The position numbers were made by a program, and so were the translations under genes. A DNA stretch of 64,000 nucleotides, taken from the sequence record MK250021.1. The stretch is one strand, 5' to 3'. Below the pieces are notes generated by a model. The model saw nothing but the letters and a program-made list of their open reading frames with translations. It was not told where the DNA came from and ran no database searches. This document shows, one piece after another, positions 1 through 64,000 of the stretch (position 1 is the first letter of the stretch; the number at the start of each line of letters is the position of its first letter).

Positions 1-132
1 ATTATTAAGGGAATTAACCGTTGTAACGGTGATTGTCCATGTAATAATGATTCTGATGAAAAACATTGTCCATGTTCAAATTATAGAACAAAGGATAAGT
101 GTTGTTGCAAGTTATATGTTAAGAAAGATTAA
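1..132 (+). CDS. 3' end of small Cys-rich protein, ferredoxin-thioredoxin reductase catalytic-subunit-like (5' end outside window)
   Basis: Frame 1 reads IIKGINRCNGDCPCNNDSDEKHCPCSNYRTKDKCCCKLYVKKD*; the CPC..CPC..CxCxLY spacing resembles FTR-c. Confidence 0.45.
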   Translation: MIKGINRCNGDCPCNNDSDEKHCPCSNYRTKDKCCCKLYVKKD

Positions 133-151
133 TTTTAATTAAATAAGAAAT

Positions 152-874
152 ATGGCAAAACATACAATAGATATAATTAATTCAGATAATTCAACATTGA
201 AGATGTTTTCTATAGAAGATGATATATCAGAACAAGTTACATTTTCAACTGATGGATTATATCCATGTATTGAATTATCAAAAGATATATTGAATAAGTA
301 TAAGGAACAAAATAAACTTTATTATATTCATACATACGGTGATATTTATAATCTTATTGATGATGTAAATATGACAGTTATTGTATATAATAAAGAAGAT
401 GAACAATATCATGTGGGTATTGTTAACATGATTAACAAAAAGCATATAGAATCAAGCGACTATATTAAATTTATTGATTTAACAAAACGAATTAAAAGTG
501 ATGTTGAATACTGGATTCCAAAATATTGTTGCTATAATTATGAGAAGTTCCATACATATCAGACAAGTTTGTTATATTTGTTTGATACAATGAAAGAATC
601 TCAAGTTGATATGTTAAATGATATTATTCAGAGATATAAGTTTAAGATGTCTAAAGAAAAAGCAATAGTTATAACTTTAAATAATAAAGAGTTATACCAA
701 CAGAAATTTGATAAGATATTTAATGAACGAGTAACTGAATTGAAAGAAGAAATTACGGATCAACTTCAAGATGAATTATCTAAAGCAGAATCTAATATCA
801 AAAGTTTGACCAATAAGATTACTTATGTTCAAGAAGATTTAAATAAAGTTGAAAATGGAACTGATAACGTATGA
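152..874 (+). CDS. hypothetical protein with C-terminal coiled coil
   Basis: 240-aa ORF, no internal TAG, TGA stop. Confidence 0.75.
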   Translation: MAKHTIDIINSDNSTLKMFSIEDDISEQVTFSTDGLYPCIELSKDILNKYKEQNKLYYIHTYGDIYNLIDDVNMTVIVYNKEDEQYHVGIVNMINKKHIESSDYIKFIDLTKRIKSDVEYWIPKYCCYNYEKFHTYQTSLLYLFDTMKESQVDMLNDIIQRYKFKMSKEKAIVITLNNKELYQQKFDKIFNERVTELKEEITDQLQDELSKAESNIKSLTNKITYVQEDLNKVENGTDNV

Positions 875-1385
875 TGATTTCAAAAATAATGAATTCAATA
901 CCGTATATGGCGTAATATATACATCAGAATTAAAAGATGGTATATTACCAGTAGCTGATGATATAGCTGTAGGTAATATGAAAATATCTGATTTATTGAA
1001 ACCAGTAAAACCGGCAGAATTCACTATTATAAAGAAAAGTGAAATACTTTTATCTAATAATTTACTTATAAAATATATAATAGATCCTCCATATCATGAT
1101 TGGATGAATAAAGATATTCCATATGAATTTTATCGTGAATGTAGACATTCACCAGATGTTTTTGGAATTATATATAATGTTACGACAAAGGAATTAAAGT
1201 CTCCTACTGAATTTGGTAGAAATAGAGATATTCATTTATTTACTACAAAGGAAGAATGTAATAATTTTATTGATTCATGTAATAAAATTATATTGGATAG
1301 AATAATAAAATATTATAATGAAAAGATTTCACAGTATACTTCTACTGTAAATGAAATTAAAGCAAAATTTGATAGTATTTTATAA
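855..1385 (+). CDS. hypothetical protein
   Basis: ORF with ATG at 855 overlapping the previous gene; TAA stop. Confidence 0.7.
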   Translation: MELITYDDFKNNEFNTVYGVIYTSELKDGILPVADDIAVGNMKISDLLKPVKPAEFTIIKKSEILLSNNLLIKYIIDPPYHDWMNKDIPYEFYRECRHSPDVFGIIYNVTTKELKSPTEFGRNRDIHLFTTKEECNNFIDSCNKIILDRIIKYYNEKISQYTSTVNEIKAKFDSIL

Positions 1386-1520
1386 GAATTTTATTGGGTT
1401 TTACTTAATTTTTCTCAATATTTTTGAAGTTTTATTAAAGTTATAAGAATTTTAATAAAACTTCATTTTTATTTTATATGTGTTTATACTAGATAAATAA
1501 TAAAAATGATTTTTTAATAA

Positions 1521-1796
1521 ATGGAACCAAAGAAACATACTTCACGTGATGGTGGTTTAGACGTAGTAGATGTTAACGATACACCAGAGGACGTATATAT
1601 GGATTCATTCTTAGAAGATGGCGATGACGGTTTTGTAGAGAATTTGGAACCAGATAAGATGCCAGCAGAAGACTTAAGAATTGAAGCATTGAAGAGAGCT
1701 ATAGATATTGCAAAACTTATGAGTAATGTTACTACACAGGATGTTATTAACATTGCGGCTAAAATTGCTGATTATATCAGTAACACACAAATTTAA
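1521..1796 (+). CDS. small acidic protein (paralog of 1821-2216)
   Basis: Shares the EL(R/K)IE(A/S)LK.A..I.KLMSNVTT.D core with the next gene. Confidence 0.8.
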   Translation: MEPKKHTSRDGGLDVVDVNDTPEDVYMDSFLEDGDDGFVENLEPDKMPAEDLRIEALKRAIDIAKLMSNVTTQDVINIAAKIADYISNTQI

Positions 1797-1820
1797 AATA
1801 TACATATTTAATATATAACA

Positions 1821-2216
1821 ATGAATACAACAACATTAAAAGAAAGATTAGGTCTTGATGAAGACGCTGTTTTCGAAGATGGAGCGGCAACTGCAACAGA
1901 TGATGGTATGACTGATGAGGAACTTAAGATCGAATCTTTGAAGATCGCTACAAATATCGGTAAACTTATGAGTAATGTAACAACAGAAGATATTGTTAGT
2001 ATCGCCGAGACAGTTGCCAAGTTTATCAAAGGTGGCGAAGGCGCATCTCTTGAAACATCAAATGATAATTCTTCTGATGAAAGTTCAGATGATACTGAGG
2101 AAGAAGCAGAAGATTTCGATACAAATGATGAAGATACATCTGATAACGGTGGAGAAGAAACAGATGAGACTATTTCTCCGGTTGCTGGTGAAGATGAAGA
2201 AGATTTTGAAGTTTAA
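1821..2216 (+). CDS. small acidic protein with D/E-rich tail (paralog of 1521-1796)
   Basis: EELKIESLKIATNIGKLMSNVTTEDIV core. Confidence 0.8.
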   Translation: MNTTTLKERLGLDEDAVFEDGAATATDDGMTDEELKIESLKIATNIGKLMSNVTTEDIVSIAETVAKFIKGGEGASLETSNDNSSDESSDDTEEEAEDFDTNDEDTSDNGGEETDETISPVAGEDEEDFEV

Positions 2217-2338
2217 TCATAAAGGAATAACATTATTTAACGATTTTGTTATTCCTTATTTTTATAATTTAAGTAAACTATTTCATGTATTCTGTATATA
2301 ATCTTTAAATTGTTTAATAAAAATAAAGAAATAAGTTT

Positions 2339-2863
2339 ATGACAGAAGTAAATGTGAATGGATCTATTGATCTTAATTTGAACCGTGGTAAGAGAGTGAA
2401 TAATGATAAACGTCCACGTATTAAGCGAGAGGAACGTAAGCCACGTGTTAAGACAGATGAAGAGTATATTGCGCAGCTTGAAGCAGCGATGCAGAAAGCG
2501 GGCGGACGTTATGTAAAGTTTGATGATATTGATCATACAGAGGGATTGATGGTTGCTGGTGTGCAATGTAAAAACGGTAATTATATGTTCGCCGTTATGA
2601 ATCGTGATCGTAAGGTACAGCTTGTTGGTAATAATGAGCATTTCTCAGTTATTCGTGATGTTCCAGCAAGTCTTTATGTATTGGATTATGTATATCATCG
2701 TGACCCTGAGATTTTGCTGAATATTGCTGATACATCATTCTATCAGGATGAGATTAAGTTGATCACTAAGATGTATATTAAGGTTGCAAAGAAAGTTAAT
2801 AAGGATAATAAGAAAAACACAAAGAAATCAAAGAAGAACACTAAGAAAAACACAAAGAAGTGA
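2339..2863 (+). CDS. hypothetical protein with Lys-rich KKNT C-terminal repeats (possible nucleic-acid binding)
   Basis: 174-aa ORF, upstream promoter motif at 2274, downstream hairpin terminator. Confidence 0.75.
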   Translation: MTEVNVNGSIDLNLNRGKRVNNDKRPRIKREERKPRVKTDEEYIAQLEAAMQKAGGRYVKFDDIDHTEGLMVAGVQCKNGNYMFAVMNRDRKVQLVGNNEHFSVIRDVPASLYVLDYVYHRDPEILLNIADTSFYQDEIKLITKMYIKVAKKVNKDNKKNTKKSKKNTKKNTKK

Positions 2864-2896
2864 TTAATAGATTTAATTTAGTTTACTTCTAAATAT

Positions 2897-2934
2897 AAAG
2901 AGATATATTCTAATATAGAGTATATCTCTTTTTT
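2897..2934 (+). terminator. intrinsic terminator
   Basis: AAAGAGATATA/TATATCTCTTT stem followed by a T-run. Confidence 0.75.
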
Positions 2935-2991
2935 CATAAACTTAATTTTAATTTTAACATATAATATTTAAAGTTATAATATTTTTAATAA

Positions 2992-3390
2992 ATGGAAAAA
3001 TTAAATTCATTCAAGGAACTGTTTACATGGAATAAAGATGAACAACAAGATTTAGAATTTGAAAATCTGAATCTTATAACTGCTGTTTATTCTGCACAAC
3101 GAATTGATTTGATACGGAGTGAATTTAAACGAACATATAAAGAATTAACAGATTTATTAGATATAAGGAAATCAAATGAATCGCTGAAAACAAGGATTAA
3201 TAATTTTAATTCAGAAGATTGGATACATAAAGTATATTCATTGATGAATGCGTCCGTAAAGAAATATGATGATTTAATGTATGCGATAAATTTTCATAAT
3301 ATATTATTTCCTGATGAACCTGCATTAGGATTAGATGAAGATGAAATAAAAGTTATAAATCAAATAAAAGGAATAGAGTTTATTACATAA
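2992..3390 (+). CDS. hypothetical protein
   Basis: 132-aa ORF. Confidence 0.7.
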   Translation: MEKLNSFKELFTWNKDEQQDLEFENLNLITAVYSAQRIDLIRSEFKRTYKELTDLLDIRKSNESLKTRINNFNSEDWIHKVYSLMNASVKKYDDLMYAINFHNILFPDEPALGLDEDEIKVINQIKGIEFIT

Positions 3391-3398
3391 TAAAAATG

Positions 3399-3430
3399 GG
3401 GATATAACAAATTGTATGTTATATCCCTTT
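3399..3430. terminator. bidirectional hairpin terminator between convergent genes
   Basis: GGGATATAAC/GTTATATCCC stem flanked by A- and T-runs. Confidence 0.7.
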
Positions 3431-3450
3431 ACTTGTTAATAGTTATTTAA

Positions 3451-3786
3451 TCAAAAGATACAATGTAGTATTCCACCTATGCAGATTACCAATGTATATT
3501 TTAACATATCTTTGTGATTGCATACGTCACACTTTTCTGTTTGCATATGATGTACATAACAAGAGTGTACGATCATCGCTAAGATTGAAAATGTAAATCC
3601 AGTTAACAAAGAAATTAATAGCCATGCTATGAACATGATAGCATTCCCGTTATTTGTTTTTACATCATTCCAAACTTCCTTAAGTATTTCCAATATGTAC
3701 AAGCCAAAAGTTATGAAGAACTATTTAACTGAATCAAATGTTAATCCCTTAAGGAAATTAACTAAATTTAAAAAAGAATTTAACAT
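3451..3786 (-). CDS. small membrane protein (111 aa) with one in-frame TAG (codon 22); holin candidate
   Basis: ATG at 3786 gives MLNSFLNLVNFLKGLTFDSVK(Q)FFITFGLYILEIL..., in frame with track ORF 3451-3702; several hydrophobic segments. Confidence 0.6.
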
Positions 3787-3904
3787 ATCAAATTATAAAT
3801 AACTATTTTTAGTATGTTATTAGTAAAACATACCTATATATTTATTAAACTATTTTATTTTATAATCATATAAACAATATGAAGTTAGATTAATTTTAAA
3901 TAAA

Positions 3905-4441
3905 ATGAAAGAGCAAAGATATACAATAAAGGATGCAGAGGAAATGTCTTATAATGAAGATATTATCTGTTTTTGGAAACCATACGGAATAAATGAAATA
4001 GGTCCACATGTATTGTGTCAGTGGTATAAGTCAATATTTAGTGATGATAAGAATACTTATTCTTGCACTGAACAATATATGATGTATCAGAAAGCTATTT
4101 TGTTTGGCGATGATGAAATTGCAATGAAAATTCTTCAAGAAAAACGTCCAGATCAAATGAAGAAATACGGAAGACTTATTAAGAATTTCGATGAAAAAGT
4201 TTGGAATGAAAATAAGTTTATGATTGTATATAATGGTAATTATCTTAAGTTCACGCAAAATAAGAAACTTAAGGATTATCTTAAATCTACAGGAAATTCT
4301 ATATTGGTAGAAGCATCTCCATATGATGCTGTATGGGGAGTAAAAATGTCAATGGATAATGACGATATTTTATATCCAGAAAAGTGGAATGGACAGAATT
4401 TATTAGGATTTGCACTGATGCAAGTAAGAGATGATATTTAA
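3905..4441 (+). CDS. NADAR family protein (YbiA-like)
   Basis: FW...LCQWY...EQYMMYQKAILFGD...K..GR...F.E..W...LVEASPYDAVWG...W.GQNLLGFALMQVR. Confidence 0.93.
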   Translation: MKEQRYTIKDAEEMSYNEDIICFWKPYGINEIGPHVLCQWYKSIFSDDKNTYSCTEQYMMYQKAILFGDDEIAMKILQEKRPDQMKKYGRLIKNFDEKVWNENKFMIVYNGNYLKFTQNKKLKDYLKSTGNSILVEASPYDAVWGVKMSMDNDDILYPEKWNGQNLLGFALMQVRDDI

Positions 4442-4460
4442 TATTTAATTTTATATAACT

Positions 4461-4976
4461 ATGAATATACAAGAGATTTTAGGAGAGATTAAGAAATTAT
4501 CTGATGATGATATTGTAAAGTTTAATAAGGAGTTTTCCACTTTTTATAAGCCATTTAAGAAGAAGGAAGATGAGATTAAAAAAGAGCAGAAAAAGAAAGA
4601 AGATGAATTGAAGCTTGTTCGTGTAAAAGAAATAGGTGATAAAATTTGTGAACTATATGAAATAAATGGATTTCCAGTTTCAAGTGTACATAAGTGTAAT
4701 GATGCACCTTACTCTACATATGAAGATTATGGTGGATATGTATTGGATGACTGTGATATAGAACCATATATTAAAAAAGTAGATGAGGAGACTGATAAAG
4801 AATTAGATAAATTATTTAACGATTTTTATAATAATATGTCTGATAAAGAATATCTTAATGAGAAAAAAGAAGCTGATGATTTATATCCAGGTGATACAAT
4901 ATTTAACTTCTATATGAAAGGTGGAACATTTAAAAAAGTAATGGACAATGAAGTGGAATCTGTTATTACAGTTTAA
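4461..4976 (+). CDS. hypothetical protein
   Basis: 171-aa ORF in a tightly packed + strand run. Confidence 0.7.
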   Translation: MNIQEILGEIKKLSDDDIVKFNKEFSTFYKPFKKKEDEIKKEQKKKEDELKLVRVKEIGDKICELYEINGFPVSSVHKCNDAPYSTYEDYGGYVLDDCDIEPYIKKVDEETDKELDKLFNDFYNNMSDKEYLNEKKEADDLYPGDTIFNFYMKGGTFKKVMDNEVESVITV

Positions 4977-5253
4977 GAATTATATAAAATATAAAACACC
5001 TTGGAAATATTGTCAATATAATAAACAACTATATAAAAATGATAAATTCCGAATAGAATATTTTTGGAGAAGAGAAAATCATTTTGCGATAGGTTTTTAT
5101 TATGATGGAAATTTTCATACAGAAGTATGGTCTAATAATGAAAGTTGGTTTGTAAATAAAATATATATTAATTTTATATATGCATCATTTTTAATTGTTA
5201 CAAAGAAAAAGTTATATTGTAAATATCCAGATGATTATTTTGATTTGAATTAA
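4948..5253 (+). CDS. hypothetical protein
   Basis: 101-aa ORF. Confidence 0.6.
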   Translation: MKWNLLLQFKNYIKYKTPWKYCQYNKQLYKNDKFRIEYFWRRENHFAIGFYYDGNFHTEVWSNNESWFVNKIYINFIYASFLIVTKKKLYCKYPDDYFDLN

Positions 5254-5255
5254 TT

Positions 5256-5456
5256 ATGAAATTATATCAGATTTATACTAAAGGTAATTATTGTAGTGGT
5301 GGATTTAATGAATCTTTTGATGAACCTATGGATGGTCCAGCATATAAAACAATTTTCACTACATATGAAAAAGCAAAAGAACATTTACCAGAAAAACATG
5401 GTGATAGATTTACAGGTTTTTCTGAGTATTATATAAAAGAAGTTGAAATAGAATGA
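5256..5456 (+). CDS. hypothetical protein
   Basis: 66-aa ORF, stop overlaps next start. Confidence 0.65.
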   Translation: MKLYQIYTKGNYCSGGFNESFDEPMDGPAYKTIFTTYEKAKEHLPEKHGDRFTGFSEYYIKEVEIE

Positions 5457-5821
5457 TTGATAATACGAAAGAATATATTGTATGTGCTGCTTATCTACAA
5501 ACTAGAAATACTAGTAATAGACAAAATATGATAGATAAACAAGGTAAAGATCCAAAATCAATATATTATGAACCACATAATCAAGTATTTGATATGAGAT
5601 TGGGGTTTAGACATCCTGATATTATATATCAATATGGTGATGAAATAAACAATAAAGAATCTGATGGTGGATTTATGACATCAAAAGGAAGATATGTAGG
5701 AAGAGTAGAAGCAATGAAAATAGCTTATGAATGTGGTCAAGTATCCAAGGAAAAAGCTATCAGGAATGATAAGTATATAAAGAATGGATATTGGCCATTA
5801 TATTCAGAAGATATTTATTAA
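5453..5821 (+). CDS. conserved phage hypothetical protein
   Basis: G.RH.DI...GGF.TSKGRYV.R.EAM.IA...GQ...LYSEDIY pattern, which I recognise from small phage proteins. Confidence 0.7.
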   Translation: MIDNTKEYIVCAAYLQTRNTSNRQNMIDKQGKDPKSIYYEPHNQVFDMRLGFRHPDIIYQYGDEINNKESDGGFMTSKGRYVGRVEAMKIAYECGQVSKEKAIRNDKYIKNGYWPLYSEDIY

Positions 5822-5833
5822 TTTTAATACAAT

Positions 5834-6088
5834 ATGAAAAAGAATAAAATTACTATTGAACTATCAAATTCTGAAATTAATAGATTAACTAATCTGTTAT
5901 TTAAAGGTACTGCATATGATGAAACTTATTATGATAAACGAACATGCACATTGGATGAAAAATTCAGAGAGAATTTTTGTCAGATGCTTGTAGATGGTTC
6001 AGAAAAATATAAAGATAAAAATATTAAAGTAACAACCTTTAATGGTATATTAAAAGATGTAGATAAAGATTATTACTTGTTTAATTAA
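5834..6088 (+). CDS. hypothetical protein
   Basis: 84-aa ORF. Confidence 0.65.
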   Translation: MKKNKITIELSNSEINRLTNLLFKGTAYDETYYDKRTCTLDEKFRENFCQMLVDGSEKYKDKNIKVTTFNGILKDVDKDYYLFN

Positions 6089-6091
6089 ATT

Positions 6092-6400
6092 ATGAGTATG
6101 ACATTAGATGAAGCTATTAAGCATGCAGATGAAGTATCAGAAACATGTGATAATAGAGATTGTGGATTAGAACATAAGCAACTTGCTAGTTGGTTGAGAG
6201 AACTTAAGGAATTAAGGAATAAACATATTCAAGATGAGTTAGAGAAAGATGCTACATTTTATGCAGATAAAACTATTTACGAAGGGAGTATATATGGATT
6301 TCCATCAGGTGATGTTAGAGAGAAATATAATGCCGTAAAATGTGCATATAAAGAAGGATTCTGCGCATGTTTAAATAAAAATATTAATACAAATGAGTGA
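6092..6400 (+). CDS. hypothetical protein
   Basis: MTLDEAIKHA...C..EHKQLASWLRELKELR, a common phage small-protein pattern. Confidence 0.7.
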   Translation: MSMTLDEAIKHADEVSETCDNRDCGLEHKQLASWLRELKELRNKHIQDELEKDATFYADKTIYEGSIYGFPSGDVREKYNAVKCAYKEGFCACLNKNINTNE

Positions 6401-6704
6401 GATAAGAAAAGGATGCTATATGCATACATCATATAATGGTCCATGTGATGATGAGGAAACATGGATTTTCCCTGATGGATTTGAAGGTGTAGATGATGAT
6501 ACTTATTATGAAATTGAATATGATTATCATTCAGCAGCAGATCCTATGGATCAATCATGTACATATCATGTAACATCTATTAAACCTGTTTCTATATTGA
6601 TGAAGAATGCTTATGAAATTATTCAGAAATATAAATATATGCAAAATCATATAGATGAGTTTGAAAAGTGGTTAAGTGACAATTATGAAATTAAACGAAT
6701 ATGA
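6393..6704 (+). CDS. hypothetical protein
   Basis: 103-aa ORF. Confidence 0.65.
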   Translation: MSEIRKGCYMHTSYNGPCDDEETWIFPDGFEGVDDDTYYEIEYDYHSAADPMDQSCTYHVTSIKPVSILMKNAYEIIQKYKYMQNHIDEFEKWLSDNYEIKRI

Positions 6705-7035
6705 ATTATGTAAAGCTTTCATTATGCCATGTTATTGGTATATCGAAGGTGAAGAACATGAAAAATTTTATGTTGATGAACAAACATGTGATTGGTATAA
6801 TTTCATAGAAAATGATGAGTTTAATAATAACGAAAAAGAAATACGTAAATGGTGGAAAATAATGTTATATAAACCATCAAATATAGAAACAAAGGATCTT
6901 ACAGAAGAACAATGTAAATGGTTGGTTAATGAGTGTTATCATGATATGATTAATATATATGATGATAAAGAAGATGATACAGATTATGAAAAATATGAAT
7001 GGGATTTTAAAAAACATTGTATAAAAAAAGATTAA
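6685..7035 (+). CDS. hypothetical protein
   Basis: ATG at 6685, TAA stop. Confidence 0.65.
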   Translation: MKLNEYELCKAFIMPCYWYIEGEEHEKFYVDEQTCDWYNFIENDEFNNNEKEIRKWWKIMLYKPSNIETKDLTEEQCKWLVNECYHDMINIYDDKEDDTDYEKYEWDFKKHCIKKD

Positions 7036-7065
7036 AGATATTTTTCATATTTAAATTTTAATATG

Positions 7066-7073
7066 TAACTTTG
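7066..7073 (+). promoter_or_regulatory. Bacteroidota-type -7 promoter element TAnnTTTG (TAACTTTG)
   Basis: Intergenic, about 25 nt upstream of ATG 7099. Confidence 0.55.
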
Positions 7074-7098
7074 AATTATAATTTTAATTTAATATTAT

Positions 7099-7329
7099 AT
7101 GAAATATCGTATTACAAAATCAGAAAAAGGTTATCGTGCTGAAATTGGTAAACATAATGCACGAAATGGTGTATTAGAATATATATCCATTGAGAACGAT
7201 AATAATTATTTGTGTAGTTGTGAAACTTATTATGAAACCGAGATTGATGCAATTGAAGCATGTAAGAAACATCATCATGAAAAGGGATATGATAAATTAC
7301 CTAAAGTAGTAGATGAGTTTGAACTTTAA
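7099..7329 (+). CDS. hypothetical protein
   Basis: 76-aa ORF. Confidence 0.65.
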   Translation: MKYRITKSEKGYRAEIGKHNARNGVLEYISIENDNNYLCSCETYYETEIDAIEACKKHHHEKGYDKLPKVVDEFEL

Positions 7330-7340
7330 ATTTATATATT

Positions 7341-7730
7341 ATGTGGTTAGCAAGGGATAAAGGCTTCGAATCATGCGGTAATGGATTTATTCTTGGTGAT
7401 GTTCATCTTTTTTCAAAGAAACCAAAACGTAAAATTAATAAAGATCGTAAGTGGGAGAAAGAACCATCTATATGGGATGGACATTGTGCAAAGATGAAGC
7501 TTAAATCGGATGAATATCCTGATTTAAAATGGGAAGATGAACCATTAGAAGTTGATTTAGATATTAATCATAATAGATGGGATTTAGATATTTGTAAATA
7601 TTTAACTGCTATTGAGAATATTGCAGGATGTTATGAAAATAAATTTACTAATGATAATCAAGGTTCAAAAATCTGTAATGAAATTTATAATAAAGTAAAA
7701 GAGTTAAAACAATTATTAGTTTTAAAATAA
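7341..7730 (+). CDS. hypothetical protein
   Basis: MWLARDK...L...KP...W...L.WEDEP.EV pattern seen in Bacteroidota phage small proteins. Confidence 0.7.
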   Translation: MWLARDKGFESCGNGFILGDVHLFSKKPKRKINKDRKWEKEPSIWDGHCAKMKLKSDEYPDLKWEDEPLEVDLDINHNRWDLDICKYLTAIENIAGCYENKFTNDNQGSKICNEIYNKVKELKQLLVLK

Positions 7731-7766
7731 GTTTAAGAATATCTTTCTTATTCCAATAAAAATATG

Positions 7767-7774
7767 TATCTTTG
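7767..7774 (+). promoter_or_regulatory. Bacteroidota-type -7 promoter element TATCTTTG
   Basis: Intergenic; identical octamer recurs at 11683, 35678, 43304, 45931 and 48190. Confidence 0.7.
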
Positions 7775-7807
7775 TAATAGAGTTTAATAACAATTAAAAG
7801 ATATATT

Positions 7808-8272
7808 ATGGATAAGAAAGATATTCTTTATAATTTAAAGAAGGTTAATAAGTATATTGATTATAAAATAGGCGATTGGGTAGAAACATGTAACATGCTT
7901 CCAGGTATTGTACAAGAAATTCATAATTATTATGATCCAAGAAAAAATATGCAATGCTTTGTAGAAGATGTTATTATTTATTATCCACATTATGCTATTG
8001 ATAATCCAGATTATCATGGTGGTTCATCATGTTCAATTACAGGATGTGGTGTTCATCAGATTTCGCAGGAATATGTAAAGATATTATTTTCATTAGGTTA
8101 TGATAAACTTGTTAATCTGTGGAATGATTATAAATTAAAGGATGATGAAATATCATGGGATGATTTAGTCAAGAAAGAATATGATAAACTTTCTGACGAA
8201 GAGAAATTAAATGGTATTATATTATTTAATATCGGCGAAGAATATTCACGAAAAATTAAAGATATAAAATAA
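7808..8272 (+). CDS. hypothetical protein
   Basis: 154-aa ORF. Confidence 0.7.
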   Translation: MDKKDILYNLKKVNKYIDYKIGDWVETCNMLPGIVQEIHNYYDPRKNMQCFVEDVIIYYPHYAIDNPDYHGGSSCSITGCGVHQISQEYVKILFSLGYDKLVNLWNDYKLKDDEISWDDLVKKEYDKLSDEEKLNGIILFNIGEEYSRKIKDIK

Positions 8273-8689
8273 ATGAATGATAATAAGTCAAATATAACGG
8301 GATTATATTTTGAAGATAATATGGCTGTTTTTAATAAAGCTGTAGTTTATCCTAAAAATTATAATCCTAAAACAGATTCAAAATTCATGCATGATTTGGA
8401 TTATACATCTGAATGGTGTGAACATTCTGAAGAGAGATTATTTTGGAATAATGATCTCATTGAGAATCCATTTATAACAAATGAATTTTATTATGCAGAA
8501 ATTAATCATCCTACAATGGGTAAAGCTATATATAGAAAACGAAAAAATGGTAAATATATATGGCAATTTGAAAATGAAAAAGATGTAAAGGTATCTATGA
8601 GATCATCATTTGGAAGTCAATATAAAGATATGATTAATGATGGTTATATTGTAATTAAGAAGGGACATAATAAAATTACATCAAATTAA
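8273..8689 (+). CDS. hypothetical protein
   Basis: 138-aa ORF. Confidence 0.65.
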   Translation: MNDNKSNITGLYFEDNMAVFNKAVVYPKNYNPKTDSKFMHDLDYTSEWCEHSEERLFWNNDLIENPFITNEFYYAEINHPTMGKAIYRKRKNGKYIWQFENEKDVKVSMRSSFGSQYKDMINDGYIVIKKGHNKITSN

Positions 8690-8700
8690 AATTAAAGCGT

Positions 8701-9219
8701 ATGTATAAAGTAAAGCATATTCCAACAGGTTTGTATTATCAACCTGTTACATCATCAGGAACAAATCTTGGGAAGAAAGGAAAAATATATGAAACATCTT
8801 CATCTTGTTTATCAGGCAGTGAAGATTATATTATTATTGATATTAAGAAAATATCTCCTATATATAGAGATTTTGCTGGTATTCTTGATATGAAATACGG
8901 TTTAAAAAAAGCTGGTGCCAAATTTGGATATGTATATTGTAAAATTCCTAAATCAGATTTTGAAAAAGAATATTTACCTGTTGATATAAATACATTAGAA
9001 AATATTATAAGTAAACAGAGAGAAAAATATATAGATAATGATATTGTTCAAACATGTTTAAATGAAATTATTGAACAAATAACAGGTGAAAAAGTAAATG
9101 TTAAATCAAAAAATAATGTACCTAATATAGATGAACTTGTTAAATCTGTTAGAGAAATAAAAGAATCAAAAGAAAGCGCAGAAGAACTTTTTAAAAATTT
9201 ACATAGTATGTTATCATGA
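8701..9219 (+). CDS. hypothetical protein
   Basis: 172-aa ORF. Confidence 0.7.
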   Translation: MYKVKHIPTGLYYQPVTSSGTNLGKKGKIYETSSSCLSGSEDYIIIDIKKISPIYRDFAGILDMKYGLKKAGAKFGYVYCKIPKSDFEKEYLPVDINTLENIISKQREKYIDNDIVQTCLNEIIEQITGEKVNVKSKNNVPNIDELVKSVREIKESKESAEELFKNLHSMLS

Positions 9220-9419
9220 AAATATTTCAAGATGGTAATACGGATTATGATTATTATGAACATAATAATCATTTTACTGATGAGGAAGAAGATGTGATGA
9301 AAGATTATGAATGGTCTATCATGAGTCATCTATCAAAAGATGAAATAAATGAAATAAATGATTATGAATATAGTCTTTTATCTAGACAAGCAGATGATGA
9401 ATATGATAATTTTTATTAA
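9216..9419 (+). CDS. small acidic hypothetical protein
   Basis: 67-aa ORF. Confidence 0.55.
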   Translation: MKIFQDGNTDYDYYEHNNHFTDEEEDVMKDYEWSIMSHLSKDEINEINDYEYSLLSRQADDEYDNFY

Positions 9420-9424
9420 ATAAT

Positions 9425-9461
9425 AAAAGAGAGTTAAGAAACGAATCTTAACTCTCTTTTT
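9425..9461. terminator. bidirectional intrinsic terminator
   Basis: AAAAGAGAGTTAAGA/TCTTAACTCTCTTTT perfect inverted repeat between convergent genes. Confidence 0.8.
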
Positions 9462-9463
9462 CT

Positions 9464-11599
9464 TTATTCATATGTTTTAATTTCTATTCCTAATTTATTG
9501 GCTTTTTTCATTTTACTAGATGTCGAACATAAATCATCAGTAAATAAAATTTTACATTCATTCCATATAGTAGTTTCTTCATATTCTGGATGTTCTTTTA
9601 GAAACTCTTTTTTTGTATTAAATCCAAAAGATTTTGGAGAACCAGTCATAATAATTTTAATTTTTTCAGAATTTTCATTACTAGAATTACTATTTACTTT
9701 TGTTGTAATATCTATATTAAGTAAATTAACAACTTTCATAACTAAATTATATTCTTCACTATTTTTATCTAATGCCCAGTTATATGCAATAGAACTAAAT
9801 CCAAAAGTAGAATACTCTTCATTTCTAATAATTTTAGCACATAATGAAGATGCTCTATGTCCACATGATTTAAAGCAAAAACTTAATATAATATCTTCTA
9901 ATGTAATATGTTCTCTATATGTTTTTAAGTTATCTACAATATTTTTAATAGATTTACTTGTACCTAAATATTCTGTAATTAATTTTAATCTTTCATCTGA
10001 CATTAAATATACAATATTACGTAAATCATGAATTTCATTATGAAGATTACTATCCCATAACATATTTGCAACAGCAGGTCCAATAGTGTTAATATTTAAT
10101 GCAGTAGCAGAAGCTAAAAAATTATTTTTATTAAACTCATCATGAGATTTAAAAACTTTCATAAGATGCATAGTTCCAGATGATTCAGTTACAACTTCTG
10201 TATCCTCAGGAATATTAATATTGTTTATTCCACCAGGCTTAATAATTTCATAAACAAATGGTATAATATCGCCAGCTAATGAAATTCTTACTTCTGAACC
10301 AATACCACATTGTTTCTTGATAATATAATTATAATTATGTAATGATGCTTTCTTTAATTCTTTACCATCCAAGTATATAGGTTCAATAATAGCTTTAGGA
10401 AAATATTCTCCTGTTTTTTTTACATTCCATTCAATATCTATAATTTTTGTAGTGTTAATCATAGGAATGAATTTCATGGCAACACAATCAAGAGGTCTTT
10501 CTCTATCTTCATTATATAATCTTGATGATGCAGAAGGTTTGAATACAATACCATCTAACGCATATTTAGAATTTTCATTTCTGAATTTTTCATATTCATC
10601 ATAGATATGTTTTAAATCATCTCCTGATATATATCCATTATATGTATGACATTGACAGAAATGTAATTCAGGTAATTCGCCTATATATCCTAAATATGGT
10701 TGTAACATTTCATATGTAGGATCCGTAGGATTCATCCATGATAATTCTGTATATTTTTGTGTATCTTTATTATATATACGATAATCATAACATACGAAAT
10801 GTAAATCATTATCTATCAATAAATTTGGATCAATATCAGTTACTTTCCGACCAAGAAGACCTGCAACATATGATCTAGGATTTGTAAATTTATCAGCAAA
10901 ATTTTCATTAAACACTGATATTGGTACCAATACTTCACCACGAATACATAAAATATCACCTGGTGTTAATATATTGTGACAACATTCATTTATTAATGTC
11001 CATGTATTAAGTTTAGGTAAAAACCAATGTTTAATATCTGTTCCATAATTACCGTCACCTCTTGTGGCACATGAAATTAATTCAACATTATTATTTTTAT
11101 CTAGTGTAAATTCTGTACTAAATGAACATCCATCTAATTTAGGTGTTGTCTCATAGGAAGTCGTATTATGTGATTTATTGATATACTTATTTAACTCGTC
11201 TGCAAAATATTGCCAATTTACATTATTTGTTTCTTTATTTTCCTTAATTTGTACTTTTGATAAAGAACCCATTATAAAACTATGTTTAATAGTATAATTC
11301 ACATGTTTAGATGTATTTTTACTGCCAATATAGTTTTTATTTTCTAATCCTACAAATGATTCTAGTTCATCAAACATAGAATCATTAAGTATTTCCCTTT
11401 GTGAATTATAATACGAATCCTTACATATACGAAGTAATTCCTTTATTTCATCAGTAGATAAATTATTTTTAATATCATCTATATTACTGTTAAATAAATT
11501 TGATTGTATACTTATATACATATCAGATGGATCCATACCTTTGAGTTCATATTGCTTTACTGCATATAACTCATTTTTTAATGTTGTATAATTTGTCAT
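9464..11599 (-). CDS. ligA: NAD+-dependent DNA ligase
   Basis: Y..Y......D..FD N-terminal Ia motif, PKLDG adenylation motif, TRGDG..G.D, RGEV, DGIVFK, OB fold (W.V.KTG...P...L.G...A.LHN), HhH and short BRCT-like tail; no internal TAG in 711 aa. Confidence 0.95.
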   Translation of the reverse strand: MTNYTTLKNELYAVKQYELKGMDPSDMYISIQSNLFNSNIDDIKNNLSTDEIKELLRICKDSYYNSQREILNDSMFDELESFVGLENKNYIGSKNTSKHVNYTIKHSFIMGSLSKVQIKENKETNNVNWQYFADELNKYINKSHNTTSYETTPKLDGCSFSTEFTLDKNNNVELISCATRGDGNYGTDIKHWFLPKLNTWTLINECCHNILTPGDILCIRGEVLVPISVFNENFADKFTNPRSYVAGLLGRKVTDIDPNLLIDNDLHFVCYDYRIYNKDTQKYTELSWMNPTDPTYEMLQPYLGYIGELPELHFCQCHTYNGYISGDDLKHIYDEYEKFRNENSKYALDGIVFKPSASSRLYNEDRERPLDCVAMKFIPMINTTKIIDIEWNVKKTGEYFPKAIIEPIYLDGKELKKASLHNYNYIIKKQCGIGSEVRISLAGDIIPFVYEIIKPGGINNINIPEDTEVVTESSGTMHLMKVFKSHDEFNKNNFLASATALNINTIGPAVANMLWDSNLHNEIHDLRNIVYLMSDERLKLITEYLGTSKSIKNIVDNLKTYREHITLEDIILSFCFKSCGHRASSLCAKIIRNEEYSTFGFSSIAYNWALDKNSEEYNLVMKVVNLLNIDITTKVNSNSSNENSEKIKIIMTGSPKSFGFNTKKEFLKEHPEYEETTIWNECKILFTDDLCSTSSKMKKANKLGIEIKTYE

Positions 11600-11682
11600 A
11601 TTCTATATATAGTTTATCTAATTATTTTATAAAATAATAAGAAAAAAGTCTCATTAAATTTTTTATTTAGGAAATTAATATG

Positions 11683-11690
11683 TATCTTTG
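11683..11690 (+). promoter_or_regulatory. Bacteroidota-type -7 promoter element TATCTTTG
   Basis: In context TGTATCTTTGTATTGTT...AACAATTAAAAATATAA upstream of ATG 11736. Confidence 0.7.
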
Positions 11691-11735
11691 TATTGTTAAT
11701 AAACAAATAAGTTGAACAATTAAAAATATAAGATT

Positions 11736-12125
11736 ATGTTATCATATACAGATTTACAATCAGATGAGTTTCTTTCAAAAGCAATTAAGAAGGCATATTT
11801 AGAGCAATTAGGTTCAGAAATTAAGGAAATGATTCAGACTATTGAATCACAACGTACAAAGATTCAACAGTTAGAAGGCAACCAGAAGGCACTTGAACAA
11901 GAAATAGAAGCTCGTGATGCACAACTTAATACTCCAGAACATAAGGTCGCACTTGCAATTAAGGAAATGATGCATGCAGAAGCTTTAGGTACTGTTGTAA
12001 CAGAAACACCTTCTATCGTACGTTCACAAGTTACAAAGCATCTTGCTATCGATATAGATACCTGTGGATATTATGAGGATGGAGCAAAGCGATATGATTC
12101 AGACGCAACTGTTGAATGGCGTTAA
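11736..12125 (+). CDS. hypothetical coiled-coil protein (early)
   Basis: 129-aa ORF, flanked by a promoter motif and a hairpin terminator (12142-12179). Confidence 0.75.
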   Translation: MLSYTDLQSDEFLSKAIKKAYLEQLGSEIKEMIQTIESQRTKIQQLEGNQKALEQEIEARDAQLNTPEHKVALAIKEMMHAEALGTVVTETPSIVRSQVTKHLAIDIDTCGYYEDGAKRYDSDATVEWR

Positions 12126-12211
12126 ATATCTAAATTATATTAAGAGATAGATAATAAACAAACTTTATCTATCTCTTTTACTATAATAATAAATGATATT
12201 GATCTATACAG

Positions 12212-12832
12212 ATGAAAGTTTATATAGATGTTTACTATTATACAGATAATAAAACTAGTAAAGAGTATGCTCATACAGTAGCGGGACTTTTTAAAGATTA
12301 TACTGATTTAGATTTTGAAAAAGTAATAGTAACAAGAACAGATAATATAGCAGAATATGAACCAGGTAATTTTTATAAGAGAGAATTACCACCTATTATT
12401 GATGTATTAAAAGAAATTAAAAAACAAGGATATAAACTTGATACAATAATAGTTGATGGATATGTTCATATGTGTGAAGACGATGGTANNNNNNNNNNNN
12501 NNNNNNNNNNNNCAAGACTAAAAGATTATTTATTGGATAATAATATAGATATACCTATTATTGGAATTGCAAAGCATCCTTATAAATGGATGTATAAAGA
12601 TACGTATTTTAAATATGATAACAATATAATAAAATATGAAACTTTTGATAAATCTTTGAAATTACCAAAGAAAAATATGTATATAACATTTTCTTTGGAA
12701 TATAAAGATGATGTTAAATTACAAATAGTAAAGGAAATTTATGCAATGAAGAAAGTTCAACGTGATGCTAAATTTAGTTTACTGTTTACAAAAATTGATC
12801 AAATAACAAAAGAGTATAAACATGATAGTTGA
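12212..12832 (+). CDS. endonuclease V family protein (contains an N gap)
   Basis: IDVYY, Y.PG.FYKRELP.I, IIVDGYV and PIIGIAK match EndoV catalytic motifs. Confidence 0.85.
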   Translation: MKVYIDVYYYTDNKTSKEYAHTVAGLFKDYTDLDFEKVIVTRTDNIAEYEPGNFYKRELPPIIDVLKEIKKQGYKLDTIIVDGYVHMCEDDGXXXXXXXXXRLKDYLLDNNIDIPIIGIAKHPYKWMYKDTYFKYDNNIIKYETFDKSLKLPKKNMYITFSLEYKDDVKLQIVKEIYAMKKVQRDAKFSLLFTKIDQITKEYKHDS

Positions 12833-13286
12833 TTTTAAAACATTTATATATGCCGGTTTCTTTGTATCAGATGATGATAAGTAGAAACTTGAAATTGCAT
12901 TTTGTGAGAATGTAGAAAATGGTGCTTCATATCTACAAGATTGGAAAGTGTATATTGATCACNNNNNNNNNNNNNNNNNNNNNNNNNNNNNNNNNNNNNN
13001 NNNNNNNNNNNNTATCATTAATTATTTGAAGGATACTCCGCCTGATACACATATGTATTTAACGGTAGATGGAATTGGTAGATATGAAAATGTATTTGCG
13101 TTTAGAATTAAGAAAACAGAAGTAGTATCTATGTTGATTAAGAATAAACAACCACATATTACATGTGTATTAAATCCTGATACAAATAAACCTGTTGATA
13201 GTAATAAGATTTGTAACTGGATTGATATTAATCCTATTAAGATAGATACAGTTTGTAAGATTTTTAACAAGAAGAAAAAGAAATAA
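12822..13286 (+). CDS. 2H-phosphoesterase / tRNA-ligase phosphodiesterase-like protein with one in-frame TAG (12882)
   Basis: ATG 12822 in frame with track ORF 12948; W....DH(xT in gap) ... PHIT ... KPVDSN.I.NW pattern. Confidence 0.6.
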
Positions 13287-13288
13287 TT

Positions 13289-14011
13289 ATGAATACTTAT
13301 GATTTTACAGATCCATTTGATTATGAAGAATATATGAAATTATTGAATAATTTCTTAGGTCCATCAGTTGAAGAGAAAAATAATATTATATGTAATTCTC
13401 ATTTTACACTACACCCAGTTAATTCTGATACTTATAATAAGTTTAAGGAATATCTTGAATATGAATATGATAAGAATACTTGTTTTTTTATGCATATTTG
13501 TATTGATGGAAAAATTATAAATGATTCTGTTTATTTTTGTAGATTCGATTCTTATGATTATTTATATTCAAAGATAAAGGATTATAATAAGAAGAAACAT
13601 TATTTTGAATTTTTCACTAAATGTGATATAGCGTCATATACAAAAGAAGAAGTTGATAAGTATAATGATGAATATGAGCGTTATCATTATAGAGGAAAAA
13701 AACGAAAGGTTGGTGAGAAATATTTAAAGAAAACAGATGTTATTGTTAATCTTAAATCAGGTAAAGAAGTATCGTTTATTGAAATACCTAAGTATAATAG
13801 AGGATATATTGTATATGAGAAATATTATTCACCAAATGGTGAATATAAAATTATTTCTTTAGAAACAGGTAGAATAATTGAATATGATTATGGTGATAAA
13901 ATTGAAACAGATAATCATGTAATATTTAAAGCGAAACGTAATGATTATAATGATCCTGTTAAAGCTATAGTTCTAGATAAAAGTACAGGTGATTTTATTT
14001 ATATTGATTAA
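13289..14011 (+). CDS. hypothetical protein
   Basis: 240-aa ORF. Confidence 0.7.
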   Translation: MNTYDFTDPFDYEEYMKLLNNFLGPSVEEKNNIICNSHFTLHPVNSDTYNKFKEYLEYEYDKNTCFFMHICIDGKIINDSVYFCRFDSYDYLYSKIKDYNKKKHYFEFFTKCDIASYTKEEVDKYNDEYERYHYRGKKRKVGEKYLKKTDVIVNLKSGKEVSFIEIPKYNRGYIVYEKYYSPNGEYKIISLETGRIIEYDYGDKIETDNHVIFKAKRNDYNDPVKAIVLDKSTGDFIYID

Positions 14012-14025
14012 ATTATAATAAAATT

Positions 14026-14514
14026 ATGTTAGTATTTCATGGTAGTTCACAACGAATAGATTATATTGATATAGATAAATGTCATTTAGGTTGGCATTGC
14101 GGAAATATTTGTCAAGCAATAGATATTACAGACCCTAAAAGACATAATGATAAATTTGATTGGGAAACTACATATATTTATGTATCTGATATATATCCAA
14201 CGCATGATAATACAATTTATATAGAAGATAAATTTAGATATTCTGATAATTTTTTAGATGATATTATTACAGAACTATCAAATAAGTTAATATCAGAATT
14301 TCCTAATATATCATTAAATGATTTATATACATGTGAGTCTGAAAGAGATGTTAGAGACTTCTTACTTTATAATAATATAAAATATATTGCATATGAAAAT
14401 TTAATAGAAAGTAGAGGATTNNNNNNNNNNNNNNNNNNNNNNGGTGAAATAGATAATATACAAGAATATACATTTTATGATTTTTTAACAATAAATTTAA
14501 ATGCTAAAATTTAA
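14026..14514 (+). CDS. hypothetical protein, possible ADP-ribosyltransferase-like fold
   Basis: N-terminal VFHGS...G.H.G...QA and C-terminal Y.N..E pattern; contains an N gap. Confidence 0.4.
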   Translation: MLVFHGSSQRIDYIDIDKCHLGWHCGNICQAIDITDPKRHNDKFDWETTYIYVSDIYPTHDNTIYIEDKFRYSDNFLDDIITELSNKLISEFPNISLNDLYTCESERDVRDFLLYNNIKYIAYENLIESRGXXXXXXXXGEIDNIQEYTFYDFLTINLNAKI

Positions 14515-14731
14515 GAAACAACATAAACATTTCTTTATAACTAAATATAAATCTATGTTTTGTATAGAAGATATTATAAAAATAGCTCGTTATGATGATA
14601 ATTGTACAGGAGGAAAAATATATAAAGCAAGATTAAATGGAATAAATGAAGATTATGATTTTAATATTGATCCAGATGATCAAGAACGATTAGTAAAATA
14701 TATTAAGCAGTTAGGATATGATAAAATTTAA
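14501..14731 (+). CDS. hypothetical protein
   Basis: 76-aa ORF. Confidence 0.6.
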   Translation: MLKFKKQHKHFFITKYKSMFCIEDIIKIARYDDNCTGGKIYKARLNGINEDYDFNIDPDDQERLVKYIKQLGYDKI

Positions 14732-15380
14732 TTTTGATAATAAAGGAGTTTCTATTAGTTCTAAAGATATGAAGGAATTTCAGGAGAATGTAATGACAGT
14801 AGAAGATATTGTTAATAGACTTTTGAAGTTTTATTCAAAGGATAAGACATATATGGGTGAACAGAAACAAATGCTTNNNNNNNNNNNNNNNNNNNNNNNN
14901 NNNNNNNNNNNNNNNNNNNNNNNNNNNNNNNNNNNNNNNNNNNNNNNNNNNNNNNNNNNAGCAGATAATAAATTGCATAAACTTATTATGTGGCGTGATG
15001 ATAACGGTCTTCATAATTTTGCAATGTGGATTAAGAATGAAGATATGCTTGGAGGTAAGCTTGTGAAGATTTATCCAGAAGATGATGATATTTTTACAAA
15101 GAATCAAATGGAAGGTGCAATGTATCTTGCAGAAATTAATAAGATACCATATTTTGAAGGATGTGATGAACATGCGGATAATTATGTATATCAAACAAAG
15201 TTGAAGGAACTTGATGATGAAATTGAAAATATCAAGAATCAACGAACATCTTGTAAGAACGAAATGAAATCTATTCAAGATAGATATGCTGAACTTCTTA
15301 CATATTATGCAAAGATGAAAGTAAAGCAAGTTAAATTGCAAATTGAAAGAGAAACATTAGTTAATAAACATAAGAAGTAA
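14718..15380 (+). CDS. hypothetical protein with C-terminal coiled coil (contains an N gap)
   Basis: Frame is continuous across the gap. Confidence 0.6.
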   Translation: MIKFNFDNKGVSISSKDMKEFQENVMTVEDIVNRLLKFYSKDKTYMGEQKQMLXXXXXXXXXXXXXXXXXXXXXXXXXXXXADNKLHKLIMWRDDNGLHNFAMWIKNEDMLGGKLVKIYPEDDDIFTKNQMEGAMYLAEINKIPYFEGCDEHADNYVYQTKLKELDDEIENIKNQRTSCKNEMKSIQDRYAELLTYYAKMKVKQVKLQIERETLVNKHKK

Positions 15381-15385
15381 TAGAA

Positions 15386-16080
15386 NNNNNNNNNNNNNNN
15401 NNNNNNNNNNNNNNNNNNNNNNNNNNNNNNNNNNNNNNNNNNNNNNNNNNNNNNNNNNNNNNNNNNNNNNNNNNNNNNNNNNNNNNNNNNNNNNNNNNNN
15501 NNNNNNNNNNNNNNNNNNNNNNNNNNNNNNNNNNNNNNNNNNNNNNNNNNNNNNNNNNNNNNNNNNNNNNNNNNNNNNNNNNNNNNNNNNNNNNNNNNNN
15601 NNNNNNNNNNNNNNNNNNNNNNNNNNNNNNNNNNNNNNNNNNNNNNNNNNNNNNNNNNNNNNNNNNNNNNNNNNNNNNNNNNNNNNNNNNNNNNNNNNNN
15701 NNNNNNNNNNNNNNNNNNNNNNNNNNNNNNNNNNNNNNNNNNNNNNNNNNNNNNNNNNNNNNNNNNNNNNNNNNNNNNNNNNNNNNNNNNNNNNNNNNNN
15801 NNNNNNNNNNNNNNNNNNNNNNNNNNNNNNNNNNNNNNNNNNNNNNNNNNNNNNNNNNNNNNNNNNNNNNNNNNNNNNNNNNNNNNNNNNNNNNNNNNNN
15901 NNNNNNNNNNNNNNNNNNNNNNNNNNNNNNNNNNNNNNNNNNNNNNNNNNNNNNNNNNNNNNNNNNNNNNNNNNNNNNNNNNNNNNNNNNNNNNNNNNNN
16001 NNNNNNNNNNNNNNNNNNNNNNNNNNNNNNNNNNNNNNNNNNNNNNNNNNNNNNNNNNNNNNNNNNNNNNNNNNNNNNNN
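15386..16080. other. assembly gap (N run)
   Basis: About 695 N bases. Confidence 0.99.
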
Positions 16081-16081
16081 C

Positions 16082-16312
16082 GAAAGAGAACAAGCGTCTT
16101 ATTCTTCTATTATTAATAATAGTCTTAATCAGACAATGAAGAAGATGACAATTATAACCATATGTTTAATGGTCGCAGCACTTATTCCAGGATTTTATGG
16201 AATGAATTTAAATAATGGAATAGAAACATGGACATATGGATTTCCTTTTGCTGTTTGTTTAACAGGAATATGTGCAGGAATATCTTATTTTTTATGTAAA
16301 CTATTTAAGTAA
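16082..16312 (+). CDS. corA: CorA-family Mg2+/Co2+ transporter, visible C-terminal part (5' part hidden in the gap)
   Basis: EREQASYSSIINNSLNQTMKKMTIITICLMVAALIPGFYGMNLNN...FAVCLTGICAGISYFLCKLFK*: N..N..MK..T, TM1, GMN signature, TM2. Confidence 0.85.
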   Translation, partial: EREQASYSSIINNSLNQTMKKMTIITICLMVAALIPGFYGMNLNNGIETWTYGFPFAVCLTGICAGISYFLCKLFK

Positions 16313-16326
16313 ATATATATATAAAT

Positions 16327-16527
16327 ATGAGTATATGTTTTAGAAATATAGATAAATGTAAATATTCAAAAGAAGAAATAAAACTTCGTATTATTGAAAA
16401 TCTTATAGAAAATAGGTTTAAAAATTACAGTAATAAAGAGTTGAAAGATTCTATGTATGGTACTAATAACGTTTTCCCAAGATTTAATGAAATTTATAAT
16501 TGGATTTGTGAACATGTATTTGAATAA
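16327..16527 (+). CDS. hypothetical protein
   Basis: 66-aa ORF. Confidence 0.55.
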   Translation: MSICFRNIDKCKYSKEEIKLRIIENLIENRFKNYSNKELKDSMYGTNNVFPRFNEIYNWICEHVFE

Positions 16528-16531
16528 TGAT

Positions 16532-16732
16532 ATGATACGATTTAAAAATAAAGATAATAATATAAAACATGAATTAACAAATGAAGAGATAAATCTTAAA
16601 ATTCATGAATTAGTATTAAAAACTATTACTGCAAAAAGAACTTATCTTTCTGATATATGTACAGATATGTCAAAAGAAGATGGATATTATAAAAAAATGG
16701 TATCTATTATAAAAGAACATATACATGATTAA
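16532..16732 (+). CDS. hypothetical protein
   Basis: ATG at 16532 (MIRFKNKDNN...). Confidence 0.5.
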   Translation: MIRFKNKDNNIKHELTNEEINLKIHELVLKTITAKRTYLSDICTDMSKEDGYYKKMVSIIKEHIHD

Positions 16733-17013
16733 GTTATTATATAAATTAAAAATAAACAAAATATTAAAATAAAAGATAATATTTAAATAATAAAATTAAA
16801 TAAATAAAAGTATGTTGATTGGTTCATGTGTATTATCTNNNNNNNNNNNNNNNNNNNNNNNNNNNNNNNNNNNNNNNNNNNNNNNNNNNNNNNNNNNNNN
16901 NNNNNNNNNNNNNNNNNNNNNNNNNNNNNNNNNNNNNNNTATCGTCTATATTATTATTGGACAAAAGAGTGTAAAAGTTAATTATTGATTCACATTTAAA
17001 TAATAATAGAAAA

Positions 17014-17499
17014 ATGGAAAATAATAAACAAGAGGTTAATGAGATTATTGAGAAGTATGATATTCTTATCAAAAATGCAATGAAGGCGCGTGAGAAAGAA
17101 AAACTTAATACTTATAAGTTGGTTAAGGCTCGTCTTCTTGAGTATAAAACAGGTGATAAGGATAAAAATGATAATTATCCAGTATTGGATGAAAAATCTG
17201 AAATGCAGATTCTTAATAAGATGGTAAAGGAACTTCAAGGTGATATTGAGATTCGACAGAAAACAAATAGTCATTTGGATGAAGTTGAGGAATTTACGCA
17301 TCAGATGAACTATATTAAGGATNNNNNNNNNNNNNNNNNNNNNNNNNNNNNNNNNNNTTCAGTAATTGATAAGTATATTTCTGATAATGGAAATTATTCT
17401 CAAAAAGAAATGGGTAAGGTTATCGGTTTTGTTCGTTCATCATTTAAAGCAGTTGATGGTGGAATGGTTGCAAAACTTGTTAAAGCAAAGATGTTTTAA
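17014..17499 (+). CDS. GatB/YqeY domain protein
   Basis: K.AMKA.EK..L..Y..VK..L...K....IL.KMVK......E...K.MGKV......DGG.V..LVK. Confidence 0.88.
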   Translation: MENNKQEVNEIIEKYDILIKNAMKAREKEKLNTYKLVKARLLEYKTGDKDKNDNYPVLDEKSEMQILNKMVKELQGDIEIRQKTNSHLDEVEEFTHQMNYIKDXXXXXXXXXXXXSVIDKYISDNGNYSQKEMGKVIGFVRSSFKAVDGGMVAKLVKAKMF

Positions 17500-17605
17500 A
17501 TAATAACTAAATAAATTATAAAGTGGGTATATTCATGTATATGAAATATATCCGCTTTTTCTATATTTAATAAAATAAATATTAAAAATATGTATATAAT
17601 AAAGA

Positions 17606-18343
17606 ATGACTAGATCTGAATTTATTGAATGGTTAAAATCAGAAATAACAATGAGTAATACTATAAATATTTCTTTATCGGACCGTGAATATGAAAGACT
17701 TGTAGATAGAGAACTAAGAATGGTTTATGAATTGGATAATGATAGCGTGCGTTATGATAAATATATAATCCCACGAGATGTATTTTATTCTCAAGAATTT
17801 AGGAAAACTAGAACTATAAAATTTCCTGATTGCGTTTTATCTGTAGTTAAATTGGAAGAGATGAAAAGGAGAAATTATATGTATGGTGTGAACGACCCAG
17901 ATCTATCATGGAACCGTATGTTTTAGACAGATATGTGGATGGGTCCGTAGATGGCGATGGACACTGTGATGTTTAGGACTATATAGTGGTCTAATTGGGA
18001 TTAGTTAAAATAGTTTAATTTAGTTGATATAAAGCATAAGTGGAATAGACTTACACATTAGTTATTTGTGATGGGACATGATCCATATAATGATGTTTAT
18101 TGTGAAGTAGCTGTAAAGGTAGATGAACAGGAATTATTTGAAGATCCTTGGGTAAGACAATGGATTGCAGCTAAATGTAAGTTATAGGTTGTGAAAAAAT
18201 TAGGAACATTTACAGTGACTGCAATTGGAGGTGTAACTGTAAATACAGGAACATATTCAGAAGAAGCAAATAATGATATAAATGATTGTAAAGAATATTG
18301 GACTAATTTACGTCAAGCAGATTTTTTCGAAACAGGTTGGTAA
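17606..18343 (+). CDS. neck/head-completion protein, T4 gp13-like (245 aa, 7 in-frame TAG=Gln)
   Basis: Frame stays open to TAA 18341 when TAG is read through; C-terminal DPWVRQWIAAKCKL(Q)VVKKLG...IGGVTVN resembles the gp13 W.....A..K.....L......GGV..N motif. Confidence 0.7.
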
Positions 18344-18379
18344 TTAAAGAATTGGTTATTAATAAGTTAAGATATGTTA

Positions 18380-18429
18380 ATAGAGAATGTAATATTTTGT
18401 AATTTATGAATATTGCATTCTCTATTTTT
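18380..18429 (+). terminator. intrinsic terminator
   Basis: ATAGAGAATGTAATATT/AATATTGCATTCTCTAT stem followed by a T-run. Confidence 0.7.
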
Positions 18430-18470
18430 ATAAAATAAATAATGTAAAATTAAGAATAATTTTAGTTAAT

Positions 18471-19895
18471 ATGGGATATAAAAGATACGGATCAAGTATA
18501 TCTATACCACAATTTGAAGAAGAAGAAGGAGAAGCAGTAAGTAGTGAATTAAGTTAGCGTTCACCTAGTAAAACTATATATTTTGGTATTAAAAAACCAA
18601 AAACTGATTCTGATTCAAATAGGTCTTGGCGAGAATTAACTAGTGCAGATTTTAATATATAGATTACAAGTGATACTACTGGATGTAGTGCAACAATAAA
18701 AAAAAATACAACTGATACTACAAATAAAACAGGTATTATTACTTATACATTATCTAAAAACTCTACGGGAAGTTAGAGACTTATAACATTTAAATATAAA
18801 GATACCGAATTATTTAAAATATTGTAGGATCCTGCGGAAGAAGATAATAATATATATGTATATTTAAGATATTGGGTATTTTTTAAAACACCTTATTCCA
18901 ATATTATAACATCAACAAATAATGATACAACTTTATATAGATTTTCATTAGGTATTGATTCAGAAGATCCTGATGCATATATAAGTTATGAAACATGGAA
19001 AGATACAGGTAATATAATATATCATGTAACTAATAATAAAGATTTAACAAGTATATTTAATGCAACGACTTCAATAAAAAAATTAGTAGATAATGGGACA
19101 TTAACATACATAGGAGGGAAAAATTTTGATAATAATACTATATCAAGTATTATAAAATTTCCAATAAAAATGTATAAAAATGAAAATACACTTGTTCCTG
19201 TTAATGATAATAGTACTGTATATATATACTATGGTGGTTTTGAAGCGACAGTTAACGCAAATGATTATGTATATAGTAATGATAGTTTACATAGTATTAT
19301 AAATTGGGGAAATGTTATAGATGGTGATGTAACATCTATTGGAAAGTATAAATATAATTCTGAAACTACTACAACATATACCGTTACATGGAATCTTAAT
19401 AGTGGAACTATAAATGGAAATACTAGTAATCCTAAATAGGTAGGAATTACATCAGGTTCAACAGTATCTTTTGTAAATTATATACCACAACGTACTGGTT
19501 ATACTTTTGAAGGATGGGCAGAAACAAGCACAGCAACTTCTGGTAAAAAAACTGGTAATTCCGAACCTATAACATCAAATAAAACATTTTATGCTATATG
19601 GAAAGTAACTACAAAAAATGTAATATTTAGTATTGGTTCTTCAACAAATTATATTACAATTACTTGGTCTGAACCAGGTTTACCCGATACATCTTTTACA
19701 ATACAAGTAAAAGATGTTACAATTAGTAGTACATATGTAGTAACTATACCAGGAAATATACAAAATAACAGTTATAAAACAAACATAGCATCTATTTCAG
19801 GTCATTCATATGGGTTAGTTAGTTGTTCACCTACAACATATAATAATGTTAATTATAGTGTATTTACTGGTTTAACATTAATAAATGGGTAGTAA
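18471..19895 (+). CDS. adhesin/tail-associated protein (474 aa, TAG=Gln) with BACON-like N-terminal region and a Listeria-Bacteroides (InlB B) repeat
   Basis: Open to TAA 19893 with TAG readthrough; YTVTWNLNSG...P.RTGYTFEGW...T..KTFYAIW matches the Flg_new/InlB-B repeat pattern. Confidence 0.7.
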
Positions 19896-20012
19896 ATATT
19901 TTAATTCGTTATTCAAATCTAATTTTGCGTAACGAATTTTTTATTTATGTATATTAATACATAGGATTTTATATGTCTGTATAGATATTGAAATAATAAA
20001 TTTCATCATTTT

Positions 20013-20705
20013 ATGTCAACATATAAAAAATATACATCATCCATAAATGCAAATATTTCTTCATCTGCTCATACAAATGAAGAATTTAAATGGTATGTAG
20101 GTTCTTCAACATAGTCTACTGTTTATTTCGGCATGGAAGATAATGATAATAACTTTACAGGTAAATTATCAAATTCATCATATACATTATCATCAGATGT
20201 ATCCGGATGTTCTGCAACAGTATCAAATATAGATTCAACAAAAACTGCAGGAATAATATATTTAAATATACCAGCAAATACAAGTACAACTAACAGAACA
20301 ATCGTATTTAAATATAATACAGTTTCATTATTTACAATAATATAGTCAGGTAGCACAACTTCTGTAATTACTATAACATTTAGTATTGGTGGTTTTTAGG
20401 GAAATAATAAAGTTATAATTCACTGGACTGGAACTAATTTTTCATCAGATGGAACTACTGTAAGTTGTGGAATTAATGATAGTACGCCGAATTCAGATGG
20501 TTCATATAATGCACAATTTACTATAACTATACCGTCAGGATATGGACAATCATATGCAACATGTGTTGGTGGATATGTATATAAAGGACATAAATATTTT
20601 TTAATTGAACCATGTACACCATCATCATATGGTAATTATAGATTTAAATGTAATACTACAGAAGTTACTTATACAGATCGTATGACGGGTACTATAACTA
20701 CGTAA
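20013..20705 (+). CDS. adhesin-like paralog 2 (230 aa, TAG=Gln)
   Basis: Shared N-domain VYFG...SD..GCSAT....T.KT..I......N.....R.I.FKY....LF.I.Q; open to TAA 20703. Confidence 0.7.
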
Positions 20706-20764
20706 AGTGAGATATTGTATTTTCTAATTGAGTGTAGATATAAAAATTATTTTTTAATATTTTT

Positions 20765-21547
20765 ATGTCAACATATTAGAAATATCCTTATAGTATACCA
20801 ACGTTTACTATTAGTACACCAGCAAGTTCAGATTTAGTTAATTCTGACGGTGAATATGTATATTTAGGATTTGAAGATGAAGACGGTAATTTTGTTGGAA
20901 ATAATTCAATATCAAGTACAACTTCATTAATAATGTCTCCAAATACTGGAGGCTCTATTATAACGTATTCAACAGATACTACAAAAACTGCATCAAGAAT
21001 ACATTATTCATTTTCATAGAATACATCTAATACTTATACTATTTCATATAATAATACAGATTTATTTAAGATTGTTACACACAGTACAAGCGCAACAAAA
21101 ACATATAATATATATTTAAGTTTAATAAATTTAAAAGATGTTAGTAGTTCTGATAACATTTCATATATATGTATATTTAAAAGCAATGTAGGTAATTTTC
21201 ATGTAACTGATATTAATAGATTTGAATTAATGCAGGTATCAGTTTATAATAATTATATATTTTTTGGATATTCTTCAGATTATACAATGATTTATGATAC
21301 TTATAATGATATGAACCTTACATATAAATCAGGAACTAATTTTAGTAAATCAACATATGGTAATTGTTATATTGTTGATATAACAAATGAAAAAGTTTAT
21401 ATAGATACAAATGGTTATACAACTGAATCTATTACATATACATCTACATATTATATCTTTAGGTATGATGCTGGATATATGCAATACGTTTCATCTTTTA
21501 ATATATATAATGATAATAATATCTATACATTAACAGTTACAACATAA
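20765..21547 (+). CDS. adhesin-like paralog 3 (260 aa, TAG=Gln)
   Basis: Starts MSTY(Q)KY, like paralog 2 MSTYKKY; related N-domain; in frame with track ORF 21230. Confidence 0.65.
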
Positions 21548-21597
21548 AAATAATATCATGAATAAATAATAAAAAGTTATTTTTTGATATTATTTAT

Positions 21598-22011
21598 ATG
21601 AAAAGACATTCTATTCCATTAAATATACTTGATGAATATGCAAAAACAATTTCATCAAAATAGGTAAAAATGCTTTATGAATCAAAATGCAATAAGAAAT
21701 NNNNNNNNNNNNNNNNNNNNNATATGAAATATCAAAATGATAAAAGTTATTCTATATATTTAAATGATTTCACTCTTGATGAAGCACATTCATCAGTAGA
21801 CAAAGCATTAGTACGTTATGTAAATAAATATAAACTTCAATTCAACAAGGTATCGGATGGAGTTTACTTCTATACACCACTTGAAGAGAATTATATTTCT
21901 TTACTTAAAAATCTTGTTCAAGATGGATTTGACATTGAACTCTTAAAGGAAAATGTAGATTCACAAAAAGCAACAGTTTATTTAGAAAAATTAAAGTTAA
22001 ATAAGAAATGA
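21598..22011 (+). CDS. hypothetical late protein(s); N gap may separate two genes
   Basis: ATG 21598 plus one TAG, in frame with track ORF 21670. Confidence 0.45.
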
Positions 22012-22715
22012 TTAAGATAAGAAGACGTAAACCTATTTTCGAGGACGATTAGAATACACAGCAATAGCAACAACCCGCAACAAATACTTAGCAACCAGCT
22101 ACATAGGTGCCAGCTGCACAACCATAGTAGAATACAACTGCTCCATAGCAACCAACAAATAATCAACAACCAAATCAAACGCAAGATTAGAATAATAATC
22201 AACAACCATATGATTAGAATAATCAACAACAATAGCAACAACCAAATCCTAATGCATAGAAAGTATAGGATACATTGAAACAAATGGAGAATACATGGTG
22301 GATGATTTCTGTTAACCTTCCTGATGAAATTCAAAAGAATATTCCTGATTTTAAACAAGGTAATCAACAAGCAGATCCAGCAATTAAAGCATGGAATGAT
22401 TTCAAACAAAATCCATCAGAAGATACATTTAAAAATTTCTTAAATGGATTTAAATCATTTGGCGGATTATCTGGTGATTAGAATGCTAATAATAATCAAC
22501 AACCATAGCAGAATAATGGAACAACAACTCAATAGCAACCTGCTAATAATACACAGCAACCTAATCAACAACCATAGCAGAATGTTAATGCAGGATTAAA
22601 AGCCGCATATTCATTCAGAAAGAATTTAATGGAAAATTTAGCTATTGCAAAATAGAAACAATATTATAATACAGTTTGTGAAGATTATTTTGATAAAAAT
22701 GAATTTACATTATAA
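22008..22715 (+). CDS. Gln/Asn/Pro-rich low-complexity protein (235 aa, TAG=Gln)
   Basis: TAG codons are interspersed among CAA/CAG in poly-Q tracts (e.g. cag caa tag caa caa); open to TAA 22713. Confidence 0.8.
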
Positions 22716-22720
22716 TTATT

Positions 22721-23482
22721 ATGAAGAAATATAAATATGTTTACAACACAAAAACTGGACATTTTATAAAGAAACTTAATGAGGATGATTCAAATGTAAA
22801 AACCGATACAAATCAAGATAATAATAACTCTAATAATTCAACGGATAGTAAAGATGATGCTTCTACTGGAAATACATCTTTTAAATCTGTTGAGTCTGAT
22901 GAAACAATTCAAGACCTTACTGCGAAAGCATAGGAAAATGAAAATAAGTTTCAACAAGACTTAAATACGCAATAGAAATTATTAGACGCAGCCAAAGCTA
23001 CTGCATCAAATAAAACACCAGCAGGACCATATGATCCTGTTATGACAGATTAGAATGTTTTGAATATCATGAAGAAAATAAATGATATGACAAAACAACA
23101 TGCAATAGATTAGGCAAATTTTCAGGATTAGAAATTAGCTTAGCTTTAGAAATTATCACAAACAAATGAATCATATTATAAAATTCCAGAGAAATATAAA
23201 TGGTTGAATGAATCAAATATTCACACAGCGAAAATCTATATGGGTAATCTTATTAAACCTGAAGAAGATGCTCCATTAAAAGGCATGGCTGATTTTAAGC
23301 GAGCGTTTAAAGATACTGACTTACTTTATGGAAAAGATAAGAACGGATACTTCGTTGTTTGTGTGGATTAGGAAGATTTTAATACTTTATATGACACTCT
23401 TGAAGAAAATTCTTATGTTAGAGACGAAATAATTGATACAGTTATGCCTTAGTTATTTGACAGACATGAAATGATCCAATAA
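22721..23482 (+). CDS. hypothetical late protein (253 aa, TAG=Gln)
   Basis: Open to TAA 23480 with TAG readthrough. Confidence 0.7.
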
Positions 23483-23506
23483 AAATAATTACATTAATAT
23501 AAATTT

Positions 23507-24286
23507 ATGCAATATATAAGAACCACAGAAGATTTAGATCAAGATTTAATTTTATATGGAACATATCTGTTATATAATCCAACGACAAATGTAACAAAGT
23601 TAAAAGTTTCAGAAAAACCTATATATATAGGATTAGATGATTTCGTTGAAGTATTAAATAGTCTTAAGAAGATTGCATCTGATTTAAAAATAGTTCCTAA
23701 TGAATATCCTGTATATCAATATATTCGTAGTAACAAATATAATGGTTCGACATGGAATATTGTTGCAGGTGTGGTTAATTCAGAGTTTAAAAAGATTGCA
23801 GATAAAGAATACTCAATGATTCCTAATATATAGAAGTTAATTCTTCCTAATAAGGAATATATTGATTTCCCACATTTTGCCGCTGTTTTCAATGGTCTCA
23901 TTAATAAGCATGGTGACCTTTGTGGATATTGTGGTGATATTGTTCAGTTCGCAAAAGATATAAAAGAAAATCCAATGGTTGAATTTCCATCTGGACATTT
24001 TGGAATCGAAGATTTAAGAACAGATATTGACGCTTATAATATATTTAAGATGAATAATAGCGATACGATAAATTCATTTAAATCTTATTATGAAAATATG
24101 TCTGATAAGAAACGATTTTCATTATTTTTAGAAGATCATCCAAATATACTTGATAGCTTTAATAATTCAACCGATAATTTTTATCTTAATATATTAAAGC
24201 AAACAACAGATAAAGATTTAACAGATGAACATATAAAATTAGCATGTTAGAAAATGCAATTATATTTAGAAAATAATAAAGGTTGA
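23507..24286 (+). CDS. hypothetical protein (259 aa, TAG=Gln), possible cell-wall-related domain
   Basis: Joins track ORFs 23507 and 23975; GDLCGYCGDIVQ...F..EDL.TD.DAYNI motif; TGA stop. Confidence 0.6.
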
Positions 24287-24311
24287 GAATAAACAAAATT
24301 CTCAACCTTTT
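24278..24311. terminator. bidirectional intrinsic terminator
   Basis: AAAGGTTGAGAAT/ATTCTCAACCTTT between convergent genes. Confidence 0.75.
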
Positions 24312-24317
24312 CTTTTA

Positions 24318-24965
24318 TTATAAGCTTTCTATATATTTCTTTATTCCTTCTACATGAATATCAATTATAGTATTCCTGCCTTCGTTACTCAATAGCCAGG
24401 AAGCATCTTCCTTGTTGTCCATAAACATATTCTCTGTTAAACATGCTGGACAATTTGTTTTACTTAATACATAGTAATTTGCTTCTTGATCAGGATCACC
24501 ATCTGAATAATCAGGTCGAAGTTTCTTTCCTAATGGTGTTAGTTTTTCTTCTGCTACTTTATATAATGCAGTTGCTAATTTATCACCTTCTGTTTGACCT
24601 TTACTTGTATATACAGACCATCCTTGTGCTTTATACCACTCACCATTTCCAGCTGCATTTACATGAATAGAAATAAAAATAGCTTTATTTCCAGATTTCT
24701 TTTCTTCTGCATATTTTGCATTAGCACGTTGAACGCGAAGACTTAAATCATGAGACTGACTTGTAATCTCTTCAACTTCAGGATGAACAATATAACATCT
24801 ATAACCTTCAGAAATTAATTTATTATAAACTTCATATCCTATTGCGCGAACATATGCATATTCTTTTAATTTAGTCTATGCATTATCAAACACCGGACTG
24901 GATTTGCCAGGTGTATTTTGTCCGTGACCCATATCAAGCATTACTAAAACTTTACTCTTTTCCAT
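24318..24965 (-). CDS. N-acetylmuramoyl-L-alanine amidase (Amidase_3), probable endolysin; one TAG at codon 30; absent from the ORF track
   Basis: MEKSKVLVMLDMGHGQNTPGKSSP...(Q)TKLKEY...LSLRVQRAN...FISIHVNAAG...GWSVYTS...YVLSKT.CPACLTENMFMDN; Zn ligands H, E, H and the catalytic E are present. Confidence 0.93.
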
Positions 24966-24967
24966 AA

Positions 24968-26431
24968 TCAATAACTTTTATCATATAATTTAAATGTATC
25001 TACTGCTAATTCTTTCAAACAATTATTACTTAAACATACTCCATCATTTCCAGCCGTAGGCGCTAAGAAATTCTTCCATTTGTCTGAAATACTCTTATTT
25101 ACCTTAATTGTTTTCCTATTGCGTTTACCTTGTTTAATTTCATCTTTACATCTCTATAAAGTAGAATTAAGATTATCATATATTTTTTGAATATCTTCCT
25201 TATCCAATATATAAACGATATAATCAATATTACTAGTTCCTATATATCTTGGAAATAATACATATTTTATATTATCATCTGATAATATATCCATTCCGCC
25301 TTTACGAGATATAGGAATTCTGAAATTATCTTCACTTGTACTCTTACGTTCAACAACAGCAAGCTCAAATTTTGCAGGATAATTTGGAACATTTGTTCTA
25401 TTAGCAATATAAAAATCTCTACTACCAATACGCCTAGATGGTTCTCTTAATGATGCATACCCAAATTTATTTTTTAATACACCCTATATTCTCTATTTTA
25501 AATGAGAAGACGGATTATTATGCCCATAATCATATCTATCTTCATTAAGTGATTTCTTCACGCTAACTGCAATGGATTCAATTAAAGATTTATATAGTTC
25601 TTTTTTATTATTCATATTTTCAGTTAACTATAATTTTGATAACATATTTATTATTCGTTTATCAATGACAGCATACTAATCTATATCATCTACCATATCT
25701 GCATTTTCTATAATAGCTTTAAAAAATTCGTTGTTAACCTTATTATACATATAAAATGGAACATTATCTATATAACATGTACTTGTATTAAACAATACAT
25801 ATTTAAATTGCTTAATTAACTATTTAAATAATTCAACCAAACATTTTTCGTTTTCAAACTAACATTGTCTAATATAAACATTATTTGCTAATTGACTTAA
25901 TCCCTAATTTACAATCTAAGGAAAATTCTAAACAAATTTTAAAGTTAATTTATCATCTGTACTAGTTATCTATCTTTTATTTGATGTCTATATAACAAAT
26001 CTTTTTCTTTTATCTTTTAATTCAAATATGATCTTATCTGTTATCATATTATATTCATTAAACAACATATTAGCAAATGGTATCGCACATGCATCATCAT
26101 CTACAATTATATCATTATTTTCATACTATGCAGGATAAACCTATATGTAATTCAAATGTGTAAATGAATCATTAAAACTGAATAAGCATGACAACATATT
26201 ATATGTATACGGTAATATATCACCTTCACGTGTTTTATACTAACCTGAACAATGCTAAGGTTCATCATCTAATATTAATAAATAATGATCCTATACAACA
26301 GGAAACTAATATCTTTCTGTACCTAATTTCTTTATTAGTAACTATCCTATTTCTATAGGTACTGTTGTTCTCATTATAGAATTTGTTAATTCAATATTAT
26401 TACCAAAATCTATGTCATTAAATAAACCCAT
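24968..26431 (-). CDS. hypothetical late protein (487 aa, many TAG=Gln); possible internal start at 25615
   Basis: No TAA/TGA in frame from ATG 26431 to TGA 24968. Confidence 0.65.
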
Positions 26432-26462
26432 TAAATATAAAATAACTATTTATTGTATTTAT

Positions 26463-26804
26463 TTAAAATGGTAATTCTTCACTAGGATCTTGCTGATAGA
26501 ATGGAAGACAATTATTTCCGTAATGTTTCTTGAAATACTTTTTCTGAATCTTTTTTTCTTCACGTGATTGTCTCATTGATTCCCTCGATACTGTGAAACT
26601 TGGACAATTTTCACAAATACCATACATATATTCATGTCTCTCGTTCTCTATATCATCATATGTTCTATTAGTAAAATGAGGTTGACGAGCACAATGGAAC
26701 CATGAAATAAACATAGGATATGGATCATCAGTTACCATATCATCATAAGATTTATCATGCGTACACTGACACATACAATATTTCTTTCTTAATCTACTTT
26801 TCAT
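26463..26804 (-). CDS. hypothetical Cys-containing protein
   Basis: 113-aa ORF with upstream TAAACA-N17-TATAAA on the minus strand. Confidence 0.7.
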   Translation of the reverse strand: MKSRLRKKYCMCQCTHDKSYDDMVTDDPYPMFISWFHCARQPHFTNRTYDDIENERHEYMYGICENCPSFTVSRESMRQSREEKKIQKKYFKKHYGNNCLPFYQQDPSEELPF

Positions 26805-26920
26805 ATTTGTTAAATTTTAAACCATTATTATATAGTTTATATAATAATGTATAACTAATGTTTACTAAACTTTATTTTTATAATTAAATACAATAATTAT
26901 AAAATATTTTATTTATAGTT

Positions 26921-28057
26921 ATGACAGATATAGAATGTTTAGAATTTTATAATAAAAATATTAAATACAAACGATTTCATAAGAATTATTTAATTAAGAT
27001 ATATCCTGAATTTATGAAATATATACAAAATAGATTTTCGAATTTATCTGGTGATGAATCAGTTAAAGAATTAATATATAGAATAAAATATAAATTAGTA
27101 GAAAAACCTAAATGTCCTATTTGTGGTAAATTACTTAAATTTATTAATATTAAAAATAAATACCAAACATTTTGTTCAAGAAAATGTCAATTTTCTGATG
27201 AAGGACAATAGATACAATCTCAACTTAGATTTAATACAAAATTAAAGCGCTATGGAAATGGCACGTTCACAAATAGTGATAAAGCAAAGANNNNNNNNNN
27301 NNNNNNNNNNNNAGTTACAAATGTCGGAGCTGTAAAAGAAGTAAGAGATAAAGTAAAAGAAACATGTTTAAAGAAATTTGGTGTAGATAATCCCATTAAA
27401 AATAAAAATATAAAAGATAAAGTTAAGCAAACATGTTTAATGAAATTTGGTAGTGAAACGCCATTTGAATCAAATGATATATAGAAGAAAGTAAAACAAA
27501 CATGTATAGAAAAGTATGGTGTAAAAAATATAATGCAACTTGAAGAAACGAAAGAAAAAATTAAGCAAACATGTTTAATGAAATATGGTGTAGAATATCC
27601 TATGCAATATAAAGATATAATGTTAAAATCTTTTAAAACATGCTGGCAATTAAAAAAAGGAAATAGAAGNNNNNNNNNNNNNNNNNNNNNNNNNNNNNNN
27701 NNNNNTACATTTATAGATAAAGATACAAAAAGACAATATTATTCAGAATTATATCCCTTTCATTGTGACTTTTATTTACCAAAATATGATCTATATATAG
27801 AATATAATGGAACATGGACACATGGGAAACATCCATATAACAAAGATAATGAAGATGATATAGAATTACTCAATAAATGGAAAATTAAAGCAGAAAATAG
27901 TACATTTTATAAAAATGCAATTAAAAATTGGACTGTTAGAGATCCATTAAAAAGGCAAACAGCAAAATATAATAATTTAAATTATTTAGAAATATTTTAT
28001 AATGATGATTATAAAACATATATATCTAATTATATAAATAGAATAAATGCTAAATAA
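26921..28057 (+). mobile_element. free-standing putative homing endonuclease (Zn finger, TCxxK(Y/F)GV repeats, PD-(D/E)xK-like C-terminal domain), 2 visible TAG
   Basis: CPICG...CS.KC, four TC..K(Y/F)G repeats, PFHCDFYLPKYDLYIEYNGTWTHG; frame is preserved across the N gaps. Confidence 0.75.
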
Positions 28058-28066
28058 TTTAATTAT

Positions 28067-30229
28067 ATGGCAAGACGAAGTTCAACTATTAGAGATATTA
28101 GGGCAAACGCATTAGATAAGTAGTCAGAAAGTGTAAAAATGTCAACTGTCTATACAACTGCAAAAATTAATTAGATATTAGACGATATAAAGAAAGGTAA
28201 AAAACCAGATCTCAACCCATTTTATCATGGTAAAAAAGATTTGAGAGATTCAGGAATTACTTTTGAACGAACAGAAGAGGAAGATGAAGAATATAAAAAA
28301 TGTGCAATGAATTGTATATATTTTGTTTCTAAATATGTGAAGTTTAGAAACGATAAAGGATTTACATTAGTTAAATTAAGAGATTATCAAGAAGATGTTC
28401 TTCATCTTTTTTCTGATGAAATATGGGATGAGTCTTTACAAGATGTCCGTATGAAAAACCGTAGGGTAATCCTCCTGTAGGCACGTCAAACGGCTAAATC
28501 CACAACTTGTGTTGCGTATTTTGTGTGGTATTTGATTTTCCATGCAGACCGTAACTTGATGATCACAGCTAATAAAGAATCAACAACTAAAGAGATCCTT
28601 AAAAAATGTATGGATGTATTCAAAGCATTGCCATATTTCTTAAAACCTGGTATTGAAGAATATAGTAAAACCACATTAAGAACTGAAAATGGTTGTTCGC
28701 TTCGCGCAGTTGCAACTACAGGTGATTCAGCAACAGGTGATTCAATAAATATTTTGCTCATAGATGAATGTGCGTTGATATCACAAAATATAATTAAAGA
28801 ATTCTGGGGTTCTGTATATCCAACTATGTCAAATTTCCAATAGTCTTAGATTATAGTGTTGTCAACACCACGTGGAAGAACAGGACTTTATTATGAGTTA
28901 TGGGAAGGTGCGTAGAACGGAAAGAATGGATTTGTATCTAAACGCGTGGACTGGTGGCAAGTACCTGGACGTGATGAGAAATGGAAATAGGATTAGATTT
29001 CTGTATTCGGACAGGATCTTTGGGAACGTGAGTTTGAATTATCGTTTGATACTAATGAGTCAAGACTTCTTTCTAAAACAGCATTAGAAAAAATAGATCA
29101 TATAAAGAGAAAATTTGAACATGTAGATATATATGGTGTTCCTAAGAGAGTGTCTGATAAGATATATTGGGATCCTGAATTTCATCCTGATTAGTTAACA
29201 TATGAAGATAAGATATAGAGACGATTTGTATGTATAATTGATACAGCAGAAGGTAAAGAAGCTGGTGAATATGGTAAGGAAGACGCGGATTATAATGTCA
29301 TGAATATATTTGAAATGAAATTATTAGATCCTGAAACCATATTGAAGAATCGATTAGGTTATAAAGCGGTTACATATATGAATTGTATATGTTTAGAATA
29401 GGTAGGAATTTATATTGATAATAATTTCGATGAAGAAGCATGCGCAGAAGCAGCGCAACATATAGCATTTGACGTATTCAGTAACGGTGGTGGTTATCAA
29501 GGTGAAATTGATAACATGAGAATATTGTTTGAGAAAAATTTCAATGGTAAGAATTTTTTAAAGACATTTGCAAAGCATGATTAGTATTATGAAACCATTA
29601 TATAGGGATTCTTAACAACAGGTGGAAATCACGGTAAGAAATATTTCTGCGAGTTAGGTTCCAAACTTATAGATTTAGGATAGATTATAGTTAAGTAGGA
29701 TCATGAAATTCCCGTTATGTCAACAGTTGAATAGTTGAAATCATTTGGTAAAGTTAAGAATAGTTATGCAGGTTTATCAATGCATGATGATATTGCAGTT
29801 ACAGTATTATTTGCGAGTAGATTTTTTGATGATGATGCTAATTTTGAATGGTTAGATGAATGGTTTAGTCAACTTCCTAATTATAATTATTCAACGATGG
29901 AAGAGAGAAATAAAGTTAATACTATATTGAATTATCTTCAAATATATGAATATACGAATGAAGATGATGATTAGGAATCATAGAATTATGCAGAATTATC
30001 TAATATTGCTACTTCAGGATTTGGACAGATTACACAGCAGGCATAGGGAACTTATGGTTCATTGATGCATGGACAAAATACATCAAATCCTTATTAGAAT
30101 ATGAATAATAATTATCCTATGATGAATGGTAATAATTATTATCAGTAGAATAACATGCAACCACAATATTCTGGTACATATTCAAGTCTTAGAAATAATA
30201 TTACAAATTCTAGATTTATTCGCAGATAA
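28067..30229 (+). CDS. terL: terminase large subunit, T4 gp17-like (720 aa, about 21 TAG=Gln)
   Basis: LRDYQ (Q motif), (Q)ARQTAKST Walker A, LLIDECA Walker B, STPRG coupling motif, VDWWQVPGRDE.W, IDTAEG and HDD nuclease motifs, all in one frame only if TAG is sense. Confidence 0.95.
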
Positions 30230-30259
30230 AAATAAATAATTAAAATACATTTATTTTTA

Positions 30260-31774
30260 ATGGATAGAAAATTATATAAATCATTAATAGAAGGAATATC
30301 TTAGTCATTGAAGGAAAGTTTGTTTGATGATGAGACTGATGAACTTTTGAATAATGGTGATAATTATGATAATGTTAGTTTAATGGATGATGAGTTAAAG
30401 GAACTTATATTAAATTCATTATGTACAATAGATGATTACCATATTGTAAAATCAGATGAAAATGATGGTTTACCAATGATTAAATAGGATCCTGAAAATA
30501 CATTAAGATATTATATCGCTCCATATAGAACATATAAAACTGAAGGACTTGGACCAAGGAAGAGAAAACGATATACGTTAAATTATTTTTACAGATATAT
30601 ATTAACATTTGATAATAATGGTGGAATGACATTAGATATAACAAAATTTGGAGATAAACCAAACTTTATTATTAATCTTCCATTATATAAATTTATTTGT
30701 AAAACACCATATACAATAAATGAGATAAAGCATCATTATCCATATAATGAATATAAAGAATACGCAGAACATCAATGGGAAAAGATTTGGATATTTGAAG
30801 GAACACCGTATGGAAGTCAAAAACATATACCTAATAGTTTTGTTAAGAATTTTCCAGAAATTATATCTCCTACTTTTTCTGATGAATTTAAAGATGATAT
30901 GAATCCATCCACCAAATCTGTTATATCTAGGAATTGGTTTAAATCAGATGAAATGTTTTTATTATTCATTAAAAAGTTAGTTAATAATCAGGCATGTATT
31001 GCAGATGAAAATTTCTTTGTTTATAATTAGAATACTATAGATGAAAGAGAAAAAGAAATTTTATCTGGTGATTAGGATAAACAAATAGCTAATGAAAATG
31101 ATGAAAAATTAAATTTCAGTAGGGATGTACTCGGCGAAAAATATTATCAAAAATTCTAGCAAATTTAGCAATATTTTTAGCAAAATAATACAAAATTTTA
31201 CTTAAAAACTATAAATACTTTAAGAACATGTAAAATTTGCTTAAAAGATACTATTCTTAATTTAAGGAAAGAAAACGGTTTTATATTTGATGATATTGAT
31301 AATGTAGAAGAACCAAATAGAATAGAACCATTCTTCGAAAAACAACTTTTATATAAAATGTTTTATATAATGAAATCATAGAAACTAAATGATTGGAAAG
31401 TCGATTAGACATATGATGATTGTATTCATGGTGTTGCTAAATCATTTAATTTCTATACAACAACCACAAGTTATTATGATTTAAATTCATTACCTATAAA
31501 GTTTGATAGTGATGATGCAATATATAAATTATATTATGTAATAGGTAAGGCAATAGCAGACAGTAAATCTATATATGATATTGGTTTAAAAGAATTTGAA
31601 AAATATTATTATAAAGATGATATAACATTAGGTCCAACAGAAGTATTAAGATCTTAGGATATAGAGAAAGCGAATAATACATCTTTTGATATACATAATT
31701 TTGATTATACATATTTAACAAATTAGTTAAAAACTATTATTGATAAAACATGTAAAAAATATAAACTAAAGTAA
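30260..31774 (+). CDS. hypothetical late protein (504 aa, TAG=Gln)
   Basis: Open to TAA 31772; N-terminus MDRKLYKSLIEGIS(Q)SLKE. Confidence 0.7.
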
Positions 31775-31785
31775 TTTAATAAATT

Positions 31786-32379
31786 ATGAGGATAACTACA
31801 TTAGAACAATTAAAAGAATATACCACATATACATATTTTAAAAATAATGATCCTGAATATACAAAAAAGAAAAAGGTATATATATGTCAACCTGTTAATT
31901 ATATAGATGAAGGTTTGAAACATATGGATATATGGTCTGGATATATTTTCTATAAGACTAATGCAAATTCTCGTAAAGTCGGTTTTTATGGATTTATGTT
32001 AGATATTGATAATGATCCTACATATAAAAAGAAAACGAAAGGTCAACCTGAATATATGCGAAAATTATCACCTATGTGGTATGTTAATAAAACTTTATAT
32101 AAAACACAAAGTGAAGAAAATGTTAAGTTGTTTCCAGATTTAAAATTAGAAGAAAATTTTTTAATCGAGAAAAATAAAGCTATATTTACATTAAAGAAAG
32201 AAGCAGAACAATATATAAAGGATATTAAAAACAACATTATTAAATTACCTGAGGTTGAACATATAGTTACGATGAAAACATGGTATAAAGATAAAGACGG
32301 TAATAAGATAGAAGAAACTTCTGTAAAACATTTGCCAAGTGGTAGAACTGATGTAACAAGAAAAATAGTTAAAGAATAA
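31786..32379 (+). CDS. hypothetical protein
   Basis: 197-aa ORF followed by a hairpin at 32387-32420. Confidence 0.7.
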   Translation: MRITTLEQLKEYTTYTYFKNNDPEYTKKKKVYICQPVNYIDEGLKHMDIWSGYIFYKTNANSRKVGFYGFMLDIDNDPTYKKKTKGQPEYMRKLSPMWYVNKTLYKTQSEENVKLFPDLKLEENFLIEKNKAIFTLKKEAEQYIKDIKNNIIKLPEVEHIVTMKTWYKDKDGNKIEETSVKHLPSGRTDVTRKIVKE

Positions 32380-32466
32380 TATAAATAAAAGTCTTCATAT
32401 TAGTTTATGAAGACTTTTTCTTTTTTATGACTATATAAATGTTAATTAACTATAATTTAATAATAG

Positions 32467-33621
32467 ATGAATACAGAAAATAAATTTAATTATGTTCTCG
32501 TTGGTGGAACATACAATGATAATAAAGGTAAAGAATCTGGAGTTGTAAATAAATTATATCATGCATTAGGAACATTTAATGCAAAAATGTATAATGGTGG
32601 TAATTACTATGATTTAGTCGGAGAAGCATTATCCGCCATTTCAGAAACAGATCTTATTATATGGATGGCAGATGTTGATAACAAAAAAGAGAAAGTGTAT
32701 CCAAAGAAAAATACCGGTTCTGTTTTGATTTGTTCAAAAGTTATTCGTGATGATTATACTTATAAGGATGCAATAGCACGTATATTCAAAATGCATGGTA
32801 ATGCCGTCATTGCAATTACAAAGGATAATGAAACAAATATGTTTGTATTTGAATTTTGGGACGCATTAGCAAACTGTTGGTATAGAGGAAGTGATATTGA
32901 AAAACTTGCATTAACTATATATCGTTTTTATATATTCAGTAGAGGTAGTATTCGCAGGCAAACATATAGAGATAAATCATTAGTTTCATATAATGATGGA
33001 AGACCAGATGATTTGAATGATTTCATTAAGTTAAACAATGGATTAGCAGATTTTATTCAAACTTCATGCGGAGATAGGTTTTTTGGGAATTTGTCCACAA
33101 GATGTCAGAAGTTATTTCCATCAGAACGAAAAGGTAAATTTATTTATGTAAGTCCAAGAAACGTAGATAAGAATAGATTAACACCATCTGATTTTGTATT
33201 GTTTGATACTGATGATTATTCTTATTATGCAGTAGACGAAAAAATGAAACCTTCTGTTGATTCTCCTGTACAAGCAGAATTATATAAGGAATTCCCGACA
33301 ATTAATTATATGATTCATGGACATGCATTTGTACATGTAATGAAAGATATAGATGAAGCAAATATACCAGTTGCAAGTACAGAGAATTATTTTCCATGTG
33401 GTGATCTCAGGGAATTGTCAGAAGTAAAGAAATTAATGAAGTTCATTATATATGATGAATGTCATAAGAACTATGGTATCATTAATCTTAAAGGACATGG
33501 TTTTTTAATGTTCAGTCAGACTTTTGAACAAATGCAATATATGATTAATGATATACATTCATTTGTTATGAATGATGGTAATAGATTATTTAATTTAAAG
33601 CTAATTGATTATGGGATTTAA
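32467..33621 (+). CDS. protein with C-terminal class II aldolase/adducin-like domain
   Basis: GNLSTR...SPRN.DK...KPS.DSP...IHGHA...NLKGHG metal-binding pattern. Confidence 0.65.
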   Translation: MNTENKFNYVLVGGTYNDNKGKESGVVNKLYHALGTFNAKMYNGGNYYDLVGEALSAISETDLIIWMADVDNKKEKVYPKKNTGSVLICSKVIRDDYTYKDAIARIFKMHGNAVIAITKDNETNMFVFEFWDALANCWYRGSDIEKLALTIYRFYIFSRGSIRRQTYRDKSLVSYNDGRPDDLNDFIKLNNGLADFIQTSCGDRFFGNLSTRCQKLFPSERKGKFIYVSPRNVDKNRLTPSDFVLFDTDDYSYYAVDEKMKPSVDSPVQAELYKEFPTINYMIHGHAFVHVMKDIDEANIPVASTENYFPCGDLRELSEVKKLMKFIIYDECHKNYGIINLKGHGFLMFSQTFEQMQYMINDIHSFVMNDGNRLFNLKLIDYGI

Positions 33622-34294
33622 TATTAAATCATTGTTTGTTGTAGAAGAAGATACTGCAAATAAAGATAAAGTTGAAATTAAGCAGGATAAAGTAGAACCT
33701 ACTGTAAAAAAGCAAGAAGTAAACGTAGAACAACCAGTAAAAACTGAAGATACTAATACAAATGATGAATCAAAATCTCCTACTGATGAAGTGAACCATG
33801 AATTCCTTGATAAACTTTGCAATTATTTGGAAACATGTAAAATTGAAGGTGGCGATTATATGCAATTGAAGAAAGCAGCAAATAGTGAGGGTATGCAATG
33901 TATTCCCGATGAATCGGTTAGGTTCCAAGCTGCATTTGCAACACTTAAGAGTGTAAATCCTAACCTTACAAAGGATATTATTCTTTCTTCTATTGATACT
34001 TATATTAATGAGATGAATAAGCAACGAGATATTGCTATTGATCAAGTTGAAAAGAAACGTAAGATTAATGTAGGAGACAAGTCTAAAGCTATTGCAGATA
34101 AACAAAAACAAATTGCAGATCTTCAAAATGAAATTGTTAAGTTATCTACCGAGGTATCAACAATGAAAGAAGAAGTTGATAAAGCAGATGAAGAATGTAA
34201 TAGAAATGCACGAGAATTTACGAATGCTGTTAATATTATTGTTAACGCATTGGAATCAGATAAGAAAAAGATTTCAGAAAAATTAGTAGGTTAA
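33605..34294 (+). CDS. coiled-coil protein at the start of the envelope/ABC module
   Basis: FQAAFATLK motif and long C-terminal heptads. Confidence 0.75.
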   Translation: MIMGFNIKSLFVVEEDTANKDKVEIKQDKVEPTVKKQEVNVEQPVKTEDTNTNDESKSPTDEVNHEFLDKLCNYLETCKIEGGDYMQLKKAANSEGMQCIPDESVRFQAAFATLKSVNPNLTKDIILSSIDTYINEMNKQRDIAIDQVEKKRKINVGDKSKAIADKQKQIADLQNEIVKLSTEVSTMKEEVDKADEECNRNAREFTNAVNIIVNALESDKKKISEKLVG

Positions 34295-34302
34295 ATTAAT
34301 AT

Positions 34303-34485
34303 ATGAAAGTAATAATTAAGAATTATGATTCTACAAAAGCAAATGATATTGTAATTCCTGTTGAAAATAATATGGATAAACATGTAGACTTTTCTAGCGG
34401 TTATGTAGTATTATCAGATGGAAATAATGTTAAGAAAGTTTATATTGATTTTAACAAATATCCTGAAGTAGAATTAGATTTATAA
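34303..34485 (+). CDS. hypothetical protein
   Basis: 60-aa ORF between module genes. Confidence 0.5.
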   Translation: MKVIIKNYDSTKANDIVIPVENNMDKHVDFSSGYVVLSDGNNVKKVYIDFNKYPEVELDL

Positions 34486-34506
34486 TATATAAAAATATTT
34501 TAAAGT

Positions 34507-35574
34507 ATGTCAGATTATAGTACAACAGATGTTATTAATGTTGCGAAGAATAAAGTATCACGATGGGAGAAACCTGGTGGTACAACGGGTATGATTGTAT
34601 TGGGTGTTGCCGTTGGTGCTATTGCAATTAATATTACACCTATTATGAATTTTATTGCGGCTGCTTGTGCAAGTACACTTAGTGCAATTGGAATGGCTGC
34701 TGCTCTTTTCCTTGTATTATATTGTTTGTTTGACCCACGTATTCGTAATATAGGTTCAACTATCTATTTTATGATTATGAGAAAGGTTGAAGGACTTCTC
34801 GTAGATTATGATCCTATTTCTATTGTGAAAAGAAAGATTGCAGAGATGAATAAGAAAATTCAGGAGATTACTGATAATATGGGTAAACTTCGTGGATTGA
34901 TTGATAAATCAGAGAAACGTATTCAGGAAAAGAGAAAACAATGTGATCATGATTTTCAAATGCTTAATAAGTATAAGCAAACAGGAAAGATGCAAGATGC
35001 TGCTGTTTATGAAAGACAAGTAGCAAGACTTACAGAAGTAATTAAGAATTCTGAAGCGAGACTTACTCAATCAAAGCAGTGGTATGAGATTATGGGCAAA
35101 CTTAAGCATCAGGCAGACCTTACAGTTCTTGATGCAACAAATGAGATTAATGAACGCGTAGAAGAATGGGAAATGATTAAGGCACAACACAAGGCATTCA
35201 CTTCTATTGTCGGTATTATCAACGGTAAGGATGATCAATTCAGTTTGTTTACTCGTGCAATGGATCATATGGCAGATGATATTTCTCAGAAGCTTGGTGA
35301 GATGTCATTTATTATTGAGGAAACTGGAGGTTTGATGTCAAAGATTGATATGGATAATCTTGTGATGTCTGATAAAGCAAATGCTCTTCTTGCTCAATAT
35401 AATGCAGGTGGTTTGGATGCAGTTCTACTTGGTAGTTTTGCAAATCAACCAATTGAACATCAACCATCAGAAACTGTAGAATTTAAGGAAGTAGAATATG
35501 CAAAAACTAATAGTAATGCAAGTTCTATTACAAATAATAAACAACAAACGCTTAGTCAACCTAATTGGTTCTAA
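34507..35574 (+). CDS. membrane-anchored long coiled-coil protein, PspA/IM30-like
   Basis: Two N-terminal hydrophobic helices, then DP.....K.I.......I...M..L..., a PspA-like helical bundle. Confidence 0.6.
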   Translation: MSDYSTTDVINVAKNKVSRWEKPGGTTGMIVLGVAVGAIAINITPIMNFIAAACASTLSAIGMAAALFLVLYCLFDPRIRNIGSTIYFMIMRKVEGLLVDYDPISIVKRKIAEMNKKIQEITDNMGKLRGLIDKSEKRIQEKRKQCDHDFQMLNKYKQTGKMQDAAVYERQVARLTEVIKNSEARLTQSKQWYEIMGKLKHQADLTVLDATNEINERVEEWEMIKAQHKAFTSIVGIINGKDDQFSLFTRAMDHMADDISQKLGEMSFIIEETGGLMSKIDMDNLVMSDKANALLAQYNAGGLDAVLLGSFANQPIEHQPSETVEFKEVEYAKTNSNASSITNNKQQTLSQPNWF

Positions 35575-35677
35575 GAATTATTTTATCATTCATTTCATTA
35601 ATTATATTTTTTATTTAATCTTAGTGAACTATATGGATTTATTTCTATAGTTCACTTTTTATTTAATATTTTATGTG

Positions 35678-35685
35678 TATCTTTG
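35678..35685 (+). promoter_or_regulatory. Bacteroidota-type -7 element TATCTTTG
   Basis: Upstream of ATG 35723. Confidence 0.7.
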
Positions 35686-35722
35686 TATTGTAAATTATTT
35701 AACTAATTAAAATAGAAAAATT

Positions 35723-36064
35723 ATGTTAAAGGTCGTAGATACATCATATTATATAATTAATAATAAAGAAAAGAAAGAATTCTTTATATATTATGATATA
35801 AACCATAAAATAGATTGTAATATGTCATTATGGGATATTATGTTTGATTTAAATATTGAAAATGTAAATGAAGATAATAAAGATTTTCTTTTACAAGAAT
35901 TCTTTAAAAAGAATTGGACACGATTCTTTATGATTAAATCTATTCCTTATGATACTATGGTAAATGTATTACCATGGGATAGTATTTTAAATATGGTAAA
36001 TCAAATTGCGCAAACAATAGTTAAATATGAAGATTTAAAAGCTATTCCATCAAACAATAAGTAG
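35723..36064 (+). CDS. hypothetical protein (ends at TAG, or at TAA 36076 if read through)
   Basis: 113-aa ORF. Confidence 0.65.
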   Translation: MLKVVDTSYYIINNKEKKEFFIYYDINHKIDCNMSLWDIMFDLNIENVNEDNKDFLLQEFFKKNWTRFFMIKSIPYDTMVNVLPWDSILNMVNQIAQTIVKYEDLKAIPSNNK

Positions 36065-36133
36065 TTTTTAAAATAAAAGAATAATAGAAATAAACAAATT
36101 AATTTAATAACTTTAATAAAAGATTAAAAAATT

Positions 36134-37717
36134 ATGGCAAATGTAGTTTTGCGACCTTGGGTAAAGGTTGTAGGAGTTATTGCGGTAGTTGCCGCTATTA
36201 TGTTTGGTGCATCGAAATTCTTCGGTGGTAATAGTGATGATAAGTCATCTTCTAATAGTGGAGGATTGTTCAGTAACATTTTCTCTGGTAGTGATGATAA
36301 CGTTATTACTATTGGTACAAATACATATGCAGGATTCCTTCCATTTATGTATTTGAATAATGGTCTTAATCCTAATGAGGATTGCCCTATTTACAAGGAA
36401 TATGGTATTAAGTTGAAGATTGTCGTACAAGATGATTTTGCTGCAGGTCGAGCCGCATTTAAGAACGGCGATATTGATATTATTTATTGTACTGCAGATG
36501 CTCTTCCTGTTGAAATGAGCGAAGGTTCTGATATGAATGATACAAAATTCTTCAATATTTCTAACTGGTCACGAGGTGCTGATGCCATTGTAGTTAATAA
36601 AGGAATTCAGAATGTAAGCGGACTTATTGGTAAGGTTGTTTGTTGTTCACAGGGTACAGCATCTCATACACTTTTGTTGAATACACTTGAGACAAATGGT
36701 ATTGGAACAGATAAAGTAAACATGAGTAATTCTGTTGATCCAAATAAGGTTAATGTGAAGGTTGTAGATAGTGGCTTGGATGCAGCAAGTGCATTCCGTG
36801 CAGGTTCATGTGATGCAGCAGTTGTATTCTCTCCAGATGATCAGGATTTGGTTGCAACTGTGAAGGGAGCGCATGTATTGATTTCTACAACACAAGCATC
36901 AAATATTATTTGTGATGGTTTGATTGCAAAGCAGAGTTATCTTGATTCTAATAAGGAAAATATAAAGAAACTTATTTCTGCATTGTTGTGGGCAAATAAT
37001 CTTATGAATACTGATAGTAAAGCTGTAGCAACAGCAGCAAAGGCATTTGCAACTGCATATAATACAGATGAGAATTTCGCTATTAATGGTTCAAAGAATA
37101 TTCATTATGTCACATTGGGTGATGCTCAGAATTTCTTTGGGTTGAATAGCTCATATACAGGTGTAAAGGGAGATGAATTGTATTCAAAGATGGCTCGTAC
37201 ATATGAGTCTCTTGGACTTTGTAAGCATCCACTTGCATGGAGGAAAGTATCTTATTCTGATATTATTGAGAGTATTGCATCTGAGCCTGATAAGGTAAAG
37301 GGCGATCAGTCTGCAGAAGCAGGTCCAAAGTTTAATGAAACATCTATATCAGATGCAGAAACGAAGACAGCAATTTCAGACAAGAAGGTAACTATTGAAT
37401 ATGGTGTAAATAGTGATATTCTTGATAACGCAGCACAGAGTATTATTGATAAGGAATTTGCTGGTATTGCAAAACAGTTTGCAGGTTCAAAGATTCGAAT
37501 TATTGGTAATACAGATAATACAGGTAATTATGCATATAATGTAGATTTGTCTCGTAGACGTGCACAGTCTGTTGCTAATTATCTTGTAAAAGAATATGGA
37601 TTTGATAAGAATCGTTTCATTATTATTGGTAATGGTCCAAAGCGTGCTGTTACAGATGGTGTAGTAGGAGATAATAAGTCATATCGTTCTACTGATTTTC
37701 AGTTGATTTCAGAGTAA
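36134..37717 (+). CDS. ABC substrate-binding protein (NitT/TauT/NMT1-like) fused to a C-terminal OmpA-like peptidoglycan-binding domain
   Basis: N-terminal TM anchor; T.D.L...S.GADAIVV...L.GK.V....GT.SH.LL; C-terminal IIGNTDNTG..YNVDLSRRRAQSVANYL...G.G. Confidence 0.88.
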   Translation: MANVVLRPWVKVVGVIAVVAAIMFGASKFFGGNSDDKSSSNSGGLFSNIFSGSDDNVITIGTNTYAGFLPFMYLNNGLNPNEDCPIYKEYGIKLKIVVQDDFAAGRAAFKNGDIDIIYCTADALPVEMSEGSDMNDTKFFNISNWSRGADAIVVNKGIQNVSGLIGKVVCCSQGTASHTLLLNTLETNGIGTDKVNMSNSVDPNKVNVKVVDSGLDAASAFRAGSCDAAVVFSPDDQDLVATVKGAHVLISTTQASNIICDGLIAKQSYLDSNKENIKKLISALLWANNLMNTDSKAVATAAKAFATAYNTDENFAINGSKNIHYVTLGDAQNFFGLNSSYTGVKGDELYSKMARTYESLGLCKHPLAWRKVSYSDIIESIASEPDKVKGDQSAEAGPKFNETSISDAETKTAISDKKVTIEYGVNSDILDNAAQSIIDKEFAGIAKQFAGSKIRIIGNTDNTGNYAYNVDLSRRRAQSVANYLVKEYGFDKNRFIIIGNGPKRAVTDGVVGDNKSYRSTDFQLISE

Positions 37718-37735
37718 TTAAAATAAATTATAAAC

Positions 37736-37785
37736 ATGCGGTTTATAGAAAATAATTTTTATTAAATTCTATAAACCGCATTTTT
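37736..37785 (+). terminator. intrinsic terminator
   Basis: ATGCGGTTTATAGAA/TTCTATAAACCGCAT followed by a T-run. Confidence 0.75.
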
Positions 37786-37789
37786 AATT

Positions 37790-38287
37790 ATGAAATATAA
37801 GCATGAATTAATAGGTAATAAAGTATTAATTATATGTGATTGTGATGGTATAAGTATTCATCGAATATATTGTGCATATATATTGGGTGAAGTTATTGAT
37901 TATAATCCTATTACAAATGAAATAAGTATTAGGATAATTAATAATGATATGAATTACTATAGAATGTACAAATTATTTTATAGTAAATTAGGAACACGTA
38001 CATATTTTGAATTTAAACTTAATACATATGATCCTTTTGATCATAAATACTGTTCAGATAATCGTTTAGGATATATAGATCCAAGGGACTATAATGATTT
38101 ATGGTGGTATGAAGCATATTCAGGTAATGAAGCAATATCATTATTAAAAAATAACCTATTAGAAACAAAAGATAAACCTGTATATAATTATTGTTATCTA
38201 TCTACTGATTGTTATGGTAGTTTTAAATCTAAAAAAGAATATTTAACATATCTTTTAAATGAATTAAGTAATGAAAATACAGAATGA
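37790..38287 (+). CDS. paralog family X member 1
   Basis: MKYKHELIGNKVLIIC...YCAYILGEVIDYNP...DPF...KKEYL..LL.EL. Confidence 0.75.
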   Translation: MKYKHELIGNKVLIICDCDGISIHRIYCAYILGEVIDYNPITNEISIRIINNDMNYYRMYKLFYSKLGTRTYFEFKLNTYDPFDHKYCSDNRLGYIDPRDYNDLWWYEAYSGNEAISLLKNNLLETKDKPVYNYCYLSTDCYGSFKSKKEYLTYLLNELSNENTE

Positions 38288-38711
38288 TTTAATAGGTAAA
38301 AAAGTACTAATTATTCATACATATGTTAGTAAATTCTTTAGGAGTTATTGTACATACCATATAGCAACAATTAAATATTATTATCCATCAGGTAATTTTA
38401 TTATTGTAGAATGTCCGAATATTAATCGCACAAGATTTACATTAATAGATCATGATGATCCATTTATAAATAAAGATTATTCAGATAAAAAATTGGCAAT
38501 GAATTTTTCAACTAATGATGGATGGTATTATGTATTTACAAATAAATCTTCAATCAGACAATTAGAATATAATTTAATACATTATAAAAATAAACGTTCA
38601 TTCAATAGCTGTAGAATGATAGTTTCTACGGGACGTTTAATGACAACAAAAGAACGGAAAAACTGTTTTGAAACATTATTAAGTAAAATACAAGATGAAA
38701 TATCGAAATGA
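38271..38711 (+). CDS. paralog family X member 2
   Basis: MKIQNDLIGKKVLIIH...YC.Y.I..I..Y.P...DDPF. Confidence 0.75.
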   Translation: MKIQNDLIGKKVLIIHTYVSKFFRSYCTYHIATIKYYYPSGNFIIVECPNINRTRFTLIDHDDPFINKDYSDKKLAMNFSTNDGWYYVFTNKSSIRQLEYNLIHYKNKRSFNSCRMIVSTGRLMTTKERKNCFETLLSKIQDEISK

Positions 38712-39153
38712 CTTAATAGATAAGAAAGTATTAATTATATGTAATAGTTCTGGTCCTAACAACTGGAATCATTATTGTAGTTATGTTGTTGGGAAAGTAA
38801 TAAGTTATAATCCATCTATTAATTCTATAATGATTGAATATGGTGATAAAACACGAAACTATTTTTCTTTAATTGATTATAATGATCCATTTAAGAAACA
38901 TAATGATAGTTATAATAGAGGACTATATAAACGATTAGCATATAAAATACCATTGAATAGATATTCAGAAAGTTGGTGGTATGATGTCTTTTCATTACAA
39001 TCTGCAGAAAAATTATTAAATCATAATATTAAACATTCACGAGAAAAATATGTATATGGTGAATGTATATTATCAAAAGTATGTTATAATCATATAAGTA
39101 AAAAGAATTTTTTTGAATTATTATTAAAAGAATTAAAAGATGAATCTAATTAA
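38695..39153 (+). CDS. paralog family X member 3
   Basis: MKYRNDLIDKKVLIIC...YCSYVVGKVISYNP...DPF...KK.F..LLKEL. Confidence 0.75.
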   Translation: MKYRNDLIDKKVLIICNSSGPNNWNHYCSYVVGKVISYNPSINSIMIEYGDKTRNYFSLIDYNDPFKKHNDSYNRGLYKRLAYKIPLNRYSESWWYDVFSLQSAEKLLNHNIKHSREKYVYGECILSKVCYNHISKKNFFELLLKELKDESN

Positions 39154-39973
39154 ACGTTTATTTAAATTTGGAGGAACTTCTGATTTTGGTACGTTAACAA
39201 ATGTAATTATTAGTATCATAGGTGCTGTTATTATCATTATGGGATGGCATTTCATTTCTGCATATGATATTGTATCTAGTAATATTCTTCCAGATCCATT
39301 TAAGGTAATTGGTAGTATTCCTACACTTATTACTGAAAATCATTTGTTTGCAAATATTTGGTATACAGTTAAACTAAATCTTTCATGTTATGTATATGCA
39401 ATTTTACTATCATTTCCAATAGGATTTTTTATAGCATTATATCCTATTAATAATATACTATTTGGAAAATATATTAATTCTGTAAGATTTATTCCATTGC
39501 CTTCTATTACAGGAATTTTCTTAGCAATATTTGGACTTACATTTGGAATGAAAGTATGGTTTCTTACTGTTGCAATTATGATTTACATTATTCCTTCTGT
39601 TGTTAATAAGGTAAATGATTTACAAAATCCTGCTAATGAAAAAGATAATGTATATCTTCAGACCGCACAAACAATGGGTATGTCTGCATGGCAGAAGTTC
39701 AGATATGTATATTTCCCTTATGTAACAGGTGGTGTAGTTGATTCTTGTATTGATTTGCTTGCAATTAGTTATAGTTATGTAGTTATTGCAGAAATGATTT
39801 ATAAGGATGGAACTATAAGTGGTATGGGTGCATTGATTAATACGATGGTAAGACAATCACAAATGTCTTCCGCATATGCATTGTTATTCTTAATTATTAT
39901 TATTGGTTGCGTACAGGATTTCTTGTTTAAGAAAGGTGCAAGACTATTATTTCCTTACAAATATAAAAATTAA
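39140..39973 (+). CDS. ABC transporter permease (NitT/TauT/SsuC-like)
   Basis: ILP.P..V, multiple TM helices, A.TMG.S.WQ.F..V.FP EAA-type loop, .SYVVIAEM. Confidence 0.9.
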   Translation: MNLIKRLFKFGGTSDFGTLTNVIISIIGAVIIIMGWHFISAYDIVSSNILPDPFKVIGSIPTLITENHLFANIWYTVKLNLSCYVYAILLSFPIGFFIALYPINNILFGKYINSVRFIPLPSITGIFLAIFGLTFGMKVWFLTVAIMIYIIPSVVNKVNDLQNPANEKDNVYLQTAQTMGMSAWQKFRYVYFPYVTGGVVDSCIDLLAISYSYVVIAEMIYKDGTISGMGALINTMVRQSQMSSAYALLFLIIIIGCVQDFLFKKGARLLFPYKYKN

Positions 39974-39981
39974 TAAAGATT

Positions 39982-40971
39982 ATGAGTGATTTTAAAACAT
40001 TATTTGGACAAAATAATCAAGAGGATAAGAAAACACCTATCCTGTTAGAACAAGAAAAAAATATTAATTCATCTACAAATGATTCCAGTATTCCTGATGT
40101 AAGTAATAATGTAGATAAGCCAAATACACCAGATGTAAGTTTACCTAATAATCAGAAAAAAGATCGGGGTGATGGTAAAATAGATGTTGTTAATTTTAAA
40201 AATTTAACACAAATATTTAATAAAGGTAAGAAAAATGAATATAAATTATTTGAAAATTTCTCTTTGAATATAAATGATATTCCGAATGATTTTCAATCCG
40301 TGAGTATTATGGGCACATCTGGCTGTGGAAAAAGCAGATTAGTACGTCTTTTATGTGGATTGGATGACGTTCAATCTGGAAGTGTTTCTGTATATGGTAA
40401 ATCATTATCAGAATTTGGTAATATTCCTATGGTATTTCAAAATCATAGTAATAGTAATTATCCTTGGATGAAAATTATAGATAATGTAATGTTACCAATG
40501 ATTATTAGAGGATTTTCTAAAAAAGATGCGTATGAGAAAGCATTACAATTGATTAAGTTAGTTGGACTTGAAGGAAAAGAAAACGATTATCCAAATATGC
40601 TAAGTGGCGGACAAAATCAACGTATAGCAATTAGTAAATGTCTTGCTTCGAATTCTCAAATTATTGTATTAGATGAAGCAACTGGCGCATTAGATATAAA
40701 AATGAAAAAAGAGATTCAAAATATTATTTTAAAAATATTATATGATTCAAACGTAGATCCTACTATTATTAATATTACTCATAGTATTGAAGAGGCTCTA
40801 TATATAAGTAATAAAATTTTTATATTAAAAGCTAACCCTTGCGGTATTGTTAAAGTTATGAATATTCATTATCCAAATGAAGAAAATATGCACCGAGATG
40901 AATGGATTTTTCAAACAGAAGAGTATAAAAAATATTATTTAGAATTATCAAAAACATTATCTAATATTTAA
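39982..40971 (+). CDS. ABC transporter ATP-binding protein (NitT/TauT-like)
   Basis: GTSGCGKS Walker A, MVFQ Q-loop, LSGGQ signature, IVLDEA Walker B, ITHS H-loop. Confidence 0.95.
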   Translation: MSDFKTLFGQNNQEDKKTPILLEQEKNINSSTNDSSIPDVSNNVDKPNTPDVSLPNNQKKDRGDGKIDVVNFKNLTQIFNKGKKNEYKLFENFSLNINDIPNDFQSVSIMGTSGCGKSRLVRLLCGLDDVQSGSVSVYGKSLSEFGNIPMVFQNHSNSNYPWMKIIDNVMLPMIIRGFSKKDAYEKALQLIKLVGLEGKENDYPNMLSGGQNQRIAISKCLASNSQIIVLDEATGALDIKMKKEIQNIILKILYDSNVDPTIINITHSIEEALYISNKIFILKANPCGIVKVMNIHYPNEENMHRDEWIFQTEEYKKYYLELSKTLSNI

Positions 40972-41101
40972 ATAGATAAATATAATGGATTCATAATTAT
41001 TTATGAATTTATATTTTGCAAAGTTGAGCATATTACTAAATTTAGTAATATGCTCTTTTATTTTATAGATAAATATAATGCAAAATATAAATTAAATAAT
41101 T

Positions 41102-42067
41102 ATGAGAAATATTACACATGATGAATTTATCACATGTGCTAGATCTATACACGGTGATAAATATGATTATTCATAGACAAAGTTTATTAATAAATCTACG
41201 TTAATTAAAGTATCTGATAATATACATGGTATTTTTGAAATTCTTCCATTTAAACATTTATTATACGATGGATATAATAAAAATTATTTAAATAGTTATG
41301 CGAATGAATACAAAAAACATTTTATAGAAGTATGTAAATTAGTTCATAATAATAAATATGATTATTCAAAAACAGTATATATACATTCATAAACAAAAAT
41401 GTTAATAACATGTCCTATACATGGTGATTTTTATCAATTACCAATGTCACATATACATGGTAAAGGTTGTAGTAAATGTGGTGATTTATCTACAGCTTAT
41501 AAACAAGCATATACAACTGAAGAATTTATTAATAAATCAAAATAGATACATGGTAATAAATATGATTATTCTAATGTACATTATATAAGTAACAAATATA
41601 AGGTTATTATAGGATGTCCTATACATGGTAATTTTTTATAGTCTCCTGATAAACATTTAAATGGTCATGGTTGTCCAAAATGTGTTTTATATAAATTAGA
41701 AAATACAATATCATTATTACTTGATAACAATAATATTAAATATAATAAAAATTATAAAGAATTTAAATGGTTAATAAATGATATTAATCATTCATTAGAA
41801 TTAGATTTCTATATACCTGAATATAATATTGCTATAGAATGTTAGGGTAAATAGCATTTTGAACCAGTTGAAAAATTTGGAGGAAATGAAGCATATTAAA
41901 TATAGGTTAAAAATGATTAGATAAAATAGACATTATGTAAATAGCATAATATAAAATTATGTTATTTTTGTGACAAATATAACTATATAAATAATTATAA
42001 ATTAGGATATTTAACATATAAAACAGAAAATTTATTAGAATATATACGATTTCATTTATTAGTTTAA
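41102..42067 (+). pseudogene. degenerate homing endonuclease (KYDYS...CPIHG repeats plus nuclease domain); TAG=Gln, with two in-frame TAA stops
   Basis: Three HGxKYDYS-type repeats, CP.HG, G.GC.KC, LDFYIPEYNIAIEC(Q)GK(Q)HF; in-frame TAA at 41390 and 41897. Confidence 0.8.
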
Positions 42068-42072
42068 TATAC

Positions 42073-42420
42073 ATTTCAATAGCCCGTTCACTTGCATGTG
42101 ATTCAAAATTACTTATGTTAGATGAATATTCGTCAGGTCTTGATTATTTCACTAAATTTGAATTACAAGATCTTCTATTAAGTATTTTTAATAATAGAGA
42201 TGTAGATAGAACATTCTTGATAGTTACTCATAATATTTCAGAGGCTGTATATCTTTCAAATCGTATTTATATATTGGAACCAAATCCATGTAGAATCAAG
42301 GATGTAATTGATATTAAATTCAGTCAACCAAGAACACAAGCTATTCGTGAAACAGATGAATTTAAAAATTATCAAGCTAAAGTTCTTAAAGCATTAAATG
42401 AAACAATTAATAATAAGTAA
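42073..42420 (+). pseudogene. C-terminal half of a second ABC ATPase (Walker A and signature missing)
   Basis: ISIARSLACDSKLLMLDEYSSGLD...IVTHNISEAVYLSNRI; in-frame TAA upstream at 42019; no N-terminal half seen. Confidence 0.75.
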
Positions 42421-42431
42421 TTTTAAAAATT

Positions 42432-42767
42432 ATGACAAAACATATTATAACATTTGGTGATCTTAATTCTGGAGATCATATTTTTAGATATAGAATTGTT
42501 AAAGACAAAGCTAAATTAGAAACATTAGTAGTACAAGATATTAAAATTACAAATGATAAAGCTATAATAATTATAAAAGATTCATCCATAATTTATACTT
42601 TTGATAAAGAACGAACATATATTATGGGCGGTAATAATGATGATTGGAGTAGTTCTGTCATTGTCTCCGATTATGAATTAGTGGAATTCATTAAAACTGT
42701 TATTAATATAACAAAACAACCACTTATAAGACAACATGTTAATTTAATAAATTTTATATCAGATTGA
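42432..42767 (+). CDS. hypothetical protein
   Basis: 111-aa ORF followed by a hairpin at 42774-42812. Confidence 0.65.
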   Translation: MTKHIITFGDLNSGDHIFRYRIVKDKAKLETLVVQDIKITNDKAIIIIKDSSIIYTFDKERTYIMGGNNDDWSSSVIVSDYELVEFIKTVINITKQPLIRQHVNLINFISD

Positions 42768-42825
42768 AATATAAAAAGGTGAGATAATATACTAAACTAT
42801 CTCACCTTTTTTCTTTATATATAAT

Positions 42826-43278
42826 ATGAAAATATTAAATGATATAGTTAATAAAAAAGTATTAATAATATATAAATGTAATGGTCCTGCTGGATGGCAT
42901 AGAGATTATTGTGGTTATAAAATTGGGAAAATAGTAGAATATAATATTGAAAATAATACTATTAATATTGAAGATAAAAAGAAAAATATAAAAACATATA
43001 AAATTATAGATAAAAAAGATCCATTTAATTTAAATTTAATACAAAATAATGATAATAGATTCGCATATTATCATATTTCAAAATATAGGCAAATACGTGA
43101 ATGGGAAAATGTTTTTATATATAATGATGCATTAACTATTTTAAAAAATAGTATTAAACAATCACATTCACAATATGTATATAAACTATTTTGTTTATCT
43201 TCATTTTCATATGGTAAAAAAACAAAGAAAAGGTTTTTAAGAGATTTATTAAAGGAATTAGAAGAAAATTATCAATAA
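42826..43278 (+). CDS. paralog family X member 4
   Basis: MKILNDIVNKKVLIIY...YCGYKIGKIVEYN...DPF...KK.FL..LLKEL. Confidence 0.75.
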   Translation: MKILNDIVNKKVLIIYKCNGPAGWHRDYCGYKIGKIVEYNIENNTINIEDKKKNIKTYKIIDKKDPFNLNLIQNNDNRFAYYHISKYRQIREWENVFIYNDALTILKNSIKQSHSQYVYKLFCLSSFSYGKKTKKRFLRDLLKELEENYQ

Positions 43279-43303
43279 TATTTTTTGTTTAAAATAAAAT
43301 GTG

Positions 43304-43311
43304 TATCTTTG
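43304..43311 (+). promoter_or_regulatory. Bacteroidota-type -7 element TATCTTTG
   Basis: Upstream of ATG 43353; downstream AACAATTAAAAATATAA is shared with the 11683 and 45931 sites. Confidence 0.7.
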
Positions 43312-43352
43312 TATTGTTAATAAAATAATGAACAATTAAAAATATAAACAAT

Positions 43353-43679
43353 ATGAAAGCAAATTTTGTAACGGTTATCAAGAAGAGAGCAATCAAGAAT
43401 GTACCAGCATTTCAAGATTTCTCAATGAAACAGATTAAGGTTATTAGTAATTCACCTAATTATCCAAATTCTGTAACTTTATCTATGGACATTTATTGTG
43501 ATAATGTTGATGGTTATATTTTTAATAATGCATCTACAAATGAACAATATGCATTGACATCTGTTCAACTTAGTGACGCATTACGTAAGATGATTAGTAA
43601 TAAAAAGTGTTATAAGCCTAACAGTAAGGAAGATTTACTTAGACTTACATTTGATACTATTGAATCTTTTAAATTTTAA
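43353..43679 (+). CDS. hypothetical early protein
   Basis: 108-aa ORF. Confidence 0.7.
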   Translation: MKANFVTVIKKRAIKNVPAFQDFSMKQIKVISNSPNYPNSVTLSMDIYCDNVDGYIFNNASTNEQYALTSVQLSDALRKMISNKKCYKPNSKEDLLRLTFDTIESFKF

Positions 43680-43691
43680 TTAATTTAAATG

Positions 43692-43720
43692 TAGACAATA
43701 ATACATTATTAATATATAAT
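43692..43720 (+). promoter_or_regulatory. sigma70-like promoter TAGACA-N17-TATAAT upstream of the tRNA
   Basis: Exact 17-nt spacer; second copy TAGACA-N17-TATAAA at 43780-43808. Confidence 0.65.
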
Positions 43721-43928
43721 ATATATAAATTATTTGATTAAACAAATTAATGAAAAATTAAAAATAATTTATTAAAATGTAGACAATATCAAATAAATAA
43801 CATATAAATAATATAATAATTAAAAACAAACGCTTATTTGATTTTCGTAGCGTTATGGATAAGTTGATAGAATTCAGAAATTCCTTTTAAGACGAATACA
43901 CATGGAATGGTCCATTGGTGGAATTGGT

Positions 43929-44237
43929 AAAGTGTTTGCCTGCATTAATTTGTAGAATCCATCAAATTCAGTATCAGTTAGGATTAAATTTTAAATATTA
44001 GTAGTTGCTATTGACGAAAATATTGACAATAATTAATTTATTGTTACCTGAGGAATAAGTGTTTATTTAATAAACAACGAAGAAGCTGACTAAGAAAACC
44101 TAAGGTCTTCATAAGAAGATAGCTTGGTAATACTGAGCCAAGATAATTTTTAATTATAAGGTGCAGAGACTATACGGTGGGAACTAATAGCAAGTTAAGA
44201 TATAGTCCAAACTTTATAGAAATATAAAGAGTTTTTG
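43929..44237 (+). ncRNA. group I intron 1 (309 nt) in the tRNA D-loop
   Basis: Exon ends in U, intron ends in G; P1 GGT|AAA pairs TTTGCC with U-G at the splice site; P10 GTGTTT pairs 3' exon AGACAC; P3 CCATC/GGTGG; P7 GACTA(44168)/TAGTC(44203); S element AAGATATAGTCC. Confidence 0.88.
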
Positions 44238-44252
44238 AGACACGAGGGACTT

Positions 44253-44600
44253 AAAAAATTTGAGTGCTCTATTGAGAAATCATAGAAGTAGAATCTCCCT
44301 AACGAAACGGAAGCCTAATTATTGGTGACAATAATGGTGGTGACGAACTCACTAAGTTGTTATAGAACGTTAATCTATATTAAATGTAAATTGAAGTGTT
44401 ACAGCATAAATAGCGAAGAGACTATAGAGGAGATACCTAAGTTAAAGTACACGAAGAATAATCAATTAGATTATCACTATATATGAAGAGTATATAGTTT
44501 TATAATAAGGAATGCGCATTACTTTAATATGGTAGTAAAATAGTCCAGACTACAACATCTTAATAATTAAGATGGCTTGTATTAAAGCAAGAGTAGTAAG
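44253..44600 (+). ncRNA. group I intron 2 (348 nt) in the anticodon (U^AA)
   Basis: P1 ACTT|AAA pairs TTTGAGT with U-G at the splice site; P3 ATCTCC(44293)/GGAGAT(44429); P7 GACTA(44420)/TAGTC(44541); terminal G 44600. Confidence 0.9.
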
Positions 44601-44656
44601 AAAATCCCTTGGGCAGAAATGCCCGTGCCGGTTCGAATCCGGCATGGACTACATAT

Positions 44657-44700
44657 AAAAGTCTGATAATCAATAGCTTAGATTATCAGACTTTTATTTT
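44657..44700 (+). terminator. intrinsic terminator after the tRNA
   Basis: AAAAGTCTGATAATC/GATTATCAGACTTTT 15-bp perfect stem followed by a T-run. Confidence 0.85.
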
Positions 44701-44736
44701 TATATAGTATATAAAGTATAATTAATATTTTTAATA

Positions 44737-45873
44737 ATGATTACAATTACAGAACAATATATAAAAGAGTACCAAAAGAAATTAGATGATATTTCTAAAT
44801 CATTTGATTTAGAGAAACAACATATTATAGTTGAAGAATTATCAATTAAAGTTTCTGCACCAGATTTTTGGGATGATTTTGAAAGTGCGACATCAATCAC
44901 AAAAGAACTTAATACAGCAAAAGAAAAGATAGATGATGTTGAACATATGAAAATGCTTATTGATGAGTTATCAACTGCATTAATGTATTATAAGGAATTT
45001 GAAGGTAAAGATGAAGAAGAATATATAAATCTAGCGAATTCTGAATTAATTAGTGAATTCAGTAAATTTGAGGATAAGTATAGATTTGTTGATCCTACAG
45101 ATTCATTAGGAGCTGTATTAGACATTAATGCAGGTGCAGGAGGAACAGAAGCAAATGATTGGGCAAATATGTTATTCCGTATGTATGAGATGTGGGCAAA
45201 ATCAAATAATTATAAGTTTAAAGTTTTATATTATTCAGAAGGGGATAAAGTAGGTATTAAAAATGTATCTATTGAAATTACTGGTAATAATGCGTATGGA
45301 ACATTAAAAGGTGAAACCGGTGTTCATAGAATGGTAAGGGTTTCACCATATAATGCACAAGGTAAACGTATGACTAGTTTTGCTGCAGTTTCTGTTGTGC
45401 CTTTAGTAGATAATTCTATCAAGGTTGAAATTGACGATTCTAAATTAACAATAGATACATTTAGATCTTCTGGTGCTGGTGGTCAAAATGTAAATAAGGT
45501 AGAATCTGGTGTACGTGTAAATTATATGTATACAGATCCAGATACAGGTGAAACAGAAAAAATTCAAGTTGCAAATACAGAAACAAGAGATCAACCAAAG
45601 AATAAAGAAAGAGCAATGCAAATTCTTAAATCTATTCTTTATAAGAAAGCATTGGATAAACAATTAGCTAAGAAAAAAGAAATAGAAGATGCAAAACTTA
45701 AAAATGAATGGGGTGCACAAATTAGATCTTATGTATTTGATGATAAGCGAGTAAAAGATCATCGTACAGGTTATCAAACAACTGATGTTGATTCTGTTAT
45801 GAATGGAAATATAAATGGTTTTATAGAATCATATAATAATTGGATTATTGAGCAAGAAAATAATAGACTTTAA
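44737..45873 (+). CDS. prfB: peptide chain release factor 2
   Basis: P.FWDD, GAGGTEANDWA.ML.RMY, GE.GVHRMVRVSPY...R.TSFA (SPF/SPY specificity motif), SGAGGQNVNKVES, WG.QIRSYV; single continuous ORF with no TAG. Confidence 0.96.
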   Translation: MITITEQYIKEYQKKLDDISKSFDLEKQHIIVEELSIKVSAPDFWDDFESATSITKELNTAKEKIDDVEHMKMLIDELSTALMYYKEFEGKDEEEYINLANSELISEFSKFEDKYRFVDPTDSLGAVLDINAGAGGTEANDWANMLFRMYEMWAKSNNYKFKVLYYSEGDKVGIKNVSIEITGNNAYGTLKGETGVHRMVRVSPYNAQGKRMTSFAAVSVVPLVDNSIKVEIDDSKLTIDTFRSSGAGGQNVNKVESGVRVNYMYTDPDTGETEKIQVANTETRDQPKNKERAMQILKSILYKKALDKQLAKKKEIEDAKLKNEWGAQIRSYVFDDKRVKDHRTGYQTTDVDSVMNGNINGFIESYNNWIIEQENNRL

Positions 45874-45930
45874 TTAAATATTTTCTTATAAATAATTAAT
45901 GAAATATTTTCCTATATAAAATAAATTATG

Positions 45931-45938
45931 TATCTTTG
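45931..45938 (+). promoter_or_regulatory. Bacteroidota-type -7 element TATCTTTG
   Basis: Upstream of ATG 45986. Confidence 0.7.
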
Positions 45939-45985
45939 TATTGTTGATAATTAAATTAGTATAAACAATTAAAAATATAAAGGTT

Positions 45986-46207
45986 ATGAAAGTACGTATA
46001 GGAAGAGACGAAAAGTTCATTGAACTTGGTAAGTATGACGATATAACAATTATAGATGATGCTGGTACAGAGTATCGCATTGAAGCAAATGATCCTTGTT
46101 ATCAAGGTAATGGTATAAAAGTTTATGATATTGATGGGTGCATTCTTGTAAAACCATCTACATCAAATCTTGTACAAATTTTCTCGACATCAAAGATTGA
46201 GTTGTAA
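45986..46207 (+). CDS. hypothetical early protein
   Basis: 73-aa ORF. Confidence 0.65.
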   Translation: MKVRIGRDEKFIELGKYDDITIIDDAGTEYRIEANDPCYQGNGIKVYDIDGCILVKPSTSNLVQIFSTSKIEL

Positions 46208-46262
46208 TATCTATAATTGTTTTATATGTTAATATGAAAATTTTAACTATAAAATATATTAT

Positions 46263-46790
46263 ATGGGTTGTCACACATGGGTTTATAAGCTAATCAGTTC
46301 GATGTCTAAAGATGAAATAAACAGAGAAATTGATTGTGTTATTAACGAACGTAAACAGCGTTTTTACATGTCTTCTAATGAGGATGAATATGCAAATAGA
46401 ATGGTAAAACTTACTAAAGATAGTTCTGTTGCACCAATGTCTTATGCAGATGCTATTAAACGTTATAAAGAAGCAAGAGAAGAAACACAACTTATTATAG
46501 ATAAGTTAACACTTGCTAAGCAAACAGGTGATTTATCTGTAATAACATATAAAAATGGATTTGATACATCAGAAGATGATACATATCTTTTCTTATGTAC
46601 AAATACCCCATTTAGATGTTATGAATATACAGATAAACAATTTACAAATAAAGATGAATTGATTTCATATATACATTCAGTTGATCCAAAAAAAATTGAA
46701 GTTTATAATAATGATAAATCATTAGATGAACAGATATATGATTTCTTTAAACTTCATGGTGACAATAATTTATTATTTGAATTCGGTTAA
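46263..46790 (+). CDS. hypothetical protein
   Basis: MGCHTW start, 175 aa. Confidence 0.7.
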   Translation: MGCHTWVYKLISSMSKDEINREIDCVINERKQRFYMSSNEDEYANRMVKLTKDSSVAPMSYADAIKRYKEAREETQLIIDKLTLAKQTGDLSVITYKNGFDTSEDDTYLFLCTNTPFRCYEYTDKQFTNKDELISYIHSVDPKKIEVYNNDKSLDEQIYDFFKLHGDNNLLFEFG

Positions 46791-46792
46791 AA

Positions 46793-47257
46793 ATGAGAAC
46801 AAATAAGTTAAATGAATGTGTACTATCAATGATGTATACAAACATGGATTTAGAAATTGATTCTTATTCATTGTTATGTTGTTTAGATGAAATTGGATTT
46901 ACATATCCGCCCTATCCTAATTCAACTGAATATTTGAATATTGGTGAATCACGGAACCTTAGAGAATTTAATGAAACTAATAAACATGTATTCTATCACA
47001 TGATTTATGATTTTATTAAATGGACATATGGAATATCTGTAAGTTTCTGGGAATCTAAATCAATATCATATAATGAAAGAGGAACAATTGAAAAAGTTGA
47101 TATTGAAGGTATGGATGAAACATCAGATATATATGGTATTATTACAAATATGGTATTTGATGATTTAAATACTGCATATAAAACTGTTGCACATATGATT
47201 GTTTCCGATTTAAATTGGAGACATAAACAAAAGAAAAAATTTTCTAATGTTAAATAA
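46793..47257 (+). CDS. hypothetical protein
   Basis: 154-aa ORF. Confidence 0.65.
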   Translation: MRTNKLNECVLSMMYTNMDLEIDSYSLLCCLDEIGFTYPPYPNSTEYLNIGESRNLREFNETNKHVFYHMIYDFIKWTYGISVSFWESKSISYNERGTIEKVDIEGMDETSDIYGIITNMVFDDLNTAYKTVAHMIVSDLNWRHKQKKKFSNVK

Positions 47258-47318
47258 GACTTTTTTAATAAACAAATATATACATAATAATTAATAATAT
47301 TTTAAATTCTATTTAAAC

Positions 47319-47858
47319 ATGGGATTGTTTGATTTTCTTAATAAGAATAAGTCAGAGGATGTAAGTACATTGTTTACTGACGAAAATAAAGGAAGTTGTG
47401 CTTCTGCAGCTGATGCATATAAGAAGTCTCGTTATGGAATTCTTAAGACTGATAAAATGATGCTTGAGGAATTTTTCACGGATGTTAAGCTTCTTGTAGA
47501 GCAGAAAAATATGGAGCGAAGCTATTGTGGAATGGTTCAAATCGGGGATGATATTATTAAGTACCTTCCTAAGATTAAGGATCGTCTTGGACGTCAGCTC
47601 GGTTATAAAGTAATTGTGTTGGATGATAATACAGTTATTACTAATAATGTATCAAATACAAAAGATATAATTAAGAGTGGACATACGTATCTCCTTCTTA
47701 TTTGGGATAAGTTGTCTGTAGAGGAAGTTGCAGAATATAATGCTACACATCCAGTAAATGATGATTCAGATGATACATCAACTGTTGATTCATTGAAGCA
47801 AGATGAAGATACAAAGAAAGTTGAAACATCTGATACTTCAAAGAAAAACACAAAGTAG
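47319..47858 (+). CDS. hypothetical protein (ends at TAG, or at TAA 47879 if read through)
   Basis: 179-aa ORF. Confidence 0.7.
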   Translation: MGLFDFLNKNKSEDVSTLFTDENKGSCASAADAYKKSRYGILKTDKMMLEEFFTDVKLLVEQKNMERSYCGMVQIGDDIIKYLPKIKDRLGRQLGYKVIVLDDNTVITNNVSNTKDIIKSGHTYLLLIWDKLSVEEVAEYNATHPVNDDSDDTSTVDSLKQDEDTKKVETSDTSKKNTK

Positions 47859-47890
47859 AAGAAACTTAATAAAAAATAATTATCAATTTG

Positions 47891-47919
47891 TAGACAATTT
47901 GTTTATTAAGTAATATAAA
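47891..47919 (+). promoter_or_regulatory. promoter TAGACA-N17-TATAAA upstream of the structured non-coding region
   Basis: Same motif and spacing as 43692 and 43780. Confidence 0.6.
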
Positions 47920-47929
47920 TATTAAGATA

Positions 47930-48155
47930 GAGAAAAAGGTGATAGTAATTATACATTTGATGCTTTTATAATTAACCATTTAATTTGTGTATAATTACTT
48001 TTCTTGTAAATATTTGGTTCGGTTAATTAACGAATATTTACAAACAAAGAAGAGAGAAGTAAAATGTTTTAGAAGAGAAACATTTTACAAATGGAAAAGG
48101 AAAGATAGATATGAGGTGAAAAGTCGTTGTGATAACGGTTTTTCACCATTTTTAT
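47930..48155 (+). ncRNA. putative structured ncRNA (four consecutive hairpins)
   Basis: Perfect stems 47944-55/47988-99, 48004-14/48033-43, 48059-69/48078-88, 48115-22/48140-47 (last followed by a T-run); no ORF. Confidence 0.5.
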
Positions 48156-48189
48156 TTTTATAATATTTTCATAATTTAAAAATTATATG

Positions 48190-48197
48190 TATCTTTG
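48190..48197 (+). promoter_or_regulatory. Bacteroidota-type -7 element TATCTTTG
   Basis: Upstream of ATG 48227. Confidence 0.7.
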
Positions 48198-48226
48198 TAT
48201 TATAATAATTTAAATATAGAACTATT

Positions 48227-49819
48227 ATGAAATATTTGGTTAATTGGATTGAAAAAGAAATGCATCCAGATCAGCATATAAGTTCTAAGTCAACATCTTC
48301 AGAATATTTTTACTTCTATGGTAAAAAGGTTCGACTATCTGATCACTTAAATGGTGAACATAAAGATAATGATTTGGAAATTATATGTGTGCATGATTTA
48401 TTCGGTAAGAATAAACAATACATTGTAAAAGAGGGTTCATCTCCTTCTATCATGTCTGTTCCTGATGTAAAGACTTTAAAAATAGTATTATCTACATTTT
48501 TATTTCAATATAAAAATAGTTATGATAATATACGAATAAAAAATGCTATTACAGAAAGTACGCAAAAAAGTAATTTTGATGTATGCATTGATAAACTCAA
48601 AAATTGTGGAATTCTAAATTCTTCTGATATTGGTTCTATTAACGTATATATGAATACTATTTGTAAACAATGGGGAAGTATGAAAGAAGATCTTCGATTA
48701 ACAATATTACATCTGTTTAATTCTGGTAAAACTATCGAGGAAATAAAAAATATCATTAATGTTGAATTTCCGGTTAATAATGCAAATAATTGGCAAAATG
48801 AAGATATTCAAGATAATATAAACAAGATATATCAATATATTCCATATGATTATAAAATAGATGAGCATATCATTTGTCAAAAATCATTATTAAAGAAAAA
48901 AGTAGAAGATAGTTATAAGAATCTTCTTGTTGAATATGAAAATTATAGACAGCAAACAATAGAGAAATTGTGTCAGCAAGATAAAGACAGATATGTTAAT
49001 ATCTTTGGTTCATTACTTGTAAAAAATACAGATGGACGTTATTCTAAGTTATCTATAGCACAGAGAAAGAAATTTAGAGAACTTGCATACAACAAAGTCC
49101 CTTATGATATATGTCTTAACGTATTTAATCATACATTTAAGATAAAGAAAAATAAAAGATTCTTACCAGAACCTACAGAGCTTGGTAATGTGGTAAATAA
49201 ATTTTTAAAACTATACAACATTGGTATTGTAAAATATCCAGACGAAGAAGATTTTGATAATATATATTCTTCTAACTTTGAAACTAATATTACTACTGTA
49301 GAAAGTAATAATGTAGACGAAGTAGAAAGTAATAATGTAGATGAAGTAGAAACTAATGATAATAATGTTAATGTAGAAGAGATAATCAATCATGATAATG
49401 ATATAATTCATTTTATTCATGATACTGATAAAGTTATAAAGGAATCTTATGAATATGCAAATGCAGAATTTTTGAATATTATTGATATTCATGAAATGTT
49501 TGATAATAATCAGATTAATATTCTTGATGAAGTAATTAAGAAGATTAATGATACAGATAAGTATACATCATTTGAAACTCGTCGTATCACTGATGTATTT
49601 GCAAAGCATTATTCTGATATATGGGATAAGTTAACATGGGGTCAAAAAGGACTTTGTTCAACTATTATTACGGAAGAACGAATGAATCTTAATGAAACAG
49701 ATTTTATTATCAATAAGATATTTGATAAAACATCATTTAATTGGCCTGTAACAGAGCAATGTCGCAAGGATATTAAAATGTATTGTCAACGTATAAAAGA
49801 GAGCCGTATGGCTGCTTAA
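48227..49819 (+). CDS. large early hypothetical protein (N-terminal S.Y......VRLSDH motif; short VESNNVDE tandem repeat at 49298-49345)
   Basis: 530-aa ORF, no TAG. Confidence 0.75.
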   Translation: MKYLVNWIEKEMHPDQHISSKSTSSEYFYFYGKKVRLSDHLNGEHKDNDLEIICVHDLFGKNKQYIVKEGSSPSIMSVPDVKTLKIVLSTFLFQYKNSYDNIRIKNAITESTQKSNFDVCIDKLKNCGILNSSDIGSINVYMNTICKQWGSMKEDLRLTILHLFNSGKTIEEIKNIINVEFPVNNANNWQNEDIQDNINKIYQYIPYDYKIDEHIICQKSLLKKKVEDSYKNLLVEYENYRQQTIEKLCQQDKDRYVNIFGSLLVKNTDGRYSKLSIAQRKKFRELAYNKVPYDICLNVFNHTFKIKKNKRFLPEPTELGNVVNKFLKLYNIGIVKYPDEEDFDNIYSSNFETNITTVESNNVDEVESNNVDEVETNDNNVNVEEIINHDNDIIHFIHDTDKVIKESYEYANAEFLNIIDIHEMFDNNQINILDEVIKKINDTDKYTSFETRRITDVFAKHYSDIWDKLTWGQKGLCSTIITEERMNLNETDFIINKIFDKTSFNWPVTEQCRKDIKMYCQRIKESRMAA

Positions 49820-49825
49820 AATAAC

Positions 49826-49868
49826 AAATAGGATAGATTACTAATTAATAGTATATCTATCCTATTTT
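49826..49868. terminator. bidirectional intrinsic terminator
   Basis: AAATAGGATAGA/TCTATCCTATTT between convergent genes. Confidence 0.75.
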
Positions 49869-49872
49869 ATTT

Positions 49873-52800
49873 TTATATTGCATATCCATTATTACCTTTT
49901 GATTTATTATCAGACTATGCTTCTTGTTTCGCTTGCCATGCTCGCGCTTTAGCATTATCGTCAACGTCAACAAAGTTCTAACCATTAGAAACTAAATATG
50001 TATTTCTATTTCCTTGGTTAATTTTTGTCATTGTCATATGTTTATGTTTAGGAATATCTGGTATATTATCTTGCATCTTCATATGTTGTCTATGTCTATT
50101 TCTTAACTCATCATATGTAGATTCTATTACATCTGCTAATGAAACAAGTTGCTATATATTTGTATCCTTTAATTCATCAGTATTTATGGATGTTAATGCT
50201 TTAATCTTATTAAATAATTGTTTATCTTTTTCCTATGATATTTTAACCATTTTCATTTCTGGATTATAACTAGGATTTTCAATTATATTATCAAATATCA
50301 TAGATGTTGGAACACTTGTACTTGTATTTAATGAAGGCATCTTCATATTAGAAGTGTCATAACTATTATTATAATGATTGTTTACCATTGGAATATTATT
50401 AGTTGAACTATTTAAAATAGGTTGTGTCATTTGCATATCTATTTTACTTTCGTTCAATAATGGTTCAGTCATTACCATATTCTATTGATAATCATTATAT
50501 ACAGGTTGTGTCATTACCATTGATAAACTACTGTCAATTATTTCTGGTGAAAACATTTTCATATCAGGTATTGAAGTATTATCAATAGGTTTAGACATAA
50601 CCATATTTGATAAAGATGTATCATTTATTAATTCAGTCATTACCATATTTGATAAAGATGAACTATCTGTTAATTCAGTAAATTTCATATCAGCTGTAGA
50701 TACATTCATATCTAAATATGTCATATCCATATCTGCTAATGAAATATCTTCATTAGGTTTAACCATAATCATATCAGGTAATGATGTATTCAATTCTGGA
50801 TATGTCATTTTCATATCAGTGGTTGAAACATTCATATCTAAATATGTCATATCCATATCGCCTAATGATGTACTTGTATTTATATATGTCATATCCATAT
50901 CAGGTAATGATATACTTGCATTAAGATATGTCATATCCATATCTGCTGTAGATACATTCTGTTTTATTGAAGTCATTGTCATATCTCCTAATGATGTACT
51001 TGTATTAAGATATGCCATATCCATCTATATTTTTGATGTACTAATATCCATTGGTGTCATCTTCATCTAACCATTCGAAGCACCTGTAATTTCAACTTCA
51101 AACATCTGATTAGTAAATTTAGTATCATCTCCTTTATTTGGTATCATATCCATCTTTGTTTTTGTAAGATACATATCCATTTCTACCATTTGATTATGTG
51201 CTTGTGGTATATCATCACCTTCCAATGGTTGTAAATTATGATGTTCCTTACTAACATTCTATGGATTTGGAATTAAATTCATCTTATTCTTTACTGCATC
51301 CTATGGAACAGAAATAAAATTCATACCATTATGTGAACTATCAATATTGATACCCATGAAATTCATGTCGACTTTACTTGTATCAAAATATGTAGAATCT
51401 TTTTTCATATCCATTTTAGTATGTTCAAGATTCATTTCAGGTTTTACATATGTCATAGAATTATGTGAACTGTCTAACTAAGGTTTAACATATGTCATAG
51501 AATTATGAGATGTATCTATATTTAATTCTACATATGTCATATCTGATTTAGATATATCCATTTCCGGCTTAACATATGTCATAGAATTATGTTCTGTATT
51601 CATATCGGGTGAAACATAATTCATATCAGTATGATCTAAATTCATCTTAGGTTTAACATAATTCATATCTGCATGATCAAGATTCATTTCTGGTTCAACA
51701 TAATTCTAATCATGTTTATCCAAATTCATATCAGGTGAAACATAATTCTAATCAGGTTTATCCAAATTCATTTCTGGTTTAATATAATCCTAATCTGGTT
51801 TATCTAAATTAAATTCAGGAACAACATATGTCATATTATCATGGTCTAGATTCATTTCTGGTTCAACATAATTCTAATCTGGTTTATCCAAATTCATATA
51901 TGGTTTAATATAATTCATAAGATTATGATCAAGATTCATATCTGGGCGAACATAATTCTGTTGAAATTTATCAAGATTCATTTCTGGTTTTATATAATCC
52001 TAATCAGGTTTATCTAAATTAAATTCTGGGATAACATATGTCTAATCTGGTTTATCTAAATTCATTTCAGGTTCAACATATGTCATATCATTATGATTCA
52101 AGTTAAACTCTGGTGATATATAATCATACTATGGTTTATCAAGATTCATATCTAATTCTTGATAATTCTATTTAATCTTATCTAAATTTTCATTAGGTCT
52201 AATATAATTATGTTGAATTTTATCAAGATTCATATTAATACATGGATCTATCAAGATAAAACTTGCATCATCGCCTGTTATTTTTATATTAGGATCTAAT
52301 TGAGCAGCAGATGTATCTATAATTCCTGGATCAACTATATTATAATATGCATCACTTCCAACTACATATGTATTATGTAACATATATTGTATCATTACTT
52401 TGATACGATTTTTCATTTGTTCCTATGCTTTTATAACATCAGGTCCATATAATAATTGTTCATGATCATAAATATAAGATTCTTCATTAGGTCGTTGTAA
52501 ATCATTATAGAATGTATCTCTATCAGGATTTGCGGAATCTCTTACTAATACAGGTCTAGAATGAATAACTTTCTTAAGATATTTCTTCAAATCTTTCCAA
52601 GACTATATAGAATATAAACTATCTCGTACATTTGCCATATGCCATGTATTATCTGGAAGCTGGGGTCCATATACATCTGCCATACCGTATAATCTATCAT
52701 AATCAGAATTATCACCAACTTTATGCGTTATTTCTTTATCAAAATACGCAGTATATTCAGATGGTGTCATGAACATTCTTCTCATCCATCTTGTTCTGAA

Positions 52801-53970
52801 ATTTGCATGATTATCAAAATCAGTTGATGTATAAGAACCTCTTTCTGTAATAGAATCAAAATCAGAAATCCAATTAACTGCGTTTTCAGAAGTTGTACTC
52901 TTTTTAGAATTATCATCCTAATTTGGATCTAATGTATCTATTTTCTTCATCAAACCATTAGAGTAATAAGTCTTTACATTCTTAACACTTATAGTTATCT
53001 TTGTCTCCGCGTCCTTATGTTCATCATATGCAGTAGCGTATTCATTATCCCATATAGATTCTATATCAAACTCACATGGTCCACATTCCAATGCATATAT
53101 AGGAAAATTATTCTAATCAACACTATATACTGCAACTTTATCACCTGTAGATTTATCTAACTTATATCCTGTCTATAATATACGTCTATCAAATACATAT
53201 ATAATCATTTTGAAATATCTGTATATATCAGGTAATATCCATCTTTGCCATACATCATCATATGCTGCTTTCCTATACATCTCCAATAATGTTCTGATTT
53301 TCAAATCAACACCTTCGTAACATTCCAATGTAATCTTTGCATCTTTTAAACGAACACCCTTTGTAGCATCAAATGATGTAAGTTTCTCTAAACCGGATAT
53401 TTTCTTAAATAAATAAGGCATACTTCTTTGAATCTCATACAAACCTTTAACGAATGTTTTTATATAAGAAGCTCTCGCATCTTCATTTCTATTCATTAAA
53501 TAATTATATGTATTATAATGTTCCTGATTACTCCAATTCTCTGTTCTATCAAAATTCAAAAAATTAAGGTTAAGCAACCCCATTGGATATTGATCATAAT
53601 CTTCATAATAGATATTATTGAAAAGACTTGTTTTTTGTTGATTTTTTATTGTTTCTGTATCCAAAACAGAACATCCCCAATCACCAAACTCAACTTTGAA
53701 CATAAGTCTTGTCGGATCTTCAAAACCACTACTGAATATTTCCGAATTCATTTCAGTACCGTATTCATTTCCCATATGAAATCTTTTCATAATTTCATTC
53801 TGTTCCATGAATCTTCCTGATGGTAATGGCCATGTTTCACTATTGGTTACTTTCTCCTCTAATTCATTTGTCTTTGTATCACCAGTAAGTAATGAATTAA
53901 AACCACTTAGGAAATTATATGCTGAATTTGTTCCTTTAACTATATTTTTAACTGCACTAAATAAACTCAT
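49873..53970 (-). CDS. large late protein (1365 aa, TAG=Gln) with two blocks of 13-aa repeats; probably structural
   Basis: Track ORFs 53173-53970, 52603, 52168, 51478, 50482 and 50233 share one frame and are separated only by TAG; TAA at 49873. Confidence 0.8.
50480..51030 (-). repeat. coding tandem repeat, about 14 x 39 nt (MDMTYLNxSTSLxD / MVMTExxxDxSLSN)
   Basis: 13-residue periodicity in track ORF 50482-51024. Confidence 0.8.
51410..52233 (-). repeat. coding tandem repeat, about 21 x 39 nt (MNLDKPDQxYVxPE / MNLDHxDMxYVxP)
   Basis: Recurring forward-strand units such as ATTCATTTCTGGTT..ACATAATTCTAATC..GGTTTATC. Confidence 0.85.
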
Positions 53971-53985
53971 AATTTAAATATCATT

Positions 53986-55536
53986 TTATTTTACTGGTGT
54001 AATGAATGGTGTCTTATTAGGATGATTTGGTGTATCTACCAATATCAATTTACTTTCATTTCTTGTTACTGGTGAATACATATCCAATTTATAATTATCA
54101 CCAATTTCATATTCGTTCTCATATAATCTTATATTACACATCTATAAATTATTTCCCATGTTTTCAATAGTAAATTCATTTATAGAAAAATCAGATATAT
54201 TCCAATCAATAGTTTTATCAGTCTTAAGCACATCTCCTATAACTTTATCATCTATTTCCTTTGGTGAACTTATAACTATTCTCGTTTTATCTGGTGATAT
54301 ATCCAACATTATATAAGACCATATATCAAACTCAAAATTAACAGGTATATGTTTAGATTTATTACCGATCTATATTTGTAATTCATTCTATCTTATAAGA
54401 ACGTCAAACTATATTTTATTATCTTCATCATATCCTCTGATTAATTTATAAATATTAGTCTTATAAATTTTAAGAAACTATGAATTCTCATACCATTTTG
54501 TTAATTTTTTATTTGCTTTAGTCATATCAGATGATTTAATAGCTATACCTAATGAGTCAACACATTCATCTAACTCAACAACGATACCATTAACTTTTAT
54601 TAATGAGCCTCTTGTTATTGTTATATTATCACCTAATTCCAACTATAATGTTGTCGATACTCTGAAATACCAATAATTAGAATCTTTTGAATAATATACC
54701 AATCGAATAACCTAACTATCTAATATATAGCTTGCAAGATTAACCCAACATGAATATATAAGATGATTTCTTTCTGAATTAATTTCATATATTAAATCAT
54801 CATGATATGTAATATTCTTTGTTGCAATAGAAAAATCATAATATGCATTAGATATAAGATTTCCATTAGAACCAAATATTTGATTTGAAATAATAGATTC
54901 TATATCACAGTCTTTCTAAGGATCAACATATGTAGTATTATTATAAGATGTTTCAATAGGTGCATCAACATCTGCAACTTCTTGTGATATTGTATCTCCA
55001 AACAATTCTTCCTATGATGTTGTAAGTTCTTCTACAGAATCTCGGAATTCCTATGTTTCTTGTCTGGAAGCAGATGGACTATATTTAGATAATATGACTT
55101 TATAATATGTTGGAAGTGCTGCTATTGTATAAATTAATTCAGAAGACTATACTTCAAACAATTTGTGATATATCTATACATAAACAATATCTCCTTTCTA
55201 CGGCATTGTATTTACACCAAACATACTTTGCCATTCCTATATTGTTATATTAATTTCCAATGGCTAAACATAATTTAACCCATAAAGATCTATAGTATAT
55301 TCACCAGGATTATAATCAGCGTTAGAAACAATAACTTTAATAGTTTTAGGACATTCCAATCCAACCTATGTTAATGTATATTCCTATAAAACAACATCTT
55401 CAGAATTGATAACAGGTGTTGCTCTTGCCCACAAACAGTCAGTTCCAACAGTCTCTGTTGCTGACTGTTGGATCTCCTTAACTGTTTCATATGCTGATTT
55501 TATAATCTCATTAATATCAATTCCTAAACCTGCCAT
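53986..55536 (-). CDS. neck/head-completion protein, T4 gp14-like N-terminal domain (516 aa, TAG=Gln)
   Basis: W..MFG..TMP(Q)KGDIVYV(Q)IYHKLFEV...Y.V.L.KY resembles the gp14 P.EGDLIY....LFEI motif; open to TAA 53986. Confidence 0.65.
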
Positions 55537-57233
55537 TAGTTATTTAATGTTTCATTTATTTTTGTTTCTATCTATGATATTTCATCGCATATCTTAGATA
55601 AATCATCTATTTGTAATTTTATATTATCCCTTGTATTTTTTAATATATTAACTTGATAAGAACTCATTTGTTTTGTATTTGAATAATCTTTCTTAAATGT
55701 TGCAATATTAACCTAAATTTTCCCATATGATATTAATGAAGATTTTAAAACTTTTGAATATACACCATATAATGTCATTAAAATTTTAAATTTATCTCTA
55801 TCTGTTCTTATAACTTTCTTTATCTCAGAACATAATACCTAACCGGTTTTTGTATATGCTTGTAACTATGGTAATATTTTCTTTAAATCTTCATTAAAAT
55901 TTGAAACACCTATCATAGATCTATTCTTTGCAATTAATGCTTTATATCTCTTTATATTGTTTTCTGCTATTTTATTACAATATTCATCATCACCATATAA
56001 ATCGTTATAATCATACTCTGATAATTTAACACCATAATTAAAATATCTATTCTAATCGCCATTCGCATATGGTTTATATTTACCAAATAAATCTTTTACC
56101 CATTTATATGTCTATCTATTATCAAATGCTTCCCTCTAATCATTCTTACGTTTATTAAAACCATTTTCTGTTTTATAATCATTATAACTTTTTACTGTTG
56201 AATCCGGTAATGTATAATGTTTATCATTAGTTGATCTATATGTAGATACAACAGAACCATTAAAATCCTTATGGACTTCTTCTGGATAATAAATTATTAC
56301 ATAATCATTTAAAGAGGAACCCCAACCTGTACACTTTGATAAATTACTTGCTTTTGATGTTACAGCACCAACAGTTTTTAATTTCATTTTACCATTATGC
56401 TAATTTAAATAAAGATACTTATCAACAAAATCAATACCTACTAAATCTCGTTTATCTCCAATAAATGACATACGTGCAATAGTAGGAAATTTTAATTCAG
56501 TGCCATCATTTAAAGGCATGGCTAATGTATTTACAATAAGATTATCTTTCTTAACAGCATTTTCTATTCTATCTTTAGATATATCATCATTCAAGTACCA
56601 ACGTCTACCTGTTGTCGCAGTAACTAAAGGATTATCATTATCTATTGCAAATAGTTTTAATGTATTATTACAGCTTACAACTAATATTTCTCCTTCTTCA
56701 TTAAACCAAAAACAAAGGTTATCTTTAGATGCTTTATTTACTTTTTCTTTAAGATTTTTATCTTTTTTAATTTCCTATAATGTATATTTTTCAAAATGTT
56801 CATCAGTAAGATTAAATAAATCCATTCTATATTTTGTGAAATAACCATATGTGGCATCAGAAAATGCAATACTTGGGATCAACTATGGATCTGGTTTTAT
56901 AAATAGTTTTGTTGTATAATTTACATATTGGTTAAACAATTCCATATATTTTTTATGTAAAGCACGTTTATCATCATCTGAAACTATACCATCACCTTTA
57001 TAATAAACACTATCTTTAACTTTATTATTCCATGAATTAAATGTATTCTCTATAATAGATTTTAATTCGTTATAACACTATTTTGCTTTATAATACATTG
57101 TACCTGGATAATACATCTTATAATAAATAAACATTCCTCCTTTATCATTCAGAATATCATTAACTAATATATCAGACTAAAGTTTCTCTGTAAGATATTT
57201 TTCTGTTATATATTTCTTTAAACTAAATTGCAT
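55536..57233 (-). CDS. hypothetical late protein (565 aa, TAG=Gln)
   Basis: ATG 57233 (MQFSLKKYITEKYLTEKL(Q)S), open to TAA overlapping the next ATG (TAATG). Confidence 0.7.
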
Positions 57234-57329
57234 AATAATCCTATTTAATATTCTATTTTAATTATTTATTTTGATAATTTGATATATTGCGAAATAAATA
57301 ATAAAACCAATATTTTTATTAATACGGAT

Positions 57330-59951
57330 ATGGGTAGTTTAAATTGGAATAGTATAACAGATCAATATAAAAATCCTTTAAAAAAATACGGCAAAGATAT
57401 ATCGAATGAGAATTTGGATGATGTTATTTCAAAAATGACATCATTAACTGACTCGTCTTTATACTCATAGCAAAATAGTCCATTATATGGTGTATTTAAA
57501 AATGTGCTTGATACTTCTGCAAAGCAAGCTGATGCATTTGAACCAGGTGGATCAATAAATGATGAAATTACTAGTTACCGAGCATGGGATCCTAGGCTTC
57601 ATAGAGTGGACGGATTTGTATCTAGATCTGCGACAAGCGATGATCACCCAACAGTTGTTCCTTTCGCTTCAGAAACAGCAGCAGGAGCATTTTATGATAT
57701 GGTATTTACAATAGAAAAAGGTATCGGTGACAAAATGTCTGAAACTACTGTATATAAAGAAGGAACAAATACTAAAGATTCAAATGACAATGAAAAAACA
57801 TCATCAGATAATACGTTTTATACAGTAGATAAAAATAGTGGTGAAACTATTACAGATGTAAATAAATCAACAAAAAATTTTTATTTACCTAATAAAACAG
57901 GTAGTAATGGAGTAAATGCAGACACAATAAAAAGTTAGATTTTAAATGACGGAGATTCTTATGGTGTGGCTTCTATTGTTAATCCGTATACATTAACAAA
58001 ATTATGTGGAGGCCTTGTAAAAGTCAAAGGAAATAATGATGAAAAAGGTAATAATGCAATAGAAGTAGAAAATCACATGTATGATATTAGAGATTCCCGA
58101 AGATTTTATGGTAATGTAATTGAAGGTGAAAATAATACAGATTTTTTAACCGTTACAAATCCTACGACGACTAATATAATAACATGGAGCAATTAGGATA
58201 GATGGGGACGAACACCATATTATTTTTAGGATTTTGTTTTTTGTAAATATTGGAATATTATACCTAATAACCGTTTAATAACATTAAGAAAGTATCATGC
58301 ACCTGTATATGATAATCTTCAATTTTCAAATATGTTTGATAACAAGAAAACACATCCGTTTGCACCTATTGCTACAGTTGTAACATACTTTGGAGATGAT
58401 ACTGGCAATACATTATCATCATTATTTGGTTTTACCGCCGGTACAAAATGGAGAGAATTAAAATCAGATGTACATGATGTCCAAGGAGATTCTGGTTCAG
58501 ATCCACATGCAGTTATTGATAACATGTTCACAGGCGGTGGCGGATTTTCTACCGGTGAATCTAATATAATGCAACAAGTTATTGGTGGTGCAAATATGCT
58601 TACTGGTAAAATGTTTTCATTAGGTAAATTTGTCGGATTATTAAGTCCAAATGGATATAACATGGGTAAGGATTAGGCAGTATTTGATAAAATCTCATAG
58701 GCGAATGTGGATCCATCAGAACAAATATATGCAAATAAAATTAAAGGCCCTGTTAATAGAATTGAAACGACTAAAGCAAGAGATGCTGGTATTGTATTTG
58801 ATTAGAAATTTAGTTTAACTTGTCAATATGTAGCAAGACCTATTGGTGGTGTTAATACAAAAGCAGCAATGCTTGATATATTATCAAACTGCATGGAAAT
58901 GGCATCTGCTGATGCAGTATTTTGGGGTGGTGGATATAGATTTAATATTAAGCCTCACATGTATCCATTTAAAAATACAGCATTTAAAAATAGAATAATG
59001 GATGATTTATATGCAGGTCGTATATTTGGTAAAGATGGAGCATTATCACATACAGTAGAAGGTATAAAATCATTTGGTACAGATGCATCAGGTAATTTCT
59101 CTTGGAGTGAAATCGGTAAACATTTAAGTGAATATCTTGGTGAGACTTTAGGTGCATTAGGTGAAATGTTCAATACATTACAGAATATGGTTTTTGGTTC
59201 AGGCGGTAGTTCAATTGGAGACTGGTTAAAAGGTAAAGGAAATGATATTGGAGGCGATAGTAGCACAGCTGGTGATAACGGCGCAACAAAACTTAATAGC
59301 TTAGGTAAAAATCTTAATATGATGTGGCGATCAAAAGTTATCCAATCATCAACAATGCCATCCATTACCGGTATGCGTGCATTATTAACAGGTGAAGCAG
59401 TTGGAAACTGGCATTTAACAGTAGGTAATCCTCTAAATCCTATTATGGTAATTGGTAATCTTATCTGTACAGATATGAAAGTAGAAGTCGGAGAAGAATT
59501 AGGTCCTGATGATTTTCCAACAGAATTAAAAGTTGTATATACGTTAGAACATGGTATGCCACGTGATAAATCTGGTATACAATCTATGTTTAATAGGGGT
59601 GGTGGTCGTATATATTAGTTACCTGACTGGATTAGAGCATCTTCTGATTATGAAACAAAAGTTGATAACTATACTGGTGGAAGTAACTTCTATCAACCTT
59701 CATATATGAGTTCGTCAAAACTTATGGCAATATCTGGTGCTCATGGATACTAGACCTTTAAATATGATAAAGGTAAAACACCTGATATAAATGCACATAC
59801 ATCAAATGTTGTTATAGCTAAATTCACACCGCCTGATGTAGATGCAGCTATCAGTAATATAGTTGATAAATCTTCATCATTCTTTGGTTCTAATAATTCA
59901 TCTAGAGCATGGATTAGAGGTACAACAGCTACAAGAAAACTTATGAATTAA
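57330..59951 (+). CDS. putative baseplate / tail-tube initiator protein (873 aa, TAG=Gln)
   Basis: Joins track ORFs 57279, 57504, 57966, 58332 and 58869 in one frame; C-terminal WHLTVGNPLNP..IGNLIC..MKVE....GPDDFPTELKV resembles gp48/gp54-type domains (weak). Confidence 0.6.
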
Positions 59952-59956
59952 TTAAA

Positions 59957-60691
59957 ATGTTTGTATATACAATAGATAAAAAACCAGAAATTACAGATTC
60001 AAAAGGAAATACGATTGTTGATTTTATTAAACCATTATTTAATAATGAATCAACCGGTGTTGCAGATTATCAGATTATGCGTGTAGATGCTGAAAAATAC
60101 CAAATGCGTCCAGATCTCATATCAATGGCAATGTATGGTGATATTGATGAAGCAGAATATATATTAAAATTCTCTGGTATATCAAATCCTTTTTCATTAG
60201 ATAAAGATGATATATTAAAAATTCCTAATGATTAGGAAGTATATGGTATGATGGCGGTTAATTCACCAGATGAAGATACCACAAATACTGTAGATACTGC
60301 AGCTGAAATACGTCATAATTTTAAATATTATGATCCAGAATTAAATCCATATAATAAAGATGGTCAATCATATAGAGATTTGGAAAATAAGAAAATACCA
60401 TCTGGAATTATTGATAAAGGTAAAATTGTCAATAAAACAGGTAATATCATGGTACCATATATATCAGAAGATGGACGAACTGCAGTTACTATCCGAAATG
60501 GTAAAGTATATTTTGGTGAAGATAGTGGTTTAAATATAGCATCATCTGAAAAAATATCACAGGTCGCGAACATTACATCAACCATATAGAATGCAATAAA
60601 TAATACAATGACAAAATTATCAGATTCAAACTGTTTATATAATGGTTCGAACTTAGCAGATTTTGTAAGAACAAATTTTAATAATAACTGA
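59957..60691 (+). CDS. baseplate wedge / LysM-like protein, gp53-like (244 aa, TAG=Gln)
   Basis: RPDLIS..MYG....EYILK.SGISNPFSL..DDIL.IP motif; TGA at 60689. Confidence 0.65.
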
Positions 60692-60698
60692 TTGAAAT

Positions 60699-63600
60699 AT
60701 GAATACAAAATATCCTTTAAATGGTAGACTGGCAACATTAGCAGATTTGGTACATGAATACGGTCCAAATTCTGGATGGCCTAGTAATAAAACATATGAT
60801 CTTTTAACATTAAATGCAGATGACACATAGCCATTTTAGACTTTAATTTTTAAATCTACATTAGATTCTAATAATAAATTTTAGGCGGAAATACCATATG
60901 AAATTGTATATTTTGATGATGTATATTCTAAAAATCAAAAAGATAATAATGGGAAAAATATGAGGCTTATATAGAGAAATGACAGCTCTGTATTTTATAA
61001 TAATGAAGAATATACTACTTATGGTTAGTTAAGTCCATCATCATATATAATTGCAAATATTGTTTCAAATCCTACTAAAATTAAAAATGGTTATTTTGGA
61101 TTCAAATTTATTGGCGCTAATATAGATAAGCAATCACTCAATTATTAGCAATATTATTATAATTATAAGACATCTGATGGAGAAGCTACTGTTATGTATG
61201 CGCTTAGAAATATATTATATATATTAAAAAAGTCAAGTAAGACGAACGATAATTAGAAAAAACATTTTATTAATAGTATTTTTTCAGATTATACTGAATT
61301 AAAAAATTCAGACTATTATAAGAATGAGGAAAATAAACCTATAATGGTAGATGTTATAAAAGATATATTAGATAATACAGATAAAGAATTTTCATCATGG
61401 CAATTAGATACAGATGCATATAAATATTTAGGTGATGCTATATGGACTTCAAAACATATATATTATAAAAATTATACAAGTGAAAAAGATAGTACAAAAA
61501 ATGAATATGAACAAAATATTGTAAAAAAAGCTCGAGCTGCTAAATATTTTACTAATGCCATTGTTAAATTCAATAATTTAAATAATACTATACGTACTAT
61601 ATTAGATATTAATACTACGCAAAAAAATAACTATTATTCATATAATAGTATATTTGATGATTCATTATATAGGAGATTATTATATTTTTTTGACTTATTT
61701 TTAAATTCATAGCGTTTTTTTATAAGTTTTGTAACATCATTTAGATTTTCAAAAATTTCGAATTATTCATATTTATAGAAAGATCCAGTTTTAAGGTGTG
61801 ATTTGGGTGTAATGCAGTTATATGAATATATTATAATATAGAATGCTGTACATGATTGGCAAACAGCATTGCCCGCTGGTGAAATAACATATAATACATC
61901 TATAAATATTATTATACAATATAAAGTAAAATATAAAAATTTAACGCAACTTAGTAATATAATAACAACAACATTAGGACCTATTACATTTGATGATATT
62001 AGAAAATATAGAACACCTACTGTTAAAGATACAAATGGAAATAATGTTGAAAATGATATATGGTATGCATTAAAGACATACCCAAAGAATAGTAGTACGT
62101 TACCTAATGAAATAAATCCTAATTTACATGGTAATTCTATTACACCAGGATTATATAGTACAAATACTATTCTATATGGAACATCGTTTTTCCCAGCTTT
62201 ACCTCATAAAGATTTTGAAAATAATAATGATTATAATATTAGTAAAGTAAATTATTCATTAGGACTATTAAGATGGCCCGTTGGTGAAAACTTAACATTG
62301 TTATCATTAGATGATGTAAAGAATTCAATGAATAATCCTAATTTCATTAGTCCTATAACAAATCAAAAAAACTATGCAGATACAAGTGACGAAAATTTAT
62401 TTGGTGAAAATGATCCTAATGATATTATTAAAAAAAGTGGCATAGCTCCATTTGGTGTATTACGTATACATACTTCATTAGATACATCAGACGAAAATAA
62501 ATACGGTTCATCTATCTATTTTGATATAAAATTATATAGATGTAAAAATTATTATTATATATCTACGGAGAATGCTGATAGTGACGATGCAAATGTTTAT
62601 GCATATTTTATGCCAAAGTATACAGATACAACGCCTTATATATCATTACCAATAATTAAATTAAAAAATGATGAAGACAATAGTATAAATAATATTATCA
62701 CCGAATTAGATAAAAAATTTAAGGATGGATATATTTACTCAATACCATCTCATACAATTATTACATATTTTACAATTCAAAGTGGAACTGCAAAAACAAT
62801 AATATATGCATCTGGTAGAACTGATACTCAAAATAATCTCGGTTCTGATACATATACAAATAAAAATTAGATTACGTTCTATTATTATGTAGAAGATAGC
62901 AATGAATGGGTACAAGTAACTGGCGATTATATAAATATTAATTCAAATCCATCTGGAAATAATATAAGTAAACAATATGAAATAACTTTTAATTTATCAC
63001 AAAATTATCATCAATATTGGCGATTTACATTAAATAATATAAATTAGTATTATTATTTTAGATGTAATTATTATGATAAACCAAAAGATAACACATCATT
63101 TATAAATATGACTATACATCATCTTTTTGTATCTGATGAATCTTTAATATAGGGAATGATAGAATATCAATTAGGTATGAGAAACCAACAGGATAAATCT
63201 ACAAATCAAATATCATTAAAATATGCAGTATATAATACAATTACTGATATTAGAAATGATAATGAAAAACCTAATGATAAGTCATCATTATCAATTATAG
63301 AACATGCAATTAATAACGCTGAACAATAGAATGTTATTATATGTATTGATAAAACAATATACATAGAACCTATTGCTTTTAAATCAACAGAACGATATGT
63401 ATCAGAAAAATTTTATGGAAATATATATAGTCCGTTCCATGTAGCATATGAAACAAAATCATTTGATGGTATCTCAGAGTTTAATATACAAAAACAAATA
63501 TATGGATATAATTTTAATTCATGTGCATTATTTGATAAAACTTCAGAATCACGTGTAAAAATAGAAAAACTATATAAAAAAGAAAGTGTAAATGTATATT

Positions 63601-64000
63601 TAGCATTTGAACCTATTTATATAATTAATAATGGTAATACATTTAAAGACAATAATGCAAAAGATGAAGATATTATAAATGAGTATTCTACTTATTTTAA
63701 TACATGTTCAATAACAAATATAAAATTAAGCAATAATGGTACAGAACAAACTATTTACAAGAATTCTGGTAATTCAAACAATAATTTTATTAAAAGTATA
63801 TTTTCTAAATCTGTATATATTGACGCAACATCAATATGTATAAGTGTTACAAGTAATAAAACAGAACCAATTTCTTCACTTATATATGATACAACCGATG
63901 GTTTAATAAACGCCTATTTGTTCGATTTTGATATAAAATATTACAAATATAAAAATAATACAGAGAAATTTGAAGAAACAAATAGTGTAAATGTAACAAA
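60699..64000 (+). CDS. large late structural protein (>1100 aa, TAG=Gln), runs off the window end
   Basis: No TAA/TGA in frame from ATG 60699 to 64000; includes track ORFs 61344 and 61869. Confidence 0.7.

What the first reader, a model, noticed from the sequence alone, without database searches (positions are those of the whole stretch)
44737..45873. Phage RF2 that has lost the autoregulatory +1 frameshift, next to the intron-split tRNA
Bacterial prfB, including Bacteroidota, typically has CTT-TGA-C near codon 20-26 and needs a +1 frameshift. Here the equivalent region reads in frame as TCA TTT GAT (S-F-D, 44800-44808), so RF2 is made without feedback. RF2 terminates at TAA/TGA but not TAG, which is what a TAG-recoded phage needs while RF1 is outcompeted or suppressed. 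The gene has no TAG and has its own CAGACT-N17-TATAAA promoter overlapping the tRNA terminator, consistent with expression before the code switch. tRNA plus RF2 would then form a compact translation-takeover cassette (inference).
Basis: partly seen in the sequence, partly recalled or inferred. Interest (0 to 1): 0.72.

Follow-up and report, generated by a model that had tools for sequence, protein, structure and literature searches.

The report
Known Lak megaphage release factor 2
This is the already published release-factor-2 gene of a Lak megaphage of Prevotella; it has no programmed frameshift, but neither do most of its host family's own RF2 genes, so the missing frameshift is ordinary and not a phage invention.

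Summary
The window comes from a baboon-type Lak megaphage: its RF2 is 100% identical to Prevotella phage Lak-B1 and relatives. ORF 44737-45873 (+) is an intact RF2. It scores 403 bits on TIGR00020 (cut-off 370), has GGQ and an SPY decoding motif, and shows dN/dS of about 0.08 between Lak lineages. It lies in a block free of in-frame TAG, flanked by heavily TAG-recoded late-gene blocks. In detail: codons 22-24 (TCA TTT GAT, 44800-44808) replace the CTT-TGA-C slip site.

The nearest bacterial relative (52% identity) is a protein NCBI names RF2 of "Prevotella sp.", and it is encoded as one uninterrupted ORF. In an even sample of the host family, 104 of 133 prfB genes lack the frameshift. A tree places Lak RF2 inside Bacteroidales, but on an unresolved backbone where both states are mixed.

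RF2 in Lak phages was published in 2019. The proposed promoter is not supported.

The neighbouring tRNA is not a suppressor. It is a tRNA-Leu(UAA) split by two introns, one of them in the D-loop. That is the more interesting side result.

The parts
44737..45873 (+). Lak megaphage release factor 2 gene (378 codons plus TAA), one uninterrupted frame with no in-frame TAG
   Evidence: 100% identical to Lak-B1/B2/B3/B5/B6/B9 and 92% to Lak-A/C. dN/dS 0.08 versus Lak-A/C.
44800..44808 (+). Codons 22-24 (TCA TTT GAT = S-F-D), the position homologous to the CTT-TGA-C +1 slip site of frameshifted prfB. No stop and no upstream AGGAGG-like element.
   Evidence: Matches to frameshifted genes start at residue 23. 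SFD is conserved in Lak-A, B and C.
45343..45351 (+). SPY tripeptide (residues 203-205) in place of the canonical RF2 SPF decoding motif. The same variant is common in Bacteroidales host RF2.
   Evidence: alignment A2; SPY in L018-L022 and many host-family loci.
45478..45486 (+). GGQ peptidyl-tRNA hydrolysis motif (residues 248-250)
   Evidence: invariant columns G248 G249 Q250 in A2.
45529..45552 (+). 8-residue insertion (YTDPDTGE) after the GGQ region, shared with the Prevotella sp. RF2 (P0121/P0332) and P0122 and with the other huge-phage RF2s (L007; L008/L009 hold an insertion of the same length there), and absent from the other RF2s aligned
   Evidence: A2, pairwise alignment with P0332, translations of L007-L009.
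44657..44701 (+). 14-bp hairpin (44657-44670 pairs with 44682-44695, 11-nt loop) followed by a T-run. Terminator-like, directly after the tRNA and 36 nt before the RF2 start codon. The stem is kept in Lak-C through a compensatory change.
   Evidence: sequence; alignment A1 with L006. Not listed by the scan, whose loop limit is 8.
44687..44715 (+). Present, but only 3 of 6 in the first hexamer and not distinguishable from AT-rich background.
43909..43928 (+). tRNA-Leu(UAA) exon 1 (acceptor 5' strand, D-stem 5' strand, D-loop up to ...AATTGGT)
   Evidence: acceptor stem co-varies completely between Lak-B and Lak-C.
43929..44237 (+). Intron 1 (309 nt) in the D-loop. It has a group I core, follows a T and ends in G.
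   Evidence: Rfam RF00028 at 44055-44229, 40.5 bits (gathering 50), E 9.8e-9, full model length. Removing it restores a canonical D-arm.
44238..44252 (+). tRNA-Leu(UAA) 15-nt middle exon (end of D-loop, D-stem 3' strand, anticodon stem 5' strand, C32 U33 U34)
44253..44600 (+). Intron 2 (348 nt) after U34 of the anticodon. It follows a T, ends in G and has a CTT/GAG P1-like pairing. Group I-like, but not recognised by the Rfam model.
   Evidence: RNA-library contigs match from about 44255 onward and then run on into unlike sequence.
44601..44652 (+). tRNA-Leu(UAA) exon 3 (A35 A36, anticodon stem 3' strand, long variable arm, T-arm, acceptor 3' strand)
   Evidence: the variable-arm stem co-varies between Lak-B and Lak-C.
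31783..49819 (+). Block of + strand ORFs nearly free of in-frame TAG (standard-code compatible) that contains RF2. It is flanked by TAG-recoded blocks at 17603-31774 and 49873-64000.
   Evidence: up to 23 in-frame TAG per ORF in the flanking blocks.

Best explanation
The ORF is the release factor 2 that all Lak megaphages are already known to carry. It is a class-I release factor of Bacteroidales ancestry, most similar (52% identity) to the chromosomal RF2 that NCBI names as Prevotella sp., the host genus. It shares that lineage's peculiarities: the SPY/SPF decoding motif, KRMTSF instead of RRHTSF, and an 8-residue insertion after GGQ. It is intact and under strong purifying selection.

It is readable with the standard code, because it has no TAG and lies in a TAG-free block. 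It can therefore be made before or without UAG suppression.

Inferred function, as already proposed in the literature: it supplies RF2 activity for UAA/UGA termination of phage genes while UAG is read as glutamine by phage suppressor tRNAs encoded elsewhere. In the window's long ORFs the stops are 36 TAA and 10 TGA. The phage encodes no RF1.

The uninterrupted frame is real but not a phage-specific innovation. Most prfB genes of the host family, including the Prevotella-type gene nearest to it, also lack the programmed +1 frameshift. The phage gene most likely never had it after capture. At the least, lacking it does not set the phage apart from its host.

Shown: identity, intactness, absence of the slip site, its absence in host-type genes, Bacteroidales ancestry, purifying selection. 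Inferred: codon specificity, timing of expression, role in the code switch.
For: Identity: 100% to Lak-B and 92% to Lak-A/C records. TIGR00020 scores 403 bits against a cut-off of 370 while the RF1 models stay below theirs. PCRF and RF-1 domains are present.

Known already: PMC6784885 states that all complete megaphage genomes encode RF2. PMC8346664 and the recoding preprint repeat it.

Recoding context: dense in-frame TAG in 17603-31774 and 49873-64000, none in RF2.

Ancestry: the best genome matches are all Bacteroidota. The clade of Bacteroidales plus phage sequences has 100/100 support. The insertion and motif variants are shared with the Prevotella sp. RF2.

Host state: P0332, named 'peptide chain release factor 2 [Prevotella sp.]', is 374 aa and occurs on 795 contigs. 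It is a single table-11 ORF between an AMP-binding ligase gene and efp, reading CAC CGG TAC TTG AAC ATC at the site. Phocaeicola massiliensis, Prevotellamassilia timonensis and two Bacteroidaceae MAGs each have one RF2, without a frameshift. In the even family sample, 104 genes run from residue 1 in one frame, 29 start at residue 18-22, and 3 are fragments. All 20 of the 29 that I fetched carry the slip motif (16 GAGGAGG, 2 GGGGAGG, 2 GAGGGGG; then TAT or TAC, then CTTTGAC).

Selection: dN/dS 0.08.

No RF1: in the complete Lak-C record only the RF2 locus matches prfA, at 219 bits, below the cut-off.
Against: The tree does not resolve which Bacteroidaceae lineage gave rise to the phage gene. 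The Lak branch is very long (about 4 changes per column to the nearest bacterium). It joins an open backbone (88/54) where frameshifted and unframeshifted genes are interspersed, with at least 6 changes of state. Capture of a frameshifted gene followed by loss in the phage is therefore not excluded.

'Prevotella' rests on NCBI's name for P0332/P0338 and on the titles of L018 and L019, not on a genus-wide tally.

A MAG titled 'Prevotella sp.' (L025) does have the frameshift, though it belongs to a different GTDB family in which 32 of 32 (genus) and all listed (family) genes are frameshifted.

Stop-codon specificity, expression timing and any effect on RF1 are untested.
Confidence: 0.75

Rival explanations
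1. Phage-specific loss. Lak, or an ancestral huge phage, captured a frameshift-bearing Bacteroidales prfB and then lost the slip site, so that RF2 is produced without feedback during infection.
For: The frameshift is ancestral in Bacteroidota: Flavobacteriales and other Bacteroidales families have it, as do 29 of 133 genes in the host family. The tree cannot place the phage branch among the family's lineages. Frameshift loss happened repeatedly in this family, so one more loss is plausible.
Against: The nearest named homologue and 78% of the host family already lack it. Every family member with at least 78% identity to the Prevotella sp. protein lacks it. All three other huge-phage RF2s in the clade also lack the slip motif. 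No relic of the AGGAGG element or the TGA is visible in Lak. Nothing distinguishes the phage from its host in this trait.
Confidence: 0.2
2. The phage RF2 has altered function, for example changed stop-codon specificity or a decoy or inhibitor role, rather than ordinary UAA/UGA termination.
For: Forty residues that are at least 95% conserved in Bacteroidales RF2 are changed in Lak, many of them in domain 1 (residues 54-129). SPY replaces SPF.
Against: GGQ, the SPx loop and KRMTSF match the host-type RF2 (identical in the SPY host genes; the Prevotella sp. protein has SPF). SPY is common in host genes. The protein passes the equivalog-level prfB cut-off. dN/dS of 0.08 shows constraint over the whole protein.
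Confidence: 0.04
3. Artefact: host DNA mis-binned or mis-assembled into the phage, or a decaying pseudogene.
For: None found.
Against: The gene is present at the same locus in the 15 Lak records matched and in several IMG/VR Lak contigs. It is only 52% identical to host RF2. It is intact and under purifying selection.
Confidence: 0.01

Closest known systems
RF2 of Lak megaphages (Devoto et al. 2019, PMC6784885; Crisci et al. 2021, PMC8346664; Borges et al. preprint 10.1101/2021.08.26.457843)
   Same: It is this gene: 100% identical to the Lak-B records, with the same proposed role alongside CUA suppressor tRNAs in a TAG-to-Gln recoded genome.
   Different: Nothing in the gene itself. Those papers do not mention the frameshift ('frameshift' occurs 0 times in each) or the gene's Bacteroidales/Prevotella-type ancestry.
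Chromosomal prfB of Prevotella and most Bacteroidaceae (no programmed frameshift)
   Same: Single uninterrupted ORF starting MIT..., SPY/SPF, KRMTSF, 8-residue insertion after GGQ, DD(K/R)RVKDHRTG near the C-terminus; 52% identity.
   Different: Lak RF2 is AT-rich. It has 40 changes at family-conserved sites, mostly in domain 1, and a very long branch. It sits in a phage genome next to a tRNA.
Classical autoregulated prfB (E. coli type: SD-like element, CTT TGA C, +1 frameshift; Prince et al. 2025, PMC12421855)
   Same: Orthologous protein family. The slip site aligns with Lak codons 22-24.
   Different: No in-frame TGA, no CTT, no AGGAGG/AGGGGG element, hence no frameshift-based feedback.
'Code change module' of TGA-recoded Jade phages (suppressor tRNA, TrpRS and RF1 upstream of the lysis cassette; Borges et al. 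preprint)
   Same: A phage-encoded release factor of the type that does not read the reassigned stop, written in standard code.
   Different: In Lak the adjacent tRNA is tRNA-Leu(UAA), not a suppressor. No synthetase or lysis genes were recognised among the neighbours.
Group I intron in tRNA-Leu(UAA) of cyanobacteria and plastids (own knowledge of the family)
   Same: Intron 2 sits after U34 of a tRNA-Leu(UAA) anticodon, follows U, ends in G and forms a CUU/GAG P1.
   Different: Intron 2 is not recognised by Rfam RF00028. The same tRNA gene has a second intron with a group I core in the D-loop, a position I know of no precedent for. Two literature searches returned no title on tRNA introns in Lak phages or on a D-loop group I intron; I read only the Jug-phage paper among those hits.

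Membership tests
Bacterial class-I release factor 2 (prfB, TIGR00020) | PCRF and RF-1 domains, with a score above the curated prfB cut-off and below the prfA cut-offs | tested here: met
   PCRF 2.6e-48, RF-1 1.7e-30. TIGR00020 403 bits versus 370; prfA models 236 and 215 bits versus 400 and 423.
Bacterial class-I release factor 2 (prfB, TIGR00020) | GGQ catalytic motif | tested here: met
   G248 G249 Q250 are invariant columns.
Bacterial class-I release factor 2 (prfB, TIGR00020) | SPF 'peptide anticodon' | tested here: inconclusive
   Lak has SPY. The same variant occurs in many Bacteroidales chromosomal RF2s that are the only RF2 of their genome, so it is presumably functional. Its specificity was not assayed.
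Bacterial class-I release factor 2 (prfB, TIGR00020) | Releases at UAA and UGA but not UAG | not testable with these tools
   Needs a biochemical assay.
Autoregulated prfB with programmed +1 frameshift | In-frame TGA near codon 20-26, preceded by CTT and followed by C | tested here: not met
   TCA TTT GAT at the homologous codons, and no stop anywhere in the ORF.
Autoregulated prfB with programmed +1 frameshift | Shine-Dalgarno-like AGGGGG/AGGAGG three bases upstream of the slip codon | tested here: not met
   Lak reads GAT ATT TCT AAA TCA, against CTG AGG AGG TAT CTT in frameshifted Bacteroidaceae.
Phage 'code-change' cassette (suppressor tRNA plus release factor) | The adjacent tRNA has an anticodon complementary to the reassigned stop (CUA) | tested here: not met
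   The spliced tRNA is Leu with anticodon UAA in both Lak-B and Lak-C. Lak-A has an intronless tRNA-Leu(TAA) at the same place. ARAGORN finds no other tRNA in the window.
tRNA-Leu (class II tRNA) | Cloverleaf with long variable arm, supported by covariation | tested here: met
   ARAGORN at default settings on the spliced sequences. Acceptor and variable-arm stems change in a compensatory way between Lak-B and Lak-C.
Group I intron (Rfam RF00028) | Conserved catalytic core (P3-P8) scored by the covariance model | tested here: inconclusive
   Intron 1: 40.5 bits over the full model, E 9.8e-9, but below the gathering score of 50. Intron 2: no match at E up to 10.
Group I intron (Rfam RF00028) | The 5' exon ends in U paired to G in P1, and the intron ends in G | tested here: met
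   Both junctions fit...GGT|AAAG...TTTG|AGAC and ...CTT|AAAA...TAAG|AAAA. The P1 pairing of intron 2 appears in the minimum-energy fold.
Group I intron (Rfam RF00028) | Splicing actually occurs | tested here: inconclusive
   No spliced joint was seen in contigs of four RNA libraries, but contigs of relatives cannot show rare or short spliced tRNAs.

The most novel reading that the evidence does not exclude
The huge-phage RF2 lineage (Lak plus the IMG/VR phages L007-L009) captured a frameshift-regulated Bacteroidales prfB and independently discarded the slip site. Together with its heavily remodelled domain 1, this gives a feedback-free, phage-tuned RF2 that takes over UAA/UGA termination while host RF1 is sidelined.
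Probability: 0.15. Interest if true: 0.4.

Novelty: already known. Interest (0 to 1): 0.2.

Why it matters
For the finding itself, little changes. A phage-encoded RF2 in TAG-recoded Lak phages has been in the literature since 2019, and its lack of a frameshift mirrors the host family, so it says nothing special about phage strategy.

Two by-products may be useful.

1. Programmed-frameshift autoregulation of prfB has been lost repeatedly and is a minority state in gut Bacteroidaceae, in about 22% of an even sample. This matters for anyone using the frameshift as a phylum-wide expectation.

2. The tRNA next to RF2 is a tRNA-Leu(UAA) interrupted twice, once in the D-loop by an intron with a group I core. 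tRNA finders miss it, so Lak tRNA inventories and intron counts are probably incomplete.

Tried and rejected
- ARAGORN with default settings and Rfam at gathering thresholds found no tRNA or intron in the window.
- ARAGORN with introns allowed gave 'tRNA-Leu(gag) with a 649-nt intron'. I rejected it: it needs a poor D-stem and a 26-nt variable region, and it violates the U-1/omega-G rule. The two-intron solution gives a perfect cloverleaf.
- A search of the window's own genome was not possible because none is held.
- My first host sample was centred on a MAG titled 'Prevotella sp.' (L025). That genome turned out to belong to a different family from Prevotellamassilia and Phocaeicola, so I did not take it as the host-family sample.
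- The quick tree suggested that Lak nests among unframeshifted genes. After I added 20 frameshifted family members, the careful tree dissolved that backbone, so I do not claim the donor's state from phylogeny.
- The promoter scan showed no enrichment.
- RNA-library contigs of Lak relatives cover the intron region and parts of RF2, but contigs cannot rank expression or show timing, and no splice joint was seen.
- Pfam gave nothing informative for the ORFs scanned on either side of RF2, apart from an ABC-type ATPase domain in 39967-40971 and a weak thioredoxin-like hit in 41393-41899.
- I ran no structure prediction or complex prediction, because no claim here depends on one.
- Masked N stretches (12489-27705 region) were left untouched.

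Full report
WHAT THE WINDOW IS. The 64-kb window has 26.1% G+C. The protein of ORF 44737-45873 is 100% identical to six Prevotella phage Lak-B records (MK250020 and others), 99.5% to three more, and 92% to Lak-A and Lak-C. The window therefore comes from a baboon-type Lak megaphage. Reading TAG through lengthens ORFs only in two blocks, 17603-31774 and 49873-64000, which hold up to 23 in-frame TAG per ORF. The + strand ORFs between 31783 and 49819, RF2 included, have almost none. This is the published Lak pattern: TAG is read as Gln, structural genes are recoded, and some regions are TAG-free (PMC6784885; PMC8346664).

THE OBSERVATION. ORF 44737-45873 (+, 378 aa) has no internal stop and no in-frame TAG. 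It has PCRF and RF-1 domains. It passes the curated prfB model (TIGR00020, 403 bits against a cut-off of 370), while the prfA models stay far below their cut-offs. GGQ is present and the decoding tripeptide is SPY. That they are the homologue of the slip site follows from two results. tblastn matches to frameshifted bacterial genes start at query residue 23. A codon-by-codon comparison puts Lak ...AAA TCA TTT GAT TTA... opposite ...AGG AGG TAT CTT TGA C... of frameshifted Bacteroidales genes.

IS THE MISSING FRAMESHIFT A PHAGE TRAIT?

- Nearest bacterial relatives. A scan of one genome per prokaryotic species returned only Bacteroidota among the 29 best relatives of Lak RF2. Among the top hits, Phocaeicola massiliensis, Prevotellamassilia timonensis and two Bacteroidaceae MAGs have a single open frame of 381-390 codons and no CTTTGA motif. 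A Muribaculaceae MAG, a Bacteroides sp. and a MAG titled Prevotella sp. (L025) carry (G/A)GGAGG-N3-CTTTGAC. Each of the four unframeshifted genomes has just one RF2 plus one RF1, so these are the organisms' working prfB genes.
- Nearest cluster representative. The nearest representative to Lak RF2 in a library of 1.8 billion protein clusters is P0121 (52% identity). Its close relatives include P0332 and P0338, which NCBI names 'peptide chain release factor 2 [Prevotella sp.]'. P0332 is 374 aa and is seen on 795 contigs. On four metagenome contigs, one from a Hadza gut sample, it is one table-11 ORF between an AMP-binding ligase gene and efp. It reads CAC CGG TAC TTG AAC ATC at the site.
- Family sample. 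Prevotella, Bacteroides and Phocaeicola all belong to Bacteroidaceae in GTDB (PMC12880540). An even sample of 141 genomes of the family that holds Prevotellamassilia and Phocaeicola gave 136 matches to P0332. Of these, 104 run from residue 1-2 in one frame, 29 begin at residue 18-22, and 3 are fragments. I fetched 20 of the 29, and all carry the slip motif (16 GAGGAGG, 2 GGGGAGG, 2 GAGGGGG; then TAT or TAC, then CTTTGAC), which validates the proxy. Every family member at least 78% identical to the Prevotella sp. protein lacks the frameshift.
- Contrast. The family of the MAG L025 is a different one, and there all genes seen are frameshifted.

The premise 'Bacteroidota typically have it' holds for the phylum at large but not for the host family.

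PHYLOGENY. A quick tree put the Lak clade inside a mostly unframeshifted Bacteroidaceae clade. After adding the 20 frameshifted family members, I built a careful tree (LG+C20, ultrafast bootstrap and SH-aLRT). It keeps Lak plus three other huge-phage RF2s inside Bacteroidales with 100/100 support. The family backbone is open (88/54), the two states are interspersed (at least 6 changes), and the Lak branch is very long. The ancestry is therefore shown. The state of the donor is not resolved by the tree. Inheritance of an unframeshifted gene is the simpler reading, because that is the majority state and the state of the nearest named Prevotella gene. I put it at roughly two to one or better against an independent loss. 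Either way, lacking the frameshift does not distinguish the phage from its host.

THE PROTEIN. Features that look odd against the general RF2 consensus are lineage traits shared with the Prevotella sp. RF2, not phage inventions. They are SPY/SPF, KRMTSF instead of RRHTSF, GGQN, an 8-residue insertion after the GGQ region, and DDKRVKDHRTG. SPY also recurs in many other host-family genes. Lak RF2 differs at 40 positions that are at least 95% conserved in 34 Bacteroidales RF2s, concentrated in domain 1, and none is in the decoding or catalytic motifs. dN/dS between Lak-B and Lak-A/C is 0.08, with dS about 0.7, so the gene is functional. The complete Lak-C record has no RF1. Only the RF2 locus matches prfA, and it does so below the cut-off. 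Long ORFs in the window end in TAA (36) or TGA (10) when TAG is read through. All of this fits the published, still untested, idea that the phage brings its own RF2 for UAA/UGA while UAG is suppressed.

EXPRESSION SIGNALS. Some Bacteroidales host genes show a TAnnTTTG element upstream of prfB; Lak does not. A 14-bp hairpin followed by a T-run (44657-44701) sits between the tRNA and RF2 and is kept by a compensatory change in Lak-C. That argues against simple co-transcription. Contigs from four RNA libraries of Lak relatives cover parts of RF2 and, more heavily, the tRNA-intron region. Contigs cannot give level, strand or timing.

THE NEIGHBOURING tRNA. It is real, but it is not a suppressor and does not have a single intron. 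Removing 43929-44237 (309 nt, in the D-loop) and 44253-44600 (348 nt, after U34) joins exons 43909-43928, 44238-44252 and 44601-44652 into a canonical tRNA-Leu(UAA), which ARAGORN accepts at default settings. The same operation on Lak-C also gives a tRNA-Leu(UAA), with fully compensatory acceptor-stem and variable-arm changes. Lak-A has an intronless tRNA-Leu(TAA) at the same place. Both 5' exon ends are T and both introns end in G. Intron 1 matches the Rfam group I model over its full length (40.5 bits, E 9.8e-9, below the gathering score of 50). Intron 2 occupies the classic tRNA-Leu(UAA) position and forms a CUU/GAG P1, but the model does not recognise it. Devoto et al. list one tRNA intron (in tRNA-Tyr) for the Lak-B genomes and do not mention group I introns or tRNA-Leu. 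This twice-split gene was therefore probably missed. Because the tRNA reads UUA/UUG, 'tRNA plus RF2 = takeover cassette' is not supported. None of the flanking ORFs scanned shows a recognisable translation function.

VERDICT. Observation confirmed; interpretation partly supported. The gene and its presumed role are already published. The 'lost frameshift' is a property shared with most of the host family. The finding is ordinary (interest 0.2). The split tRNA-Leu and the patchy loss of prfB autoregulation in Bacteroidaceae are recorded as side observations.

Noticed in passing
window 43909-44652 (+): tRNA-Leu(UAA) split by two introns: 309 nt in the D-loop (Rfam group I core, 40.5 bits) and 348 nt after U34. 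tRNA finders miss it or mis-parse it as Leu(gag) with one 649-nt intron. Lak-C has the same structure with compensatory stem changes, and Lak-A has an intronless copy. I know of no precedent for a group I intron in a tRNA D-loop, and the Lak papers do not describe it.
   Followed up: yes
L003:2183-2986 (+), Lak-A, between the intronless tRNA-Leu and RF2: Where Lak-B and Lak-C have the introns, Lak-A has a 267-codon ORF with 5 in-frame TAG and two C2H2/C2HC-type zinc fingers (Pfam PF22992, 3.7e-9). It may be a free-standing homing-endonuclease-like gene. The C-terminal part is unassigned.
   Followed up: partly
window 44255-44608: In four metatranscriptomic libraries, many contigs match only this stretch (intron 2), start at about 44255 and then run on into unrelated sequence. 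Contig depths there are far above those over RF2. The intron-2-like element seems to occur in several genomic contexts, so it may be mobile or repeated. It has no second copy within this window.
   Followed up: partly
host-family genomes: The programmed +1 frameshift of prfB is a minority state in the sampled family of Prevotellamassilia and Phocaeicola (29 of 133). It is interspersed with the unframeshifted state on the RF2 tree (at least 6 changes), which implies repeated losses. The neighbouring family sampled through L025 keeps it in every gene seen.
   Followed up: yes
L009: about 3019-3021 (same gene as L012): A related huge-phage RF2 (IMG/VR contig of 262 kb) has an in-frame TGA at codon ~17 of the gene, 29 codons upstream of the PxFW motif, where its 204-kb relative L008 has Arg (ELRK*FEYL against ELRKRFEYL). 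This could be a sequencing error, a pseudogene or a read-through site. There is no CTT-TGA-C context.
   Followed up: no
window 41393-41899 (+): A 168-codon ORF with 4 in-frame TAG lies inside the otherwise TAG-free block. It has weak thioredoxin-like and treble-clef zinc-finger hits, both below the Pfam cut-offs.
   Followed up: no
window 17603-31774 and 49873-64000: The boundaries between TAG-dense and TAG-free gene blocks are sharp. For example, ORF 30236-31774 has 11 in-frame TAG and the next ORF, 31783-32379, has none.
   Followed up: no
L007 (IMG/VR contig of 165 kb, 26% G+C): A phage far smaller than Lak, rated 100% complete by CheckV, carries the RF2 most closely related to Lak's (96/97 support, very long branch). 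It lacks the slip motif and has SPY. I did not determine whether it is TAG-recoded; the 7-kb locus shows no clear signal.
   Followed up: partly
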